Shown piece by piece: positions 1 through 57,997 of a DNA stretch of 57,997 nt. The notes under the pieces were generated by a model that was given only the letters and a program-made list of their open reading frames with translations, had not been told where the DNA came from and made no database searches. The translations under genes and the position numbers were made by a program. The stretch spans positions 62,001 to 119,997 of IMG/VR virus record IMGVR_UViG_3300040960_001631, one strand, 5' to 3'. Numbering within the stretch: position 1 is the first letter of the stretch; each line of letters opens with the position of its first letter. Source of the DNA: an uncultured virus (IMG/VR IMGVR_UViG_3300040960_001631) (Duplodnaviria > Heunggongvirae > Uroviricota > Caudoviricetes).

Positions 1-1
1 C

Positions 2-2317
2 GGTCCTGGTTTTGACCTAGAAACTCCTGTCGATTTAAGAAGCACAAATTTAATTGCAACAACAACAACTATAGATAATTTTGATATAGCAAACAGTAGA
101 ATAGATTATTTTACTGGTGCTGATATATTATTATCTTCAAACTCTACAATTGAAGCAACTAGTATTGCCACAGACGACCTATTATTCGATTATAATACAA
201 TAAGTTCAAGGACTGCTAATACAAATATTGAACTACGTCCAGACGGCATAGGCGAAATAAACATACGATCTAATTGGAATAGCACCGGTGATATACATGC
301 AACTGGAGATATTACGTTTGGAGGAAATCTTACACTCGGTAATAACGATACTGATAATGTAACCTTTAATGCAGATTTAGATAGCAGTCTTATTCCGGAC
401 GCTAATAATACATATAGTTTAGGCAATACAGCAAAAAGATGGTTAAATTTATATAGTAATTTATTAAATGGTCAAAGAGTAACTGTAGGAAGTTTTTCAG
501 TTAGTGATACTAGTTTAGCAGTAAGACAGGGAAACATTTTTTATGTCAGTACATTAGGTGATGACACAAATGTAGGGGATCACCAACACGGTGCTTTTAG
601 AACACTAAAGCATGCGTTAGATGTAGTAGATGCAAGTTCAGCAGGTCCAGTTACAATACATATTTTTCCAGGAGAGTATGAGGAAGAATTTCCGTTAACT
701 ATTCCGCCAAACACAAGTGTTCGTGGTGAAGATATAAGAAATACTATTATCAAACCTACAGTTGCAACACAAGACAAAGATGCATTCCTTATGGAAGGCA
801 ATACAACTATTGCTGATATTACTATAAAAGATTTTTATTACGATAGCGTAGGAGACACAGGTTACGCCTTTCGATTTACTCCAAATGGATTAGTAAATGA
901 AAGAAGTCCATATATTAGAAATGTAACTGTTATTACACAGGGTAGTGTAACAAGTGCAAGTGACCCTAGAGGGTTTTTAGAGGGCGATGCAGGCAAAGGC
1001 GCATTAATAGACGGAAACGAATTAAACAGTTTAACTATTGAAGGTAGTATGTTGTTTCATAGTGTAACTTTTATTACTCCGGGTGTTGATTGTATTACAA
1101 TGACAAATGGTACAAGAGTTGAATGGCTTAATAGTTTTACATATTTTGCTAATAGAAGTTTATATGCTACACAAGGCGCAGACGGATTAGGCGGCAACGG
1201 AGTTCGTTACGGAGCAGAAGTGCGTTCAATTGGAAGTGCCAGTGTCTATGGTAATTACGGTGCAGTAGCAGATGGTGCTGATACATTAATGTATTTGATA
1301 GGTCATAACTTTGCATATGTAGGTACAGCAAATGATGTATCTAACGATGCAACATTGGTTATAGAAGCAAATGAAGCTGTTGAACTAAATGACGGCGCAA
1401 TACATTTTACTAGTACAAATGCAGCTGGAAAATTTAAAGTAGGAAATTCATTTTTTGCAGATTTTGAAACGGGCACTACAAGTATAGATGCTACTGGTGT
1501 AGATTTTTCAGGATTAAGTGAAATAGTTGTTAGAAATGGATTAGAAAGAACGTTTATTGATGGCACACGCATAGATACTGGAAATATTAGAATAAGTGGA
1601 AACACCATAGATACTATTGACGGACAACTTATACTAAGCCCAGTTACAGAAATTATTAATACTTCGTCTAACGACGGATTTGTAGTAAGTAATGGTAACG
1701 ATAACGAAAGAACCGATGTAGAAGGATCTATTAGATTTAATACAGATACAAATTTATTTGAAGGTTATTCAACAGGTAATTTAAGTTTTGGCGGCGTCTA
1801 TTCTGATGATAGAAATACTAGTGTAACGGCTCATAACACAAATAATAGTTTAATTTTTACAAGCGGGAGTGCAACAACTGGTGTGTTAGACAATTCAACA
1901 TTTACTCTGTTAGGATTATCAGATGGAGATGTTTTATTTGATACAAATGTAATAGAAACTACACTAAGTAATAGCGATTTAGAAATACTCCCTAATGGTA
2001 CAGGAATAGTTGCTCCTTTTGATTTAGAAATTTTTAGCGAAACTATATCTAACACAACAGATAATTTAATGGTTATTACTGCTGAAGGTAGAGGTTATAT
2101 TAAATTTGATTCAACTACAGGATTAGTTGTTCCAAACGGTACAACTTTAGAACAAAACCCTTCACCCGAAACTGGTGAAACAAGATATAATTCTCAAGAA
2201 GGTTATATGGAAACATGGAACGGATCTGCATGGCAACGGTCTGCAGGTGAAGGCGAAGAAGTTACTGAAGATCTCCTCAAAGAACTAGTTGATATTTATA
2301 CATTAGTTCTTGGTTAA
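2..2317 (+). CDS. Large virion structural/fibre protein, 5'-truncated by the window edge; paralog of 2477..5815
   Basis: The frame of ORF 791..2317 is open back to base 2 (GPGFDLETPVDLRST...RQGNIFYVSTLGDD...FRTLKHAL...IHIFPGEYEEEFPLTIP), so 791 is an internal Met. It shares motifs with the next gene (RSPYIRN.TVITQGSV, FHSVTFITPGVD, NGTRVEWLNSFTYFAN, C-terminal Y.L.LG). Confidence 0.85.
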   Translation, partial: GPGFDLETPVDLRSTNLIATTTTIDNFDIANSRIDYFTGADILLSSNSTIEATSIATDDLLFDYNTISSRTANTNIELRPDGIGEINIRSNWNSTGDIHATGDITFGGNLTLGNNDTDNVTFNADLDSSLIPDANNTYSLGNTAKRWLNLYSNLLNGQRVTVGSFSVSDTSLAVRQGNIFYVSTLGDDTNVGDHQHGAFRTLKHALDVVDASSAGPVTIHIFPGEYEEEFPLTIPPNTSVRGEDIRNTIIKPTVATQDKDAFLMEGNTTIADITIKDFYYDSVGDTGYAFRFTPNGLVNERSPYIRNVTVITQGSVTSASDPRGFLEGDAGKGALIDGNELNSLTIEGSMLFHSVTFITPGVDCITMTNGTRVEWLNSFTYFANRSLYATQGADGLGGNGVRYGAEVRSIGSASVYGNYGAVADGADTLMYLIGHNFAYVGTANDVSNDATLVIEANEAVELNDGAIHFTSTNAAGKFKVGNSFFADFETGTTSIDATGVDFSGLSEIVVRNGLERTFIDGTRIDTGNIRISGNTIDTIDGQLILSPVTEIINTSSNDGFVVSNGNDNERTDVEGSIRFNTDTNLFEGYSTGNLSFGGVYSDDRNTSVTAHNTNNSLIFTSGSATTGVLDNSTFTLLGLSDGDVLFDTNVIETTLSNSDLEILPNGTGIVAPFDLEIFSETISNTTDNLMVITAEGRGYIKFDSTTGLVVPNGTTLEQNPSPETGETRYNSQEGYMETWNGSAWQRSAGEGEEVTEDLLKELVDIYTLVLG

Positions 2318-2352
2318 AAACGCTCCTTATCAACCATAATTCATAAGATTAG

Positions 2353-2359
2353 ATAAATA
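2353..2359 (+). promoter_or_regulatory. T4-like late promoter (ATAAATA)
   Basis: Intergenic ATAAATA within a 19-mer (attagataaatattattaa) that recurs identically at 10887..10905. Confidence 0.7.
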
Positions 2360-2366
2360 TTATTAA

Positions 2367-2491
2367 TGCAGTACAGCGACCATTGTATTGCAGGGTCAGA
2401 CTGTGGTTAACCAGCAAAGAGCCGTGAGGCTGAGAATTTGGCTAGAGGGACAGGATCCCCGTATCGAGGAGAAGAGATGGCTATCGGTCGC
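2367..2491 (+). ncRNA. Candidate structured cis-regulatory 5' leader RNA
   Basis: About 53% GC over 2367..2476 by hand count in an AT-rich genome. Contains hairpin tgcagtaca/tgtattgca, helix gggtc..ctgt/acag..gatcc and GNRA hairpin agcc-GTGA-ggct. Loop gcgacc is complementary to ggtcgc at 2486..2491. Confidence 0.5.
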
Positions 2492-5400
2492 ATTAGTGGT
2501 CCGCTCTTGAAAGCTAACCTTTTGCGTGAAAACGTAAATCTGGCTTTTGAGACTGACCTATTATATTTAGATGTTCAAAACAGCCGAATCGGTATTAATA
2601 CTGATGCACCTCAATACGATCTAGACGTAAGCGGTACAACAAGAACTCCAACACTTAACGTAGATACACTAGCACAACTAGGCAATATTAGTATCTCTGG
2701 CTCAAACATTGCAACTAGTGCAAATACATTAACACTAGGCACCACATCAGGTAATAGTGTTGTATATCAAAATAAACTTGTTATTGATGATTTAGAATTA
2801 CAAAACAACGAAATTAGAACTACGACATCAAACGCTAATCTAGAATTAAATCCAAATGGCACAGGTAGTGTTGAAATATTTGGTAATACAAATGTATATG
2901 GTAACATTGTAGCAACAGGGTCTATTACTGCTGATGGTAATATTACAATAGGTGATGCTGATACTGACAACGTTGTATTTAACGCAGAAATTCAATCTGA
3001 TATTATTCCAGATGCAACAAGCACTTATTCACTAGGATCAGATCCAGCCAGCGGCGGCAAGCAATGGTCTGATGTTTGGGTAGATAATTTTTATGCCGGA
3101 ACAGTAACAACAACTTCACTTGAAGTTGATGGTGTTGATCTTGCACTACGACAAGGTAATATATATTACGTATCAGAAAATGGAGATGATACATATTCGG
3201 GTGATCACCCTAATGATACTTTTGCAACTTTAGAACATGCGTTAAGTGTTGCAGGAGACGGTGACACTATTCACATTTATCCTGGAGAATACCAAGAAGT
3301 ATTTCCTTTGACAATTCCTGAAGGAGTTACTGTTAAAGGACACAGCATACGAGGAGTTAATATTTCTCCTACAGCAGGAACAAATACAAACACAGCATTC
3401 TTACTCAATGGTCAAGTAACCGTTGAAGATTTAACAATTAAAGACTTTTATGCTCCTGGATATGCATTTGAATTTGCAAACAATTTTAATATATCGTCTC
3501 GTTCGCCATATATTAGAAATATAACTGTTATTACACAAGGATCAGTTACAAGCGGTGCAGATCCAAGAGGATTTGACGAAGGAGATGCAGGCGGAGGCGC
3601 ATACTTGGACGGAAGTATAGCAAACTCTGCATCTAGAGAAGCAGGATGCTTATTTCATAGTGTAACGTTTATTACACCAGGTGTTGATGCACTTACTATA
3701 ACAAATGGTACAAGAGTTGAATGGCTTAATTCTTTTACATATTTTGCAAATAAAGGTTTATATGCGTTAGACGGAGCAACTGGTCTAAAAGGTACAGGTA
3801 AAACAGCAGTTAGAGTTGACGGAGCAAGCGGACCATATCTAGCAGGAGAAACATTTACATATTATGACACAGATGGTACTACAGTTTTAGCAACTGGAAC
3901 TATTAGTAGTGTAGATGCTGATGGAAAATTTTATGTTTCTGGAAATTTATCAGGACTTGAAGTTGCAGCAGGGCGCGGCGGCAAAACTATATTAAGAAAT
4001 CAAAATCCTGTTACAGATACTGCTATTAAAAAGTTTGGAACAAGCAGTCTTATATTAGATGGCACTGAAGATTCTATCAGTGTTGCATCAAACAATGATT
4101 TTGGTTTTGGAACAGATGATTTTACTATTGAAGGATTTTTCTACTTTGATAGTGTAACTGGTACAAGAAGTTTAATAGACCTTAGGGCAGGCGCAGATAC
4201 AGATGTAGGTCCGTACTTAAATTTAAATGCAGGTAATCCAGAAGTTTATATTAACGGTTCGACTGTATTATCAAGTGGAACATCCTTAACTACAGCAACT
4301 TGGTATCATATTGCAGTATCACGCACCGGTACAACTATGAAACTTTTTGTAGACGGTACAGAAGAAGATAGTGCAACAGTTAGTACAGACTTAGGTTCAG
4401 CAAAACCATTAGTAGTTGGTGCAAAATGGAGCACAACTGCTGAGTACTTAGATGGTAATGTTGACGAAGTAAGAATTTCAAAAGGTGTTGGTAGATATAC
4501 AGGTGCATTTGGTGCAATTACATCAGAGTTTACAAGTGATACTTCAACAACACTTTTATTACATTTTAACACAGCAGATGATAGTTCTGAAACTATTGTA
4601 GATGATACATTAAACAGTCAAGATTTAAGATTTAGTGGCGGCGAAACTGCAACATATGTTACACTTGCTGACACACTAGACTTTGGCGGCGAAATAAGAA
4701 GTATTGCAAGTGCAAACGTATACGGTAACTACGGTGCATATGGCGACGGCAATGGTGTACTGATGTATTTGATCAGTCAAAACTTTGCATACATTGGTAA
4801 TGGTAAAGATGTTGATAACGATCCAACAACTGTTGTGCAAACACAAGAAGTTACTGAATTAAACAATGCAAAAATAAGATATAACTCTGTTGATCATAAA
4901 GGTGACTTTAGAGTTGGTGATTTATTTTATGTAAATCAAGCAGACGGCACTGTTGATTTTACTAGTTCACAATTTAATATTGACACAACTAGTGGTTTAA
5001 CAATTACTACAGGCGGCAACACTACTACAATTACTGGTACAGAAATTGATACTGGTAATTTAAGATTAAGTGGCAACACAATTAGTAGTTTGTCAGGCGA
5101 TATTAATTTAAGTAGTGACAGCGGCAATGTTAAGATTACTTCAACAGGAAGTTTACAATTACCATCGGGAAGTGTAGCAGCAAGACCAACGCCTGCAACA
5201 GGTATGATTCGTTACAACACAGACGATAATACTTTTGAAGGATATGACGGCAATTGGAGAGTATTAAGTGGTGTTTATGATTTAGATAGAGACACTTATA
5301 TTACACCAGAATTAACTCCCGGTGCAAATGATAGTACAATTAGATTTTATATTAGTGGTGCAGAAAGAGCTAGTATAACAAGTACAACATTTGAAACACC

Positions 5401-5815
5401 TAGAATAGATGTAGATGATATATACATAGACGGAAACGTTATTGGAACAACAACAGCAGACACAGATTTACAACTTACTGCTAATGGCACTGGTTCTGTT
5501 GTAATGGATAATATTGCTATTAAAGATAGCACAATTACAAACACACTAGTAGATACACCATTATTATTCCAGCAACAAGGAAATGGATATTTTAAAATAG
5601 AAGGTACTGGAGGGTTTGTTGTTCCTGTAGGTACAAGTTTACAAAGACCTGCTGCGGCTTATAGAGAAACCGGAATGATAAGGTTCAATGTCGAGCAAGG
5701 TTACTTAGAAATTTGGGATGGCACTTCTTGGGTATCTGTTGCAGGTGCTTCTGGTGCAATTACTTTTGCAGCAGCAGAAGACTTAGCTATCGAATACGTA
5801 TTAACATTAGGATAA
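2477..5815 (+). CDS. Large virion structural/fibre protein with beta-helix-like region and LamG/ConA-like lectin insert
   Basis: ATG at 2477 (MAIGRISGPLLKANL) follows SD gaggag, so it is preferred over the TTG at 2438. LamG-like segment ~4031..4570 (KFGTSSL.LDG, DFTIEGFFY, TWYHIAVSR, LFVDG, G.VDEVRISKG, LLLHFN). Confidence 0.8.
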   Translation: MAIGRISGPLLKANLLRENVNLAFETDLLYLDVQNSRIGINTDAPQYDLDVSGTTRTPTLNVDTLAQLGNISISGSNIATSANTLTLGTTSGNSVVYQNKLVIDDLELQNNEIRTTTSNANLELNPNGTGSVEIFGNTNVYGNIVATGSITADGNITIGDADTDNVVFNAEIQSDIIPDATSTYSLGSDPASGGKQWSDVWVDNFYAGTVTTTSLEVDGVDLALRQGNIYYVSENGDDTYSGDHPNDTFATLEHALSVAGDGDTIHIYPGEYQEVFPLTIPEGVTVKGHSIRGVNISPTAGTNTNTAFLLNGQVTVEDLTIKDFYAPGYAFEFANNFNISSRSPYIRNITVITQGSVTSGADPRGFDEGDAGGGAYLDGSIANSASREAGCLFHSVTFITPGVDALTITNGTRVEWLNSFTYFANKGLYALDGATGLKGTGKTAVRVDGASGPYLAGETFTYYDTDGTTVLATGTISSVDADGKFYVSGNLSGLEVAAGRGGKTILRNQNPVTDTAIKKFGTSSLILDGTEDSISVASNNDFGFGTDDFTIEGFFYFDSVTGTRSLIDLRAGADTDVGPYLNLNAGNPEVYINGSTVLSSGTSLTTATWYHIAVSRTGTTMKLFVDGTEEDSATVSTDLGSAKPLVVGAKWSTTAEYLDGNVDEVRISKGVGRYTGAFGAITSEFTSDTSTTLLLHFNTADDSSETIVDDTLNSQDLRFSGGETATYVTLADTLDFGGEIRSIASANVYGNYGAYGDGNGVLMYLISQNFAYIGNGKDVDNDPTTVVQTQEVTELNNAKIRYNSVDHKGDFRVGDLFYVNQADGTVDFTSSQFNIDTTSGLTITTGGNTTTITGTEIDTGNLRLSGNTISSLSGDINLSSDSGNVKITSTGSLQLPSGSVAARPTPATGMIRYNTDDNTFEGYDGNWRVLSGVYDLDRDTYITPELTPGANDSTIRFYISGAERASITSTTFETPRIDVDDIYIDGNVIGTTTADTDLQLTANGTGSVVMDNIAIKDSTITNTLVDTPLLFQQQGNGYFKIEGTGGFVVPVGTSLQRPAAAYRETGMIRFNVEQGYLEIWDGTSWVSVAGASGAITFAAAEDLAIEYVLTLG

Positions 5816-5819
5816 GAAA

Positions 5820-6149
5820 ATGGCAACAACGTTTAAAAATAAAGTCATAAAAGATGTAGGAGAATTACCGATACTTGCAATAGAAACAGACGCATCAACA
5901 CGATCAACTATTGTTGGTATAAGTTTAGCCAATTTAACCGGAGGCGTTGTTTATGCAAGTGTACTAGTACACGACGATACAAGTATAGAAGGGTATTTTA
6001 TAAAAGATGTATTAATTCCTCCTAATTCTAGTTTAAGGGCATTAAACGCAGGAGAAAAGTTGATATTAGCACCAGAAAATCAACTTTATATACAAGCAGA
6101 TCAAGACGAATCACTCGATGCAGTGATTAGTTATGTGGATATTAACTAA
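5820..6149 (+). CDS. Small beta-rich virion-associated protein, paralog of 16423..16743
   Basis: 109-aa ORF directly after the fibre gene; shares the pattern ..N....(I/V)...D(V).IP.N..L....L.L...Q.L with 16423..16743. Confidence 0.7.
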   Translation: MATTFKNKVIKDVGELPILAIETDASTRSTIVGISLANLTGGVVYASVLVHDDTSIEGYFIKDVLIPPNSSLRALNAGEKLILAPENQLYIQADQDESLDAVISYVDIN

Positions 6150-6159
6150 GGAATAAAAA

Positions 6160-6531
6160 ATGAGCAGTTACGTTGGATACAGTGCAAGCGATTACTTACT
6201 ACAAAACTCTAGTAATAGATATGTGTACGGGTTGCGCAGAACAGACGAAGGAGAGCTATTTTTTGGTAGGTCAGATCAACTAGATATAAACGACGATCTG
6301 CAAATTAATAATCCTGGCGATCCTCAAAACAACTTTACAGATTTTGAACAAGGACAAGACTTTTTTGAGGGTAGAGATGTATATCATAATTTAGTTTTTG
6401 ATAACTTAAGATATGAACAGTTTAGATGGGATGATAGAAATATCTATTATTATGTAAACAGCGAAGGCGAACTAGTTGTTAGAATTAATAAGCAGTACAC
6501 GTATCCAACAGGAACAAGTTCAAACGGTTAA
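6160..6531 (+). CDS. Hypothetical phage protein
   Basis: 123-aa ORF with SD aagga, in the structural operon. Confidence 0.7.
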   Translation: MSSYVGYSASDYLLQNSSNRYVYGLRRTDEGELFFGRSDQLDINDDLQINNPGDPQNNFTDFEQGQDFFEGRDVYHNLVFDNLRYEQFRWDDRNIYYYVNSEGELVVRINKQYTYPTGTSSNG

Positions 6532-6546
6532 GAATAGGAAAAACAA

Positions 6547-9500
6547 ATGGCAGAATTTAAAATAGGTCGCTTAAGGTTTAATTGGAAGGGAGAATGGACT
6601 CCTTCTACAGACTATATAAAAGATGATGTAGTACGATACGGTGGAAATAGCTTTGTTATAAAAGAAACACATACTAGTTCCACGAACTTCTACGATGACT
6701 ACGGATCAGACCCTACAGATTTAAAAGTTACTGTGGCAAGAAATACAGGCGACACTGCTGATGTGTTTTATATAAACGGAAGAGAAAAAACATCAATAAA
6801 TTTACGTCAAGGAAGGACGTATATCTTTAACCAAGATGATGCTTCTAATGTATCAGGCGGCGCCAGTGCTATGCCTTTGTTTATTAGTGATACTGATGAC
6901 GGTACAAACAACGACGGTATTAGATATTCTGGTAGGGTTACTTACTATATAGATAGGGTGGCAGTAACTGAAGATGCATACATTAGTAGTTTTTCTGGAG
7001 CAAGTAGAAGAGAAGTAAGAATTACAATTGACGAATTTACTCCTGCTAGTTTATTTTATTTTGCCAACGGTACGGCATCAGCAGGCGCAGGCATTTCAAC
7101 TGCCTCTAAAGCAAAATTAGAATTAATGCTAGAAGGAAAAACTTTTTATTCAGACTGGACAGTGAATACAGGATATAAAGAAGGTGATATTGTTGTTTAC
7201 AATGCTAATGTTTATGTCTGTATTCAAAGCCATTCATCTGCTGCAACAGAAACTTTGGGTCTAGAAGCAGATCAACAAAATTGGAAAAAAATAGTTCAAT
7301 CTAATAATTGGATCGGTAGTTGGACAGGCGGAACAAGATATATTGTAAACGATATAATTACATACGGTCCAACTGTGTATAGATGTACTACGGCGCACAC
7401 TGCTAGTACAAATTTTACTGACGATAGTGCAAATTGGGAAATTGTCCTTCAAGAGTCTTCGTATAGAAATGATTGGATAACATCTAGATTATATAGAGTC
7501 AATGAAGTAGTAAAATTTGGCGGCACCTTATGGAAGTCTAATGCACAACATTTGTCAACAACATTCCAAAATGACCTATCTAATTGGGATGTATATATTG
7601 ATGGCTTAGAATTTGATAATGCATGGTCTGCATCAGCTTACTATCAGATTGGTGATGTAGTTAGATACGGCGGCTATTCTTATCGAGCAGTGCGCAATAA
7701 TGTTAATATAATACCATTAAATAATACAGATGACTGGCAATCTGTTTATGAATCTTATCTATTTTCTCAAGATTGGTCATCAGAAGCTGCTTATGCAATA
7801 GGTACACTTGTTAGATACAAAGGATATTTGTATGAAGCAGTTAACGATAGCACCGGTTTTGAACCTCCTGATCCATCTTACTGGAAAGTAATAATACCAG
7901 GAAGAGAGTGGACTGGATTATGGGTTGCCGAAACTGATTATAAGCTCGGTGATCTTGCTACATACGGTTCTAATACTTACGAGTGTATATTAGCCCATAC
8001 GTCAACCGCTGGAAATGATAGACCAGACAACGACTATGGTATAAATGATACATACTGGAAAATGTATGTAGAAGGCGATGTTAACAATGTAATGACTGAA
8101 CAAGGTGATATTGTTACATATCAGTCAGGTAATGTTAGATTAGGGCGCGGCGGAGAAGATAGTGCATTAAGAGTTGCAAACAGTGGCACAGAATTAGAAT
8201 GGGACTTATTTGGAAATACACAAGATATTTACTATGTATCTCCTAATGGAATCGACGAAATTGACCAAGGAACTACTCCTAATTCTGCTTTTAAAACTAT
8301 CAAGTATGCGCTAGAATATATTAGTAATAATAGAAATGTCGAAACAAAATTAGACTTATCAAAAGATGTTATTGCTTATGCTATTTTGAAAAAAGGTGCG
8401 TTAGAATCATTTACTACTGCACCTAATTTAGGTGCTATTTTAGACGAAACTAATCCTAACACAGGCTTTGCTTACGGAGACGTTACAGGTAACGGAAGTA
8501 TAAATTCGTCAGATGCCCAAGGGTATCTGCAATGGTATAATTATCATATAAGTGGAATTTCTTCAGACGCACCAAGCGAAGGTGTAAGAGCAGCTTGCGA
8601 AGATTTATATAATAGATTATCGGCTAGTCGTGCAGATATTATTGACGAAACATTTGAATGGAGCGGTGATAATTATGATTTGGTCACTACAAGTATCAAA
8701 GAAGCTACTCTTTTTGTAAAAACAGGTCTTTATAAAGAGATATTACCTTTACGTGTGCCAGAACTTACTGCTGTAGTAGGCGATGAATTAAGAAGTACTG
8801 TAATTACCCCAGCTAGCAGCTACGAATCAACAGACATGTTTTATTTGCGTAACGGTGCAGGTTTAAGGAATTGTACCTTACAAGGATTAAATGATGTCTT
8901 AAGTGATGCAAGTGAATATTTAACTAGACGACCTTCAAACGATGTAAAGTTTGTAAGTTTAGATCCAGGCGCTGGCCCTACTGACGAAACAGTATGGATT
9001 ACAAGTAGATCGCCTTATGTGCAAAATGTATCAGTCTTTGGTACAGGCGTTACAGGACTTAAGGTTGACGGCAATTTACACAATGGCGGAAACGACTCCA
9101 TCGTTGCAAACGACTTTACACAAGTTATTAGTGATGGCATAGGAATGTGGATAACTAATCAAGGAAGAGCAGAACTTGTGTCAGTGTTTACTTATTATTG
9201 TCATATAGGCTATCTTGCAGAAGCCGGCGGAAAAATTAGAGGCACTAACGGAAATAATTCTTACGGCGATTATGGATCCGTTTCTGAAGGTGTAGCAGTA
9301 AGTGAAACTCCTATTACTGGAGTAGTAGACAATTATTATCAAGATGCACAAATTCCGACAGTATTTACTAACGGTAACGAAATTTTGCATGTAGAATATT
9401 CTAATGCAGGTGTAAATTACAATACTTCTGCTAGTTATACACTTACAGGAAGCGGCACAAACGCAGCAGTTTCTTCTTCTAATGTTGTAGATGGCGGAAT

Positions 9501-10887
9501 TTTCGAAGTTCGTTTAACAGTTCCGGACACAGATACAGTACCAGGGGGCACCAGTTATCTAACTGTTAACGGAAATGCTCAAAGTGGTACTACTGGAGGG
9601 ACAGTTCAAATATCTAATACTGACGAGAACGAATTTTCTAATTATGAAGGTATGAGACTAATTATTACTTCAGGTGCAGGTGCAGGACAATACGGGTATA
9701 TAACTGCTTATAACACTGAAACAAAATTTATTACTATTGCAAAGGAATCTGATGATTCACAAGGTTGGGACACTTATGGAACAGCTTCAATTGTTGCACC
9801 AGACACTACTAGCAAATATGTAATTGAACCTAGAGTAGTTGTAAGTTCAGGCACAGCACATCTACGAGTAGGCGTAGCATCGGGTAGATTATCTGGATTT
9901 AGGATAGTCAATCCTGGATCGGGGTATAGTGTAATTAGCCCACCAACCGTAACAATTACTGATCCAAATGTAACTTCTACAGGAACATGGGAAGTACGAG
10001 TAGGCGACGGAGTACTAGCACAGCCTACTTTTTCAGATAGGGGCTCAGGTTATATTATTGCACGAGCTACGGTAAGCGGTGTAGGATATGCTGACAGCTA
10101 TCAATCAGGAAAATATCTATATGTTTCTAATCTTACATTAGAGCCTGGACCAGGCGCAAACGTACAAATTGACGGTAATGACGAGATCTTTCGACTAGTA
10201 AAGGTCGAACAAATTACAGGTACAGCACCAAACATAAGTGCAAGATTATGGGTATCTCCAGCTGTTGAACTATTTGAGTCCCCAGAAGATAATGTAGGAA
10301 TTACTATAAGAGAAAATTACAGTCAAGTTAGATTGACAGGTCATGATTTCTTAGATATTGGACTAGGAAGTTTTGAAGATACAAATTATCCGTTTACTGT
10401 AGGAAGAGAAATATCACAAGAAAATGAAGTTTTAGAAAACGGTGGTGGAAGAGTCTTTTACACATCAACTGACCAAGATGGCAATTTTAGAGTTGGAGAA
10501 TTGTTTAAAGTCGAACAGGCTACAGGTATTGTTACACTAAATGCAGAATCATTTGATCTAGGTGGACTAACTGAATTAAGATTAGGCGGAGTTATATTAG
10601 GTGGTACAGGTGCAGTAGTAAGAGAATTTAGTACGGATTCTACGTTTAGTGCAAACTCAAATAACATTGTTCCAACACAACGAGCAATTGCTACATTTAT
10701 TCAGAGTAGGATTGGCGGTGGCGGCGCAGATGTAAACGTAAACCAAATATCCATGGGACAAATTACCATAAGTGGTGCAGATATTAGTGCAAGTGTTCCT
10801 GAAATAGAATTTACTTCGAAACCAATATTCAAAGACGGAACATTAGATCAAGCAACAATAGCGTATGCAATGGCAACAAAGCGTTAA
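6547..10887 (+). CDS. Large modular virion/fibre protein with CBM5/12-like repeats
   Basis: Many W-x4-Y-x2-(G/N)D-x-V-x-Y-x-G-x2-Y repeats typical of CBM5/12 (ChtBD3-like) modules. Core is shared with 10926..16409 (VGDELRST, MFY.RNG.GLRNCTLQGL, SPYVQNV, RVF.TSTDQDGNFRVG). Confidence 0.8.
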   Translation: MAEFKIGRLRFNWKGEWTPSTDYIKDDVVRYGGNSFVIKETHTSSTNFYDDYGSDPTDLKVTVARNTGDTADVFYINGREKTSINLRQGRTYIFNQDDASNVSGGASAMPLFISDTDDGTNNDGIRYSGRVTYYIDRVAVTEDAYISSFSGASRREVRITIDEFTPASLFYFANGTASAGAGISTASKAKLELMLEGKTFYSDWTVNTGYKEGDIVVYNANVYVCIQSHSSAATETLGLEADQQNWKKIVQSNNWIGSWTGGTRYIVNDIITYGPTVYRCTTAHTASTNFTDDSANWEIVLQESSYRNDWITSRLYRVNEVVKFGGTLWKSNAQHLSTTFQNDLSNWDVYIDGLEFDNAWSASAYYQIGDVVRYGGYSYRAVRNNVNIIPLNNTDDWQSVYESYLFSQDWSSEAAYAIGTLVRYKGYLYEAVNDSTGFEPPDPSYWKVIIPGREWTGLWVAETDYKLGDLATYGSNTYECILAHTSTAGNDRPDNDYGINDTYWKMYVEGDVNNVMTEQGDIVTYQSGNVRLGRGGEDSALRVANSGTELEWDLFGNTQDIYYVSPNGIDEIDQGTTPNSAFKTIKYALEYISNNRNVETKLDLSKDVIAYAILKKGALESFTTAPNLGAILDETNPNTGFAYGDVTGNGSINSSDAQGYLQWYNYHISGISSDAPSEGVRAACEDLYNRLSASRADIIDETFEWSGDNYDLVTTSIKEATLFVKTGLYKEILPLRVPELTAVVGDELRSTVITPASSYESTDMFYLRNGAGLRNCTLQGLNDVLSDASEYLTRRPSNDVKFVSLDPGAGPTDETVWITSRSPYVQNVSVFGTGVTGLKVDGNLHNGGNDSIVANDFTQVISDGIGMWITNQGRAELVSVFTYYCHIGYLAEAGGKIRGTNGNNSYGDYGSVSEGVAVSETPITGVVDNYYQDAQIPTVFTNGNEILHVEYSNAGVNYNTSASYTLTGSGTNAAVSSSNVVDGGIFEVRLTVPDTDTVPGGTSYLTVNGNAQSGTTGGTVQISNTDENEFSNYEGMRLIITSGAGAGQYGYITAYNTETKFITIAKESDDSQGWDTYGTASIVAPDTTSKYVIEPRVVVSSGTAHLRVGVASGRLSGFRIVNPGSGYSVISPPTVTITDPNVTSTGTWEVRVGDGVLAQPTFSDRGSGYIIARATVSGVGYADSYQSGKYLYVSNLTLEPGPGANVQIDGNDEIFRLVKVEQITGTAPNISARLWVSPAVELFESPEDNVGITIRENYSQVRLTGHDFLDIGLGSFEDTNYPFTVGREISQENEVLENGGGRVFYTSTDQDGNFRVGELFKVEQATGIVTLNAESFDLGGLTELRLGGVILGGTGAVVREFSTDSTFSANSNNIVPTQRAIATFIQSRIGGGGADVNVNQISMGQITISGADISASVPEIEFTSKPIFKDGTLDQATIAYAMATKR

Positions 10888-10891
10888 TTAG

Positions 10892-10898
10892 ATAAATA
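10892..10898 (+). promoter_or_regulatory. T4-like late promoter (ATAAATA)
   Basis: Intergenic, followed by SD ggag and ATG 10926; same 19-mer context as 2348..2366. Confidence 0.7.
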
Positions 10899-10925
10899 TT
10901 ATTAAGATATATACTGGAGTATAAA

Positions 10926-13900
10926 ATGGCAGAGTTTAAGTTAGGTAGAATTAAGTTTGTTTGGAAAAACGAATGGGATTCCAGTACCACATACTACGTT
11001 GATGATGTAGTACGCCACGGCGGCAAAACTTATATATGTGTTGAAGGACACACATCAAATACAAATTTCTACACAGATCTAACAGCAGTTAAATGGAATT
11101 TAATTGCAGACGGTCAAGAATGGAAAGGTGACTGGACTGGGTCTACGTATTACAAGGTTGGAGACATAGTAAAGTGGGGCAGTTTAGTATACATATGTAT
11201 TACAGGTCACACTTCTCAAACTTATTTAGAAGACGATCAAGCAAAATGGAATACATTTGCTACAACATCGTTTGATTGGAAAAGTGCTTGGACAGGTTCT
11301 ACCTATTACAAACTTGGTGACGTTGTAAAATACGGCGGTACCATATATAGAGCAAACTCTAGCCATACTTCACAAACACTTTTAGAAGACGACCAAGCAA
11401 GTTGGGACGTTGTAATACAAAGTTTTGAATATAAATCTACTTGGACTGCTTCTACTTATTACAAAATAAATGATATTGTAAAATATGGCGGCGGACTTTG
11501 GATTTGTACAACTGCACATACTTCAACAACAACATTGGCCGTAGACGAAGCAAATTGGGCTCAATTCGTTGAAGGGTTGGAATTTGAAGATAGCTGGGAT
11601 CAAGATACAAGATATCAACCTGGAGATATTGTAACTTTTGGCGGTTACCAGTATGTTTCTAAAACTAATAACTTAAATGCAAAACCAACCGCAAGTGCTT
11701 CAGATTGGGACTTATTTTCAACAGGATTTAATTTTGTAGGTGAGTGGGGAGACGACTCTACAAATCAAGATTACCGTGTAGGCGATGTTGTAACTGTAGG
11801 AGGATACACGTATTTGTGCATTCAAGAACACGAAGGTGCAGCACAAAAACCAGGAGATACTGCAAATTATGCAAACTGGTCAAACTATTGGGAAAGATTA
11901 AATCCAGGGGTTATTTGGAAAGGCACCTGGACAGATGCAACTGTTTATGTTCTAGGAGATGCAGTAAAATACGGTGATAATAGTTATGTTGCTGTAACAA
12001 CACACACCTCAGACGAAACTATTACTCAAAATAGACCAGATCAAGATACAGACGGGTCAGAATGGAATTTATTAGCAGCCGGTGCTTCGTCATCTACACT
12101 TACTACAGACGGCGATTTAGTATATTATGGCGGCGCAGGTCCAACAAGATTACCTATCGGAAACGAAGGAGATGTGCTTGTTATTAAAAACAACAACTTG
12201 ACATGGGATCGTTGGGGAGACTTAAACAACGTTTATTATGTTGCGCCAGACGGAGAAGATGAAATAAGCTACGGATATACTCCAGATAGACCATTTAAAA
12301 CTGTACGTTATGCTACTGAACAAATACAAAAAGGTATAGTACGTCCTAATGCTTCTCGACTAATTGAAGTTAACAAAGCATTCATAATGGAAGAAACTGC
12401 TGAATGGGTAGCAGCACAGATTGTTGCAGGCACTGGCATTTGGAGCGGATTTACAAATGACGACGAATACTTAACTAATATCGAATTTGGTAAAGTTATA
12501 GATGCAATTCTATACGATATTAATCACGGCGGCAATGAAAAGACTAGAACAAAAACTTTATCGTATTTTGAAAGCAGTGCATTAGTTGCAGACATGGCAG
12601 ACGAAAATGATCAGTTTGTTGCAGCACTAGAATACATGGAAACAGTGATAGATGCTGTTATTAGTAATCTAGCACCAGCAGCAACATATAGTTCATTTAC
12701 ACAAACAACAGATACTAATTATGTTGAAGAAACAGATGCACAATCAACTATAGAAAATTTAATTGATATTATTACAGATGCACTTACAGTAGAAACTGAT
12801 AGTAATGTACCGACAAAAATTGAACCACAAAATTCACTTATGGTCAAGACAGGTATATACAAAGAAGTTCTTCCAATAATTGTACCAAAAAATACAGCAG
12901 TAATAGGAGATGAACTACGTTCTACTAGAATCGAACCAGCAGGAGCACTAGTTAGTATTACAGATACACCATATTCGTTAGCAGGTATACTTAATTTAGA
13001 AAGTAATTTAAATGCTCTACTGTCTGGAGATAATGATGGTGATCCATTATCAGACGGTCTTAGTTCGTTCTCTGCAGAAAGTGTTGACTCTACATTAACT
13101 GTTGCGGATTCTACAGTTGCATTAGAAGCAGCAGAACTTGCTAGACAAATACACGATTACATTGACTTCGGCGTAAATGGTGCAACTGGCGACTCAACTA
13201 CACCGATAATAACAGGCAGCAATACAGAAAATACTACAATTGAATACACATATGCAGTAGAAATTATAGAAAAAAATAGAACTTACCTTGTAGAAGAAGT
13301 TATAGGTTATATTGCTGCTACATACCCTTCATATACATATAATGCAGCTAAGTGTCGTAGAGATGTAAACAGATATATAGATGCAATTAAACATGACCTA
13401 ATTTATACAGGTAACTATAAATCATTATTAGCAGCACGATACTATGTAAATGCTGTAAACAATTCTTTACAAGAAGACATGTTCTATATGAGAAATGGAA
13501 CAGGTCTACGTAATTGTACACTACAAGGTTTGACCGGCACATTAGGTAGTGCAAATTCATACGGCACAAAGCGTCCAAGTGCAGGAGCATTTACTAGTTT
13601 AGATCCAGGTTGGGGTCCAGCGCACCAAGATGCATGGATTTCAAACAAATCTCCTTATGTACAAAATGTTACAAACTTTGGTACTGCTTGTGTCGGTTTA
13701 AAAGTAGACGGAGATTTACATAATGGCGGCAACGACTCTATCGTTGCAAACGATTATACACAAATTATATCAGATGGTATAGGCTGCTGGGTAACAAACC
13801 TAGGACGTTCAGAACTTGTTTCTGTGTTCTCATACTACGGACACATTGGATACCTAGCAGAAAATGGTGGTAAGATTCGTGCTACAAACGGTAACTCATC

Positions 13901-16409
13901 TTACGGTGAATACGGTACTGTTGCAGAAGGTGTTGATGCTACAGAAACTCCAATAATTGGTACAGTGAACAACAGAGCATACGAAGCAACTATAGGACTT
14001 GTGTTTACAGATGGTGAAGAAATATTAGGCGTTGAATACGATAACGCAGGTAATGCATATACCACTGAAAATAATACTTACACGTTTACTTCAGGTACAG
14101 GTGTAGATGTAGTAGGCGACGAAATAAGAGACGGCGGCGTGTTTGAAGTTAGAATGTTAACTTCTGGAGCAGATTATAACTTTACTGAATCAAACGCACA
14201 AACAGGTAATACAACAAGTATTACATTGTCTGCTACAGACACAGATGGGTCACTAGATTATGTAGGTATGGCTGTTTATATTAAAAATGGTAAAGGTGCA
14301 GGACAATATGGTTACATTACATCATATGATTCTGGAACAAAAATTGCAAACGTAAGTGCGCCGTCTACAGGAAATCCAGGTTGGGACCATGTTGTACCAG
14401 GAACAGCAATTGAGTCTAGTTTAGATCTAACTTCATTGTACACTATTGAACCAAGAGCAACATTTAGTTCACCTACATTTACTGAGACAGTAACTACACT
14501 ACCGAGTAATACAACTTGGAAAAAACCAGCATTTTACGATGATACGTTTATGACAGTCGGAAGTACTAGTACAGCTACAGCAATAAGTACAGACGGCGGC
14601 CAAACTTGGACATCAGCAACAGCAGCAACATCAAACAGAGGCGCTGTTGCAGTAGGCGACATTGGCGGAACTACTTATTGGGTAACTGTACCATACGGAC
14701 CAGGCGGATCAAGTGATGCCGGCGAATACAGTAATGACGCCGGAACAACATGGAATACTATGACATTGCCAGCATCAACCAATTGGATTGATGTAAAATT
14801 TGGCAATGGTATATTTATGGCAATTTCAAACGGTGGCTCTGTAGCTATATCTACTAATGGAACTAGCTGGACAGCAGCTACTTCTATTACAGGAATGTCA
14901 GGTGCTAACAATATTGCAGTAGGATATGGCGCAGGGAAGTGGGTTATAGCAAGCGCAGACACAGCAGGCGATCCTATGTATTATTCAGATGATAATGGCA
15001 CTACATGGACAGTGTGTACAACACCTGCAGGCTCATACAACGATATTGCGTTTGGTAATAATATTTGGGTTATTGTAGGAAGTTCAGGAGCACTAGCATA
15101 TAGTATAGACGGTATTACATTTACAGACAATGCAAATGCTGCTGGCACAGAATCAAACTTTAGTGTAAGCTATGGACAAGGATTGTTTGTACTTTCAAGT
15201 GTAGAAACTAGTGCTTATGAAGCATACACAAGTGAAGACGGTCTAACTTGGACACAGAGAGCACTTACTGACGACGGTGTAGACTACAACTTTGCGTTTG
15301 GATCGCACTCTACACAAGGTCCAACTTGGGTAGGTGTAGCAGAAGGCGGAACTGGCGGATTATACTTCCCGAATATTAGAACAGCACAGGGTAGAGCACA
15401 ATCAACCAGTGATGGACAACTTGCTAGGGTAAGAATTACTGAACCAGGCTCGGGTTATACAAGTGCTCCGACACTAACTATTACAGATCCTGTTAATACA
15501 GAAGACGCAACTTACACAGTAAGAATTGGAGACGGTGTACTGGCCCAACCAACATTTGTTGCAAGAGGTTCAGGATATACTACTTCTTTAGGAAGTGTCG
15601 ACGGCGCCGGTTATCAAGATAAGTATCAACCAGGAAACTTTGTAAATGTTGCAGAGTTAACAGATGTTCCAGCAGCTGGTTCAAACGTTATATTTAATGA
15701 TGACGGAGTTGTTTATAAACTAGTAACTGTAACAGAATTACTAGGAGCAGGCCCGTACACAGCAAGACTTCAAATAAGTCCAGGAATACCGATAGCAGAT
15801 GCACCGGAGCATAACGAATCTTTATCTATTAGAATTAGATACTCGCAGGTACGTCTAACGGGACACGATTATCTAGATATCGGAACTGGTAACTTTACAA
15901 GTACAAACTATCCAGGAAATCCTGCTGTAGCACCTGACCAAGCAGACGAAGCTATTGAAGCAGGTGGCGGCAGAGTGTTCTTTACATCAACAGACCAAGA
16001 CGGTAACTTTAGAGTTGGTGACTTGTTTAGCGTAGAACAGGCAACAGGTAGTTCAACACTAAACGCTGATGCATTTAACTTGGCAGGCCTACAAGAGTTG
16101 CAATTAGGTTCAGTTACATTAGGAAGTTCAAACACAGCTATTAGTGAATTTAGTACAGATGGTACATTTGCAGCAGATAGCGATAATATTGTGCCAACGC
16201 AACGAGCAATCAAAACATATTTAGAAAGTCAAATTGGCGGCGGAGGCAGCTCACTAAATGTGAACAAACTCACAGCAGGTACTGTAGAAATTTTCAGTAA
16301 TGAAATCACTTCTACAGACAATGTACCAATTAACATAAATACAAAAGTAAACTTTACAAGCGGAATAGATGGAGCACCATTGGCACTCAACTATTTCTTA
16401 ACTAGATAA
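10926..16409 (+). CDS. Large modular virion/fibre protein with CBM5/12-like repeats and BNR/Asp-box beta-propeller insert
   Basis: MAEFKLGRIKFVWK start parallels 6547. Asp-box motifs STDGGQTW, SNDAGTTW, STNGTSW, SDDNGTTW, SIDGITF, SEDGLTW lie at ~14570..15250. Confidence 0.8.
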   Translation: MAEFKLGRIKFVWKNEWDSSTTYYVDDVVRHGGKTYICVEGHTSNTNFYTDLTAVKWNLIADGQEWKGDWTGSTYYKVGDIVKWGSLVYICITGHTSQTYLEDDQAKWNTFATTSFDWKSAWTGSTYYKLGDVVKYGGTIYRANSSHTSQTLLEDDQASWDVVIQSFEYKSTWTASTYYKINDIVKYGGGLWICTTAHTSTTTLAVDEANWAQFVEGLEFEDSWDQDTRYQPGDIVTFGGYQYVSKTNNLNAKPTASASDWDLFSTGFNFVGEWGDDSTNQDYRVGDVVTVGGYTYLCIQEHEGAAQKPGDTANYANWSNYWERLNPGVIWKGTWTDATVYVLGDAVKYGDNSYVAVTTHTSDETITQNRPDQDTDGSEWNLLAAGASSSTLTTDGDLVYYGGAGPTRLPIGNEGDVLVIKNNNLTWDRWGDLNNVYYVAPDGEDEISYGYTPDRPFKTVRYATEQIQKGIVRPNASRLIEVNKAFIMEETAEWVAAQIVAGTGIWSGFTNDDEYLTNIEFGKVIDAILYDINHGGNEKTRTKTLSYFESSALVADMADENDQFVAALEYMETVIDAVISNLAPAATYSSFTQTTDTNYVEETDAQSTIENLIDIITDALTVETDSNVPTKIEPQNSLMVKTGIYKEVLPIIVPKNTAVIGDELRSTRIEPAGALVSITDTPYSLAGILNLESNLNALLSGDNDGDPLSDGLSSFSAESVDSTLTVADSTVALEAAELARQIHDYIDFGVNGATGDSTTPIITGSNTENTTIEYTYAVEIIEKNRTYLVEEVIGYIAATYPSYTYNAAKCRRDVNRYIDAIKHDLIYTGNYKSLLAARYYVNAVNNSLQEDMFYMRNGTGLRNCTLQGLTGTLGSANSYGTKRPSAGAFTSLDPGWGPAHQDAWISNKSPYVQNVTNFGTACVGLKVDGDLHNGGNDSIVANDYTQIISDGIGCWVTNLGRSELVSVFSYYGHIGYLAENGGKIRATNGNSSYGEYGTVAEGVDATETPIIGTVNNRAYEATIGLVFTDGEEILGVEYDNAGNAYTTENNTYTFTSGTGVDVVGDEIRDGGVFEVRMLTSGADYNFTESNAQTGNTTSITLSATDTDGSLDYVGMAVYIKNGKGAGQYGYITSYDSGTKIANVSAPSTGNPGWDHVVPGTAIESSLDLTSLYTIEPRATFSSPTFTETVTTLPSNTTWKKPAFYDDTFMTVGSTSTATAISTDGGQTWTSATAATSNRGAVAVGDIGGTTYWVTVPYGPGGSSDAGEYSNDAGTTWNTMTLPASTNWIDVKFGNGIFMAISNGGSVAISTNGTSWTAATSITGMSGANNIAVGYGAGKWVIASADTAGDPMYYSDDNGTTWTVCTTPAGSYNDIAFGNNIWVIVGSSGALAYSIDGITFTDNANAAGTESNFSVSYGQGLFVLSSVETSAYEAYTSEDGLTWTQRALTDDGVDYNFAFGSHSTQGPTWVGVAEGGTGGLYFPNIRTAQGRAQSTSDGQLARVRITEPGSGYTSAPTLTITDPVNTEDATYTVRIGDGVLAQPTFVARGSGYTTSLGSVDGAGYQDKYQPGNFVNVAELTDVPAAGSNVIFNDDGVVYKLVTVTELLGAGPYTARLQISPGIPIADAPEHNESLSIRIRYSQVRLTGHDYLDIGTGNFTSTNYPGNPAVAPDQADEAIEAGGGRVFFTSTDQDGNFRVGDLFSVEQATGSSTLNADAFNLAGLQELQLGSVTLGSSNTAISEFSTDGTFAADSDNIVPTQRAIKTYLESQIGGGGSSLNVNKLTAGTVEIFSNEITSTDNVPININTKVNFTSGIDGAPLALNYFLTR

Positions 16410-16422
16410 CGGAGAAAATAAA

Positions 16423-16743
16423 ATGGCAACAGGCAGATTAGGAACACCAGCAGACTTATCAGCTACTACGCTTACTACTATTTACACGGTTCCTACTAGT
16501 ACTTTTGCAGTAGTTAGTATTAACCTTGTAAACAGAAATGCAACATCAATTGATGCAAGAATCGCATTAGCAGCAACTGACACACCAGACAATAGCGAAT
16601 GGATAGAATACGATGTTACTATTCCTGCTAACGCAGTTCTAGAAAGAACAGGATTAGTATTAGCAGCATCGCAAAAACTAGTAGTATATTCAAGTGCGGC
16701 TAGTGTAAGCGCAGTAGCATACGGAATAGAAACACCAGCTTAA
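16423..16743 (+). CDS. Small beta-rich virion-associated protein, paralog of 5820..6149
   Basis: 106 aa, SD ggag; similar pattern to 5820..6149. Confidence 0.7.
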   Translation: MATGRLGTPADLSATTLTTIYTVPTSTFAVVSINLVNRNATSIDARIALAATDTPDNSEWIEYDVTIPANAVLERTGLVLAASQKLVVYSSAASVSAVAYGIETPA

Positions 16744-16760
16744 TGTTTAGGAGTTAAAAT

Positions 16761-18329
16761 ATGGGACGTTTTGTACCAGTAAATTTAGATATCACAATTG
16801 CCGAAAAAACTCCTCCTAAACATCCAGGAGGTAGAGTTTACTATGACGGTAAACAGTGTTGGCAATATAAAGTAGTATACGATAAACCAGGAGCCTACAC
16901 ATGGACTGCCCCGGCAAACGCAATTTGTGCTAGAAGTGTGCTGGTCGGCGGCGGAGGCAAGCCTAAATGTACAACGTCAGGATGTTGTTCATGGGGCGGC
17001 TCAGGAGGCGCCTATTCAGAAAAATGTATGGCTTTGGGTGCAGGAACAGAAATGTGCATTGTTGTAGGCGCACAGGAGCAAGACACTACATTATCGTGTG
17101 AAGGAACTCCTGTACACACAGCAGGCGGCGCAGCAGGATGTACTCCGGGAGTTGCCTCAGGCGGCGACTGGGATTCAAATGGAGGGCAAGCAGGTTGGAC
17201 ATGTAATCATTGCGGTGGTTCTCGCAGTCACCATTGCGGTAGCTGTATATGTTTTGAACAAGGTACATGCTGTGGATATTGTGTAGTTTATGCTTACAAA
17301 CCCAGCCAGACAGGTAGTACCACCTGTTGTAACTTAAATTTAGTAGGCGGTGCCAGTGCTGGATCACCTAAAAACTTGTGCGGTGGTAGAAGCCAAACTA
17401 CATGCGGCAAGTGTCATAGTGGCGTTATCGGTGGTGGCGGTGGCATAGGTACACAATGTTGCCAGCAAGTATGGCATTATCCTTGCTGTAGTTGTATATG
17501 CACCTGTAATTGTACTGGCTGGCACTATGCTACGCAGTATCCTATGTCAGTAGCAGGAGGCGGAGGCTCTGCAGGATCTTTATCAAAGAGAGGCTGTCGT
17601 AGCTGGGAAGGCGAATGTATGGGAGGTCTTTACCAAACTGGCGCAGGAGGAAAAGGCGGCCCAGAAGAAGGCGAACCTTATGGTTTTGAAGTAGAATTTG
17701 GAATGCACAATATCTGTGCTTTCCCATACGGTGGCGGCTATGGTATGCCTGAAGTATGTATTAGAACTCCTGGTAGTCCAGCATGCAAAGTTGATTGGTG
17801 GGATATATCAGATATTTGTGGTACTGGTTCACCGGGTGCACCAGGAGAACTTATAGAACAAGGTAATTGCCAATGCAGATATGGCCTTGCAGTAGGTCAA
17901 AGACCAGATAACGCAGGCGAAGGTGCAGGCACGGGCGGCACAGGATCATACTGTTGCGACCCAGGACAGTCTGGACAAATGTGGGGAGCAAATTATCCTG
18001 TTAACTGGTGTTTAGTATGCTGCCTAGGAACCTTAGGATGGGAAGATCAAGCTTGGAAAATGATAGATCATATAGTACCAATGCACTTGACTTGTGCAGG
18101 AACACTAGGTGGATCCGGTGCCATGGGATATTGTAGATATTCATCAAAAGCAGGCAAAGGTGGCGGCGGCGGACAAGGAAAATGCCATATTCTTTGTGTG
18201 TGTCACGGCGGAAGTTATGATAACTGTAATGGATCTGGGCCTGCTTTAGCATTTCCTCCTTGTTTATTAGATCAGTTAACTAGCAATGCAGGAACAGGCA
18301 TGGCAATAATATATTATAAGGAGGCTTAA
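16761..18329 (+). CDS. Cys-rich glycine-rich-domain protein A (adhesin/fibre-tip-like)
   Basis: Glycine-rich domain frame (TWTAP....R..LVGGGG...GGSGG...G.GMAIIYY) resembling phage gp38-type glycine-rich adhesins; about 50 Cys in 522 aa by hand count; SD aggag. Confidence 0.7.
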   Translation: MGRFVPVNLDITIAEKTPPKHPGGRVYYDGKQCWQYKVVYDKPGAYTWTAPANAICARSVLVGGGGKPKCTTSGCCSWGGSGGAYSEKCMALGAGTEMCIVVGAQEQDTTLSCEGTPVHTAGGAAGCTPGVASGGDWDSNGGQAGWTCNHCGGSRSHHCGSCICFEQGTCCGYCVVYAYKPSQTGSTTCCNLNLVGGASAGSPKNLCGGRSQTTCGKCHSGVIGGGGGIGTQCCQQVWHYPCCSCICTCNCTGWHYATQYPMSVAGGGGSAGSLSKRGCRSWEGECMGGLYQTGAGGKGGPEEGEPYGFEVEFGMHNICAFPYGGGYGMPEVCIRTPGSPACKVDWWDISDICGTGSPGAPGELIEQGNCQCRYGLAVGQRPDNAGEGAGTGGTGSYCCDPGQSGQMWGANYPVNWCLVCCLGTLGWEDQAWKMIDHIVPMHLTCAGTLGGSGAMGYCRYSSKAGKGGGGGQGKCHILCVCHGGSYDNCNGSGPALAFPPCLLDQLTSNAGTGMAIIYYKEA

Positions 18330-18333
18330 TTAA

Positions 18334-19974
18334 ATGGGTCGTTATGTAAGCTCAGGTGAAGCACAAGCAAATTTAGTAAGTACTATCGAAGCTTCAGAAT
18401 GTTATCAAGTGCCTACTCACAAATATGCATATGATGCTAATGAAACTTGGCAAAATAAAGTAACTATAGATACACCAGGAAACTATACATTTACAGTACC
18501 TAGTGGTGTAACTTGTATGAGAACTATTGCTGTCGGCGGAGGAGGCAAAAGTTATTGCACTCAAACGTGTTGCGGTTATGCAGGCGCCGGCGGCGCATAT
18601 GCAGAAAAATGGGATACTGTACAAGGCGGATGCACAGTAACAGTTGTTGTAGGTAAACAACAACAAGATACTACAATATCATATACTAACTCCGGAGGTT
18701 CTGCTATTAACATGACTGCAGGCGGCGCTATTGGATGTACTTATGGTACTGCTAGTGGCGGTGACATAAACAGTTGCGGTGGCTGTGCAGGAAAAAACTG
18801 TTCGTGCTGCGGAGGTTCTTATAGTCACTACTGTGGATCATGCATTTATACATATTCAACCACTTGCTGCGGTTACTGTGTTGTTTGGTCGGGCATAAGT
18901 GCTAGACAACTTGATCCAAATCATAATACTAATGGATGTTGTGTATCAAGATATTCAGGCGGCGGTTCGGCAGGTTCTTGGCTATGGTGTCACGGAGGCG
19001 CCGGTCAAAGTGCTGCTAATTGTTTTTGTAGCTCCGGCTGCGGCCCAACAGGCGGTGGCGGTGGCGGCATCGGCTACATCTGTAGACAAGAAGTACATCC
19101 GTGGAGATGCGACTGTATATGCATGAAAAGAGGATACAACGGTCAGTGCTACGGCAAAACACTAAAAAATGCATATCACCCTCCTAGTGTAGGCGGCGGA
19201 GGCGGATCCAAATTCCAGTGCTGGACCTGTTGTGAAGGATCTAGTATAATTGGTTTTTGTATGGCCGGACGTAGAAGAAACGGGCACGGCGGCCTAGGCG
19301 GAGAAAGCAACAATGAAGGACGCGGTCACGAATTTATTTGGGGATTTGGCTCATCACCAAACGAACATGGAACTAGCTTTTATACTGAAATAGAAAAAGG
19401 TCCATCACCTAAAAAGTATCATTGGCATGACATACACGATATGCGAGGAAGCGGCTCATCAGGCAGAAGTTTCCAAAGATATTGCCACGCAAACGGCGGT
19501 AGTTGGGTAGGGGCTATCAATGATGGCACTCCAGATAACGCAGGCGAAGGTGCAGGCACAGGTGCAGTAGTCTATCACTGCTGCTCAATTGATACTACAT
19601 ATGGCGAATGCTGTTTGAACGGTGCTAATGCATGCGGTACATTAAATTGGGAATTAATTTGTTGTTTAGGAACAATGAACAAAATTTGCTGTGCAGATCA
19701 AATGATGGATATGATACAACCTTATGTTCTTGCATGCGCAGGCACACTAGGAGGCGCAGGCGGAACAGGTATTTGCCATTATACTCAAAAAGCAGGCAAA
19801 GGCGGCGGAGCCGGGGTAAGTAGAAGTGCTATACTATGTATTTGTTATGGCGGAAGTTATGACAATTGTAATGGCGGCGCGACACCGTTGGCATTTCCGC
19901 CAGAAGAACTAGACTGGCGTGTAAGTAATGCTGGCACAGGTATGGCAATTATATATTGGAAAGACGCTGATTAA
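18334..19974 (+). CDS. Cys-rich glycine-rich-domain protein B, tandem paralog of A
   Basis: TFTVPSGVTCMRTIAVGGGG...SNAGTGMAIIYW; about 47 Cys in 546 aa; colinear with protein A (CGSCI, TCCGYCVV, PDNAGEGAGTG, CAGTLGG, GGSYDNCNG, LAFPP). Confidence 0.7.
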   Translation: MGRYVSSGEAQANLVSTIEASECYQVPTHKYAYDANETWQNKVTIDTPGNYTFTVPSGVTCMRTIAVGGGGKSYCTQTCCGYAGAGGAYAEKWDTVQGGCTVTVVVGKQQQDTTISYTNSGGSAINMTAGGAIGCTYGTASGGDINSCGGCAGKNCSCCGGSYSHYCGSCIYTYSTTCCGYCVVWSGISARQLDPNHNTNGCCVSRYSGGGSAGSWLWCHGGAGQSAANCFCSSGCGPTGGGGGGIGYICRQEVHPWRCDCICMKRGYNGQCYGKTLKNAYHPPSVGGGGGSKFQCWTCCEGSSIIGFCMAGRRRNGHGGLGGESNNEGRGHEFIWGFGSSPNEHGTSFYTEIEKGPSPKKYHWHDIHDMRGSGSSGRSFQRYCHANGGSWVGAINDGTPDNAGEGAGTGAVVYHCCSIDTTYGECCLNGANACGTLNWELICCLGTMNKICCADQMMDMIQPYVLACAGTLGGAGGTGICHYTQKAGKGGGAGVSRSAILCICYGGSYDNCNGGATPLAFPPEELDWRVSNAGTGMAIIYWKDAD

Positions 19975-19994
19975 TTTCAAGGAGAAAATAAAAA

Positions 19995-20501
19995 ATGACA
20001 TGGGCTAAAATAGTAGACGACGAAGTTGTACAAATATTTGAAGGTGATCCTAGAAATCATTGGCACCCAGATGCTCTAGTGTATTGGGAAGATGTACCAG
20101 ATGATATAGGAATAGCCATCGGTTGGCATAGAAGAGAAGACGGAACATGGGCTGACGCTGAAACTTGGCAAGCAGAAGATCCTTTGCTAAATATGGCAGT
20201 AGATCCAGGACCTCCGTCTTGTAATCTTAGGTATGCTATAGATGATGATCCAGTAAACAACACTGTTATAATTACTGCAACAGCAGAAATTGCCGGCGAT
20301 TATGACGAAGATAATCCAGAACATGTACCTTCGTGGTCGTGGAATGATGGAGATGATACATCAAATGAATGGGAAGTAACTATAACAGTTACTAAAGATC
20401 CAGATGCTATTACACAGCATACGTTTTCATGTAGTGTAGTAGGCACAGGTGGTACAAGCGAAACTGAAGAAGTTACAGTAAACATACCTAGATCTGCTTA
20501 A
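19995..20501 (+). CDS. Acidic protein, possible fibre-assembly accessory with C-terminal PKD/Ig-like domain
   Basis: MTWAKIVDDEVV N-terminus of the kind that follows phage fibre genes; C-terminal beta pattern WSWNDGD...HTFSCSVVG.GG; SD aggag. Confidence 0.55.
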   Translation: MTWAKIVDDEVVQIFEGDPRNHWHPDALVYWEDVPDDIGIAIGWHRREDGTWADAETWQAEDPLLNMAVDPGPPSCNLRYAIDDDPVNNTVIITATAEIAGDYDEDNPEHVPSWSWNDGDDTSNEWEVTITVTKDPDAITQHTFSCSVVGTGGTSETEEVTVNIPRSA

Positions 20502-20510
20502 TTAAAATAA

Positions 20511-20542
20511 AAATGTAGAGTAAAGTTTTTTACTCTACATTT
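20511..20542. terminator. Long hairpin at convergent junction, probable bidirectional terminator
   Basis: Perfect 14-bp stem aaatgtagagtaaa-gttt-tttactctacattt with A/T-rich flanks between convergent genes. Confidence 0.6.
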
Positions 20543-21138
20543 ATTTTACAATTCTTATAAATTTTATTTAAAGTATAAAAGTCATCAATCTTTTGATTGC
20601 AAGCAATTTCCATATTTATTGCTATTCTATTAAATTGACTGTTGTGTGGTAAAGGTTCATGGGGCATCCATGAGGGCATAATAACCAAATCTAATTCTTC
20701 TGGTATAAAAACTTGATCTAAGTGATCTTTTGTAATAACTCGCAATCCACAACTATTTTCCATTTTGTCAATCGGTACTTGTAAATAAAAAACACTGTTT
20801 ATACTACTTGTTCTAAGATGATGATGTAGATTACTTCTATAAGTATTTTTATTATAAACATTTGCCCAACAAATTGTTCTGTTGTATATAGAAATGTCTA
20901 AATTTTCGAATACAGTATTACATATATGTTTAAAAGTATTATATAGTATAGAAAATTCTTGATCAGATTCTTCTACTACAAAAGTATATCCTCCATTATA
21001 ATCGCCTGTTTCTATTTGAGATTCAACAGTTGCAATCATTTGCTGTTGTAAAGAGTGATCGATAGATAATGTTGTATATAAAAAATAAGGATTATTAATA
21101 TTATAATTAATACCGTTATTTTTGTAAAAATTTTCCAT
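20530..21138 (-). CDS. 2OG-Fe(II) oxygenase, TIGR02466-like
   Basis: WANVY...H-x-H (LHHH)...SVFYL...PSWMPH...RIAINM motifs of the double-stranded beta-helix oxygenase fold. Confidence 0.75.
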   Translation of the reverse strand: MENFYKNNGINYNINNPYFLYTTLSIDHSLQQQMIATVESQIETGDYNGGYTFVVEESDQEFSILYNTFKHICNTVFENLDISIYNRTICWANVYNKNTYRSNLHHHLRTSSINSVFYLQVPIDKMENSCGLRVITKDHLDQVFIPEELDLVIMPSWMPHEPLPHNSQFNRIAINMEIACNQKIDDFYTLNKIYKNCKINVE

Positions 21139-21778
21139 CTGGATCAGGTATTCCTGTTGTAATAATGTTAAAACTTATTATAATTCTGTCTTCGTCAATT
21201 TGGTTAGGCAATGTTTCGTGCTTCATATAACTAGGCCACAACAACAACATACCGTCTGTTGGTTCTACAGTATGCATAGCATTGCCTCTATATAGAGTTT
21301 GTTCTGGCTCGTTTGATAGTGCATATTCTTTTGGATCAGTAAAAATTATATTTCCGCAATTTTTGTGTGTTTTCACGTAGTAAACTCCACTCCAATGACA
21401 CGGACGATGATCGTGCAAAGGTACCCATGCACCTTTAGGATAAACAGCAGCCCATGCATTTAAAAAATACCATTGTTGGCGATAGTGTAACTGACTAAAA
21501 AACTCATTCACTAATGGAGACAAATGATCAAAGAAAAAATTAAATCTATCGTCACCCACAAGTCCGTTATTATCCAACGGGTCAAAATTTGAATAACCCA
21601 ATTCTTCTCTTTGAGTTGAAAACTTATATTCATTCCATTTATGGCTAAGAACTCTCCGATTTACGCCCGAGTCAAACAGCTCTGTTATTTCTTTAATTAA
21701 TTTTTTATTTAAACTATCATAGTTGTCTACTGTTGCTTCTAAAGTAGGAACAGGAAAAAGTTGTCTTATAACTTTCAT
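21116..21778 (-). CDS. 2OG-Fe(II) oxygenase, TIGR02466-like
   Basis: LFPVP start; W....KG....HDH...WSGVYYV...G.I.F.DP...LLLWPSYMKH.T.PN....RIIISFN. Confidence 0.85.
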   Translation of the reverse strand: MKVIRQLFPVPTLEATVDNYDSLNKKLIKEITELFDSGVNRRVLSHKWNEYKFSTQREELGYSNFDPLDNNGLVGDDRFNFFFDHLSPLVNEFFSQLHYRQQWYFLNAWAAVYPKGAWVPLHDHRPCHWSGVYYVKTHKNCGNIIFTDPKEYALSNEPEQTLYRGNAMHTVEPTDGMLLLWPSYMKHETLPNQIDEDRIIISFNIITTGIPDPDGKFLQK

Positions 21779-21780
21779 TT

Positions 21781-22296
21781 TTATCTCCAGCTAGGGCCTA
21801 AACAAAACCCGAAAATTACGTATCTTGTGCCTGATGTTACTGTACTAACACTATGTGGAATAAAAGAAGGAAATACAACAATATCGCCGGTGCCAATATT
21901 TAAATTAACGCCCGACATGGATATTTCTCCGCCTTCATAGTCGTTATTTAATAATAAAGAAAATGACAGTTTTCTCTGCATATCGTTTTCGTCTACTAGA
22001 GGTCTAGAATCTATATGTTCTTTATTATAATGATGAAATGTTTCATACTTACCAAAGTATGCTTCTATCTTTGTAGATAAATCAAAATTAAAAAAATAAT
22101 TATTTGCTTCAAAAACTGCATTAATTATTTCCTTATGATTGTTTAAATTTACACTTGTAATTTTTACTTTTCGGTAAGTCGAATCAGTTCCTTGATTAAT
22201 TTCTTCTAAACGCTTGTCATCATATAATTTAATAATTTCATTGCATTCTGATGTTGTACATAAGTTAACACTTTTATAAGTAAATTGATTAAACAA
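21781..22296 (-). CDS. 2OG-Fe(II) oxygenase, prolyl-4-hydroxylase/PKHD-type
   Basis: HID...RKLSFSLLLNNDYEGGE...VFPSFIPH.V..VT.GTRY; TTG start preceded by SD aagga. Confidence 0.85.
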   Translation of the reverse strand: MFNQFTYKSVNLCTTSECNEIIKLYDDKRLEEINQGTDSTYRKVKITSVNLNNHKEIINAVFEANNYFFNFDLSTKIEAYFGKYETFHHYNKEHIDSRPLVDENDMQRKLSFSLLLNNDYEGGEISMSGVNLNIGTGDIVVFPSFIPHSVSTVTSGTRYVIFGFCLGPSWR

Positions 22297-22390
22297 CGAT
22301 TTATCCTTTTGTTACACTTAATTATACTTTAAAAGTAAGCAGCCATTAATTTATGAGTTGCCACTTTTAAATTTGTATAAACAGTTGCTC

Positions 22391-22398
22391 TATAAATA
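22391..22398 (+). promoter_or_regulatory. T4-like late promoter (TATAAATA)
   Basis: Exact T4 late consensus in the divergent intergenic region, upstream of SD agga and ATG 22427. Confidence 0.75.
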
Positions 22399-22426
22399 TC
22401 TTGTACAAACAATATAGGATCTTTTC

Positions 22427-23350
22427 ATGAAAAAAGTAGTTTTTATCAACGGTGGCGCTGGTCGAGTTATTTCTAGTATTCCTGCACTAGAAGAATTAAA
22501 TGAAAGAAATGAACTAGCAGGAATAGTGTGCGAAGGCGGAATGGAATTTTACTTAGGTCACCCTACACTGCAAGACAAAGCATTTGATGTAAATCAAAAA
22601 GGATTGTTTGATAGTATTATTAAAGATAATTTATGCGTCAGTCCAGAACCATATAGGGATCACGAATATTATAACGTGAATTCTAGTTTACAACAAAGTT
22701 TTTGGTATCAAATTTTAGATGAACGTACTAATGATAATAAAGTTCCTACTATTAAATTAAATAAGCACGAAGAAATGGCAGCTGTTGATATACTTACACA
22801 AGTAAAACAACAACAAAATAAAGATAAAACTATTGTTATACAGCCGTTTGGCAGAAGCAGTCAAATGGGCGCAGGTATAGTATATGACGGTAGTACAAGA
22901 AGTATAGAACAAAATACCTTTATAGAACTTGTGGCAGATTTGTCTAAAGATTATAATATCATCTATATGGGAGAACACGCATTGAATGTTGTAAATCTTC
23001 CAATTTTCCAACCTAATGAACCTATTCCGTTACGAATTTGGGCTGCAATTATTGAGTCTAGCGACTATTTTATTGGGTGCGATAGTGTAGGACAGCATAT
23101 TGCATATGCATTCCAAAAACCAGGAACAGTTGTGCTAGGAAGTACTTTTGCAAAAAATGTAACCTATCCTGAATATTTTAATATAATAGAAAAAGAAGAC
23201 GCAGCTAAAACTTACAGTCCAATTAGAATAGCAGGTTTTGGTTGTGAGGAGGCTGACAGACTAAATGATGCACTCATGGATTTCAGTGCAGACGAAATTA
23301 AAGCAATGATCAAAAATATTAGAGATCATATCAAGAAAACTACGGAGTAA
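22427..23350 (+). CDS. GT-B glycosyltransferase, GT9 (ADP-heptose heptosyltransferase)-like
   Basis: N-terminal GGAGRVISSIPAL (cf. GT9 xxGD.V...P.L), IVIQPFG, and AAII..SDYFIGCDSVGQHIAYAFQKP..V.LG.T (cf. GT9 IG.DSG..H.A.A...P...FGPT). Confidence 0.7.
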   Translation: MKKVVFINGGAGRVISSIPALEELNERNELAGIVCEGGMEFYLGHPTLQDKAFDVNQKGLFDSIIKDNLCVSPEPYRDHEYYNVNSSLQQSFWYQILDERTNDNKVPTIKLNKHEEMAAVDILTQVKQQQNKDKTIVIQPFGRSSQMGAGIVYDGSTRSIEQNTFIELVADLSKDYNIIYMGEHALNVVNLPIFQPNEPIPLRIWAAIIESSDYFIGCDSVGQHIAYAFQKPGTVVLGSTFAKNVTYPEYFNIIEKEDAAKTYSPIRIAGFGCEEADRLNDALMDFSADEIKAMIKNIRDHIKKTTE

Positions 23351-23356
23351 AAATAT

Positions 23357-25054
23357 ATGTGGTTACTAGCCATTAATACAGGTCACAACGGATCTTCCGC
23401 TTTATTTAAAGATAACGAACTTGTCTATTATGTAGAAGAAGATAGACTAAGTCGCTTAAAGTATGACGGAAATCCTTATCTTGGAATGGAAAAAGCATAC
23501 GAATACACAGATCATATAGATTACTTATTACTGTGCGGAACAAGAAATGCCTTTGGAAAAATGCCTTGGACAGGTGAAGATCCTTATACTTGTTATATAA
23601 GGAAAAAACAACCAGGTATAAAGTTTGAAACAAAGATGTTTGGCGATGATCATCATTTAACACACGCGGCTACCGGATTTTACAATTCTGGATTTGACGA
23701 AGCAGCAATTGTAGTAGTAGACGGCGCAGGCAGTGGTTTTGACTTTCCAGAAATTCCCTCGCTAATGCAAGAAACTTGGGAAGTTGAATCGATTTATTCA
23801 ATGAGATATCCAGCAGAACTTGAATGTCATGTAAAATATTATGGAGCAAACTTTAACGATAGTTTCCATTTAACAGATAACAATACGTATGTAGAAATTT
23901 CTGACAGACACGGCTTAACAAAAGTATATGAAGCTGTAACGCAATTTTTAGGATTTCATGCAATTGAAGCTGGAAAAACTATGGGACTTGCTCCGTATGG
24001 AAAATTCAACGAAAGCATAAAATTAAACAACGGACAGTATACTAATAGAAATTTTGTTAAACCTAAGTTTCCTGCATCTAATTTTATAATTGCAGACTTA
24101 GATGACGAATTATTAGAAATGCAAGGCGACGATGCATGGCATAAAGATGAAACTAAAGTAGGAGATTATCGTAAAGATCTTGCTTATATGGTGCAGCAAA
24201 CTTCTGAAGAACGTTTAAAGCTATTAATACAAAAAGCAATAGATATTACAGGATTAACAAAAATAGTAATTTCGGGAGGCTTTGGACTAAACTGTGTTGC
24301 TAATTATGCAATGCTTGAGGAATTTCCTGATATTGATTTTTACCATGAACCAATTGCACACGATGGCGGAAATGCTATAGGTGCATGTCAGTATGTGTAC
24401 AGATCATTATCTGAAAATAAAGAAAAGACTCCCTTAAAAAGTTTATATTTAGGTCCTAAAAATGATAACAGATACAATGATATAGATTTTGCAGGTTTTG
24501 AAGTAATTGATTCTACAACAGAAGAAGTTGCTAAATTAATTGCAGATAAAAATATTGTTTGCATGTATCAAGGACGTTCTGAAGCAGGTCCTAGAGCTCT
24601 TGGTAACAGAAGCATACTTTTTGATCCTACTGTTAAAAATGGTAAAGATATTGTTAATGAAGTTAAGCGTAGAGAATGGTTCCGTCCATTTGCTGGGACA
24701 GTACTAGCCGAAAAAGCAAGTGAATGGTTTGATTTAAGAACTAAAAAAGAAACACCATTTATGATGTATGCTGTAAATGTAGTTGACAATAAACAAGATA
24801 TTATTCCTGCAATTACCCATGTCGATGGTACATGTCGTATTCAAACTGTAACAGAAAAACAGAATAAAAATTATTACAATTTGATCAAAGAGTTTGAAAA
24901 AATTAAAGATGTTCCTATACTCTTTAACACAAGTTTTAATTTAGGCGGAGATCCTCTTGTAGAAACAGTAGAAGAAGCATTGAGTACTTTAAAAAAGTCG
25001 GACTTGAAATATTTGTGGTTACCAGAAATTAACAAACTTGTTATAAAGGATTAA
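23357..25054 (+). CDS. O-carbamoyltransferase, NodU/CmcH/TobZ family
   Basis: H..S.AL...EEDRLSR.K, HHLTHA, VVDGAG, GKTMGLAPYG, SGGFGLNCVAN, DGGNAIGA, GRSEAGPRALGNRSIL.DP, VKRREWFRPFA, HVDGTCRIQTV, NTSFNLGG.PLV. Confidence 0.95.
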   Translation: MWLLAINTGHNGSSALFKDNELVYYVEEDRLSRLKYDGNPYLGMEKAYEYTDHIDYLLLCGTRNAFGKMPWTGEDPYTCYIRKKQPGIKFETKMFGDDHHLTHAATGFYNSGFDEAAIVVVDGAGSGFDFPEIPSLMQETWEVESIYSMRYPAELECHVKYYGANFNDSFHLTDNNTYVEISDRHGLTKVYEAVTQFLGFHAIEAGKTMGLAPYGKFNESIKLNNGQYTNRNFVKPKFPASNFIIADLDDELLEMQGDDAWHKDETKVGDYRKDLAYMVQQTSEERLKLLIQKAIDITGLTKIVISGGFGLNCVANYAMLEEFPDIDFYHEPIAHDGGNAIGACQYVYRSLSENKEKTPLKSLYLGPKNDNRYNDIDFAGFEVIDSTTEEVAKLIADKNIVCMYQGRSEAGPRALGNRSILFDPTVKNGKDIVNEVKRREWFRPFAGTVLAEKASEWFDLRTKKETPFMMYAVNVVDNKQDIIPAITHVDGTCRIQTVTEKQNKNYYNLIKEFEKIKDVPILFNTSFNLGGDPLVETVEEALSTLKKSDLKYLWLPEINKLVIKD

Positions 25055-25060
25055 TATCAA

Positions 25061-25627
25061 ATGGGAAGATTTTCAAATTATATAGATTCTATAACTGAAT
25101 ATAGACAATCGAGAAAGTCTATCGGTATGTCTATATTTGGAGTTTTGTTAGATGATTCCACAATATTTACGCCAGGAGATATGCTAAACGTATACGAACA
25201 TGTGCCCGAAGCACTAAGTGTTTTAAATCAAAAAGGATATGACTTTGTTTTGATTACTGGACAACCTAATCGTAGATCAAAAAACATCGATCAAAAAGAT
25301 TTTGAAAATATTATAGCCGCCATGCAAGAAATGTTCACAGATTTAGGTTGTACAATAAGAGGCTCTTATTATACCAATTTAACAGAAAAAAGTGATCCAT
25401 ATGTAAAGCCTAATACAGGTATGTTTAAAAAAGCAGAAAGTGATAAAAAAATTACATGGAATGAAAGTTTTTATATAGGCGTCGACACTAATGATATAAA
25501 AGCAGCAAATGCTGTTAATGCGACTCCTATATTGTTAGGCACTTTATCAGATATCGATAGTGTTTCTCTAAATAAAATTAATTTACAAACTTTTAAAAAC
25601 TTACTAGAATTTGCAAAAGCTATTTAA
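25061..25627 (+). CDS. GmhB-like HAD-fold protein with degenerate catalytic motif
   Basis: Aligns with GmhB 35097..35714 (KPNTGMFK, F(Y/F)IG....D.KAA..V.A.PIL). D-x-D motif I is replaced by SIF (IGMSIFGV versus IGIDRDGV), TNQ by TGQ, and GD by GV. Confidence 0.7.
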   Translation: MGRFSNYIDSITEYRQSRKSIGMSIFGVLLDDSTIFTPGDMLNVYEHVPEALSVLNQKGYDFVLITGQPNRRSKNIDQKDFENIIAAMQEMFTDLGCTIRGSYYTNLTEKSDPYVKPNTGMFKKAESDKKITWNESFYIGVDTNDIKAANAVNATPILLGTLSDIDSVSLNKINLQTFKNLLEFAKAI

Positions 25628-25638
25628 TTTAAATCTAG

Positions 25639-25645
25639 CTAAATA
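25639..25645 (+). promoter_or_regulatory. T4-like late promoter variant (CTAAATA)
   Basis: Intergenic ctaaatacta followed by SD gagga and ATG 25663. Confidence 0.55.
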
Positions 25646-25662
25646 CTACTGAGAGGACTAGT

Positions 25663-28410
25663 ATGCCAAATTTAAGTAAATATTTTGTACAAGGGCTTAA
25701 TAAAACGCTCCGTTTACAAAGCGGAGTAAATTTTTCTTATAAAGGCCCATGGGTTCAATTGTATCCAAATACTGTTTTAGACCAATGGTACTATGGCGAC
25801 TTCTGTGCTGCTGAATATACTGTTGTAGTAGATTTTGGCGGGCAAGATAAAGAAATAATAAAATTCCTTGTAATTGCAGATGTTAATAATGCTAATATAA
25901 CCGAATACGGCAGAACCAATCTCGGAAGAAATTTGGTTGATATTACAGCCCAAGTTAATGCATCTAACATAAGCATTTTAATTAATCCTGCTATTTCTGA
26001 AGATAGTACAGCCAGTACTGGAGCAAAAGTAATTTATAGTGCTTCATACTTCCATAGTATTAACGATATAGGTGCTTCTTCAGTGCCTAGTTATTTGCCT
26101 CCGCAAGAAGTTGTTCCTACATATACTGTAACTCCGGCAACTAATAGTGTAGATGAAGGATCTCCGCTAACAATAAATGTCTCTACAACAAATGTCGAAG
26201 ATGCAACTGTTTTATATTGGACTGCAAGTAATGCATCTGATTTTGGAACATCTAGTGGTAGTTTCACAATTACAAGTAACACGGGCAGTTTTACAGTCAC
26301 TCCAACAGCTGATAGTACAACAGAAGGTGCAGAAACATTTACTGTAAGTATTAGGTCAGATAGTATTAATGGAACAGTTTTAGATACTACTAACAATATA
26401 ACTATTAATGACACAAGTACTACTCCAATTATTTTACCTACATATACTGCAACTCCAGCAACCGATAATGTAGATGAAGGCAGTGCATTAACTATAAATG
26501 TTGCTACAACTAATGTAGATGATGCTACAACATTATACTGGACTGTTTCGTCTTCGGGAGATTTTAATATAGCAAGCGGTAGTTTTGTAATTACAAGCAA
26601 TGCTGGAAACTTTAATGTTACACCTGGAAATGATTTTGTTACTGAAGACTCTGAAACATTTACTGTAAGTATTAGAACCGGAAGCATTTTAGGAACTATT
26701 GTAGACACAACTGATACTATTACTATAAATGACACAAGTACAACTCCTACAGGCATAGTTTATAATGTCACAGTTGCTTCTGGCACTAACATATACGGGA
26801 CAGGAAATAAGTACTACATCGATGGATTTGTAGGCCCAAGTCCTACATTAAATTTAATAGAAGGACAAACTTATATATTTAGACAAAGTGATCCTTCCAA
26901 TGATACGCACCAGCTTAAATTTTCTACAACACCCAACGGGATTTGGGGAGGCGGCATCGAGTATACCACAGGCGTTACTACAGTAGGCACAGCAGGAACA
27001 CTAGGATCTTACACTCAAATAACAGTTGCTTCGGATGCTCCAACATTATATTATTATTGTGTAAATCATAGCGGAATGGGAGGTACTGCAAATACACCTG
27101 GAGAAGCTACGCCAATTTATGATAGTTTAAGTTCGCCATCAAATGCAAATGAAGGCGATACTATTACATTCTCACTCTTAACACAAAATATTCCTGATAG
27201 TACAACTGTTGGATATACAATCACAGGTATAACTGAAGACGATATTTCTTCAGGAACATTGACAGGCACAATAACTATATCTAATAACACAGGATCAACA
27301 AGTATTGTAATAGATAATGACGAATTAATAGAAGGAAGTGAAGTTGTAACTTGTACTATCGATGCAACAGATAGTGAAGGAAATAACACTGGATCATTAG
27401 AATCTGAAACAACAATTGCAGACACTAGTATACCAACACCGACGTATACTGCAACACCAGTATCTAATAGTATAGATGAAGGTAGTGCATTAACAATAAA
27501 TGTGGCTACAACAAATGTAGATGACAGTACAACATTATATTGGACAGTCACTAATGCAGGAGACTTTGGCACTGCTAGTGGAAACTTTACTATTACCAGT
27601 GATGCAGGTAGTTTCACAGTTACACCAACAGCTGACAGTACAACAGAAGGTGCAGAAACATTTACAGTAAGCATCAGAACAGAAAGTACTTCAGGAACTA
27701 TTGTAGACACAACTGATACTATTACTATAAATGATACAAGCACAACACCTGCTGATCCGCCAACATATAGCTTATCTCCTGCTGAAAATAATATAGATGA
27801 AGGTAGTGCATTAACAATAAATGTCACTACAACAAATGTAGATGACGGTACAACATTATATTGGACAGTCACTAATGCAGGAGACTTCGACACTACAGCT
27901 GGACAAGTTACAATTAATAGCAACGCAGGCAGTTTTACAGTGACTCCGAGAGCAGACGAATTTACAGAAGGTGCAGAAACATTCACAGTTCAACTTAGAA
28001 CTGATAGTTTAGTTGGTACTGTTGTAGACACAACTGATCCTATTAATATAAACGATACAAGTACAACTCCGGTATTTGCAGCAGATTATACAATTACTGT
28101 TACTAACAGTGGCAATAGTTACTTATTATCAGGCTCAGATAGAAATGGATCATTTACAAATGCATCGCAACCTACTCTAGCATTTAATGACGGAGATTTA
28201 GTTCAATTTAATATTAACAGCAGTACGGCTGTAGCACACCCGTTTTATATTAAAACCACACAAAGCACAGGAACAGGTAACCAGGTAGCAGGAGTTACAG
28301 GTGCAGGTTCTGAAACAGTACAATGGGATACAAGTGTAGCAGGATCGGGCACTTATGGGTATCAGTGTTCTATTCACTTTGGAATGTGGAACACAATTAC
28401 AGTGACATAA
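25663..28410 (+). CDS. Virion protein with five Ig/Calx-beta-like repeats and two cupredoxin-like domains
   Basis: ~105-aa repeats (PTY..TP....(V/I)DEG..LT.NV.TTNV.D.T.LYWT...TEG.ETFTV..R...TINDTSTTP); H...C-x2-H-x2-M motifs (YYYCVNHSGMG, YQCSIHFGMW). Confidence 0.75.
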   Translation: MPNLSKYFVQGLNKTLRLQSGVNFSYKGPWVQLYPNTVLDQWYYGDFCAAEYTVVVDFGGQDKEIIKFLVIADVNNANITEYGRTNLGRNLVDITAQVNASNISILINPAISEDSTASTGAKVIYSASYFHSINDIGASSVPSYLPPQEVVPTYTVTPATNSVDEGSPLTINVSTTNVEDATVLYWTASNASDFGTSSGSFTITSNTGSFTVTPTADSTTEGAETFTVSIRSDSINGTVLDTTNNITINDTSTTPIILPTYTATPATDNVDEGSALTINVATTNVDDATTLYWTVSSSGDFNIASGSFVITSNAGNFNVTPGNDFVTEDSETFTVSIRTGSILGTIVDTTDTITINDTSTTPTGIVYNVTVASGTNIYGTGNKYYIDGFVGPSPTLNLIEGQTYIFRQSDPSNDTHQLKFSTTPNGIWGGGIEYTTGVTTVGTAGTLGSYTQITVASDAPTLYYYCVNHSGMGGTANTPGEATPIYDSLSSPSNANEGDTITFSLLTQNIPDSTTVGYTITGITEDDISSGTLTGTITISNNTGSTSIVIDNDELIEGSEVVTCTIDATDSEGNNTGSLESETTIADTSIPTPTYTATPVSNSIDEGSALTINVATTNVDDSTTLYWTVTNAGDFGTASGNFTITSDAGSFTVTPTADSTTEGAETFTVSIRTESTSGTIVDTTDTITINDTSTTPADPPTYSLSPAENNIDEGSALTINVTTTNVDDGTTLYWTVTNAGDFDTTAGQVTINSNAGSFTVTPRADEFTEGAETFTVQLRTDSLVGTVVDTTDPININDTSTTPVFAADYTITVTNSGNSYLLSGSDRNGSFTNASQPTLAFNDGDLVQFNINSSTAVAHPFYIKTTQSTGTGNQVAGVTGAGSETVQWDTSVAGSGTYGYQCSIHFGMWNTITVT
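26116..28071 (+). repeat. Intragenic domain repeats, five units of ~310 bp
   Basis: Units at ~26116-26427, 26437-26748, 27112-27430 (divergent), 27439-27750 and 27760-28071. 27471..27566 and 27792..27887 differ at only 3 of 96 nt; 26691..26732 equals 27693..27734. Confidence 0.85.
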
Positions 28411-28419
28411 GGAATATAG

Positions 28420-28962
28420 ATGGCAGTTACATATTCAAAATTTGAAACAGGAAAAGGTTATAAATCACCAAATCTAGATATAGATCTAGACGGAAATATT
28501 ATAGCAAGTTCAATAGATGTAAACCTTATAAAACTAGACGGAGAAGTATTATTTCAAGCTGGAAGCTCAGATGACGGCGACCCTGTACAAACTGCATTAT
28601 CAGATAACATAACATCTAGTAATTTACAACGTCTGGGTGTACTTACAAGTTTGACTGTAGAAGGCGATGCTACAATATCAAACGGACTAGTACAAATTAC
28701 TAGCGCCACTACTGGATCGATAAATAATATCAATATAGGAGGAGTAACCCCTAGAGATGGAGATTTTGTTGCACTAACAGCAACCAGCGGAACAATAACT
28801 ACTCTAAATTCTACAAGTTTTACTACTTCTACCGTAACAACAGATAACATAACTACAGATACAGCAACAGTTAATAATGCTCCAACATTAGAAAGTCATG
28901 CTACTAATAAAGGTTATGTAGATACACAAATAACAGCACTGTCTATAGCACTTGGAAGTTAA
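28420..28962 (+). CDS. Small Thr-rich fibre-like structural protein
   Basis: SNLQRLGVLTSLTV, G.INNI.IG..TP and ATNKGYVD..I motifs typical of phage fibre proteins. Confidence 0.65.
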   Translation: MAVTYSKFETGKGYKSPNLDIDLDGNIIASSIDVNLIKLDGEVLFQAGSSDDGDPVQTALSDNITSSNLQRLGVLTSLTVEGDATISNGLVQITSATTGSINNINIGGVTPRDGDFVALTATSGTITTLNSTSFTTSTVTTDNITTDTATVNNAPTLESHATNKGYVDTQITALSIALGS

Positions 28963-28965
28963 AAA

Positions 28966-31900
28966 ATGGCAAAAACACAAATACAAGACTACATATTTCA
29001 CCCAGGGTTAGGCGCAAATGATAATCTTTATCCTAATGCATATAGCTTGGTTGAATCTAATAAATTATTCATTCAAAAAGAAGCTACAGCTTGGATTCAA
29101 AGTCAAATCGATGCAGCAGAGCCTGACTTTATAGGATACACCTATAATTCTGCTAAATGTGAAAGAGATATTGGCTATAATATTGATGCATATCTTGCAG
29201 ACTTAAGATACGGCGGAAATGAAAATACATATAATGTTGTAAAATACTATTGGGATCAAGATGTTGCGCAAATTGATGGTAATAGGGCAGTAGAAGTTGC
29301 TACATACGGATTTATTAAAGATCTAATTCAAATATATATTTTACCTAATGCAAGTTATACTCCGATAAATTTAGAAGTAACTCAAACAATCGACGTATCA
29401 AAAACAGCAGAATCAGGAACTTCAAGTATCTTAGGAACACTCATAGATGCAACTGCTGATGTAATTGAAACTGGCTTATCAGAATTTCCTACATTTGAAG
29501 AAAGTGGCCAAGGCTTTATAAAGATGCAAGGCAAACATGATATTGCTAATATTTTGTTGATTACAAATGCTACTGATAGTAAAATAATTTTTAATTTTAG
29601 TAGTATAGACACAGGAGGCAATGTCGAATTAATATCTACAACAGATTCAGATTTTGTAACATTTAAACAAACTGTTGATTATGTTTCTAAACTGTACTTG
29701 AACTATGATACAAGTTCAATGAGTTCTACAGATTCGTTAACTATATTTGTAGAAAACACAGAAAATGGTGATAGTGTTGTAACCACAAGACCTTATAATT
29801 TTGGTACTGATGCTATTGAACGTAATAGAGTTGCACCGCCACTTTCAATGCTTGACGCTGACTTTGAGTATGGTCTACAGCCTACTAAATGGGCAGCAAT
29901 TGGAACATTAAGAGGTTATCCAAGTATATATGAAATACCAGGAACAGATACTCCAGTATTAAGTGTAACTACAAACGCTAGTTCTGTAAACACATACATT
30001 TTTACAGTTACTAATAACGGCACAAGCGATTGGGTACTAACAGGCGAAGATAGAAATGGTACTATTACATCTGTTAATGATCCTGCAATTTATATTGTTG
30101 AAGGTGACACCTTGCAATTTGTTAACAACTCATCAGGTTCTCATCCGTTTTATATAAAAACAGCAGCCGGTACAGGAACCGGTAATCAAGTAGACGGTGT
30201 AATAGATCAAGGCGGCCAAACCGGAACTGTAATAGAATGGACTCCGCCAACAGGCTCTGCTGGCACATATTATTACCAATCTTCGAACGACGTAAATATG
30301 GTTGGTGAAATTATTGTACAAACAAACACAGAAGGTGCTGGTTCTGGACAATCTTTAATTACTGTAACAACACTTGGCGCACATGGTTTTGAACCAGGAA
30401 CTCCTATTACAATAAAAGCACTAGAAGATAGTGTTACTGGAGCATCAAGAGCTGAAGGTAGTTTTGTAATATATAATGTTCCAGACACAAATCAGCTAAC
30501 ATACTTTGCAAAAGCTCAAGTAGGTGATACAAATGGTGAAGTTCTAAGTACAACATATACACAACTTAGACAAGCAGGATTTTATACCGGAGCAGAAGTA
30601 GGAAATCCTATATTTACTGTAGTAACAAACGGCTCTGGCGGAAATATATTTACAGAACTAACAACACCATCTGGGTCGACAAATATTCCATATGACGGTC
30701 CAGCGCCAGCTGTTGCCGCTCCTGTAAGCGGCACTGGTATTGATCCTGGAACACAAGTTACAGGTACTATTGATCAATCTGACGGTGGAGGTGTATATCT
30801 TACACCAGTAGTTGTTGGCGATTATACATCTGGTGCTCAAACTATTACAGTTTTTGACTCTACAGGCATTATCGATGATCTTGCTACTGATAACGGATCA
30901 GGAACTGCAACTTACGTTGAAAGTGTAGCTGGCAATGATATAAGTTTTACAACCGCATTTACAAGTGCGATTATTGGTAATAGAACTACTTATAATAATG
31001 TTTCAGGAGATAATATAGTAGGTACAGGCACCAATGCTGAGTTTACAATATCTAAAGCAGACGGAATATATACAATTGATAGTATAGATGCTGCAGGTTC
31101 AGATTATATTATCGGAGATAGGTTTTTAATCTCAGGCACTGATTTATCAGGGATAACGCCCGATAATGATTTATTAATAACTGTACAAACAGTTGACGCA
31201 GATGGCGGAATTGCAACTGTAACAAGTTCTGGAGAAGCATTTGATGGTTCATATGTAACCGAAAGTATAAGTCCTGATGTAGAAGGAGGGGACGGAGTAG
31301 ATGCTGTATTTGATGTTGCATATTCTTCTAATACGTTTAGCACAGTAACACTTAATACATCTTTGATTACTTCTAGCGGATACATAGAAGGTGATAGATT
31401 AAAAATAAGTGGAGCAATTTTATCTCCAGTCGGCGTAGACGGAACTAATGATTTAATAATTGATGTACTTACTGTTGATGCAGGTACAGGCGAAATTTTA
31501 ACTTTTAATTTTAGCGGCACAGCACCTAATGCAGAAAATACATACGTTGCAGCAACATATACATCTACTACTATAGCTGGCACGGGAGCTGTTTTTGATG
31601 TTACAAAAACAGGCACAGTTTATTCTGCTGTAGAAACAAGCGGAGCAACAGCAGATTATGTTATAGGAGAAACATTCACTGTTAGTGGCAGCGATGTAGG
31701 AGGTTCTCCTTCAACAAACGATGTTACAATTACAATCGATAATGTAGATGGCTCTGGAGCAATCACAGCATTTAGTGTATCGGGCGTAGCTAGTAACAGT
31801 GATAGCTTAACATTACAAGGCGGTGCAAATTTAGTAGGCACAGGCGCAGAATTTGAAATAGAACAGTTTGCAGATTCTACAAGTTATGACGTATTATTAC

Positions 31901-34900
31901 TAAACGGAGGAAGTGATTATGCTGCCAATCAAGAATTTATTATTCTTGGTACTACTTTCTTTGGTGAAGACACAACTAATGACTTAACAATCACAATTGA
32001 CAGTGTTGACGCAAGCGGATCGATTACAAGTTTTTCTATAGCTGGTACAAGCACAGACGGGACAAGCACTCATGCCGGTTTGACTCCGGCTTTAGATTCA
32101 GTTGAAGGTGCTGGAGCTACATTTAATGTTCTTAGAGCAGATAGCGGCTACACTACAACTGTAGCATCTGGCGGTTCTGGCTATAAAGCAGGGAATAGTC
32201 TTACAATATCAGCAGCAGATTTGGGAGGTGTTGATCCGGACCATAATTTAACTATAAGAATTGATACTGTATCGGGCGGCGCAATTTCTACATTTACTCA
32301 AGTATATACTAGTGCATATGAAGGTGATATTTTTGATTTAATTAGTACAGTTCAAATATCAGAACCTACTACTGCAGAAATACCAGCAGCAACAAATATT
32401 CCTTATACAGCACTTGCAACACTAGAAGCTGAATTTGATAATGCTCACGGACTTGTACCAGGAGATACATTTATTGTAACTATCAGTTCAGATAGCGGAA
32501 CAAATCAACACGAAATTGCAAGCGGATCGTTCTTTGCATCTGATGTTCCTACAAGTAACACACTACGCTGGCAAGCTAGAAGCGCAGGGTTTATAGACGA
32601 CGACGGAGATATTACCGGAGCCGTATACCCAAGACCAGACAGCTTCTTTATTCACAGACCATATGACGGTGGTGTACAGTTAGGTACAGGCGGTCCGCAA
32701 CATGGTGCGCAAGCAATTCGTCAAAGTAAAAAATACATTCGTTATCAGTCAGGTAAAGGTATTATGTATACAACTGGTGCGCTGTTTGCTCCGAGTTATG
32801 ACTTAAGAAGTGTAACAGCATCTGATGTTGAAGTTGGCGCATTAATCACAGTTGAAACAGACGACAACGATCACGGTGTACAAGAAGGCGGAATTATTCG
32901 TCTGTTAGGTATAGAAACGCCTGGTTACAACAGCGGTGACGAAACTGCTGTTCCGCCAAGATTTGATTACGAAGTTGTTAATGTTATTGACGAACGAACT
33001 TTCCAAATTCGTGCTCAGCGTAGATTAGGGGCAACAACAGCAGTACTAGGATTTGCTGCACAAATGACAGTAGTGAGCTGGCACGGTGCTACAGTACGTT
33101 CAGGCATCTTTGACGATCAAAACGGTATTTTCTGGGAATACGATGGAACAAATTTAAGTGTTGTACAGCGCACAGGTACTAAACAAGTAGCTGGTACTAT
33201 AGCAATGGACGTTGACGATAATTTAATAACAGGAACAAATACAAGATTTAGAGATCAACTAGTTGCAGGAGATAGAGTGATTATTAAAGGTATGACGCAC
33301 GTTGTATCTCATGTGATTAGCCAAACTGAAATGACAGTTACTCCGGACTGGAGAGGTGTTGTAAACATTACTGGCACTAAGATGCTTTTAATTAACGATA
33401 AAAAAGTTAAGCAAGAAGATTTTAATTTAGATAGATTAGACGGTACTGGTCCTAGTGGATATAATTTAGATACTGGTAAAATGCAGATGATTGGCATTCA
33501 GTATTCATGGTATGGTGCTGGTTTTATTGACTTTATGCTACGTGGTTCAGATGGTAACTTTATATTCTGTCATAGAATGCGTAACTCAAACGTAAACACA
33601 GAAGCGTTTATGCGTTCAGGTAACTTGCCAGTGCGCTATGAAGTTACTAACGAAGGACCTCCAGGTAAACTTGCAGCAGCAATGACTGATAGTCAAGATA
33701 CTATATCTCTTGTAGATTCAACCTTCTTTCCAGATAGCGGTGTAGTATATATAGACAATGAGATTATAAGTTTTACAGGCAATAATAAAACAACAAATAC
33801 ACTAACAGGTTGTACAAGAGCCGATACTCTCAGAAATTTCCAAGCAGGCGCCCAACGTCAATACACAGCAGGAGCAGCAGCAACACACGATGACAGAACT
33901 GGTGTAATTTTAATAAGTTGTACAATTACTCCTTTAATTAGTCACTGGGGTTCTGCATTCTTAACAGACGGTGGATTTGATGAAGACCGTGGTTATATTT
34001 TCTCATATGCTGAAACAGGATTAGAAGTTAGTACAACTCCTGCAACCGCATTTATGATTAGATTATCTCCAAGTGTTTCAAACGCACTTGTAGGTGACTT
34101 AGGTGAAAGAGAACTACTAAATCGTGCGCAGTTACTACTACAAAGTTTGGAAGTTACTTCAGACACAGGCACAGGCGGCATTGTTGTTGAAGGTGTTCTT
34201 AACCCGCAAAACTATCCTACAAACCCTAGTTTTGTAGACTGGAGCACACTAAGCTCACAAGCACAAGGCGGTCAGCCTAGTTTTGCCCAAATTGCTTCAA
34301 GTGGTGCTATTACTTGGTCTACGGACACAGCATCTACAGTTGTAAATCCGCAAACTGCTACATTCCCTAGTGCAAGTGTTACACTAGATCCTTACCCATA
34401 CGACAATCTTTCTCTAGACAATGGCTGGGATAGAATTTATATTCTAAAAACTACATGGGATGCAAATTATACAGATATTCGAGAAAATGATAAAATAAGT
34501 GGAACTGGAATTGCATCAGGAACAGAAGTAGACGGAATTAGAACAAACCAATGGATTGACGGTCAAAGATATACAGTAATTACAATGTCAAAAGATGCTA
34601 CACAAAATGTTAGCGGTCAAACTACAGTTACATTTACTAGAGAATATAGAACTTCTAGTACTTCGGTAATATATTTTGATAAGACATCCTGGGATACATC
34701 TGGTGTTGTTGCAGGAACCACTACAACAGATTCAAATTTTGCTGCTAATACACAAGTAAGTGGCGTAAGTTTAGATTCGTATCTTGGCACTCAATACTAT
34801 GAAGTTAAATTTAGTAACTCTTATAATGCTACTATTAATCCAGGAACTACTACAGTTGAATTTACATTTATTGAACCAGTATATGCATTACCAGGAGAAA

Positions 34901-35100
34901 CTATCTTTTCATTCATTGCAAATCCAGGAGAACGTGCAACAGTTGACTTTAGTGAATTAAAAGAGTTAACAAATACTCCATTAGGTGGCAGAGGTACATA
35001 TCCAAATGGCCCTGATGTACTTGCTATTAATTTGTATAAAGTTAGTGGCACACCAATTGATGCAAACGTAATTCTTAAATGGGGTGAAGCACAAGCTTAA
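28966..35100 (+). CDS. Very large (2044 aa) virion structural protein
   Basis: Long ORF with motifs seen in T4-like aquatic phage structural proteins (DADFEYGLQPTKW, RQSKKYIRYQSGKG, SGIFDDQNG.FWEYDG, YSWYGAG, MRSGNLPVRYE, W.E C-terminus) and internal G..Y..G..F.I.G repeats. Confidence 0.8.
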   Translation: MAKTQIQDYIFHPGLGANDNLYPNAYSLVESNKLFIQKEATAWIQSQIDAAEPDFIGYTYNSAKCERDIGYNIDAYLADLRYGGNENTYNVVKYYWDQDVAQIDGNRAVEVATYGFIKDLIQIYILPNASYTPINLEVTQTIDVSKTAESGTSSILGTLIDATADVIETGLSEFPTFEESGQGFIKMQGKHDIANILLITNATDSKIIFNFSSIDTGGNVELISTTDSDFVTFKQTVDYVSKLYLNYDTSSMSSTDSLTIFVENTENGDSVVTTRPYNFGTDAIERNRVAPPLSMLDADFEYGLQPTKWAAIGTLRGYPSIYEIPGTDTPVLSVTTNASSVNTYIFTVTNNGTSDWVLTGEDRNGTITSVNDPAIYIVEGDTLQFVNNSSGSHPFYIKTAAGTGTGNQVDGVIDQGGQTGTVIEWTPPTGSAGTYYYQSSNDVNMVGEIIVQTNTEGAGSGQSLITVTTLGAHGFEPGTPITIKALEDSVTGASRAEGSFVIYNVPDTNQLTYFAKAQVGDTNGEVLSTTYTQLRQAGFYTGAEVGNPIFTVVTNGSGGNIFTELTTPSGSTNIPYDGPAPAVAAPVSGTGIDPGTQVTGTIDQSDGGGVYLTPVVVGDYTSGAQTITVFDSTGIIDDLATDNGSGTATYVESVAGNDISFTTAFTSAIIGNRTTYNNVSGDNIVGTGTNAEFTISKADGIYTIDSIDAAGSDYIIGDRFLISGTDLSGITPDNDLLITVQTVDADGGIATVTSSGEAFDGSYVTESISPDVEGGDGVDAVFDVAYSSNTFSTVTLNTSLITSSGYIEGDRLKISGAILSPVGVDGTNDLIIDVLTVDAGTGEILTFNFSGTAPNAENTYVAATYTSTTIAGTGAVFDVTKTGTVYSAVETSGATADYVIGETFTVSGSDVGGSPSTNDVTITIDNVDGSGAITAFSVSGVASNSDSLTLQGGANLVGTGAEFEIEQFADSTSYDVLLLNGGSDYAANQEFIILGTTFFGEDTTNDLTITIDSVDASGSITSFSIAGTSTDGTSTHAGLTPALDSVEGAGATFNVLRADSGYTTTVASGGSGYKAGNSLTISAADLGGVDPDHNLTIRIDTVSGGAISTFTQVYTSAYEGDIFDLISTVQISEPTTAEIPAATNIPYTALATLEAEFDNAHGLVPGDTFIVTISSDSGTNQHEIASGSFFASDVPTSNTLRWQARSAGFIDDDGDITGAVYPRPDSFFIHRPYDGGVQLGTGGPQHGAQAIRQSKKYIRYQSGKGIMYTTGALFAPSYDLRSVTASDVEVGALITVETDDNDHGVQEGGIIRLLGIETPGYNSGDETAVPPRFDYEVVNVIDERTFQIRAQRRLGATTAVLGFAAQMTVVSWHGATVRSGIFDDQNGIFWEYDGTNLSVVQRTGTKQVAGTIAMDVDDNLITGTNTRFRDQLVAGDRVIIKGMTHVVSHVISQTEMTVTPDWRGVVNITGTKMLLINDKKVKQEDFNLDRLDGTGPSGYNLDTGKMQMIGIQYSWYGAGFIDFMLRGSDGNFIFCHRMRNSNVNTEAFMRSGNLPVRYEVTNEGPPGKLAAAMTDSQDTISLVDSTFFPDSGVVYIDNEIISFTGNNKTTNTLTGCTRADTLRNFQAGAQRQYTAGAAATHDDRTGVILISCTITPLISHWGSAFLTDGGFDEDRGYIFSYAETGLEVSTTPATAFMIRLSPSVSNALVGDLGERELLNRAQLLLQSLEVTSDTGTGGIVVEGVLNPQNYPTNPSFVDWSTLSSQAQGGQPSFAQIASSGAITWSTDTASTVVNPQTATFPSASVTLDPYPYDNLSLDNGWDRIYILKTTWDANYTDIRENDKISGTGIASGTEVDGIRTNQWIDGQRYTVITMSKDATQNVSGQTTVTFTREYRTSSTSVIYFDKTSWDTSGVVAGTTTTDSNFAANTQVSGVSLDSYLGTQYYEVKFSNSYNATINPGTTTVEFTFIEPVYALPGETIFSFIANPGERATVDFSELKELTNTPLGGRGTYPNGPDVLAINLYKVSGTPIDANVILKWGEAQA

Positions 35101-35714
35101 TGTGCTTCTAACCAATCTACAAAGGCAGCTAAGTTATCAAAAATCTTAGTTGCCTTTTTTATTTTTTGGTAAGTAAATCTTTTAGAGATAAGTTCTTCAG
35201 TTTCAATGCCATAACCTGTACGGACTAGTATAGGCTTTGCTCCTACTTTCATTGCTGCTTTTAGATCACTAATTTTGTCACCTATAAAAAATCCTTTAGA
35301 AAACTTAATTGTAGGATTTTCTCGTTCACATCTTTTAAACATACCTGTATTAGGTTTTGCAAATTCGTCATCTTTACGACTGCTTGCACTATAATAAATT
35401 GCATCGATACTAGGACATCCTGCTTCCCCTAACATTTCAAACATACGAAAGTGTACACTTTCTACATCTTCCATAGTCATAATACCTTTTTCAATGCCGC
35501 CTTGATTTGTTATAATAGCAATTTTATGACCTAATGCTCGCAATCTTGCCATTGCTTCTAAACTGCCAGGTATAGGTTCAAAATCATTAGGATCTGTTAC
35601 ATATGTTCCTAAGTCTTTATTAATCACACCGTCTCTATCAATCCCTATTACACACTTTGTATAATTTTCTGTAGGTAAAAGTTGTGGAGTTTGATTGATA
35701 TATCTATTAACCAT
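35097..35714 (-). CDS. gmhB: D-glycero-D-manno-heptose-1,7-bisphosphate 7-phosphatase
   Basis: HAD IIIA motifs DRDGVIN, ITNQGGI, KPNTGMF, IGDKISDLKAA and LVRTGYG; in an operon with hldE and hldD. It lacks the C-x-H...C-x-C zinc loop. Confidence 0.85.
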   Translation of the reverse strand: MVNRYINQTPQLLPTENYTKCVIGIDRDGVINKDLGTYVTDPNDFEPIPGSLEAMARLRALGHKIAIITNQGGIEKGIMTMEDVESVHFRMFEMLGEAGCPSIDAIYYSASSRKDDEFAKPNTGMFKRCERENPTIKFSKGFFIGDKISDLKAAMKVGAKPILVRTGYGIETEELISKRFTYQKIKKATKIFDNLAAFVDWLEAH

Positions 35715-36093
35715 TTTGACTATCGCCTGGCGAAACTCTGTAATTGTCTTCTACTGAATCTGGTGTACTAACTTCAGTAATACTTGAACCTGCTTCTAGA
35801 CAAACAAGTTGATGCGGTTGTAGTGGAGGATTATGCCAAACATCTCCTTCTTTAAGTTCTTTTTCATACATTGTAGCATCTTTTGTATCAATCCATTTGA
35901 CCATAAATTTGCCATTATTAACAAACCAAGATTCGTCTTTTTCTTTATGAAAATGCATACTAAACTTAGCTCCTGGGCGTTCAAACACCATTATTTTACC
36001 ACAGTATTTGTCGTTAGTAGCCCAAATTAATTCATATCCCCATCCTTTTTTTACAAAACCTTCTAGTCTTGTAGATTGATCAGTTTGCTGCAT
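35707..36093 (-). CDS. Cupin, mannose-6-phosphate isomerase-like
   Basis: KGWG.E, S.HFH..K.E.W.V..G, P....H.L and EVST cupin motifs; overlaps both neighbours. Confidence 0.75.
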   Translation of the reverse strand: MQQTDQSTRLEGFVKKGWGYELIWATNDKYCGKIMVFERPGAKFSMHFHKEKDESWFVNNGKFMVKWIDTKDATMYEKELKEGDVWHNPPLQPHQLVCLEAGSSITEVSTPDSVEDNYRVSPGDSQNG

Positions 36094-36910
36094 TTATATA
36101 ATCCTCTATATTAGTCCATTGCATGTCTATAGTATTGTTTAGTTTTGTTAGATCGGCACAAGTAAATTCTTGGTATTGTCCTTTTAAATTTTCTGGCATA
36201 TCAATAAGACTAATTGCTGCATTATATTTGTTTGAAATACAATCTGCAACTGTGTAAAAACTTACAGCACGACCTGTACCTACATTCCAAATACCTGACT
36301 CTTTTACGTCAAACATTTTTTCGTGTACACGACATATATCTTCAACACAAACAAAGTCTCTTAGATAATTTTCTGAATTTCTAAATAGTTCAATATAACC
36401 TTTTTCTTTTGCTTGACTTGTAAATTTAGTAAATGGACTAGCCATACTACCTTTTTGTTCTTCGTTGTATTGTCCATAAACATTAAAATAACGGAATCCT
36501 TGTATTGTAATATCAAATTCATCTTTGTATTGATTTACAAATCTGTCAAACAAATATTTTGACCAAGCATACGGAGATTGTGGTAGTAAAGGGCCATCTT
36601 CTCTAAAGTGTGTAGGCTTATATCCACCATATACACTTGCACTGCTAGCATATTGAAAGTTAACACCAAAGTGCCCACAAGCTTGTAAAAGTCGTGTACT
36701 CATTTCAAGATTTTGTTCTAGTATAAGATCTACATTTGTTTCTGTAGTAGAACTATTTGCACCTAAGTGTACAACCCAGTCATAACCTTCAGGATCGGGA
36801 ATAGCATTAGGAACATAATCCCAACCTTCTACTTCGTGTCCTTGCGACTGTAAATATTGTGCAACATTTGCGCCTATAAATCCTTTGTATCCTGTTACTA
36901 ATATTTTCAT
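36080..36910 (-). CDS. hldD: ADP-L-glycero-D-manno-heptose 6-epimerase (extended SDR)
   Basis: ILVTG.KGFIGANV, HLGA.SSTTE, YASSASVYG, P.SPYAWSK, GFRYFNVYG..E..KGSMAS, RDFV.VED, NVGTG, YQEFTCADLTKL. Confidence 0.9.
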   Translation of the reverse strand: MKILVTGYKGFIGANVAQYLQSQGHEVEGWDYVPNAIPDPEGYDWVVHLGANSSTTETNVDLILEQNLEMSTRLLQACGHFGVNFQYASSASVYGGYKPTHFREDGPLLPQSPYAWSKYLFDRFVNQYKDEFDITIQGFRYFNVYGQYNEEQKGSMASPFTKFTSQAKEKGYIELFRNSENYLRDFVCVEDICRVHEKMFDVKESGIWNVGTGRAVSFYTVADCISNKYNAAISLIDMPENLKGQYQEFTCADLTKLNNTIDMQWTNIEDYINAAN

Positions 36911-38046
36911 TTATTTTTCTCTATAATACTTGTTGTGCTAAATCCCTCTACAGTAGGAATAATTTTTACAGGCACAATGTCATGCCCAACTACTTGTTCT
37001 ACAGTGTAATCTCCACCTTTAACGATCATATCAGGGTTTAGTTTTTTAATTAATTCGTATGGTGTATCTTCATCAAACACAACAACTTCGTCTACCCAAG
37101 ACAATATTTCTAATTGTTCTTTGCGTGTTTGTTCTGTGTTTATAGGACGACTGTCTCCTTTAAGGCGTTTTGTACTAGCATCACTGTTAATACCTACTAC
37201 TAATTTTTCACCTAGTTCATGTGCCTGTTTTAGAAGTGTTAGATGTCCTCTATGCAATATGTCAAATACACCATTTGTAAATATTGTGCGATATTGTAAG
37301 TCTTCAGGCTTAACCACATATGTGCCAGTGTGTTTGACTGATTCTGTTGCACCTTTAACTGCTAGTTTAAGACAGTCTTCATAGTTTTTACCTTGGCTCA
37401 TACCGTAAACAAACGTAGCAAGAAAACAATCACCTGCACCTGTAACATCATTTACTTCTACAGGATCTGTTTCTATAGTATAATATTCGCTGTCTATTTG
37501 TGCTATAGTAGGATCACTAGCAGCAGTAATAATTATATTACCAGTCCAATTTGTAAAACCTAATTCTTCAAACTCTTTGCGATTAGGTTTTACTAACCAA
37601 GCGCCGTCATAACAACTAAAATGACGTTTTGGGTCAACAATAATTTTACAATCATACTTGTTGATATGTTCTATAATTTGTTGTGAATATTCTAGTACAC
37701 CTTTGTTGTAATCGCTTAGTATTACAACATCATAAGCTGAAAAATCTTTTTTGTAAATTTCATTAAGTGCAGTAGTGCCGTCTGTTTTGTAATCTTGATC
37801 TATACGTGTAACATAATGCCCATCGCACAACACACGAGTTTTAACACACTTAGGCGATGATAAATCTAACATTTCTACATCGACTTGCAAATTCATTAGA
37901 TTAAGGTATACAAGGTATGCACCGCCCCATTGTTCCCAACTGTCTTGTTGACTAACAACAGGCACTGGAGCCTCAGGACTCAACCGTGTTGATGTTCCTG
38001 TAATATATTTGTCAATGATAATGTCGCCAATAACTAAGACTTTCAT
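36907..38046 (-). CDS. hldE: Bifunctional heptose-7-phosphate kinase / heptose-1-phosphate nucleotidyltransferase
   Basis: PfkB kinase motifs (GDIIIDKY..G...RLSPEAPVPV, SDYNKG, VDPK, KPNRKE, DVTGAGD) fused to nucleotidyltransferase motifs (FTNGVFDILHRGH, VGINSD.S.KRLKG..RPIN, VKGGDY, GFSTT). Confidence 0.92.
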   Translation of the reverse strand: MKVLVIGDIIIDKYITGTSTRLSPEAPVPVVSQQDSWEQWGGAYLVYLNLMNLQVDVEMLDLSSPKCVKTRVLCDGHYVTRIDQDYKTDGTTALNEIYKKDFSAYDVVILSDYNKGVLEYSQQIIEHINKYDCKIIVDPKRHFSCYDGAWLVKPNRKEFEELGFTNWTGNIIITAASDPTIAQIDSEYYTIETDPVEVNDVTGAGDCFLATFVYGMSQGKNYEDCLKLAVKGATESVKHTGTYVVKPEDLQYRTIFTNGVFDILHRGHLTLLKQAHELGEKLVVGINSDASTKRLKGDSRPINTEQTRKEQLEILSWVDEVVVFDEDTPYELIKKLNPDMIVKGGDYTVEQVVGHDIVPVKIIPTVEGFSTTSIIEKNK

Positions 38047-38052
38047 AAGTTT

Positions 38053-38081
38053 ATTATACTTTATTTTGAATTAAGTGTCAA
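38053..38081 (-). promoter_or_regulatory. Consensus sigma70 (early/middle) promoter of the heptose operon
   Basis: The minus strand reads TTGACA (38081..38076), 17 nt, TATAAT (38058..38053), 6 nt, then the hldE ATG. Confidence 0.8.
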
Positions 38082-38508
38082 GTAAATTAATAGTTTGAAA
38101 CACAGTTTCTAACTTGTTTAGATTAACTTTGCTTTGAAGTGTGTTGCGTAAACCGTGATGTAAAGGTTTTGGCCATTTAGTAAATGAACACCAGGCATAA
38201 CCGTCATGTTCGTTGTTTAACTTAGGTATAAACTCTGTTTCGACAATGCATAGATATGTATGAAAATAAAAAAGATTGTCAGATGAGATAAAACTTTCTA
38301 AAGGGAGTGTTTTTTTAATATCAGGAAGAAACCCTATCTCTTCCTCAATTTCTCTACGTAACCCTTCCCATGGAGTTTCGGTCCCTTCATTGGTTCCGCC
38401 TACAAGTCCCCATAAATTGGCACGTTTGCCTTGTGTTCTATGTAGAAATAAAAATCTGTTTGTATCTAGTGTATAAAAAAGTGCACCACTACATGTAATC
38501 TTGCTCAT
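38071..38508 (-). CDS. NUDIX hydrolase
   Basis: Nudix box GGTNEGTETPWEGLRREIEEEIG plus LN.EH..YAW. Confidence 0.9.
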   Translation of the reverse strand: MSKITCSGALFYTLDTNRFLFLHRTQGKRANLWGLVGGTNEGTETPWEGLRREIEEEIGFLPDIKKTLPLESFISSDNLFYFHTYLCIVETEFIPKLNNEHDGYAWCSFTKWPKPLHHGLRNTLQSKVNLNKLETVFQTINLLDT

Positions 38509-38516
38509 ACAAGTAA

Positions 38517-39926
38517 TTAGCCTGCTAGATCAATTCTCCATGTACCAATTGGATAATCACCGTCTATACTTAATAACCATTCGCCGTCTTTATAACGATA
38601 CTGAACACTTGTATTTAAATTTGTAGTGTAGGTAATTGTAGAAGTTTCACTTGCATCAAAAACTATGTTCCATTTAGAACCATCCCATTCTATAATATCA
38701 TTTATATCTGCAACTAAATTTGTATTATCTGCATTTTTCCATGCACTAGGACCTTCACCTGTTGTTTTATCACCAACTGCCTCCAATAGCAATAACCGTA
38801 AACCATTTGTTTTTATATCACTAGGATTAAATCCTGTAGGATTAATAATATAATCTATTGTAGTTCTGCCATCTATAATTGTATCAGACGGAAAACTATC
38901 CGTGTCAAAATTAATTTCAATTCTTGTTTCGTCAAACGGATTTATTGCAAAAGTTCCTGTTATTGTATTACTATTTTCTGAGTTAGTTAAGTATATTCTA
39001 CTAACATCTGTTTGGTATGTACTAGGGAATGCTTCAAATATTTCTTGCCAATTTCGTGCACCAATAATACCGTTAGCATACAACTGCGCACTGCCGGAAC
39101 TAAGGTATACTCCGTACTGTCTATAGTTTACATTGGCCATTTCATCTACAACAGCAGTTTGTGCTTTTCTATTGTTATCGTCACCTGCCATTCCAGGTAA
39201 AAAGTCGCTGTATGCATTACTTACTGGACCACTAACTCCATCTTCAATTGTTCCTCTACTTTCATCAAACATACTTGTAATAATATTTGTTATAACACCC
39301 ATTTTCTTAACTTTAGTAGGCGGTGATATATAAATTGGAATAGTAAATGTTAGCGTAGCAATATCAATTTCACTGTCAACGCCAATAGGCACACTTCTAT
39401 TTGACCACTGTACATTTTCTAAGTTAACAACAGTAATGCTGGTCCAATCAATAAAATTATCTGTAGTTTGCATTTCTAAACTAGGATTAAACAGCACAAG
39501 TATTTGTTCTAGTATTTGTAATTTTTGATCTGTATTGCTAGCCCATATATCAGCATTGATACGCATGATATATGGAGTGGGAATTAAACGTTCTACAGTA
39601 TAGTTTTTTCCTTGATAGTTAAGGTATTCTTGATTTTCTTCGTCCCATGCACGTTCTCTAATGTTAACAGATCTTGTATAAGTAGCATCTGTTAATCGAT
39701 CTCTATCTAATTCTAAACCAGTTACATATACTGCTATTCTCGGAGCACTTGGTAATTTGTTTTCTGAGTTTTCTCTAATTATATTTGCAACTTGTCTTGT
39801 TAGATCACCGTAGGTAACTGGAACATCTTTGGTGTTGCCTTTACCGTCTTTAACAGGAAAGTTACTCAAAATGCGCATCATTTGAGTAGTGTATCTTCTT
39901 ATTTGTCCGTCATAAAAATGTAACAT
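38517..39926 (-). CDS. gp15: T4 gp15-like tail terminator/sheath stabilizer with C-terminal extension
   Basis: HFYD.QIRRY, VPVTYG, P.PY, QILEQIL..FNP and TLTFT motifs; position next to neck genes. Confidence 0.75.
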   Translation of the reverse strand: MLHFYDGQIRRYTTQMMRILSNFPVKDGKGNTKDVPVTYGDLTRQVANIIRENSENKLPSAPRIAVYVTGLELDRDRLTDATYTRSVNIRERAWDEENQEYLNYQGKNYTVERLIPTPYIMRINADIWASNTDQKLQILEQILVLFNPSLEMQTTDNFIDWTSITVVNLENVQWSNRSVPIGVDSEIDIATLTFTIPIYISPPTKVKKMGVITNIITSMFDESRGTIEDGVSGPVSNAYSDFLPGMAGDDNNRKAQTAVVDEMANVNYRQYGVYLSSGSAQLYANGIIGARNWQEIFEAFPSTYQTDVSRIYLTNSENSNTITGTFAINPFDETRIEINFDTDSFPSDTIIDGRTTIDYIINPTGFNPSDIKTNGLRLLLLEAVGDKTTGEGPSAWKNADNTNLVADINDIIEWDGSKWNIVFDASETSTITYTTNLNTSVQYRYKDGEWLLSIDGDYPIGTWRIDLAG

Positions 39927-41089
39927 TATGAATTGTCCGCTCTAGGTTTAAGAGCTTTAGAAAGGCTCTGTCTTTCTTCAACAACTTCGCCGTCAATTTC
40001 ATTTGTATTTGTGTTGTTGATAAATTCTGTTTTATATGTTTGACGTTCTAATGTATTGCTTAGTGTCATTCTAATATCATCACTTACTTTGACCCAACGA
40101 GTACCGTCGTATCTAAACATTCTGTTTGGAAGAAAATCAGAACGTAAAAAATAATCTCCTTCTTGATTATCTATCGGGAAAGAAATTCCAAAACCAAACG
40201 GTGCACCATTTGGTGCAACATCTCCTGTACCTACAAGGTATCCTGTATATCCTTCTCTGTCTGGACGATCTGTGATTTCGTCTGCTCGGGTGTTAATATT
40301 TGATGCATCTAATTCTGTTTGATCAGCAGTTCTTAATGCAATACTGCCGTCATCATTTGTTGCAACTGTATAGTAATGACTTATATCGTAACCTGATTTA
40401 GGTGCATCTGCTTCAGCCTGTGCAACTACTGCATTTGATATTTGCATTTCTTTTTCGTATGTACTAAGAATATCTCTTAGTGTAGTATCTGTATCTTCAC
40501 TTGCTGGCAAGTCTAATATTTCTGCGTATTCTTGACCATCATAAATTTGCTTTAATTTTAAGCGATATAAATGCGGATACCAAGTTTGCGAAAATCCTTC
40601 TGCTGCACGATTAACATCCTCTACAACATAAAATCTTTTGAGTGCCATACTATAATCATTAAGAGCGTATTCGTCTTTTAAGTGAGGCAATTCAATAACA
40701 TCACCGCTCATAGGTTTACGTCCTAAAGTTTTAACAATGCTATTAATATGCACAGTCATAAACAATGTATCATTACTTAAAAATAAACCAAATTGACTTA
40801 GATCAAAATCTATATCTTGAACGTTGTAAATACCTCTAGTTGTATAAACATCTGGATCGTATTTTCTATCTCTGTTTTCTAAAAACAATAAATCTTGAAT
40901 ATTAGTTTCTTTTACTACATCGTATTCTGGTTGTGTAGCACTACGATCATCTTCTGATGGATTGTTAGGTCCTAGATATTTGTGTATGTTTACATCAGTA
41001 CCGCCAACCGTAAACATCTCTTGGATCTGTTTGTCCAAAAAGTGATAGTCATTGCCGCGTTCTGGTTTATATAATGATAGTCTTGGCAT
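39926..41089 (-). CDS. gp14: T4 gp14-like neck protein
   Basis: LSQFGL...D......I......GR.PM.GD.I.LP pattern; adjacent to gp13 and gp15. Start placed at the second Met (MPRLS, 41089) because the 41095 ATG overlaps the promoter. Confidence 0.65.
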   Translation of the reverse strand: MPRLSLYKPERGNDYHFLDKQIQEMFTVGGTDVNIHKYLGPNNPSEDDRSATQPEYDVVKETNIQDLLFLENRDRKYDPDVYTTRGIYNVQDIDFDLSQFGLFLSNDTLFMTVHINSIVKTLGRKPMSGDVIELPHLKDEYALNDYSMALKRFYVVEDVNRAAEGFSQTWYPHLYRLKLKQIYDGQEYAEILDLPASEDTDTTLRDILSTYEKEMQISNAVVAQAEADAPKSGYDISHYYTVATNDDGSIALRTADQTELDASNINTRADEITDRPDREGYTGYLVGTGDVAPNGAPFGFGISFPIDNQEGDYFLRSDFLPNRMFRYDGTRWVKVSDDIRMTLSNTLERQTYKTEFINNTNTNEIDGEVVEERQSLSKALKPRADNS

Positions 41090-41094
41090 ATACA

Positions 41095-41116
41095 TATTTA
41101 TCGTAAGCGATAAATA
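41095..41116. promoter_or_regulatory. Back-to-back divergent late promoters forming a palindrome
   Basis: tatttatcg-taag-cgataaata places ATAAATA on both strands, serving gp14 (minus) and gp13 (plus). Confidence 0.75.
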
Positions 41117-41134
41117 CTATACGGAGAAACTTAT

Positions 41135-41893
41135 ATGGCAGATTTAGCAACACAGAAACAAGAAATATTTGACTATGTAAATGCCTTCTTAGGAGGCGGC
41201 ATGGTCGACGTTGAACTCGATCCTATACATTATCAAACTGCATTAACAAAAGCATTAACTCGTTTTAGACAACGTAGCGATAATAGTGTTGAAGAATCGT
41301 ATATGTTTTTAACAACAGAAATTGATCAAAATGATTATGTACTGCCAAACGAAGTTATCGAAGTTCGTAAAATTTTTCGTAGATCAATTGGTTCACGCAC
41401 AGGCGGCGGCGATGGCGGCTCATTGTTTGAACCATTCAATTTAGCATATACAAACACTTATCTACTTTCAAGTTCAAAAATGGGCGGACTAGCAACTTAT
41501 GATTTGTTCTCGCAGCATCAAGAACTTGTCGGACGTATGTTTGGATCATTTATTGAATTTAAATGGAATACAACTAGTAAGAAACTTACTATGCTACAAC
41601 GACCAAGAGCAGAAGAAGAACTATTACTTTATTGCTATAATTATCGTCCTGATTCAGAATTGTTAAATGATTATCTAGCAGTACAGTGGATTAAAGATTA
41701 TACACTTGCAAGTTGTAAGTATATGTTAGGCGAAGCACGTTCAAAGTTTGCTACTATTGCAGGCCCTCAAGGTGGATCAACTCTTAACGGCGACACATTA
41801 AAAGCAGAAGCACAAGCCGAAATGGATAAACTTGAAGCTGAAGTTTCGTTGGCTGTTGCAGGCGGGACAGGATACGGATTTTTAATTGGTTGA
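41135..41893 (+). CDS. gp13: T4 gp13-like neck protein
   Basis: LGG..VDVEL, WIKDYTLA..K..LG..RSKF..I.GP.GG.TLNG..LK.EA..E...LE motifs. Confidence 0.8.
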   Translation: MADLATQKQEIFDYVNAFLGGGMVDVELDPIHYQTALTKALTRFRQRSDNSVEESYMFLTTEIDQNDYVLPNEVIEVRKIFRRSIGSRTGGGDGGSLFEPFNLAYTNTYLLSSSKMGGLATYDLFSQHQELVGRMFGSFIEFKWNTTSKKLTMLQRPRAEEELLLYCYNYRPDSELLNDYLAVQWIKDYTLASCKYMLGEARSKFATIAGPQGGSTLNGDTLKAEAQAEMDKLEAEVSLAVAGGTGYGFLIG

Positions 41894-41917
41894 CAAACTT
41901 TTTTAATCTGCTATAAT
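41890..41917 (+). promoter_or_regulatory. Consensus sigma70 promoter with extended -10
   Basis: TTGACA (41890..41895, containing the gp13 stop), 16 nt, TATAAT (41912..41917) preceded by TGn; SD aggag downstream. Confidence 0.75.
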
Positions 41918-41941
41918 ATATAGAAATAATAGGAGTTCTAT

Positions 41942-42502
41942 ATGTTACCTAAACTACTTGTAGTTGGACATGGCAGACACGGCAAAGACACTGTTTGTGA
42001 ATTATTAGAAAAATACGGCTACACATTTCAATCTAGTTCTAAGTTCTGTTCAGAACTTTTTATATTCAACGATTTAAAAGACAAGTACGGTTATGCAGAT
42101 GAAGAAGAATGTTATGCAGACCGACACAATCATCGTACTGAATGGTACAATATGATTCATGATTATTGTAAAGATGATCTAGCACGTCTTGGGCGTAACT
42201 TGTTTGCACAAAACAATATCTATTGCGGCTTGCGCAACAAGCGAGAATTCTTTGCAATGCAAAACGAAGAAATCTTTGACTATGCTATTTGGGTAGATCG
42301 TACAGATCATTTACCTACAGAAGATCCTAGTTCAATGAGTATTGAACAATGGATGTGTGATTACACTATTGACAACAACGGTGATCTAAAAAGACTAGAA
42401 AAAAACGTTGATGTATTAATTCGTACTATTTTTAGAAATCAGGGAGTAGGTCACCTTGTCGCCAACGCACCCCGTCCTTTTGAATTATTCGCTGACAGTT
42501 AG
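41942..42502 (+). CDS. P-loop deoxynucleoside monophosphate kinase-like protein
   Basis: VVGHGRHGKDT Walker A, G.R...E, IWVDR and D..IDNNG.L..L motifs as in phage dNMP kinases. Confidence 0.7.
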   Translation: MLPKLLVVGHGRHGKDTVCELLEKYGYTFQSSSKFCSELFIFNDLKDKYGYADEEECYADRHNHRTEWYNMIHDYCKDDLARLGRNLFAQNNIYCGLRNKREFFAMQNEEIFDYAIWVDRTDHLPTEDPSSMSIEQWMCDYTIDNNGDLKRLEKNVDVLIRTIFRNQGVGHLVANAPRPFELFADS

Positions 42503-42767
42503 CACATATAGTTTTTAAATTGTTTGGCCGACAATTATTTAAATCGCCGTCAATATGAAACACATTAAATTGTTCTTCATGGCTAGATCTAAATCCACAT
42601 TTTTCACAAACGTTTTTCTTTTCATATCCTCTTTGCTTCCATTTAGGAATGCCATGATTTAAACCATACTTTAAACAAACCTCACATAGTTTGCGGTAGT
42701 ATGTTTTACCATTTTTTTTATAGTTTATAGCGGCAGGACGCTGTCCGCACTTGCATAATGGTCTCAT
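42432..42767 (-). CDS. Zinc-binding HNH-like protein
   Basis: CKC, CEVC, CEKCG, VFHIDGDLNN...NLKTICANC (HNH-type beta-beta-alpha motif); late box GTAAATA 4 nt before the ATG. Confidence 0.7.
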   Translation of the reverse strand: MRPLCKCGQRPAAINYKKNGKTYYRKLCEVCLKYGLNHGIPKWKQRGYEKKNVCEKCGFRSSHEEQFNVFHIDGDLNNCRPNNLKTICANCQRIIQKDGVRWRQGDLLPDF

Positions 42768-42835
42768 ATTGTATTTACCTCACCTTTTTCGTCCCTTTTT
42801 TGAAGCTATATGCGGCATGATTTTCAATATTATTG

Positions 42836-42842
42836 GTAAATA
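42836..42842 (+). promoter_or_regulatory. Late promoter variant (GTAAATA) for tail sheath
   Basis: Intergenic ggtaaatac upstream of SD aggag; the same ggtaaatac occurs on the minus strand at 42771..42779. Confidence 0.6.
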
Positions 42843-42878
42843 CTTGTAGAGAACACTATCCAATAGGAGAATAAGAAA

Positions 42879-45800
42879 ATGGCATTAGTATCACCAGGCG
42901 TAGAAGTCAATGTAATTGACGAATCATTCTACACACCAGGAGCGGCTGCTACAGTCCCTATTATATTTGTTGCAACAACTGCAAACAAAACAAAGGCATC
43001 TGGTAGCGGAGTTGCTCAAGGCACTTTACCTGAGAATGCAGGTAAAGCATATTTAGTAACAAGTCAAAGAGAATTAGGAGACTTATTCGGAGACGCAGTA
43101 TTTGAATCTGATAACAACGGAAACATGATTCACGCAGGCGAACTAAATGAATATGGTCTAAACACAGCATACTCACTTTTAGGTGTAACAAACAGAGCAT
43201 ATGTTGTTAGAGCAGATGTTAACTTATCTGAACTAACTGCAAGTTCAACTGCACCTGGAGGCGAACCAGCAGACGGTGCGTATTGGTTTGATACAGTTAA
43301 TACTGCATTTGGTATTTTAGAATGGAACGGTGAATCTGCAACTACTACTAATGGACAGTCATTTAGTGCTACAACTATTAGAGTAATCACAGAAGCAACT
43401 GATCTTAGCAACGATGTACCAAAAGCAGCAGTAGGATCTGTAGGCGAATATGCAATCGATGTAACATCAGACATGAATCGTTTGTTTTATAAAGCTTCAG
43501 GAAATGCTACAGGCGTAAGTGCAGGCGAATGGGTAGAAGTTGGTAGCGATAAGTGGGCAGCTAGTCATGCAACTGTAAAAGGTACCGTAAGAAATCCAAC
43601 TCTTACAAATGGCGACGAAATGGTTATTAATGGTACAACTGTAACACTAGCAGGCACAACTATTTCAGCTCTAGCAGGAAATATTAACACAGCAGGTATA
43701 ACAGGTGTAAGTGCAGCAGCAGTAGACGGTGTTCTTGAAATTTATGGTGATTCTACAGCAGCTTCAGACGGTGTAACTGCCGACGGTTTAATTGTTATTA
43801 ATGGCGGACAAGGTTCTTTAACAGGGCTAGCTGGTTCAGATAACGGCGGTACAGGTATACAAAATGGCACATATAGTATTCCAAGATTAACTATTGCACC
43901 TCACACAAGTGTTCCTGAATACAAAGCTGTAGATACAGTTCCTGCACCAACTGGTAGTTTGTGGATTAAAACAACTACACCAAATGGCGGCGCAAACTGG
44001 AGAATTAAGCAGTATAGTGATGCAACTCAACTTTGGAACAATATTAGTGCTCCGATGTACACAAGCAACGAAGCAGCACTATTTAATCTAGACAAAGCCG
44101 GCGGTGGCGCAAATTTACTTGCAGGTGATTTGTATATCAAAGCAAATGTAGAAGAAGAAACTCCTACAATTGCAGATTTTAAAATTCATTATAGAGTTTC
44201 AAATGATGCTACTTCAATTGCATCAGCAAAAATTGAAACACAATTAGTTGCTGGTACTTATGATTTTGACATTGCTGAAACAACTGTAAATAGTGCAACT
44301 AGAACAAACAAAACTATTAGCGTAACTATTGCAGGTGGCACTACTGCCGATGCAGACACAATTGCAGGTGCAATTAACGCAGCAGGATTTGCAAATGTAG
44401 TATCGTATGTAAATGCTTCAAACAAAGTAGTAATTGAACACAAAATTGGGGGTGATTTCCGTATTGCAGATACAGACGGATTGCTTACAACAATGGGCTT
44501 TTCACCATTACTAGCAGATGGTAGCAATTCAGCAACTGCAACTGCAAACTTATATGATAATGCTACAGGCGATTCAACACATGATTTTGTTGCATCAAAC
44601 TGGAAGCCATTAACTTATAGTGCTTCTAATACAGAGCCACTAGCATTAACAACATCAGGACAGCGTTGGTATAATTCTACAGTAGACGAAGTTGATATTA
44701 TGATTAACAATGGAACTACATGGGTTGGATACCAAAATTACAATGACGATTATGCTGATACAGACCCAGCAGGTCCAATTGTAAGTGCATCACAGCCAAC
44801 AGAACAATCAGATACTACTCCTTTAGTTGATGGAGATATTTGGATTTCAACAGCAGATCTTGAAAACTTTCCACTAGTATATCGTTATAACGGTACTACT
44901 GAAGAGTTTGTATTGGTTGACAAAACAGATCAAACTACTGAAAACGGTATCTTATTTGCAGATGCACGTTGGAGTACAACAGGAGGTTCTACAGAAGGAC
45001 CATACGAAGCAGGTGATATTGACGAGTTACTAGTAAATGATTACCTAGATCCAGATGCTCCAGATCCAGCACTATATCCAAAAGGTATGATGTTATGGAA
45101 CACACGTAGAAGCGGATTTAATGTTAAGCGTTTTGAGCGTAATTACATTGATGTAGATGGATCAAACGGTCGTTATGAAGTCGACGATCCTAACAGTGCT
45201 GATCCAGATGATGTAATTGACCAGCCAATGGCAGATTACTATCCACATCGTTGGGTTACTGATTCAGGTAACAACGAAGATGGTTCAGGTACATTTGGAC
45301 GTTTTGCACAGCGTAAATCAGTCATACAAGCTCTACAATCATTAGTAAATAGTAACCAAGACATACGTGACGAAGAATCACGTCAGTTTAACTTAATTGC
45401 TTGCCCTGGTTATCCAGAACTAATTGGTGAAATGATCACTTTAAACTATGACAGACGCTTAACAGCATTTGTTGTAGGTGATACACCGGCTAGATTAACA
45501 CCAGACGCTACTTCATTAAATGAATGGGCATCGAATGTTAGAGGCGCACTTGAGGATAATGACATAGGTGCTGTATCAAAAGATGAATATCTAGGAATGT
45601 ATTATCCATGGGGATTCTCAAGTGATAACTTTGGTAACAATGTAGTTGTTCCACCAAGTCATATGGCACTGCGCACACTTGTACTAAATGACCAAGTTGC
45701 ATTCCCCTGGTTTGCACCAGCAGGAACACGACGCGGCGGAGTTACAAATGCTACAAGCTCTGGTTATGTAAATAATGAAGGAGAATTTGTAGGTATAGCT

Positions 45801-46241
45801 CTAAACACAGGACAGCGCGATACACTATATACAAATCAAATTAACCCAATCACATTTATAAGTGGTGCAGGATTAGTTGTATTTGGACAAAAAACTCGTG
45901 CAAGAAATGCTTCTGCACTAGATAGAGTAAACGTAGCACGTTTAGTTGTTTACTTACGTGGACAATTAGAACTACTAGCAAGACCATACTTGTTTGAACC
46001 AAATGATAAGATCACACGTGATCAGATTAAATCAGCTGCTGATCAGCTGTTAATTGAATTAGTAGGCCTTAGAGCATTGTATGACTTCTTAGTTGTATGT
46101 GACGAGTCAAACAATACTCCTGCTAGAATTGACAGGAATGAGTTATACTTAGACATTGCAATTGAGCCAGTCAAAGCAATTGAATTTATTTACATTCCAT
46201 TAAGACTTAAGAATACAGGAGAAATTGCAGCTCTAGGATAA
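42879..46241 (+). CDS. gp18: Contractile tail sheath protein with large insertions
   Basis: N-terminal LVSPGVEVNVIDES; C-terminal YYPW, VPPS, WFAPAG.RRG, RDTLY..QINPI, FGQKT, DRVNV.RL, FEPND..TR, VVCDESNNTP..ID.NEL..DI.I.P.K.IEFI. Confidence 0.95.
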   Translation: MALVSPGVEVNVIDESFYTPGAAATVPIIFVATTANKTKASGSGVAQGTLPENAGKAYLVTSQRELGDLFGDAVFESDNNGNMIHAGELNEYGLNTAYSLLGVTNRAYVVRADVNLSELTASSTAPGGEPADGAYWFDTVNTAFGILEWNGESATTTNGQSFSATTIRVITEATDLSNDVPKAAVGSVGEYAIDVTSDMNRLFYKASGNATGVSAGEWVEVGSDKWAASHATVKGTVRNPTLTNGDEMVINGTTVTLAGTTISALAGNINTAGITGVSAAAVDGVLEIYGDSTAASDGVTADGLIVINGGQGSLTGLAGSDNGGTGIQNGTYSIPRLTIAPHTSVPEYKAVDTVPAPTGSLWIKTTTPNGGANWRIKQYSDATQLWNNISAPMYTSNEAALFNLDKAGGGANLLAGDLYIKANVEEETPTIADFKIHYRVSNDATSIASAKIETQLVAGTYDFDIAETTVNSATRTNKTISVTIAGGTTADADTIAGAINAAGFANVVSYVNASNKVVIEHKIGGDFRIADTDGLLTTMGFSPLLADGSNSATATANLYDNATGDSTHDFVASNWKPLTYSASNTEPLALTTSGQRWYNSTVDEVDIMINNGTTWVGYQNYNDDYADTDPAGPIVSASQPTEQSDTTPLVDGDIWISTADLENFPLVYRYNGTTEEFVLVDKTDQTTENGILFADARWSTTGGSTEGPYEAGDIDELLVNDYLDPDAPDPALYPKGMMLWNTRRSGFNVKRFERNYIDVDGSNGRYEVDDPNSADPDDVIDQPMADYYPHRWVTDSGNNEDGSGTFGRFAQRKSVIQALQSLVNSNQDIRDEESRQFNLIACPGYPELIGEMITLNYDRRLTAFVVGDTPARLTPDATSLNEWASNVRGALEDNDIGAVSKDEYLGMYYPWGFSSDNFGNNVVVPPSHMALRTLVLNDQVAFPWFAPAGTRRGGVTNATSSGYVNNEGEFVGIALNTGQRDTLYTNQINPITFISGAGLVVFGQKTRARNASALDRVNVARLVVYLRGQLELLARPYLFEPNDKITRDQIKSAADQLLIELVGLRALYDFLVVCDESNNTPARIDRNELYLDIAIEPVKAIEFIYIPLRLKNTGEIAALG

Positions 46242-46255
46242 TATGCGTACTTTAT

Positions 46256-46277
46256 GGGTGGGGAATTAACCCCACCC
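46256..46277 (+). terminator. GC-rich hairpin between sheath and tube genes
   Basis: gggtgggg-aattaa-ccccaccc, extendable by tatgcgta/tatgcata; no U-tract, so it may be a processing or stability hairpin. Confidence 0.45.
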
Positions 46278-46285
46278 TAATATGC

Positions 46286-46292
46286 ATAAATA
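46286..46292 (+). promoter_or_regulatory. T4-like late promoter (ATAAATA) for tail tube
   Basis: gcataaatacta followed by SD aggag and ATG 46314. Confidence 0.7.
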
Positions 46293-46313
46293 CTACTGTA
46301 ACAGGAGACAAGA

Positions 46314-46961
46314 ATGCCAATTACAACATTAACAAATATTTCAATACCAACAGAAGACGGCGGCGGCAGCAACAGTTCTTTGCTAATGCCAAAACTACAA
46401 TATCGTTTTAGAGTTTTATTTGAAAACTTTGGAACAACAGGCGGTCCAGATGGTATTCGTGAAATTACAAGACAGGTAGTAGATGTAACTCGTCCAAACC
46501 TTTCTTTTGAACAAATGACAATCGATGCTTACAACAGTAAAACATATCTTGCAGGTAAGCACACATGGGAACCAATTACACTTACATTGCGTGAAGATGC
46601 TAATAACAATGTGCAAAAAATCATTGGTCAACAGCTTCAAAGACAGTTTGATTTCTTTGAACAATCTAGTGCAGTATCAGGCGGTACATATAAATTTATT
46701 ACTAAGATTGAAATTTTAGACGGTGGCAATGGTGCTAATGGTTCGTCAATTATTGATAGATTCCAACTAGTAGGTTGCTACATTGAATCAGCCAACTACA
46801 ACACACTAGCATATGCTACAAGTGATGCAGTAACTACATCATTAACTATACGCTATGACAACGCTATACAGTTTGGTAGTGAAGAACAGTTTAGTGGTGT
46901 TGGCGAAGCAGTTACAAGAGCTGCTCAAGATGCTATTGGTGGTACACAAGTTACTGGCTAA
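46314..46961 (+). CDS. gp19: Tail tube protein
   Basis: Directly follows sheath; RF.V.F, RP...F....I.......Y.AGK..W.PIT.T.R.D, and L.Y.......LT.RYD are typical of gp19-type tubes. Confidence 0.85.
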   Translation: MPITTLTNISIPTEDGGGSNSSLLMPKLQYRFRVLFENFGTTGGPDGIREITRQVVDVTRPNLSFEQMTIDAYNSKTYLAGKHTWEPITLTLREDANNNVQKIIGQQLQRQFDFFEQSSAVSGGTYKFITKIEILDGGNGANGSSIIDRFQLVGCYIESANYNTLAYATSDAVTTSLTIRYDNAIQFGSEEQFSGVGEAVTRAAQDAIGGTQVTG

Positions 46962-46989
46962 TTAAACTAGTAATTGGGTATCTTGTATT

Positions 46990-47020
46990 AAAGCAGGGAT
47001 CATACGATTCCTGCTTTTTT
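46990..47020 (+). terminator. Rho-independent terminator
   Basis: aaagcagggatc-atac-gattcctgcttt stem (one G-U) with a T-tract. Confidence 0.85.
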
Positions 47021-47058
47021 ATTATCTACGTGGTTTATAACTTAGGATAAATATTAAT

Positions 47059-48288
47059 ATGGCATGGTGGAATAGTTTAATAAAATCTCGTCAAGTAAAC
47101 ACGCATTTGCGTGATGCAAGGCATGCGCACAATTTGTTCACGCAATATGGACATTTGTTTTCTCCAAAAACTAAATTTTTATATCATGTAGTGTTTGAAA
47201 CTACAGATGATGTTGCATTTTACTCAAATACAGAAACTTTTAAAAAACAAATAGGTGTGTTAGTTAAACGTGCAGACTTACCAGGGTTTAAAGCAAGTAT
47301 AGAAAACAAACAACAATATAATCGTAAAAAAAATATGCAAACAAGAGTAGATTACGATGATGTACGTATTTCTTTTCATGATGACAATTTAGGTGCAACA
47401 AGAGCTATGCTTGAAGAATACTATAGATATTACTATCAAGACGGAAATCACTCTAGATCTACTAGTACAACTACAACTGATGGAAGTTTTAATCCTAGAG
47501 ACAAATATTCTAATAGAACTCCTAACTATGGTTTGAATAATTTTTATAAGCAGCCGTTTTTTAAATCAATAACAATATATCAATTAAGTTTACAAAATTG
47601 GTTTAGCTATACATTAATAAATCCTTTACTAAGTAGTTGGGATCACGGAGATGTTGATTCTTCTGATGGTTCGGGTATGAATGAAAACACTATTATGTTA
47701 GCTTACGAAGGTGTTTTGTATGACAACGGAATAATAGGCGAAAACGGCGAACCTACAAACTTTACTAATCCAGAAACTGGTTATGATAATACATTTAGTC
47801 CTTTAGATTCTGAAATTAAACCTAACGAAAACTTTATTATACCTATTTTAAATACTATTACTGATAGCCTATTCGGATTTGAATTACCTATTGTTAGTAA
47901 TAATCAAACAGCAAGGACCACGTCACTAACGTCTTCACAACTACAAGGAACAAATCAGTTTCCGAGATCTAGCTCAGTTATACCTGGATATTTTTTACCA
48001 GTTAGAGATCAACTTAATACAGAAAGACCGGATGTATTTTTAAAAGCATCTAGGGCTAAAGGAGATCCAGAGACTACGTTACAAAGATTAAAATCTGATC
48101 CCCTGGCATTTAATAGCTTTCTTGCAAAAGTGTTAAACACTGGTTACTTTGAAGGTTTAGATTTTCAAACCTATAATTTATTATCTGCAGATCAAAAAAG
48201 TATTGTTTTATCAAACTTAGATAATGCAATAGTAGGAGGAGATTTTAAATTGTTTAGTTTTATGAAAGCAGCACTAGAGGAATTATAA
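47059..48288 (+). CDS. Tube-fold baseplate/tail-tube junction protein (gp48/gp54-like)
   Basis: Tube-like motifs (VK..DLP......E..QYNRK......Y..V.I.FHDD; Y.L.NP....W.H......M.....YE); follows tube gene; ATAAATA at 47047..47053. Confidence 0.55.
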   Translation: MAWWNSLIKSRQVNTHLRDARHAHNLFTQYGHLFSPKTKFLYHVVFETTDDVAFYSNTETFKKQIGVLVKRADLPGFKASIENKQQYNRKKNMQTRVDYDDVRISFHDDNLGATRAMLEEYYRYYYQDGNHSRSTSTTTTDGSFNPRDKYSNRTPNYGLNNFYKQPFFKSITIYQLSLQNWFSYTLINPLLSSWDHGDVDSSDGSGMNENTIMLAYEGVLYDNGIIGENGEPTNFTNPETGYDNTFSPLDSEIKPNENFIIPILNTITDSLFGFELPIVSNNQTARTTSLTSSQLQGTNQFPRSSSVIPGYFLPVRDQLNTERPDVFLKASRAKGDPETTLQRLKSDPLAFNSFLAKVLNTGYFEGLDFQTYNLLSADQKSIVLSNLDNAIVGGDFKLFSFMKAALEEL

Positions 48289-48650
48289 TGATAAGATCAA
48301 ATAATCCAGAACAATTTACATTTGACGAAACACAAATTATTTTTAATAATTATTTCAAAGAAGAAATTACATATAATGCAAATGAAGTTAATGCAGTAAT
48401 TGGTTATTTTTTAAAAAGAGGATTTGAAAAAATTGCTGCTATTAATACTGCTGCAATTTTTTTACAACAAGCTCAGATAGATAAAGTACCTGCCTTTGTG
48501 CTTATTGACACTTTAAAAGGTTTAAATGCTGTCGAGTTAAACAGTGTTATTTCTCAAATATTAAATTTGTATCGAGCAAAAACATCGTCACTAGGATTTA
48601 CAACATCTAGTGAAACAAGACTCTTTGATGAAAGAAATATCATATACTAA
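48288..48650 (+). CDS. Hypothetical phage protein
   Basis: 120-aa ORF translationally coupled (taatg) on both sides. Confidence 0.7.
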   Translation: MIRSNNPEQFTFDETQIIFNNYFKEEITYNANEVNAVIGYFLKRGFEKIAAINTAAIFLQQAQIDKVPAFVLIDTLKGLNAVELNSVISQILNLYRAKTSSLGFTTSSETRLFDERNIIY

Positions 48651-49087
48651 TGGCTCATTTTGCTCAAGGAAAATACAATCTCAAAAACCCAGACAAGTAT
48701 GTAGGAACTAAAACACCTACATATCGTTCAGGCTGGGAATTTACCTTTATGAAATTTTGTGACGAGCACCCTAGTGTAAGCCAGTGGGCAAGTGAAGCAA
48801 TACGCATACCATATCGTAATCCTTTGACAGGCAAACAAACTGTTTATGTGCCTGACTTTTTTATAGTTTATGCAGATAAGGGCGGTAAACAGCGGGTAGA
48901 ATTAATTGAAGTCAAACCCAGCAGTCAAGCACTTAAAGAAAAAGTGGGACGTAGTAGATCAAACCAAGCACACTATGTTGTAAATCAAGCCAAATGGGAA
49001 AGTGCAAGAAAATGGTGTAAACAAAAAGGAATATATTTCCGTATAGTTACTGAACAAGATATTTTTCATAACGGACGCAGGAAATGA
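48650..49087 (+). CDS. gp4: T4 gp4-like head completion nuclease
   Basis: G.Y...NP.KY.G, YRSGWE..FM..CD, W.SE...IPY, YVPDF, EVKP, NQAKW..A..WC, F.I.TE. Confidence 0.88.
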   Translation: MAHFAQGKYNLKNPDKYVGTKTPTYRSGWEFTFMKFCDEHPSVSQWASEAIRIPYRNPLTGKQTVYVPDFFIVYADKGGKQRVELIEVKPSSQALKEKVGRSRSNQAHYVVNQAKWESARKWCKQKGIYFRIVTEQDIFHNGRRK

Positions 49088-49647
49088 AGGTTGCGCATGT
49101 ACACATACCTAAAACAGCAGGCGGAAGTGTAAATCAATGGTTCAAAAAATATACACCAGACTCTCTTGTATTTGGCACACATAAAACAATAGATGAATGT
49201 ACAAAAGAATTTGATTTTAGTTTTTGTATAGTAAGAAATACATACCATAGACTAATTAGTTCTTATGAATTTGCAAAATCAGTTTCTTTAGAAAAATATA
49301 AAAAAAGACTAAACAAAGGAAATGCACAAGATGCAATATCATCTTTAGAAATGATGGAACATATCGACAAAGGCATTCTTCCTTGGTTAAAATATAATAT
49401 TGACAGAGATGCTAATACATTTTGGCCGTTAGATAGGTGGACTAAAGATGTGGACATCGTTTTACACCAAGAAAATTTAACAGAAGACTTTCAGCAAATA
49501 CAAGAAAAATTAAATTGTTTTGAGCCTCTTGAAAAAACACATCACGTTTTACAATACAACAAAAACCAATATCTTACAAAAGAATATATAAATTTTGTCT
49601 ATAAATATTTTTATAAAGAAATAGACAAATACAATTATAAGGTATAG
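49084..49647 (+). CDS. Sulfotransferase family 2-like protein
   Basis: 5'-PSB HIPKTAGGS, 3'-PB VRNTYHRLISSY, ENL.EDF and C-terminal I..Y.Y. Confidence 0.75.
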   Translation: MKVAHVHIPKTAGGSVNQWFKKYTPDSLVFGTHKTIDECTKEFDFSFCIVRNTYHRLISSYEFAKSVSLEKYKKRLNKGNAQDAISSLEMMEHIDKGILPWLKYNIDRDANTFWPLDRWTKDVDIVLHQENLTEDFQQIQEKLNCFEPLEKTHHVLQYNKNQYLTKEYINFVYKYFYKEIDKYNYKV

Positions 49648-49649
49648 AT

Positions 49650-50282
49650 ATGGCCACAATAGTTACAGAACCATTTCGTAGTACATTTATTCATATTCCT
49701 AAAACAGGCGGAAATAGTATTACAAATTGGCTCAAACAAAATACTAAATCTCAAATAACTAAGAGGCGTCAACACGCAACTGTACAAGAAGTGTGTCAAG
49801 GAAATCATTCTTTAGGTCCTATGAATCGAGAAAACTTAGGACTTACTTGGTGTGTAGTAAGAAATCCTTGGGATTATTGTGCAAGCTGGTATAGTTTTAA
49901 AATTATGTTGTGTAAGTTTTATATTGACCAAATACACAAGCACCCTAATATGACAAATAACAGAAAACAAAAATGGAATTTAGAAATACAACAAAATAAA
50001 TTAAACAGATTAGAAAATGGATTTGTGCCGTGGTTAAAACAGACCGGAGTTAGTCCTATGTACAGTTGGGCAAAGGATTGTGATAAAATACTAAAACTAG
50101 AAAACATAGTAGAAGATTTTAAATTTATACAAAATAAAATGAACTGTTGGGATTCGTTAGGACATGATAATAAAACTCTAGACAGAAAAAAATATCAAGA
50201 TTATTATACAACTCAAGAAGCTATAGATATGGTTGCAACAAAGTTTAAAGTTGACATTGAAACTTACAACTATGATTTTTGA
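49650..50282 (+). CDS. Sulfotransferase family 2-like protein
   Basis: FIHIPKTGGNS, VRNPWD..ASWY, LENI.EDF, Y..YY and DI..YNY.F. Confidence 0.8.
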   Translation: MATIVTEPFRSTFIHIPKTGGNSITNWLKQNTKSQITKRRQHATVQEVCQGNHSLGPMNRENLGLTWCVVRNPWDYCASWYSFKIMLCKFYIDQIHKHPNMTNNRKQKWNLEIQQNKLNRLENGFVPWLKQTGVSPMYSWAKDCDKILKLENIVEDFKFIQNKMNCWDSLGHDNKTLDRKKYQDYYTTQEAIDMVATKFKVDIETYNYDF

Positions 50283-50313
50283 TAAATAATAGTAGCATAT
50301 AATGGAAGCTATA

Positions 50314-50811
50314 ATGACTAAAAAACTAGAAGATCTATTAAACTTGCCTGATTCAAAAGAAATTATAGAACAAGCAGAAGCACAAGAAGAACAACAGTCC
50401 AAACACGAAATAGAAAGAGAACAAACATTTCGCGACATAGCTGACTTTGATAAAATTAGTGCTGCACTGCCTGCGGTCAAAGGCTTAGGGGATATGGCCG
50501 ATAAAGAATTGAACGAAGTTGCAGACAAGGCTATGCAAGCTTATGAAGACCTAATGGATCTTGGCATGAATGTTGAAAGTCGTTATAGTGGTAGAGTTTT
50601 TGAAGTTGCCGGTGGCATGTTAAAAACTAGTCTAGATGCTAAAACTGCTAAACTAGATAAAAAAATTAAAATGATAGAACTTCAGTTAAAGAAAGAAAAG
50701 TTAGATAAAGAGTCACCCAACGACGATGGTATTATAAACGGCGAAGGGTATGTAGTAACAGATAGAAATAGTCTACTTGAGCGTCTAAAAGGGTTAGATA
50801 AAGATAAATAA
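50314..50811 (+). CDS. Probable terminase small subunit (gp16-like)
   Basis: Helical protein with R.FEVA..M(L)K motif followed by a coiled coil, resembling T4-like gp16; late box ATAAATA at 50282..50288; alternative start at 50302. Confidence 0.5.
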   Translation: MTKKLEDLLNLPDSKEIIEQAEAQEEQQSKHEIEREQTFRDIADFDKISAALPAVKGLGDMADKELNEVADKAMQAYEDLMDLGMNVESRYSGRVFEVAGGMLKTSLDAKTAKLDKKIKMIELQLKKEKLDKESPNDDGIINGEGYVVTDRNSLLERLKGLDKDK

Positions 50812-50837
50812 TACATATAGAATAGGATCAATGCGCA

Positions 50838-51395
50838 ATGAGATCATTTAAAGAAATACTTACAGAATCAAAAAAAACCTATGAATTTAAAATAGGAATT
50901 GCAGGCGAACTAGAAGAAGGAATGACAGATCATTTAGAAACGTCTCTTAAAAAGTTTGGTTTGTCAAATATGACTTCAGGTAAAAAAACACCTATCCAAG
51001 AACGTCCGTTAGATTTTCCACAGTTACAAAATATGGAAGTAACATACTTTGAAGCAACGGTAGAATACCCAACAACTGTACAAGTACTACAAGAATATTT
51101 AGGTAAGTGTTGTGGTATAGATCAAAGTCATATAATTGTGCGCAACATGAATGATCCTAGAGAAGAATATCAAGAAACTAAAGACGATGCTCCTTATGAA
51201 ACTATGTTAACTAAAGAAGACATGGGCGGCGAAAGCGCACAAGAGTCAGTAGGTGGAAATCGTGTAATGGACTTGTTAAAAGAATTAGAAACTGCTCGTA
51301 AAGAACGTGATCACGACGGCGCAGCCGGAGCACCGCAAGGTGAATCTGCTGACATAGGCGATGCAGAAAACAGCAAAGCGGTCGTAGGAGGCTAA
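50838..51395 (+). CDS. Hypothetical protein, possibly capsid-internal
   Basis: MRSFKEILTES N-terminus resembles T4-like internal-protein leaders; late box ATAAATA at 50804..50810. Confidence 0.6.
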   Translation: MRSFKEILTESKKTYEFKIGIAGELEEGMTDHLETSLKKFGLSNMTSGKKTPIQERPLDFPQLQNMEVTYFEATVEYPTTVQVLQEYLGKCCGIDQSHIIVRNMNDPREEYQETKDDAPYETMLTKEDMGGESAQESVGGNRVMDLLKELETARKERDHDGAAGAPQGESADIGDAENSKAVVGG

Positions 51396-51399
51396 TACC

Positions 51400-52440
51400 A
51401 TGGATATGAAAAATTTAATTCAGCAAATGACTAATATTGAAAATTCAAGTAAAGAGAAGTTAAACGAAGCAGCAAATCTTAGTGTTTCTGCAGAAACAGG
51501 TGCAGAAATTGCAGACATGATTCGTGCAATGCAAGGACATGCAGGAATGGGTGATAAGCCAGTAGGTGATGTTGTTCATCCAATGCGTCATGACATTGAA
51601 AGATTCCGTGCTGCTGTAAATGACGATCCAGCAATTCCAGGACGTGATGATGTAGAAGGAGACCAAGATCTACAAGCAGGAGCACTAGGGAGTGCAATAG
51701 GCGGCGGACTTGGTAGTATGGTCGGCGGCCCAGCAGGGGCAGCAGTAGGATCAGCTTTAGGATCAAATAACGAACCTGGTGCAGGAATGGCAGCATTAGG
51801 CGGAGTTGCAGGAAATGCAATCGCCGGGCCAGTAGGCGGCGCAGTAGGTGCCGGCCTAGGACAAATGCTAGGTTCAGACGACGGCGATGACCCAAATATT
51901 CCAGGGCGTGATGATGTAGAAGGCGACCAAGATTTACAAGCAGGCATGCTAGGATCTATTGCAGGTGGTTTAGGCGGAGCAGCACTAGGTAGCGCACTTG
52001 GCGGTCCTATTGGCGGAATAGCAGGTAAAGCACTTGGCGGAGTTGGCGGAAAAGTTGCTGGTGCAATGGGCTCTAAAATAGGATCAGCGATTGGTAAGGC
52101 TGCTCCAAGTATTGCAGGCAGCATGGTTGGATCTGAAATTGGTGATAAGCTAACAGGCGATGACAATGAGATGGAAGGTTACGACAACGAGCCAAATCCA
52201 GAATATCAAGACCACAAGCATATGACAAAAGATCTAAGCGGTGGTATCAACCGTGAAAAGAAAGCATATGCTAAAGCACAAGACGGCGACAATGCAATGG
52301 CTGTAGAAGCTATCAAAGCACAACTAATGGCTGCTCTACAAGAAAAGAAAGCAAAGCCAGACTTTTTAGATATGGATAAAGACGGCAATACTAAAGAGCC
52401 AATGAAAAAAGCTATCAAAGACAAAAAAGCTAAAAAATAA
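51400..52440 (+). CDS. Glycine-zipper protein, possible internal/ejection protein
   Basis: Two hydrophobic GxxxG-rich blocks, each preceded by the repeat DDP.IPGRDDVEGDQDLQAG; C-terminal DMDKDG motif. Confidence 0.65.
   Translation: MDMKNLIQQMTNIENSSKEKLNEAANLSVSAETGAEIADMIRAMQGHAGMGDKPVGDVVHPMRHDIERFRAAVNDDPAIPGRDDVEGDQDLQAGALGSAIGGGLGSMVGGPAGAAVGSALGSNNEPGAGMAALGGVAGNAIAGPVGGAVGAGLGQMLGSDDGDDPNIPGRDDVEGDQDLQAGMLGSIAGGLGGAALGSALGGPIGGIAGKALGGVGGKVAGAMGSKIGSAIGKAAPSIAGSMVGSEIGDKLTGDDNEMEGYDNEPNPEYQDHKHMTKDLSGGINREKKAYAKAQDGDNAMAVEAIKAQLMAALQEKKAKPDFLDMDKDGNTKEPMKKAIKDKKAKK
51622..51945 (+). repeat. 60-bp imperfect direct repeat (51622..51681 and 51886..51945)
   Basis: Both copies encode DDP(A/N)IPGRDDVEGDQDLQAG, with mostly synonymous differences. 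Confidence 0.85.
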
Positions 52441-52459
52441 TCTACGGCGGGATTACACC

Positions 52460-52487
52460 AAATAGGACCTTCGGGTCCTATTTTTTT
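52460..52487 (+). terminator. Rho-independent terminator with UUCG tetraloop
   Basis: aaataggacc-TTCG-ggtcctattt followed by a T-tract; C(UUCG)G loop typical of T4-like phages. Confidence 0.9.
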
Positions 52488-52500
52488 GAGTAAATAAAAT

Positions 52501-53235
52501 ATGTTTTATTTTAACGGTGATAGTTTTGTTTACGGATTAGAATTAGAAGATATTAATAATAGATTTTCCACACTAGTAAGCAAGCACTATAACAAAAAAG
52601 AACTTAACGATTCTATTCGTGGTGCTAGTAATCAAAGAATCTTTAGAACAACCATGGAAGCTATTGCAAGTTTTCCAGATATTCAATCAATTGTTATAAT
52701 GTGGACAGATCCAAATAGATTTGAACACTTTCTTGGACCTAATATATTTTCAGCAGATGATGACGGTTGGAGAAGAATAACAACTTACAGACTTAAACCT
52801 GATAATTTTCTGCCTAGCGAAAGAGACACATTTATAAAGAATTTTCATCATCCAGACGTAAGGACTATTAACAAATCATTATTAGAATATAGTGTACATG
52901 TAAGAACTGAAACCCACGTAATAAATGAACTTTTAAACCAAATATTACAATTACAATTAGTATGTACACTTAAAAATATAAATTGCAAAATGTCATATTC
53001 GTATATTTCAGATATACTAGATAATCAAAACGTAAAAACTTATATTAAAAATCATAATTTATATAATAAAATAGATTGGACAACAAAATATTGGTTAGAT
53101 GAAGATACTTTTTGGTCTATGAATACATTCTGCAAAGAACAAAATATTGATTTCGGACCTAGCTTGCATCCTTTAGAATCTGGACATAGATTAGTAGCAA
53201 ATAAAATTATAGACGTTTTTAAAAAAGATAAGTAA
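52501..53235 (+). CDS. SGNH/GDSL-fold protein (putative esterase or acyltransferase)
   Basis: Block I FNGDSFVYG, GASN..I and C-terminal HPLESGH..VA..I. Confidence 0.6.
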   Translation: MFYFNGDSFVYGLELEDINNRFSTLVSKHYNKKELNDSIRGASNQRIFRTTMEAIASFPDIQSIVIMWTDPNRFEHFLGPNIFSADDDGWRRITTYRLKPDNFLPSERDTFIKNFHHPDVRTINKSLLEYSVHVRTETHVINELLNQILQLQLVCTLKNINCKMSYSYISDILDNQNVKTYIKNHNLYNKIDWTTKYWLDEDTFWSMNTFCKEQNIDFGPSLHPLESGHRLVANKIIDVFKKDK

Positions 53236-54447
53236 TTATATGTCAAATTACTATTTTAAAGAGACTGATCTTAATCCTTTGTATAATGAAGTTTCATCTT
53301 TTTTAGAAGAAACTGTTTCATTATGCCATGTATGTTACAAGCACCTACCTGCATTAAAGTACGAAAAGAATGGAAAATTATATCTTGTAAAATACTGCCA
53401 GGATCACGGCATACACCATTATGTTATAGAAAATGATATAGACTTTTATCAAAGTTTGAACTGTGAATATGTGCCGCCCTGGGATTTCAACGGGGGCGTT
53501 ATGATTGAAGGAAGTGACAGATGCAATTTAGATTGTCCTCATTGCTATCATATACCTAATAATAAACTAAAAGATCCTGCACAAGAATTATTAATGTCAC
53601 AAATTGCACATATTGAATCTAAATTAAGATGGCCGGGGGATCCTTTTTGGGTAGTTCTACTAGCAGGTGCCGAACCTACATTAAGGAAAGATTTTTCATA
53701 CCTATTAGAAAGAATAAAAACAGAATATAATAATACTATACAATGCTATGTAATGTCCAATGGCATAAAATTTGAGGACATGAACTTTGTAAAATCCTCA
53801 AAATCTGCAGGGCTAGATAATGTTTGCTTTGGTTTAAATCATCCTACTTACAATAATAATATGATAATTAGAAACAAACAAGAACGTGCAGTATACAATA
53901 TTCTAGAAGAAGGATTAGGTTTACATTATCTTAGTTATACCATGAATAACTTTAATGAATTAAATGATATCATGGAAGAAATTTTGTACAAGGGATGGAC
54001 ACCTACTCACTTTAGAATTCGTTACGGAAGTGATATTGGTAGAAACACAGGACAAGAGAGATTGTTTTTAAGCGATGTCTTTAAAGGTGTAAAAAAATGG
54101 TGTCAAGATAATAATAAAAGTTTCGAAGTTGTCGAACCTGCAGACAATAACATATACCATATCATGGTAAAAGTAGAAAACAAATACATCAGGTTAATCC
54201 AGTGGTGTGACGAATACGATATTGATATGGAGAGTTTAAAGTCAGGTCCGTGGAGTAATTTTACACCAGGTCCTATAACTAACTTTTTAAATCAAATCAT
54301 TAGAAGAAATGCGTGGAAAAATAAAGGATTACCTCTTTTAGACAGTCCGCCAGAAAGATATCAAATTAGACAGATACCTATAACCGATAAGTTAGATCTT
54401 AAAAAATTAATATAACCCTATTTTTAGATAAGTAATTATATGTCAAA
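53226..54447 (+). repeat. 22-bp perfect direct repeat bracketing the radical SAM gene (53226..53247 and 54426..54447)
   Basis: agataagtaattatatgtcaaa occurs twice, 1200 bp apart; each copy contains a late-type box and a start codon. Confidence 0.9.
53240..54415 (+). CDS. Radical SAM enzyme with N-terminal Cys3-His metal-binding domain
   Basis: CNLDCPHC (CxxxCxxC), LAGAEPT (GGEP variant), SNG; N-terminal SLCHVC-x20-C-x2-HG. Confidence 0.85.
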   Translation: MSNYYFKETDLNPLYNEVSSFLEETVSLCHVCYKHLPALKYEKNGKLYLVKYCQDHGIHHYVIENDIDFYQSLNCEYVPPWDFNGGVMIEGSDRCNLDCPHCYHIPNNKLKDPAQELLMSQIAHIESKLRWPGDPFWVVLLAGAEPTLRKDFSYLLERIKTEYNNTIQCYVMSNGIKFEDMNFVKSSKSAGLDNVCFGLNHPTYNNNMIIRNKQERAVYNILEEGLGLHYLSYTMNNFNELNDIMEEILYKGWTPTHFRIRYGSDIGRNTGQERLFLSDVFKGVKKWCQDNNKSFEVVEPADNNIYHIMVKVENKYIRLIQWCDEYDIDMESLKSGPWSNFTPGPITNFLNQIIRRNAWKNKGLPLLDSPPERYQIRQIPITDKLDLKKLI

Positions 54448-56020
54448 GAGTTTAGATGGAGTATTAACCAAAAAGGCTAATACAAAAGAAACATATACAG
54501 AAGAACAAATACAGGATCTTATGCAGTGTATGGATCCTGAAAAAGGCTATTTGTATTTTGCACGTAAGTTTGCATATATCCAACATCCTGTAAAAGGCAA
54601 GCTATTGTTTGAACCTTTTGAATACCAACTAGGATTAATGGAAACGTATCATAATTATCGTTTTAACATTAACATGATGCCACGACAAACTGGTAAGACA
54701 ACGTGTGCTAGTATCTATCTTGCTTGGTATGCAATGTTTAATCCAGATCAAACTATTCTTATTGCTGCACACAAATACACAGGTGCGCAAGAGATTATGG
54801 CTCGTATACGCTATGTGTATGAAACTTGTCCTGATCATATTAGAGCAGGTGTTACATCGTATAACAAAGGTAGCATAGAGTTTGAGAATGGTAGTAGGAT
54901 TGTAAGCCAAACAACAACAGGCAACACAGGACGTGGTATGAGTATATCATTACTATACTGCGACGAGTTTGCGTTTGTACAACCAAACATTGCTGAAGAA
55001 TTTTGGACTTCAATTTCACCTACACTAGCAACAGGTGGTCGTGCTATTATTACAAGTACACCAAACTCAGACGAAGATACATTTGCTACTATTTGGAAAC
55101 AAGCAGAACAACGTTTTGATGATCATGGCAACGAAAGTGAACTAGGTATTAACGGATTCCGTTCGTTTGTGGCACGTTGGGACGAACATCCTGATCGTGA
55201 CGAAGTGTGGAAAACTGAAGAAATTGGACGTATTGGAGAAGAAAAATTCCGTCGTGAATACGGCTGTGAATTCTTAGTATTTGACGAAACACTAATTAAC
55301 TCAATTAAACTTGCAGTAATGGAAGGCGATTCGCCAATACTAAATATGGGTCAAACACGTTGGTACAAAAAGCCTACAAGTCAATACACATATGCAATAG
55401 CACTAGATCCTAGTATGGGCACGGGTGGAGATAACGCTGCTATACAGGTATTCGAATTGCCTACATATGAACAAGTTGCAGAATGGCAGCATAATCAAAC
55501 TGCTATACCTGGACAAATACGTGTATTATCAGACATATGTAGATATATAGAAGAATGTACAAAAAACCCGCAGGGTATATATTGGAGTGTAGAAAACAAT
55601 GGGTTGGGAGAAGCCGCACTTATCGTTATCAATGACTTTGGGGAGGAAAATATCCCTGGTCTGTTTGTTAGTGAACCCATACGTAAAGGACACGTTAGAA
55701 AGTTCCGCAAAGGATTTAACACAACACACAGCACCAAAGTTACAGCTTGTTCCAGACTTAAAACAATGATAGAGAATGACAAAATGATTGTACATTCTAA
55801 ACCATTTATATCAGAATTAAAAGGCTATGTTGCTACAGGATCAAGTTACCAAGCTAAAAATGGAATGACAGACGACTTAATTAGTGCAACACTTTTATCA
55901 TTAAGAATGATGGATGTATTAAAAGATTGGGATCCAAGAGTCTACAATACATTCACACAAGCAGAAGACCTAGAAGATTACGAACCGCCAATGCCGATCT
56001 TTATTAGCAGCAACTATTGA
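54440..56020 (+). CDS. gp17: Terminase large subunit
   Basis: Q-motif (FEYQ), Walker A PRQTGKTT, FENGS, GRG, Walker B LLYCDEFAF, ITSTPN, FRREYGCEF, nuclease motifs ALDPSMGTGGD, VENN and DDL. Confidence 0.97.
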   Translation: MSKSLDGVLTKKANTKETYTEEQIQDLMQCMDPEKGYLYFARKFAYIQHPVKGKLLFEPFEYQLGLMETYHNYRFNINMMPRQTGKTTCASIYLAWYAMFNPDQTILIAAHKYTGAQEIMARIRYVYETCPDHIRAGVTSYNKGSIEFENGSRIVSQTTTGNTGRGMSISLLYCDEFAFVQPNIAEEFWTSISPTLATGGRAIITSTPNSDEDTFATIWKQAEQRFDDHGNESELGINGFRSFVARWDEHPDRDEVWKTEEIGRIGEEKFRREYGCEFLVFDETLINSIKLAVMEGDSPILNMGQTRWYKKPTSQYTYAIALDPSMGTGGDNAAIQVFELPTYEQVAEWQHNQTAIPGQIRVLSDICRYIEECTKNPQGIYWSVENNGLGEAALIVINDFGEENIPGLFVSEPIRKGHVRKFRKGFNTTHSTKVTACSRLKTMIENDKMIVHSKPFISELKGYVATGSSYQAKNGMTDDLISATLLSLRMMDVLKDWDPRVYNTFTQAEDLEDYEPPMPIFISSNY

Positions 56021-56030
56021 TAAATACATT

Positions 56031-57997
56031 ATGCGTAAAATGAATAATATAAGTGAAGATCTTTTTAATAAATTACGTAGTCGATTTAATGACATTACAA
56101 TCGGCGACGAAAATGGAACTGTGACTAACGAGCCAAACGAAGCTAGATTTTTTGATTTTAGCTATTCAAATAATGGTACTAAAATAGGTAAAGTTAGTGT
56201 TAGTATATCTGAAGAAGAAGGTTTAAAGGTTATATATTCAAAAGATATTATAGAAAATCAAGATGATATATCAAAGAAAAATTGGTTTGATTTTCTTAAA
56301 GAATTAAGAGTTTTTAGTAAGAAACGAATGTTAGATTTTAGTATAAGAGATATTAACAAAACAAATTTAACAAAAAGAGATTACAATTTTTTAGCAAATC
56401 GATCTGGGGACGATACAATGACAGAATCAAAACTTTATGGCACTAGTCGTGTAAGCTACCAAAAAGTAGGCGAGGCACGTATTGTTATTAAGCATACAGA
56501 AAATATAAATCAAGAGAGTGCTACAAGCAGAACACAAAAGATCGGAAAGATCTATATTGAATCGGCAGAAGGCGAAAGATTCCGTTATCCTTACAAACAC
56601 CTAAGTGGTGCAAGAGCGATGGCAATGCACGTAAGCGAAGGCGGCAATGCTTATGATGATTTTGGTAAGCACATTGTAGGCCTATCAGAAGAAATGGCAA
56701 AACTACGCAAGTTCAAAAACTACATGGGTCGTAGTGCTGTAATGGCAGAAAGCCTTGCAGGATATACAGATATTGTCAAAGAGCGTATTGCTACAGTTAA
56801 AAAAGAAATAGCGTCATTACAAAAGCCAGCATACTACAAAGAAGCATTTGAAACATTTAATCCCCCAGTACTAGAAGATGTTCCAAATGATGTTGCTGAA
56901 AATTGGATTGATGAACTAACTATTCGTCAGTTTAATGAAGAACTACAAGACATCTTCCCTTACATTTATAATCTAGTAAAAGAAGGCACAAAGGCTAAAG
57001 AACTAGGACCAGATGATTTACTAGGCGAATCAGACGAACAGCTTGACGAATTTCTTCCAGCATTAGCTGTTCCTGCATTATTAACAGCAGCTAGAGCAGC
57101 AATTCCTGCACTAACAAGAATAGGTGCAAGTATTCTTGCTAAAAGAGGCGCAGCAGCAGCGGCAGCCGGACAAGTTGCAAAAGGTGCCGGACAAGTTGCA
57201 AAAGGTGCCGGAAAGTTTGCTGTAAAAAACCCAATCAAGACAACAGTTGCAGGAGTAGCAGCAGCAAATCCAGATGCTACAATGAACGTTATTAATACAG
57301 GAAAAGATATTGCAAAAGGTGTAGGTGATGCGGCAGCCGCTGCACAAGGCGCAGCTCAAACTGCACAAGATACAATGACAGGATTAGCAACTACAGCACA
57401 AGAAGTGATGGATAAAGCCAGCCAAGGTATAGACGGTATACAAGGTGAAATTTCAGCGTTCTTAGGTGGCGGCGCACTAAAACAGATTGCATCAGCTGCT
57501 TCAAAATATGCACTACCAGTACTTGCTGTTATTGCATTATTGTACGGCGGCAAAAAAGTAATTAACTGGCTAATGGGTAAAAGTAAAGAACCAAGAACCG
57601 AAGATATAGAAGAGTTTGAATTAGAACAGGCTTTTGAAGACACTATGGGTCAATTTGCTGACAGTGTATGTGAAGAATGTGGCAACCCAAGCTGGCGCAC
57701 ACTTGACGAAGAAAAACAAAAAGGCGTTGATGGCAAAGTATGCTGGAAAGGCTACAAGCGCATGGGTACCAAAATGAAAGGTGGCAAGCGTGTAGATAAC
57801 TGTGTTAAAGTAGGCGAAGATGATACAGACGAAGGCAATGCATATGCTAACGCTGTGCGTCAGGCTAAGAAAGATGGCAAGAAAAAAGGTGACAAGATCC
57901 AAGGTCCAGACGGTGACGAGATCACACTGGAAAAAGATCAAAAGGCACCACTAGGCGAGTTCATATTAAGTTATTATGATAGAGAAACAGGCGAGTT
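56031..57997 (+). CDS. Large modular protein, 3'-truncated and absent from the ORF track; probable capsid-internal polyprotein
   Basis: Open frame from ATG 56031 (MRKMNNISEDLFNKLRSRF...GERFRYPYKHLSGARAMAMHV...) to the window end with no stop; late box ATAAATA at 56020..56026. Confidence 0.8.
   Translation, partial: MRKMNNISEDLFNKLRSRFNDITIGDENGTVTNEPNEARFFDFSYSNNGTKIGKVSVSISEEEGLKVIYSKDIIENQDDISKKNWFDFLKELRVFSKKRMLDFSIRDINKTNLTKRDYNFLANRSGDDTMTESKLYGTSRVSYQKVGEARIVIKHTENINQESATSRTQKIGKIYIESAEGERFRYPYKHLSGARAMAMHVSEGGNAYDDFGKHIVGLSEEMAKLRKFKNYMGRSAVMAESLAGYTDIVKERIATVKKEIASLQKPAYYKEAFETFNPPVLEDVPNDVAENWIDELTIRQFNEELQDIFPYIYNLVKEGTKAKELGPDDLLGESDEQLDEFLPALAVPALLTAARAAIPALTRIGASILAKRGAAAAAAGQVAKGAGQVAKGAGKFAVKNPIKTTVAGVAAANPDATMNVINTGKDIAKGVGDAAAAAQGAAQTAQDTMTGLATTAQEVMDKASQGIDGIQGEISAFLGGGALKQIASAASKYALPVLAVIALLYGGKKVINWLMGKSKEPRTEDIEEFELEQAFEDTMGQFADSVCEECGNPSWRTLDEEKQKGVDGKVCWKGYKRMGTKMKGGKRVDNCVKVGEDDTDEGNAYANAVRQAKKDGKKKGDKIQGPDGDEITLEKDQKAPLGEFILSYYDRETGE
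57165..57212 (+). repeat. 21-bp perfect tandem duplication, in frame (AGQVAKG x2)
   Basis: gccggacaagttgcaaaaggt twice, then gccgga. Confidence 0.9.

Follow-up and report, generated by a model that had tools for sequence, protein, structure and literature searches.

A conserved structured mRNA leader with a probable role in translation initiation of a gp7-like baseplate-wedge gene in uncultured jumbo phages

The 5′ leader and first codons of a late gene of an uncultured jumbo phage form a conserved, structured, strand-specific RNA family, which is probably an undescribed, widespread one that acts in cis on translation initiation of the downstream gp7-like baseplate-wedge gene. The window analysed here is the 57,997-nt stretch of IMG/VR record IMGVR_UViG_3300040960_001631, and 173 distinct copies of the leader (107 type A and 66 type B) were parsed from IMG/VR. 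The window copy contains the following features.

2353-2359, plus strand: late-promoter-like box ATAAATA, context TAGATAAATATTATTAA; [AC]TAAATA conserved across alignments A1-A4
2365-2510, plus strand: leader and first 11 codons of the gp7-like baseplate-wedge gene
2367-2376/2383-2392, plus strand: 5′-terminal hairpin P1 with loop CGACCA (2377-2382), identified by covariation
2393-2401, plus strand: linker with a variable GGGTCAG part and a conserved final (A)AAC (A2-A5)
2402-2404, plus strand: P2 5′ strand TGT (T2402-A2416, G2403-C2415, T2404-G2414)
2405-2406, plus strand: pseudoknot loop 1, GG in 154 of 159 copies
2407-2413, plus strand: P3 5′ strand TTAACC and A2413, pairing with 2440-2445 and T2438
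2414-2416, plus strand: P2 3′ strand GCA, partner of 2402-2404
2417-2437, plus strand: pseudoknot loop 3, consisting of AAG, optional hairpin P4 (2420-2423/2428-2431, loop GTGA) and GAGAAT
2438-2445, plus strand: P3 3′ strand, consisting of T2438, bulged T2439 and GGCTAG (2440-2445), identified by covariation and MI
2447-2459, plus strand: hairpin P5, GGGA-CAGGA-TCCC, fully paired in 107 of 107 type-A copies
2467-2471, plus strand: Shine-Dalgarno (SD) AGGAG; GGAG conserved in the alignments
2477-2479, plus strand: start codon of the wedge gene (CDS 2477-5815, 1112 aa)
2485-2491, plus strand: C-GGT-CGC, third base of codon 3 to codon 5, partner of P1 loop 2376-2382 (long-range pseudoknot or kissing contact)
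2498-2508, plus strand: codons 8-11, GGT CCG CTC TT, with frozen synonymous sites

Support for the leader structure is comparative, since the lone sequence did not exceed chance: the MFE of 2350-2510 was −41.1 kcal/mol compared to −41.2 kcal/mol for shuffles (z = 0.02, single sequence), a measure that is uninformative here, as is expected for a pseudoknot. A MAFFT alignment of 55 type-A copies had 82.1% of cells paired versus 29-47% with slid partners, and 22 pairs changed on both sides compared to 11.4 in shuffles, a value reached by none of 500 shuffles when phylogeny was ignored. The corresponding value was 89.2% versus 31-45% in the model-fitted alignment A5 of 93 copies, which was fitted to the nested helices. 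An unbiased MI ranking recovered P1 and P3 and added the pair 2413-2438. Pair counts leave out alignment A6 (mostly type B), which aligned P5 inconsistently, and the per-helix tables cover 159 copies, with 14 type-B copies left out where the regular expression took the wrong P5 strand.

At P1, all seven modelled pairs changed on both sides, 86.7% of cells were paired (A5, 93 sequences) and the pairs ranked among the top MI pairs; the loop carried G[AG]C[CT] in 133 of 169 MFE-parsed hairpins. Downstream of the linker, which ended in CAAAC or TAAAC directly 5′ of P2 in 101 of 159 copies, an H-type pseudoknot was formed by P2 (3 bp) and P3 (6 bp, a bulge and 1 bp). Pair 2402-2416 of P2 was TA in 144, CG in 8, AT in 4 and CA in 3 of the 159 copies (UA in 89 and CG in 4 of 93 on A5), and pair 2404-2414 was TG in 147, TA in 7 and CG in 5. 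Five of six P3 pairs changed on both sides with 96.2% of cells paired (A5), the top MI pairs being 2408-2444, 2413-2438 (97% canonical), 2410-2442 (an A-C mismatch in the window sequence) and 2412-2440. The G-U pairs T2404-G2414 and T2407-G2445 were near-universal, making the fold strand-specific. In P5, GC-to-CG swaps at positions 2 and 3 (4 and 5 copies) were always compensated, and type-B copies carried another 13-nt hairpin, CCGTG-AAA-CACGG, in its place (52 parsed).

An earlier note, made from the window sequence alone, had proposed P1 and a GNRA hairpin AGCC-GTGA-GGCT at 2420-2431. Both were borne out, the latter as the optional P4, which was present in 94 of 159 parsed copies with three of four pairs changing on both sides (A5), the copies without it having a 9-nt loop AUGUAAGGU instead. 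A bulged helix from the same note (gggtc+ctgt/acag+gatcc) is complementary in the window, yet the family does not conserve it: GGGTC falls in the variable linker, CTGT is part of P2 and pairs with GCA 2414-2416, ACAG lies in the P5 loop, GATCC overlaps the P5 3′ strand, and all the P5 sequence involved is replaced in type-B copies. Neither the P2/P3 pseudoknot nor P5 had figured in that note. Two further candidates were rejected: pairing of AGGGAC (2445-2450) with GUCC-g-CU (codons 8-10) lacks a partner in type B and conflicts with P3 and P5, and G2405-N2413 as a fourth P2 pair was GC in only 75 of 159 copies, 2413 covarying with 2438 instead.

The P1 loop GCGACC (2376-2381) and the segment GGTCGC (2486-2491, codons 4-5) are exactly complementary, with the duplex predicted at −12.6 kcal/mol, so that an upstream loop (2376-2382) pairs 3′ of the start codon (2485-2491) in a topology enclosing the SD and AUG. 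This pseudoknot, also suggested from the window sequence, proved to be conserved and to covary: 81.9-83.8% of cells were paired, and three of the loop-CDS pairs changed on both sides. None of eight copies without GGTC retained the GACC loop, and rare variants re-created the pairing with other letters, namely GTCC with GGAC (L049), ACCTA with TAGGT (L032 and L062) and TTGG[TC]C loops with GGCCAA at codons 2-3 (L317, L320, L336 and L354). The mean run of loop-CDS pairs was 5.11 for cognate versus 4.90 for non-cognate combinations, and none of 2000 permutations reached the cognate value. In L328 and L352 both partners were gone together, along with CCGCUCUU, and in L294/L055 P1 was lost with the pseudoknot and P5 kept; these copies indicated that the closing contacts are not indispensable.

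The initiation region offered a second potential closing contact, since CUCUU in the area of codons 10-11 has complements in both the SD (AGGAG) and the spacer (AAGAG). RNAalifold paired AGGAG with CUCUU at a weak energy (−1.66), and duplexes of the SD region with the codons ranged from −6 to −13 kcal/mol. Covariation between the SD and codons 9-11 was not significant (−8.12 kcal/mol for cognate versus −8.00 kcal/mol for non-cognate combinations, with 132 of 2000 permutations reaching the cognate value). The opening energy of the initiation region was 10.4 kcal/mol compared to a median of 6.3 kcal/mol, ranking fourth of 41 genes, with the −12.6 kcal/mol loop-CDS duplex uncounted. The start codon lay 17 nt from the P5 end in 98 of 159 copies (range 13-20), and was GTG in 14 copies and ATG in the other 145.

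Synonymous sites were frozen at codons 4 and 8-10: in counts from 119 copies found without fixing the CDS, GGT was kept in 100 of 119, CCG in 96 of 109 and CTC in 88 of 114. The first codons had already drawn attention as GC-rich; the window background for CCG and CTC is 13% and 1%, and both codons are rare in this phage. A paralog located upstream, whose N-terminus shares the GRI(S)G peptide, had a short leader in all three genomes examined and used AGA/CGA, CCT/GGA/GGC and TTA/ATG/GTA in place of the CGN CCG CTC of the leader-bearing gene; without the element, the codons of this neighbour were AT-rich and ordinary. The synonymous constraint in the CDS is read as one at the RNA level, with the paralog as a natural control.

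The leader also stood out by composition and length, as had been noticed before. GC content was 0.53 over 2401-2500 compared to about 0.30-0.40 in the surroundings, and 124 nt separated the ATAAATA box, whose form we take to be that of a T4-type late promoter, from the ATG, compared to 11-49 nt at the other box-bearing late genes of the window. Late-type boxes (defined as nATAAATA for the promoter scan) also lay 11-49 nt 5′ of many other plus-strand genes in the window, and a 17-mer identical to that at the leader box preceded the gene at 10926; the exact TATAAATA occurred 3 times in the window versus 10.3 times in shuffles, that is, less often than in shuffled sequence. T4-type late promoters of the ATAAATA form are also named in PMC3014915. 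The box position suggested a transcription start just before P1. Metatranscriptome contigs from two studies (X13 and X21) both started at 2380, in the P1 loop, and continued into the gene, and one RNA contig, spanning 2380-2695, covered the pseudoknot, P5 and the initiation region without a break. None of four RNA runs covered 2100-2363, and uncovered parts were not counted as evidence. These contigs gave weak evidence of transcription and a hint of the 5′ boundary, since a transcript end cannot be proved from contigs and DNA may be present in RNA libraries. A terminator scan of 2200-2600 found none.

Three independent pattern scans of IMG/VR, with the P5 core, the CDS and the P2/P3 core, each returned at least about 120 matches, and all family copies preceded the same MA[IV]GRISGPLLK gene; pattern matches at other places were rejected as chance matches in GC-rich coding DNA. 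Model R1 recovered 93 of 93 and 80 of 80 parsed loci at 44-190 bits, counts that, like the other copy counts, were drawn from related sequences and pattern-ascertained samples. The leader was present in all 13 relatives found by protein, where it was better conserved than the flanking CDS, and the full leader accompanied 95 of 96 genes matched by the CDS pattern (92 by regular expression and three more by eye), the exception being the truncated L151. Each of six phage records contained one strong copy. A motif search of 185,579 cellular species genomes gave two matches, both in one Neomarinimicrobiota MAG, which we read as binned phage contigs and not as evidence of a host. Comparison with cultured phages gave no match by blastn (2200-2700), and by tblastn none shared the N-terminus, the best matches having 36-44% identity at E values of 1e-3 to 0.3. 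The failure of the earlier note to place the element in a known family was upheld: Rfam 15 had no match in the whole window at gathering thresholds, no match at E up to 1 for eight diverse family members, and at E up to 10 (2250-2650) only the irrelevant sR16 at 2563-2606, with 12 bits against a gathering score of 70.

By profile and gene module, the downstream gene is a T4 gp7-like baseplate-wedge subunit, correcting its earlier description as a fibre gene. Its product matched PHROG 13163 (E = 3e-202) and three further wedge PHROGs, with about 40% identity to cyanophage gp7 over aa 208-300, and its neighbours encode tail fibre, sheath, tube and terminase. The sole Pfam domain was Laminin_G_3, with no known RNA-binding domain.

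Judging from the sequence, the leader most likely sets the amount of wedge protein made by folding around the ribosome-binding site. The earlier suggestion of an unrecognised translational regulator or riboswitch-like element survives in its first part, a regulator being the best reading of a conserved element without an Rfam match that encloses the SD and AUG, even though one of the helices proposed with it was wrong. The late mRNA would begin at the ATAAATA-driven start just 5′ of P1, and the leader would fold into P1, the compact P2/P3 pseudoknot with optional P4 in loop 3, and P5, set about 17 nt from the start codon. With the P1 loop paired to codons 3-5 and the SD region to codons 9-11, the SD and AUG would lie within a closed, knotted fold that would throttle or gate 30S binding. 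We infer repression of initiation from this geometry, and likewise the existence and nature of an effector. The invariant unpaired core bases, needless for a simple occluding hairpin, suggested that the closed state is probably read or stabilised by a trans-acting factor. The putative effector is most likely a protein, be it a regulator encoded by the phage or the wedge protein before assembly, and its binding would match production of the wedge initiator to demand. More tentatively, the leader could be the operator of an assembly-coupled wedge-protein feedback loop, or a phage-only riboswitch gating virion assembly on a small-molecule signal. With feedback, the unassembled wedge initiator or a dedicated phage factor would bind the invariant pseudoknot/P5 core and lock the P1-loop/codon-4 and SD/codon-10 contacts, so that excess wedge-nucleating protein would shut off its own synthesis.

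Other explanations of the conserved element differ in how well they accommodate these observations. It is highly improbable that what is conserved is not RNA but an N-terminal protein extension, a small ORF or a DNA site. An ORF starting at TTG 2438 does share the reading frame of the gene, and 2388-2510 contains a 40-aa ORF, but P5-to-start indels fell into all three length classes modulo 3 (103, 33 and 23 of 159), hairpin lengths varied, the helices kept pairing through double changes, and the G-U pairs tie the fold to one strand. Only marginally better placed is a self-cleaving ribozyme or 5′ UTR processing site; in its favour are the small size, high conservation and pseudoknotted form of this core in a phage, and the first base in the P1 loop shared by two RNA contigs. 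No Rfam ribozyme family matched, cleavage between P1 and the CDS would part two covarying partners, a contig end close to the transcript 5′ end is expected anyway, and RNA contig coverage was unbroken from 2380 to 2695, though contigs cannot exclude cleavage.

A constitutive element without effector is unlikely, although less so, and would have P1 guard the late mRNA against 5′-end-dependent decay while the rest fixes a low, constant initiation rate or shields GGAG from nucleases. P1 begins 1-2 nt past the start site expected from the box position, most other initiation regions in the window are less closed, copies without P1 or closing contacts exist, and a T4 virion requires few copies of the wedge initiator. 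Such an element, however, needs no H-type pseudoknot with invariant loops, fixed 17-nt spacing from P5 to the start codon or frozen codons, and the paralog and other late genes manage with leaders of 11-49 nt. A small-molecule or ion riboswitch, in which the H-type pseudoknot with its 3-bp P2 and A-rich loop 3 would be an aptamer whose ligand closes or opens the initiation region, appears somewhat less likely again. P2/P3 with its invariant loops is a conserved, covarying structure of the aptamer type, and invariant unpaired bases at a small pseudoknot, an optional loop hairpin and a nearby SD-sequestering platform are the usual anatomy; small pseudoknot riboswitches have very short ligand-dependent helices, which the 3-bp P2 resembles. 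On the other hand, the motif accompanies one gene family only, encoding a virion protein without metabolic link, where several gene families would be looked for, which argues against a metabolite sensor; moreover, it resembles no Rfam riboswitch at E up to 10, the SD lies outside the aptamer-like core, and no ligand can be proposed.

Read as a translational regulator, the leader joins the few structured leaders of phage genes known to gate translation (T4 genes 32, 43, 25 and 38); we know of none for a baseplate-wedge initiator and of none combining a 5′ hairpin kissing the CDS with an H-type pseudoknot and a hairpin. The element ranks with the most strongly conserved non-coding stretches of a clade of uncultured aquatic jumbo phages, ahead of the flanking genes, and indicates that RNA structure can impose the use of rare codons in the first part of a phage gene. 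At about 150 nt, and with compensatory variants that occur naturally, the system is compact and suits the study of long-range pseudoknots controlling initiation. An effector, if it exists, would reveal how such phages balance the stoichiometry of virion parts, and a feedback loop, if true, would make the leader the first known case of a tail or baseplate protein with an autogenous RNA operator, and a new, widespread phage-specific class of regulatory RNA in uncultured jumbo phages.

Several known systems resemble parts of the leader. The preQ1-I, SAM-II/SAM-V and preQ1-II riboswitches are small H-type pseudoknots similar to P2/P3 in size, topology, short helix, conserved loops and a nearby SD; unlike them, the leader matches none of their models, has the SD outside the pseudoknot, and is phage-only with a single, non-metabolic gene context. 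The E. coli rpsO (S15) and alpha-operon (S4) operators are pseudoknots around the SD and start codon to which ribosomal proteins bind, and they share with the leader an upstream hairpin loop that pairs just 3′ of the start codon, leaving the SD and AUG inside the pseudoknot. The leader had no Rfam S15 or Alpha_RBS match, precedes a phage virion gene on a late mRNA, and differs by the extra, independent H-type pseudoknot and hairpin between the partners.

According to PMC3014915, which also mentions rpsO, the gene 32 leader of T4, T2 and RB69 contains an H-type pseudoknot about 67 nt upstream of the start that is bound by gp32. Both are leaders of T4-type phage mRNAs with a small two-helix H-type pseudoknot tens of nucleotides upstream of one gene, with translational control established or, here, proposed; P2/P3 (2402-2445) lies 32-75 nt before the ATG. 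The unstructured A/U-rich tract that serves cooperative binding at gene 32 is replaced here by P5 and a 7-nt linker, with GC 0.53 over 2401-2500. The leader further differs in having no sequence or model similarity to gene 32, a 5′ hairpin that also pairs into the CDS, and a baseplate product without known nucleic-acid binding. In T4 genes 25 and 38, also described in PMC3014915, a single hairpin lies between the split SD and the AUG; it shortens the spacing and thereby enhances initiation. These are likewise structures at initiation regions of late virion genes, conserved among relatives, and gene 25 is a baseplate gene; in contrast, the SD-AUG spacing is normal here and the structure encloses the site instead of bridging it.

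A full-text literature search yielded no account of a baseplate gene with a structured leader. The csRNA survey of Fremin et al. 2023 (PMC10690425) drew on IMG/VR intergenic regions and lists DNAVirus_1536 (84 nt, 353 sequences) and DNAVirus_4451 (87 nt, 174 sequences), both from aquatic or marine Caudovirales and both marked as possible terminators; a term search did not find 'baseplate' in its main text. Both lie within 25 bp upstream of Laminin_G_3 genes, Laminin_G_3 being the only Pfam domain of the gene studied here, and going by these descriptions the leader may already be catalogued there, unnamed.

The leader lies among wedge, fibre, sheath, tube and terminase genes, which make up a T4-like tail and baseplate module in AT-rich phage DNA, in a virus record of 119,997 nt with a completeness rating of 34%, whose large terminase is nearest to that of the Pseudomonas jumbo phage PA5oct (55% identity). 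Its GC content, up to 0.53 in 2401–2500 against 0.30–0.40 around, agrees with the GC-rich leader described in the earlier note, which had also assigned the following gene to a fibre. The match of this ORF to PHROG 13163 (E = 3e-202) and the ~40% identity to cyanophage gp7 over aa 208–300 identified its predicted product instead as a gp7-like baseplate wedge subunit; Laminin_G_3 is its sole Pfam domain. A wedge-like ORF ends upstream at 2317, and the elements that follow it are:

2353–2359, ATAAATA box
2367–2376 paired with 2383–2392, P1, the 5′-terminal hairpin
CTGT bases paired with GCA 2414–2416, P2
2407–2412 paired with 2440–2445, P3, its 5′ strand between the P2 strands
P5, the hairpin before the SD: GGGA-CAGGA-TCCC in type A, the subfamily to which the window belongs; CCGTG-AAA-CACGG in type B
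2477, start ATG of the leader-bearing ORF (1112 aa)

The box-to-start distance is 124 nt for this gene versus 11–49 nt for many other genes of the window, and the 17-mer TAGATAAATATTATTAA of the leader promoter region has a second, exact occurrence ahead of the gene at 10926 (10886–10926). The nATAAATA boxes 11–49 nt upstream of many plus-strand genes point to a late-promoter consensus for the phage clade. The region was present as contigs in four metatranscriptome runs, none of which had an RNA contig covering 2100–2363, including the end of the upstream gene. Contigs of two studies (X13 and X21) start at 2380, within the P1 loop, and extend into the gene, one RNA contig spanning 2380–2695 with 2 differences. 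Four metagenome runs, their kind recorded only as “DNA?”, contain all sampled words of 2250–2650. The contigs give a weak hint of a transcript start between the box and 2380.

The leader was present in 13/13 relatives recovered through the protein, with conservation exceeding that of the coding sequence on both sides. Three short-pattern scans of IMG/VR, directed at different parts (P5 core, CDS, P2/P3 core), each returned at least ~120 stretches; pattern matches outside the family were chance occurrences within GC-rich coding DNA. Among the matches listed, 173 distinct copies were parsed (107 type A and 66 type B), and every copy kept the order of box, hairpin, pseudoknot, hairpin, SD and a gene starting MA[IV]GRISGPLLK. 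The CDS pattern by itself gave, among the matches listed, 96 distinct genes, of which 92 fit the strict motif expression and 3 more fit by eye; the remaining one, L151, has a truncated leader. L151 (IMGVR_UViG_3300021598_000058) lacks the 5′ half (P1, P2 and the P3 5′ strand) and still has P4, the P3 3′ strand, P5 and the codons under constraint; a deletion of recent date or faulty assembly may explain this. A covariance model built on 55 type-A copies recovered 93/93 and 80/80 family loci at 44–190 bits, found a single copy in the window and its own record (185.6 bits), and found one strong copy apiece in five other phage records (155–358 kb).

Pair counts in 159 copies revised one helix of the earlier note, in which CTGT paired with ACAG in a bulged helix; CTGT instead forms P2 with GCA 2414–2416. 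Pair 2402–2416 is TA in 144 copies, CG in 8, AT in 4 and mismatched in 3, and pair 2404–2414 is TG in 147, TA in 7 and CG in 5. P1 varies freely in sequence and length with its pairing kept (both-side changes in 7/7 modelled pairs), and 5/6 P3 pairs change on both sides. An unbiased mutual-information ranking placed P3 and P1 pairs on top and contributed an extra pair, 2413–2438 (97% canonical, T2439 bulged). Since the P2 strands enclose the P3 5′ strand and the pairs covary, P2 and P3 form a classical H-type pseudoknot, with a 2-nt loop 1 (GG in 154/159 copies), no loop 2, and a loop 3 of 9 nt or bearing the small hairpin P4. The GNRA hairpin noted earlier corresponds to P4, which is optional and present in 94/159 copies. 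P5 follows directly 3′ of the pseudoknot; in type A its GC-to-CG swaps are compensated every time, and type B has another hairpin at this site, likewise 13 nt long. The end of P5 stands 17 nt from the start codon in 98/159 copies.

In a MAFFT alignment 82.1% of cells were paired versus 29–47% with slid partners; the values were 89.2% versus 31–45% in a model-fitted alignment, which is biased towards nested helices and whose model leaves P2 and the loop–CDS pairs outside. Covariation among homologs, proposed earlier as a check, was found in both alignments, the observed number of double changes being reached by 0/500 shuffles, controls that ignore phylogeny. The linker after P1 (2393–2397, GGGTC) carries, here and in many type-A copies, the codon-4 tetramer GGTC, which could draw the P1 loop away from codon 4 or give an alternative hairpin, the fold preferred by RNAfold in L011, L063, L086 and L217. 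The linker GGTC, not universal in its occurrence, could act as a switch element.

The central proposal of the earlier note, that the P1 loop pairs with the coding sequence, holds. The loop GCGACC (2376–2381) is complementary to GGTCGC (2486–2491), with a predicted duplex energy of −12.6 kcal/mol. Because the core GACC:GGUC is nearly fixed across the family, simple statistics have little leverage: complementary runs averaged 5.11 for cognate versus 4.90 for non-cognate combinations, and 0/2000 permutations reached the cognate value. The variants are informative, the GACC loop being kept in 0/8 copies whose codon 4–5 differs from GGTC. Pairing is re-created in L049 (loop GTCC, CDS GGAC) and in L317, L320, L336 and L354 (loop TTGG[TC]C, GGCCAA at codons 2–3), is shifted to ACCTA:TAGGT in L032 and L062, and has lost both partners in L328 and L352.

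Codon choice was counted in 119 copies, among the matches listed, from scans leaving the CDS unfixed. Gly4 is GGT in 111/119 copies, Gly8 GGT in 100/119, Pro9 CCG in 96/109 and Leu10 CTC in 88/114; for comparison, 13% of the Pro codons in the window's other genes are CCG and 1% of their Leu codons are CTC, and the remaining Gly and Leu columns of the leader-bearing gene vary freely. CUCUU is complementary to the SD AGGAG and to the spacer AAGAG, and type B combines GGAGAGC or GGAGCG with (C)GCUCU(U) over 6–7 bp, with SD–codon duplex energies of −6 to −13 kcal/mol. Pairing of the SD with codons 9–11 is plausible and shows no significant covariation (132/2000 permutations reached the cognate value). 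The upstream neighbour gene, a paralog with the common N-terminus GRI(S)G...L..NL (also written GRI[SG]G..L..NL.R), is a natural control for RNA constraint on codons: in 3/3 genomes checked its own ATAAATA box is followed by a leader of just 6–20 nt, and its codons are of the usual AT-rich sort (for example GGT AGA ATA TCT GGT CCT TTA TTA). Its sites are:

L377, 3310–3420, the window's own record, ~160 nt before the window's first base
L375, 196–281, minus strand
L376, 195–270, minus strand

A second patch of synonymous bias lies at 2540–2560 (codons +19 to +23 after Gly4, GC[TC] TTT GAG AC. GAC), where Glu is GAG in 141/158 copies versus 9% in the window's genes and GACC is often re-created downstream by GAC-CT.

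The fold would enclose the SD and AUG in a closed knot, in which the P1 loop would hold codons 3–5, codons 9–11 could hold the SD, and the pseudoknot and P5 would form a rigid unit at a fixed distance. The calculated cost of opening the initiation region, pseudoknot contacts excluded, is 10.4 kcal/mol versus a median of 6.3, fourth among the window's 41 genes. Because of the closed knot and this high cost, we read the leader as a putative cis translational operator that would throttle or gate initiation. That unpaired bases of the pseudoknot are invariant suggests that a factor recognises it specifically, and a protein is favoured because the leader is tied to a single gene. Competing explanations are a riboswitch, a stabiliser or attenuator that acts constitutively, a ribozyme, and conservation for reasons other than RNA.

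Among known systems, those closest to the putative operator in topology are the rpsO and alpha-operon operators, which share an SD/AUG-enclosing pseudoknot, and, in phage context, the T4 gene 32 pseudoknot. The leader belongs to none of these groups. Rfam, proposed earlier as a check for a known family, gave no covariance-model match to the window or to diverse family members. Full-text literature searches found no prior description. An earlier listing in a 2023 catalogue is possible: among its 8,495 candidate RNAs, taken from IMG/VR and left without names, are DNAVirus_1536 and DNAVirus_4451 (84 and 87 nt; 353 and 174 sequences, aquatic), which lie immediately 5′ of Laminin_G_3 genes (PMC10690425). 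Compared by length, habitat and gene context, these two may be the leader motif.

By sequence search, no cultured phage carried the leader or the N-terminus of the ORF. Among 185,579 prokaryote genomes, one per species, the leader occurred only on two contigs of one MAG, assigned to Candidatus Neomarinimicrobiota (PBPT01000016.1, 335 kb; PBPT01000082.1, 153 kb), which are probably jumbo-phage contigs binned in but could instead hint at a host. A cluster of auxiliary genes lies within the structural module at 20530–22296 (−), 23357–25054 (+) and 35097–38508 (−), encoding three 2OG-Fe(II) oxygenase-like ORFs, a Nol-like carbamoyltransferase, a cysteine dioxygenase-like ORF, a nucleotide-sugar epimerase, a heptose kinase/adenylyltransferase-like ORF and a NUDIX ORF.
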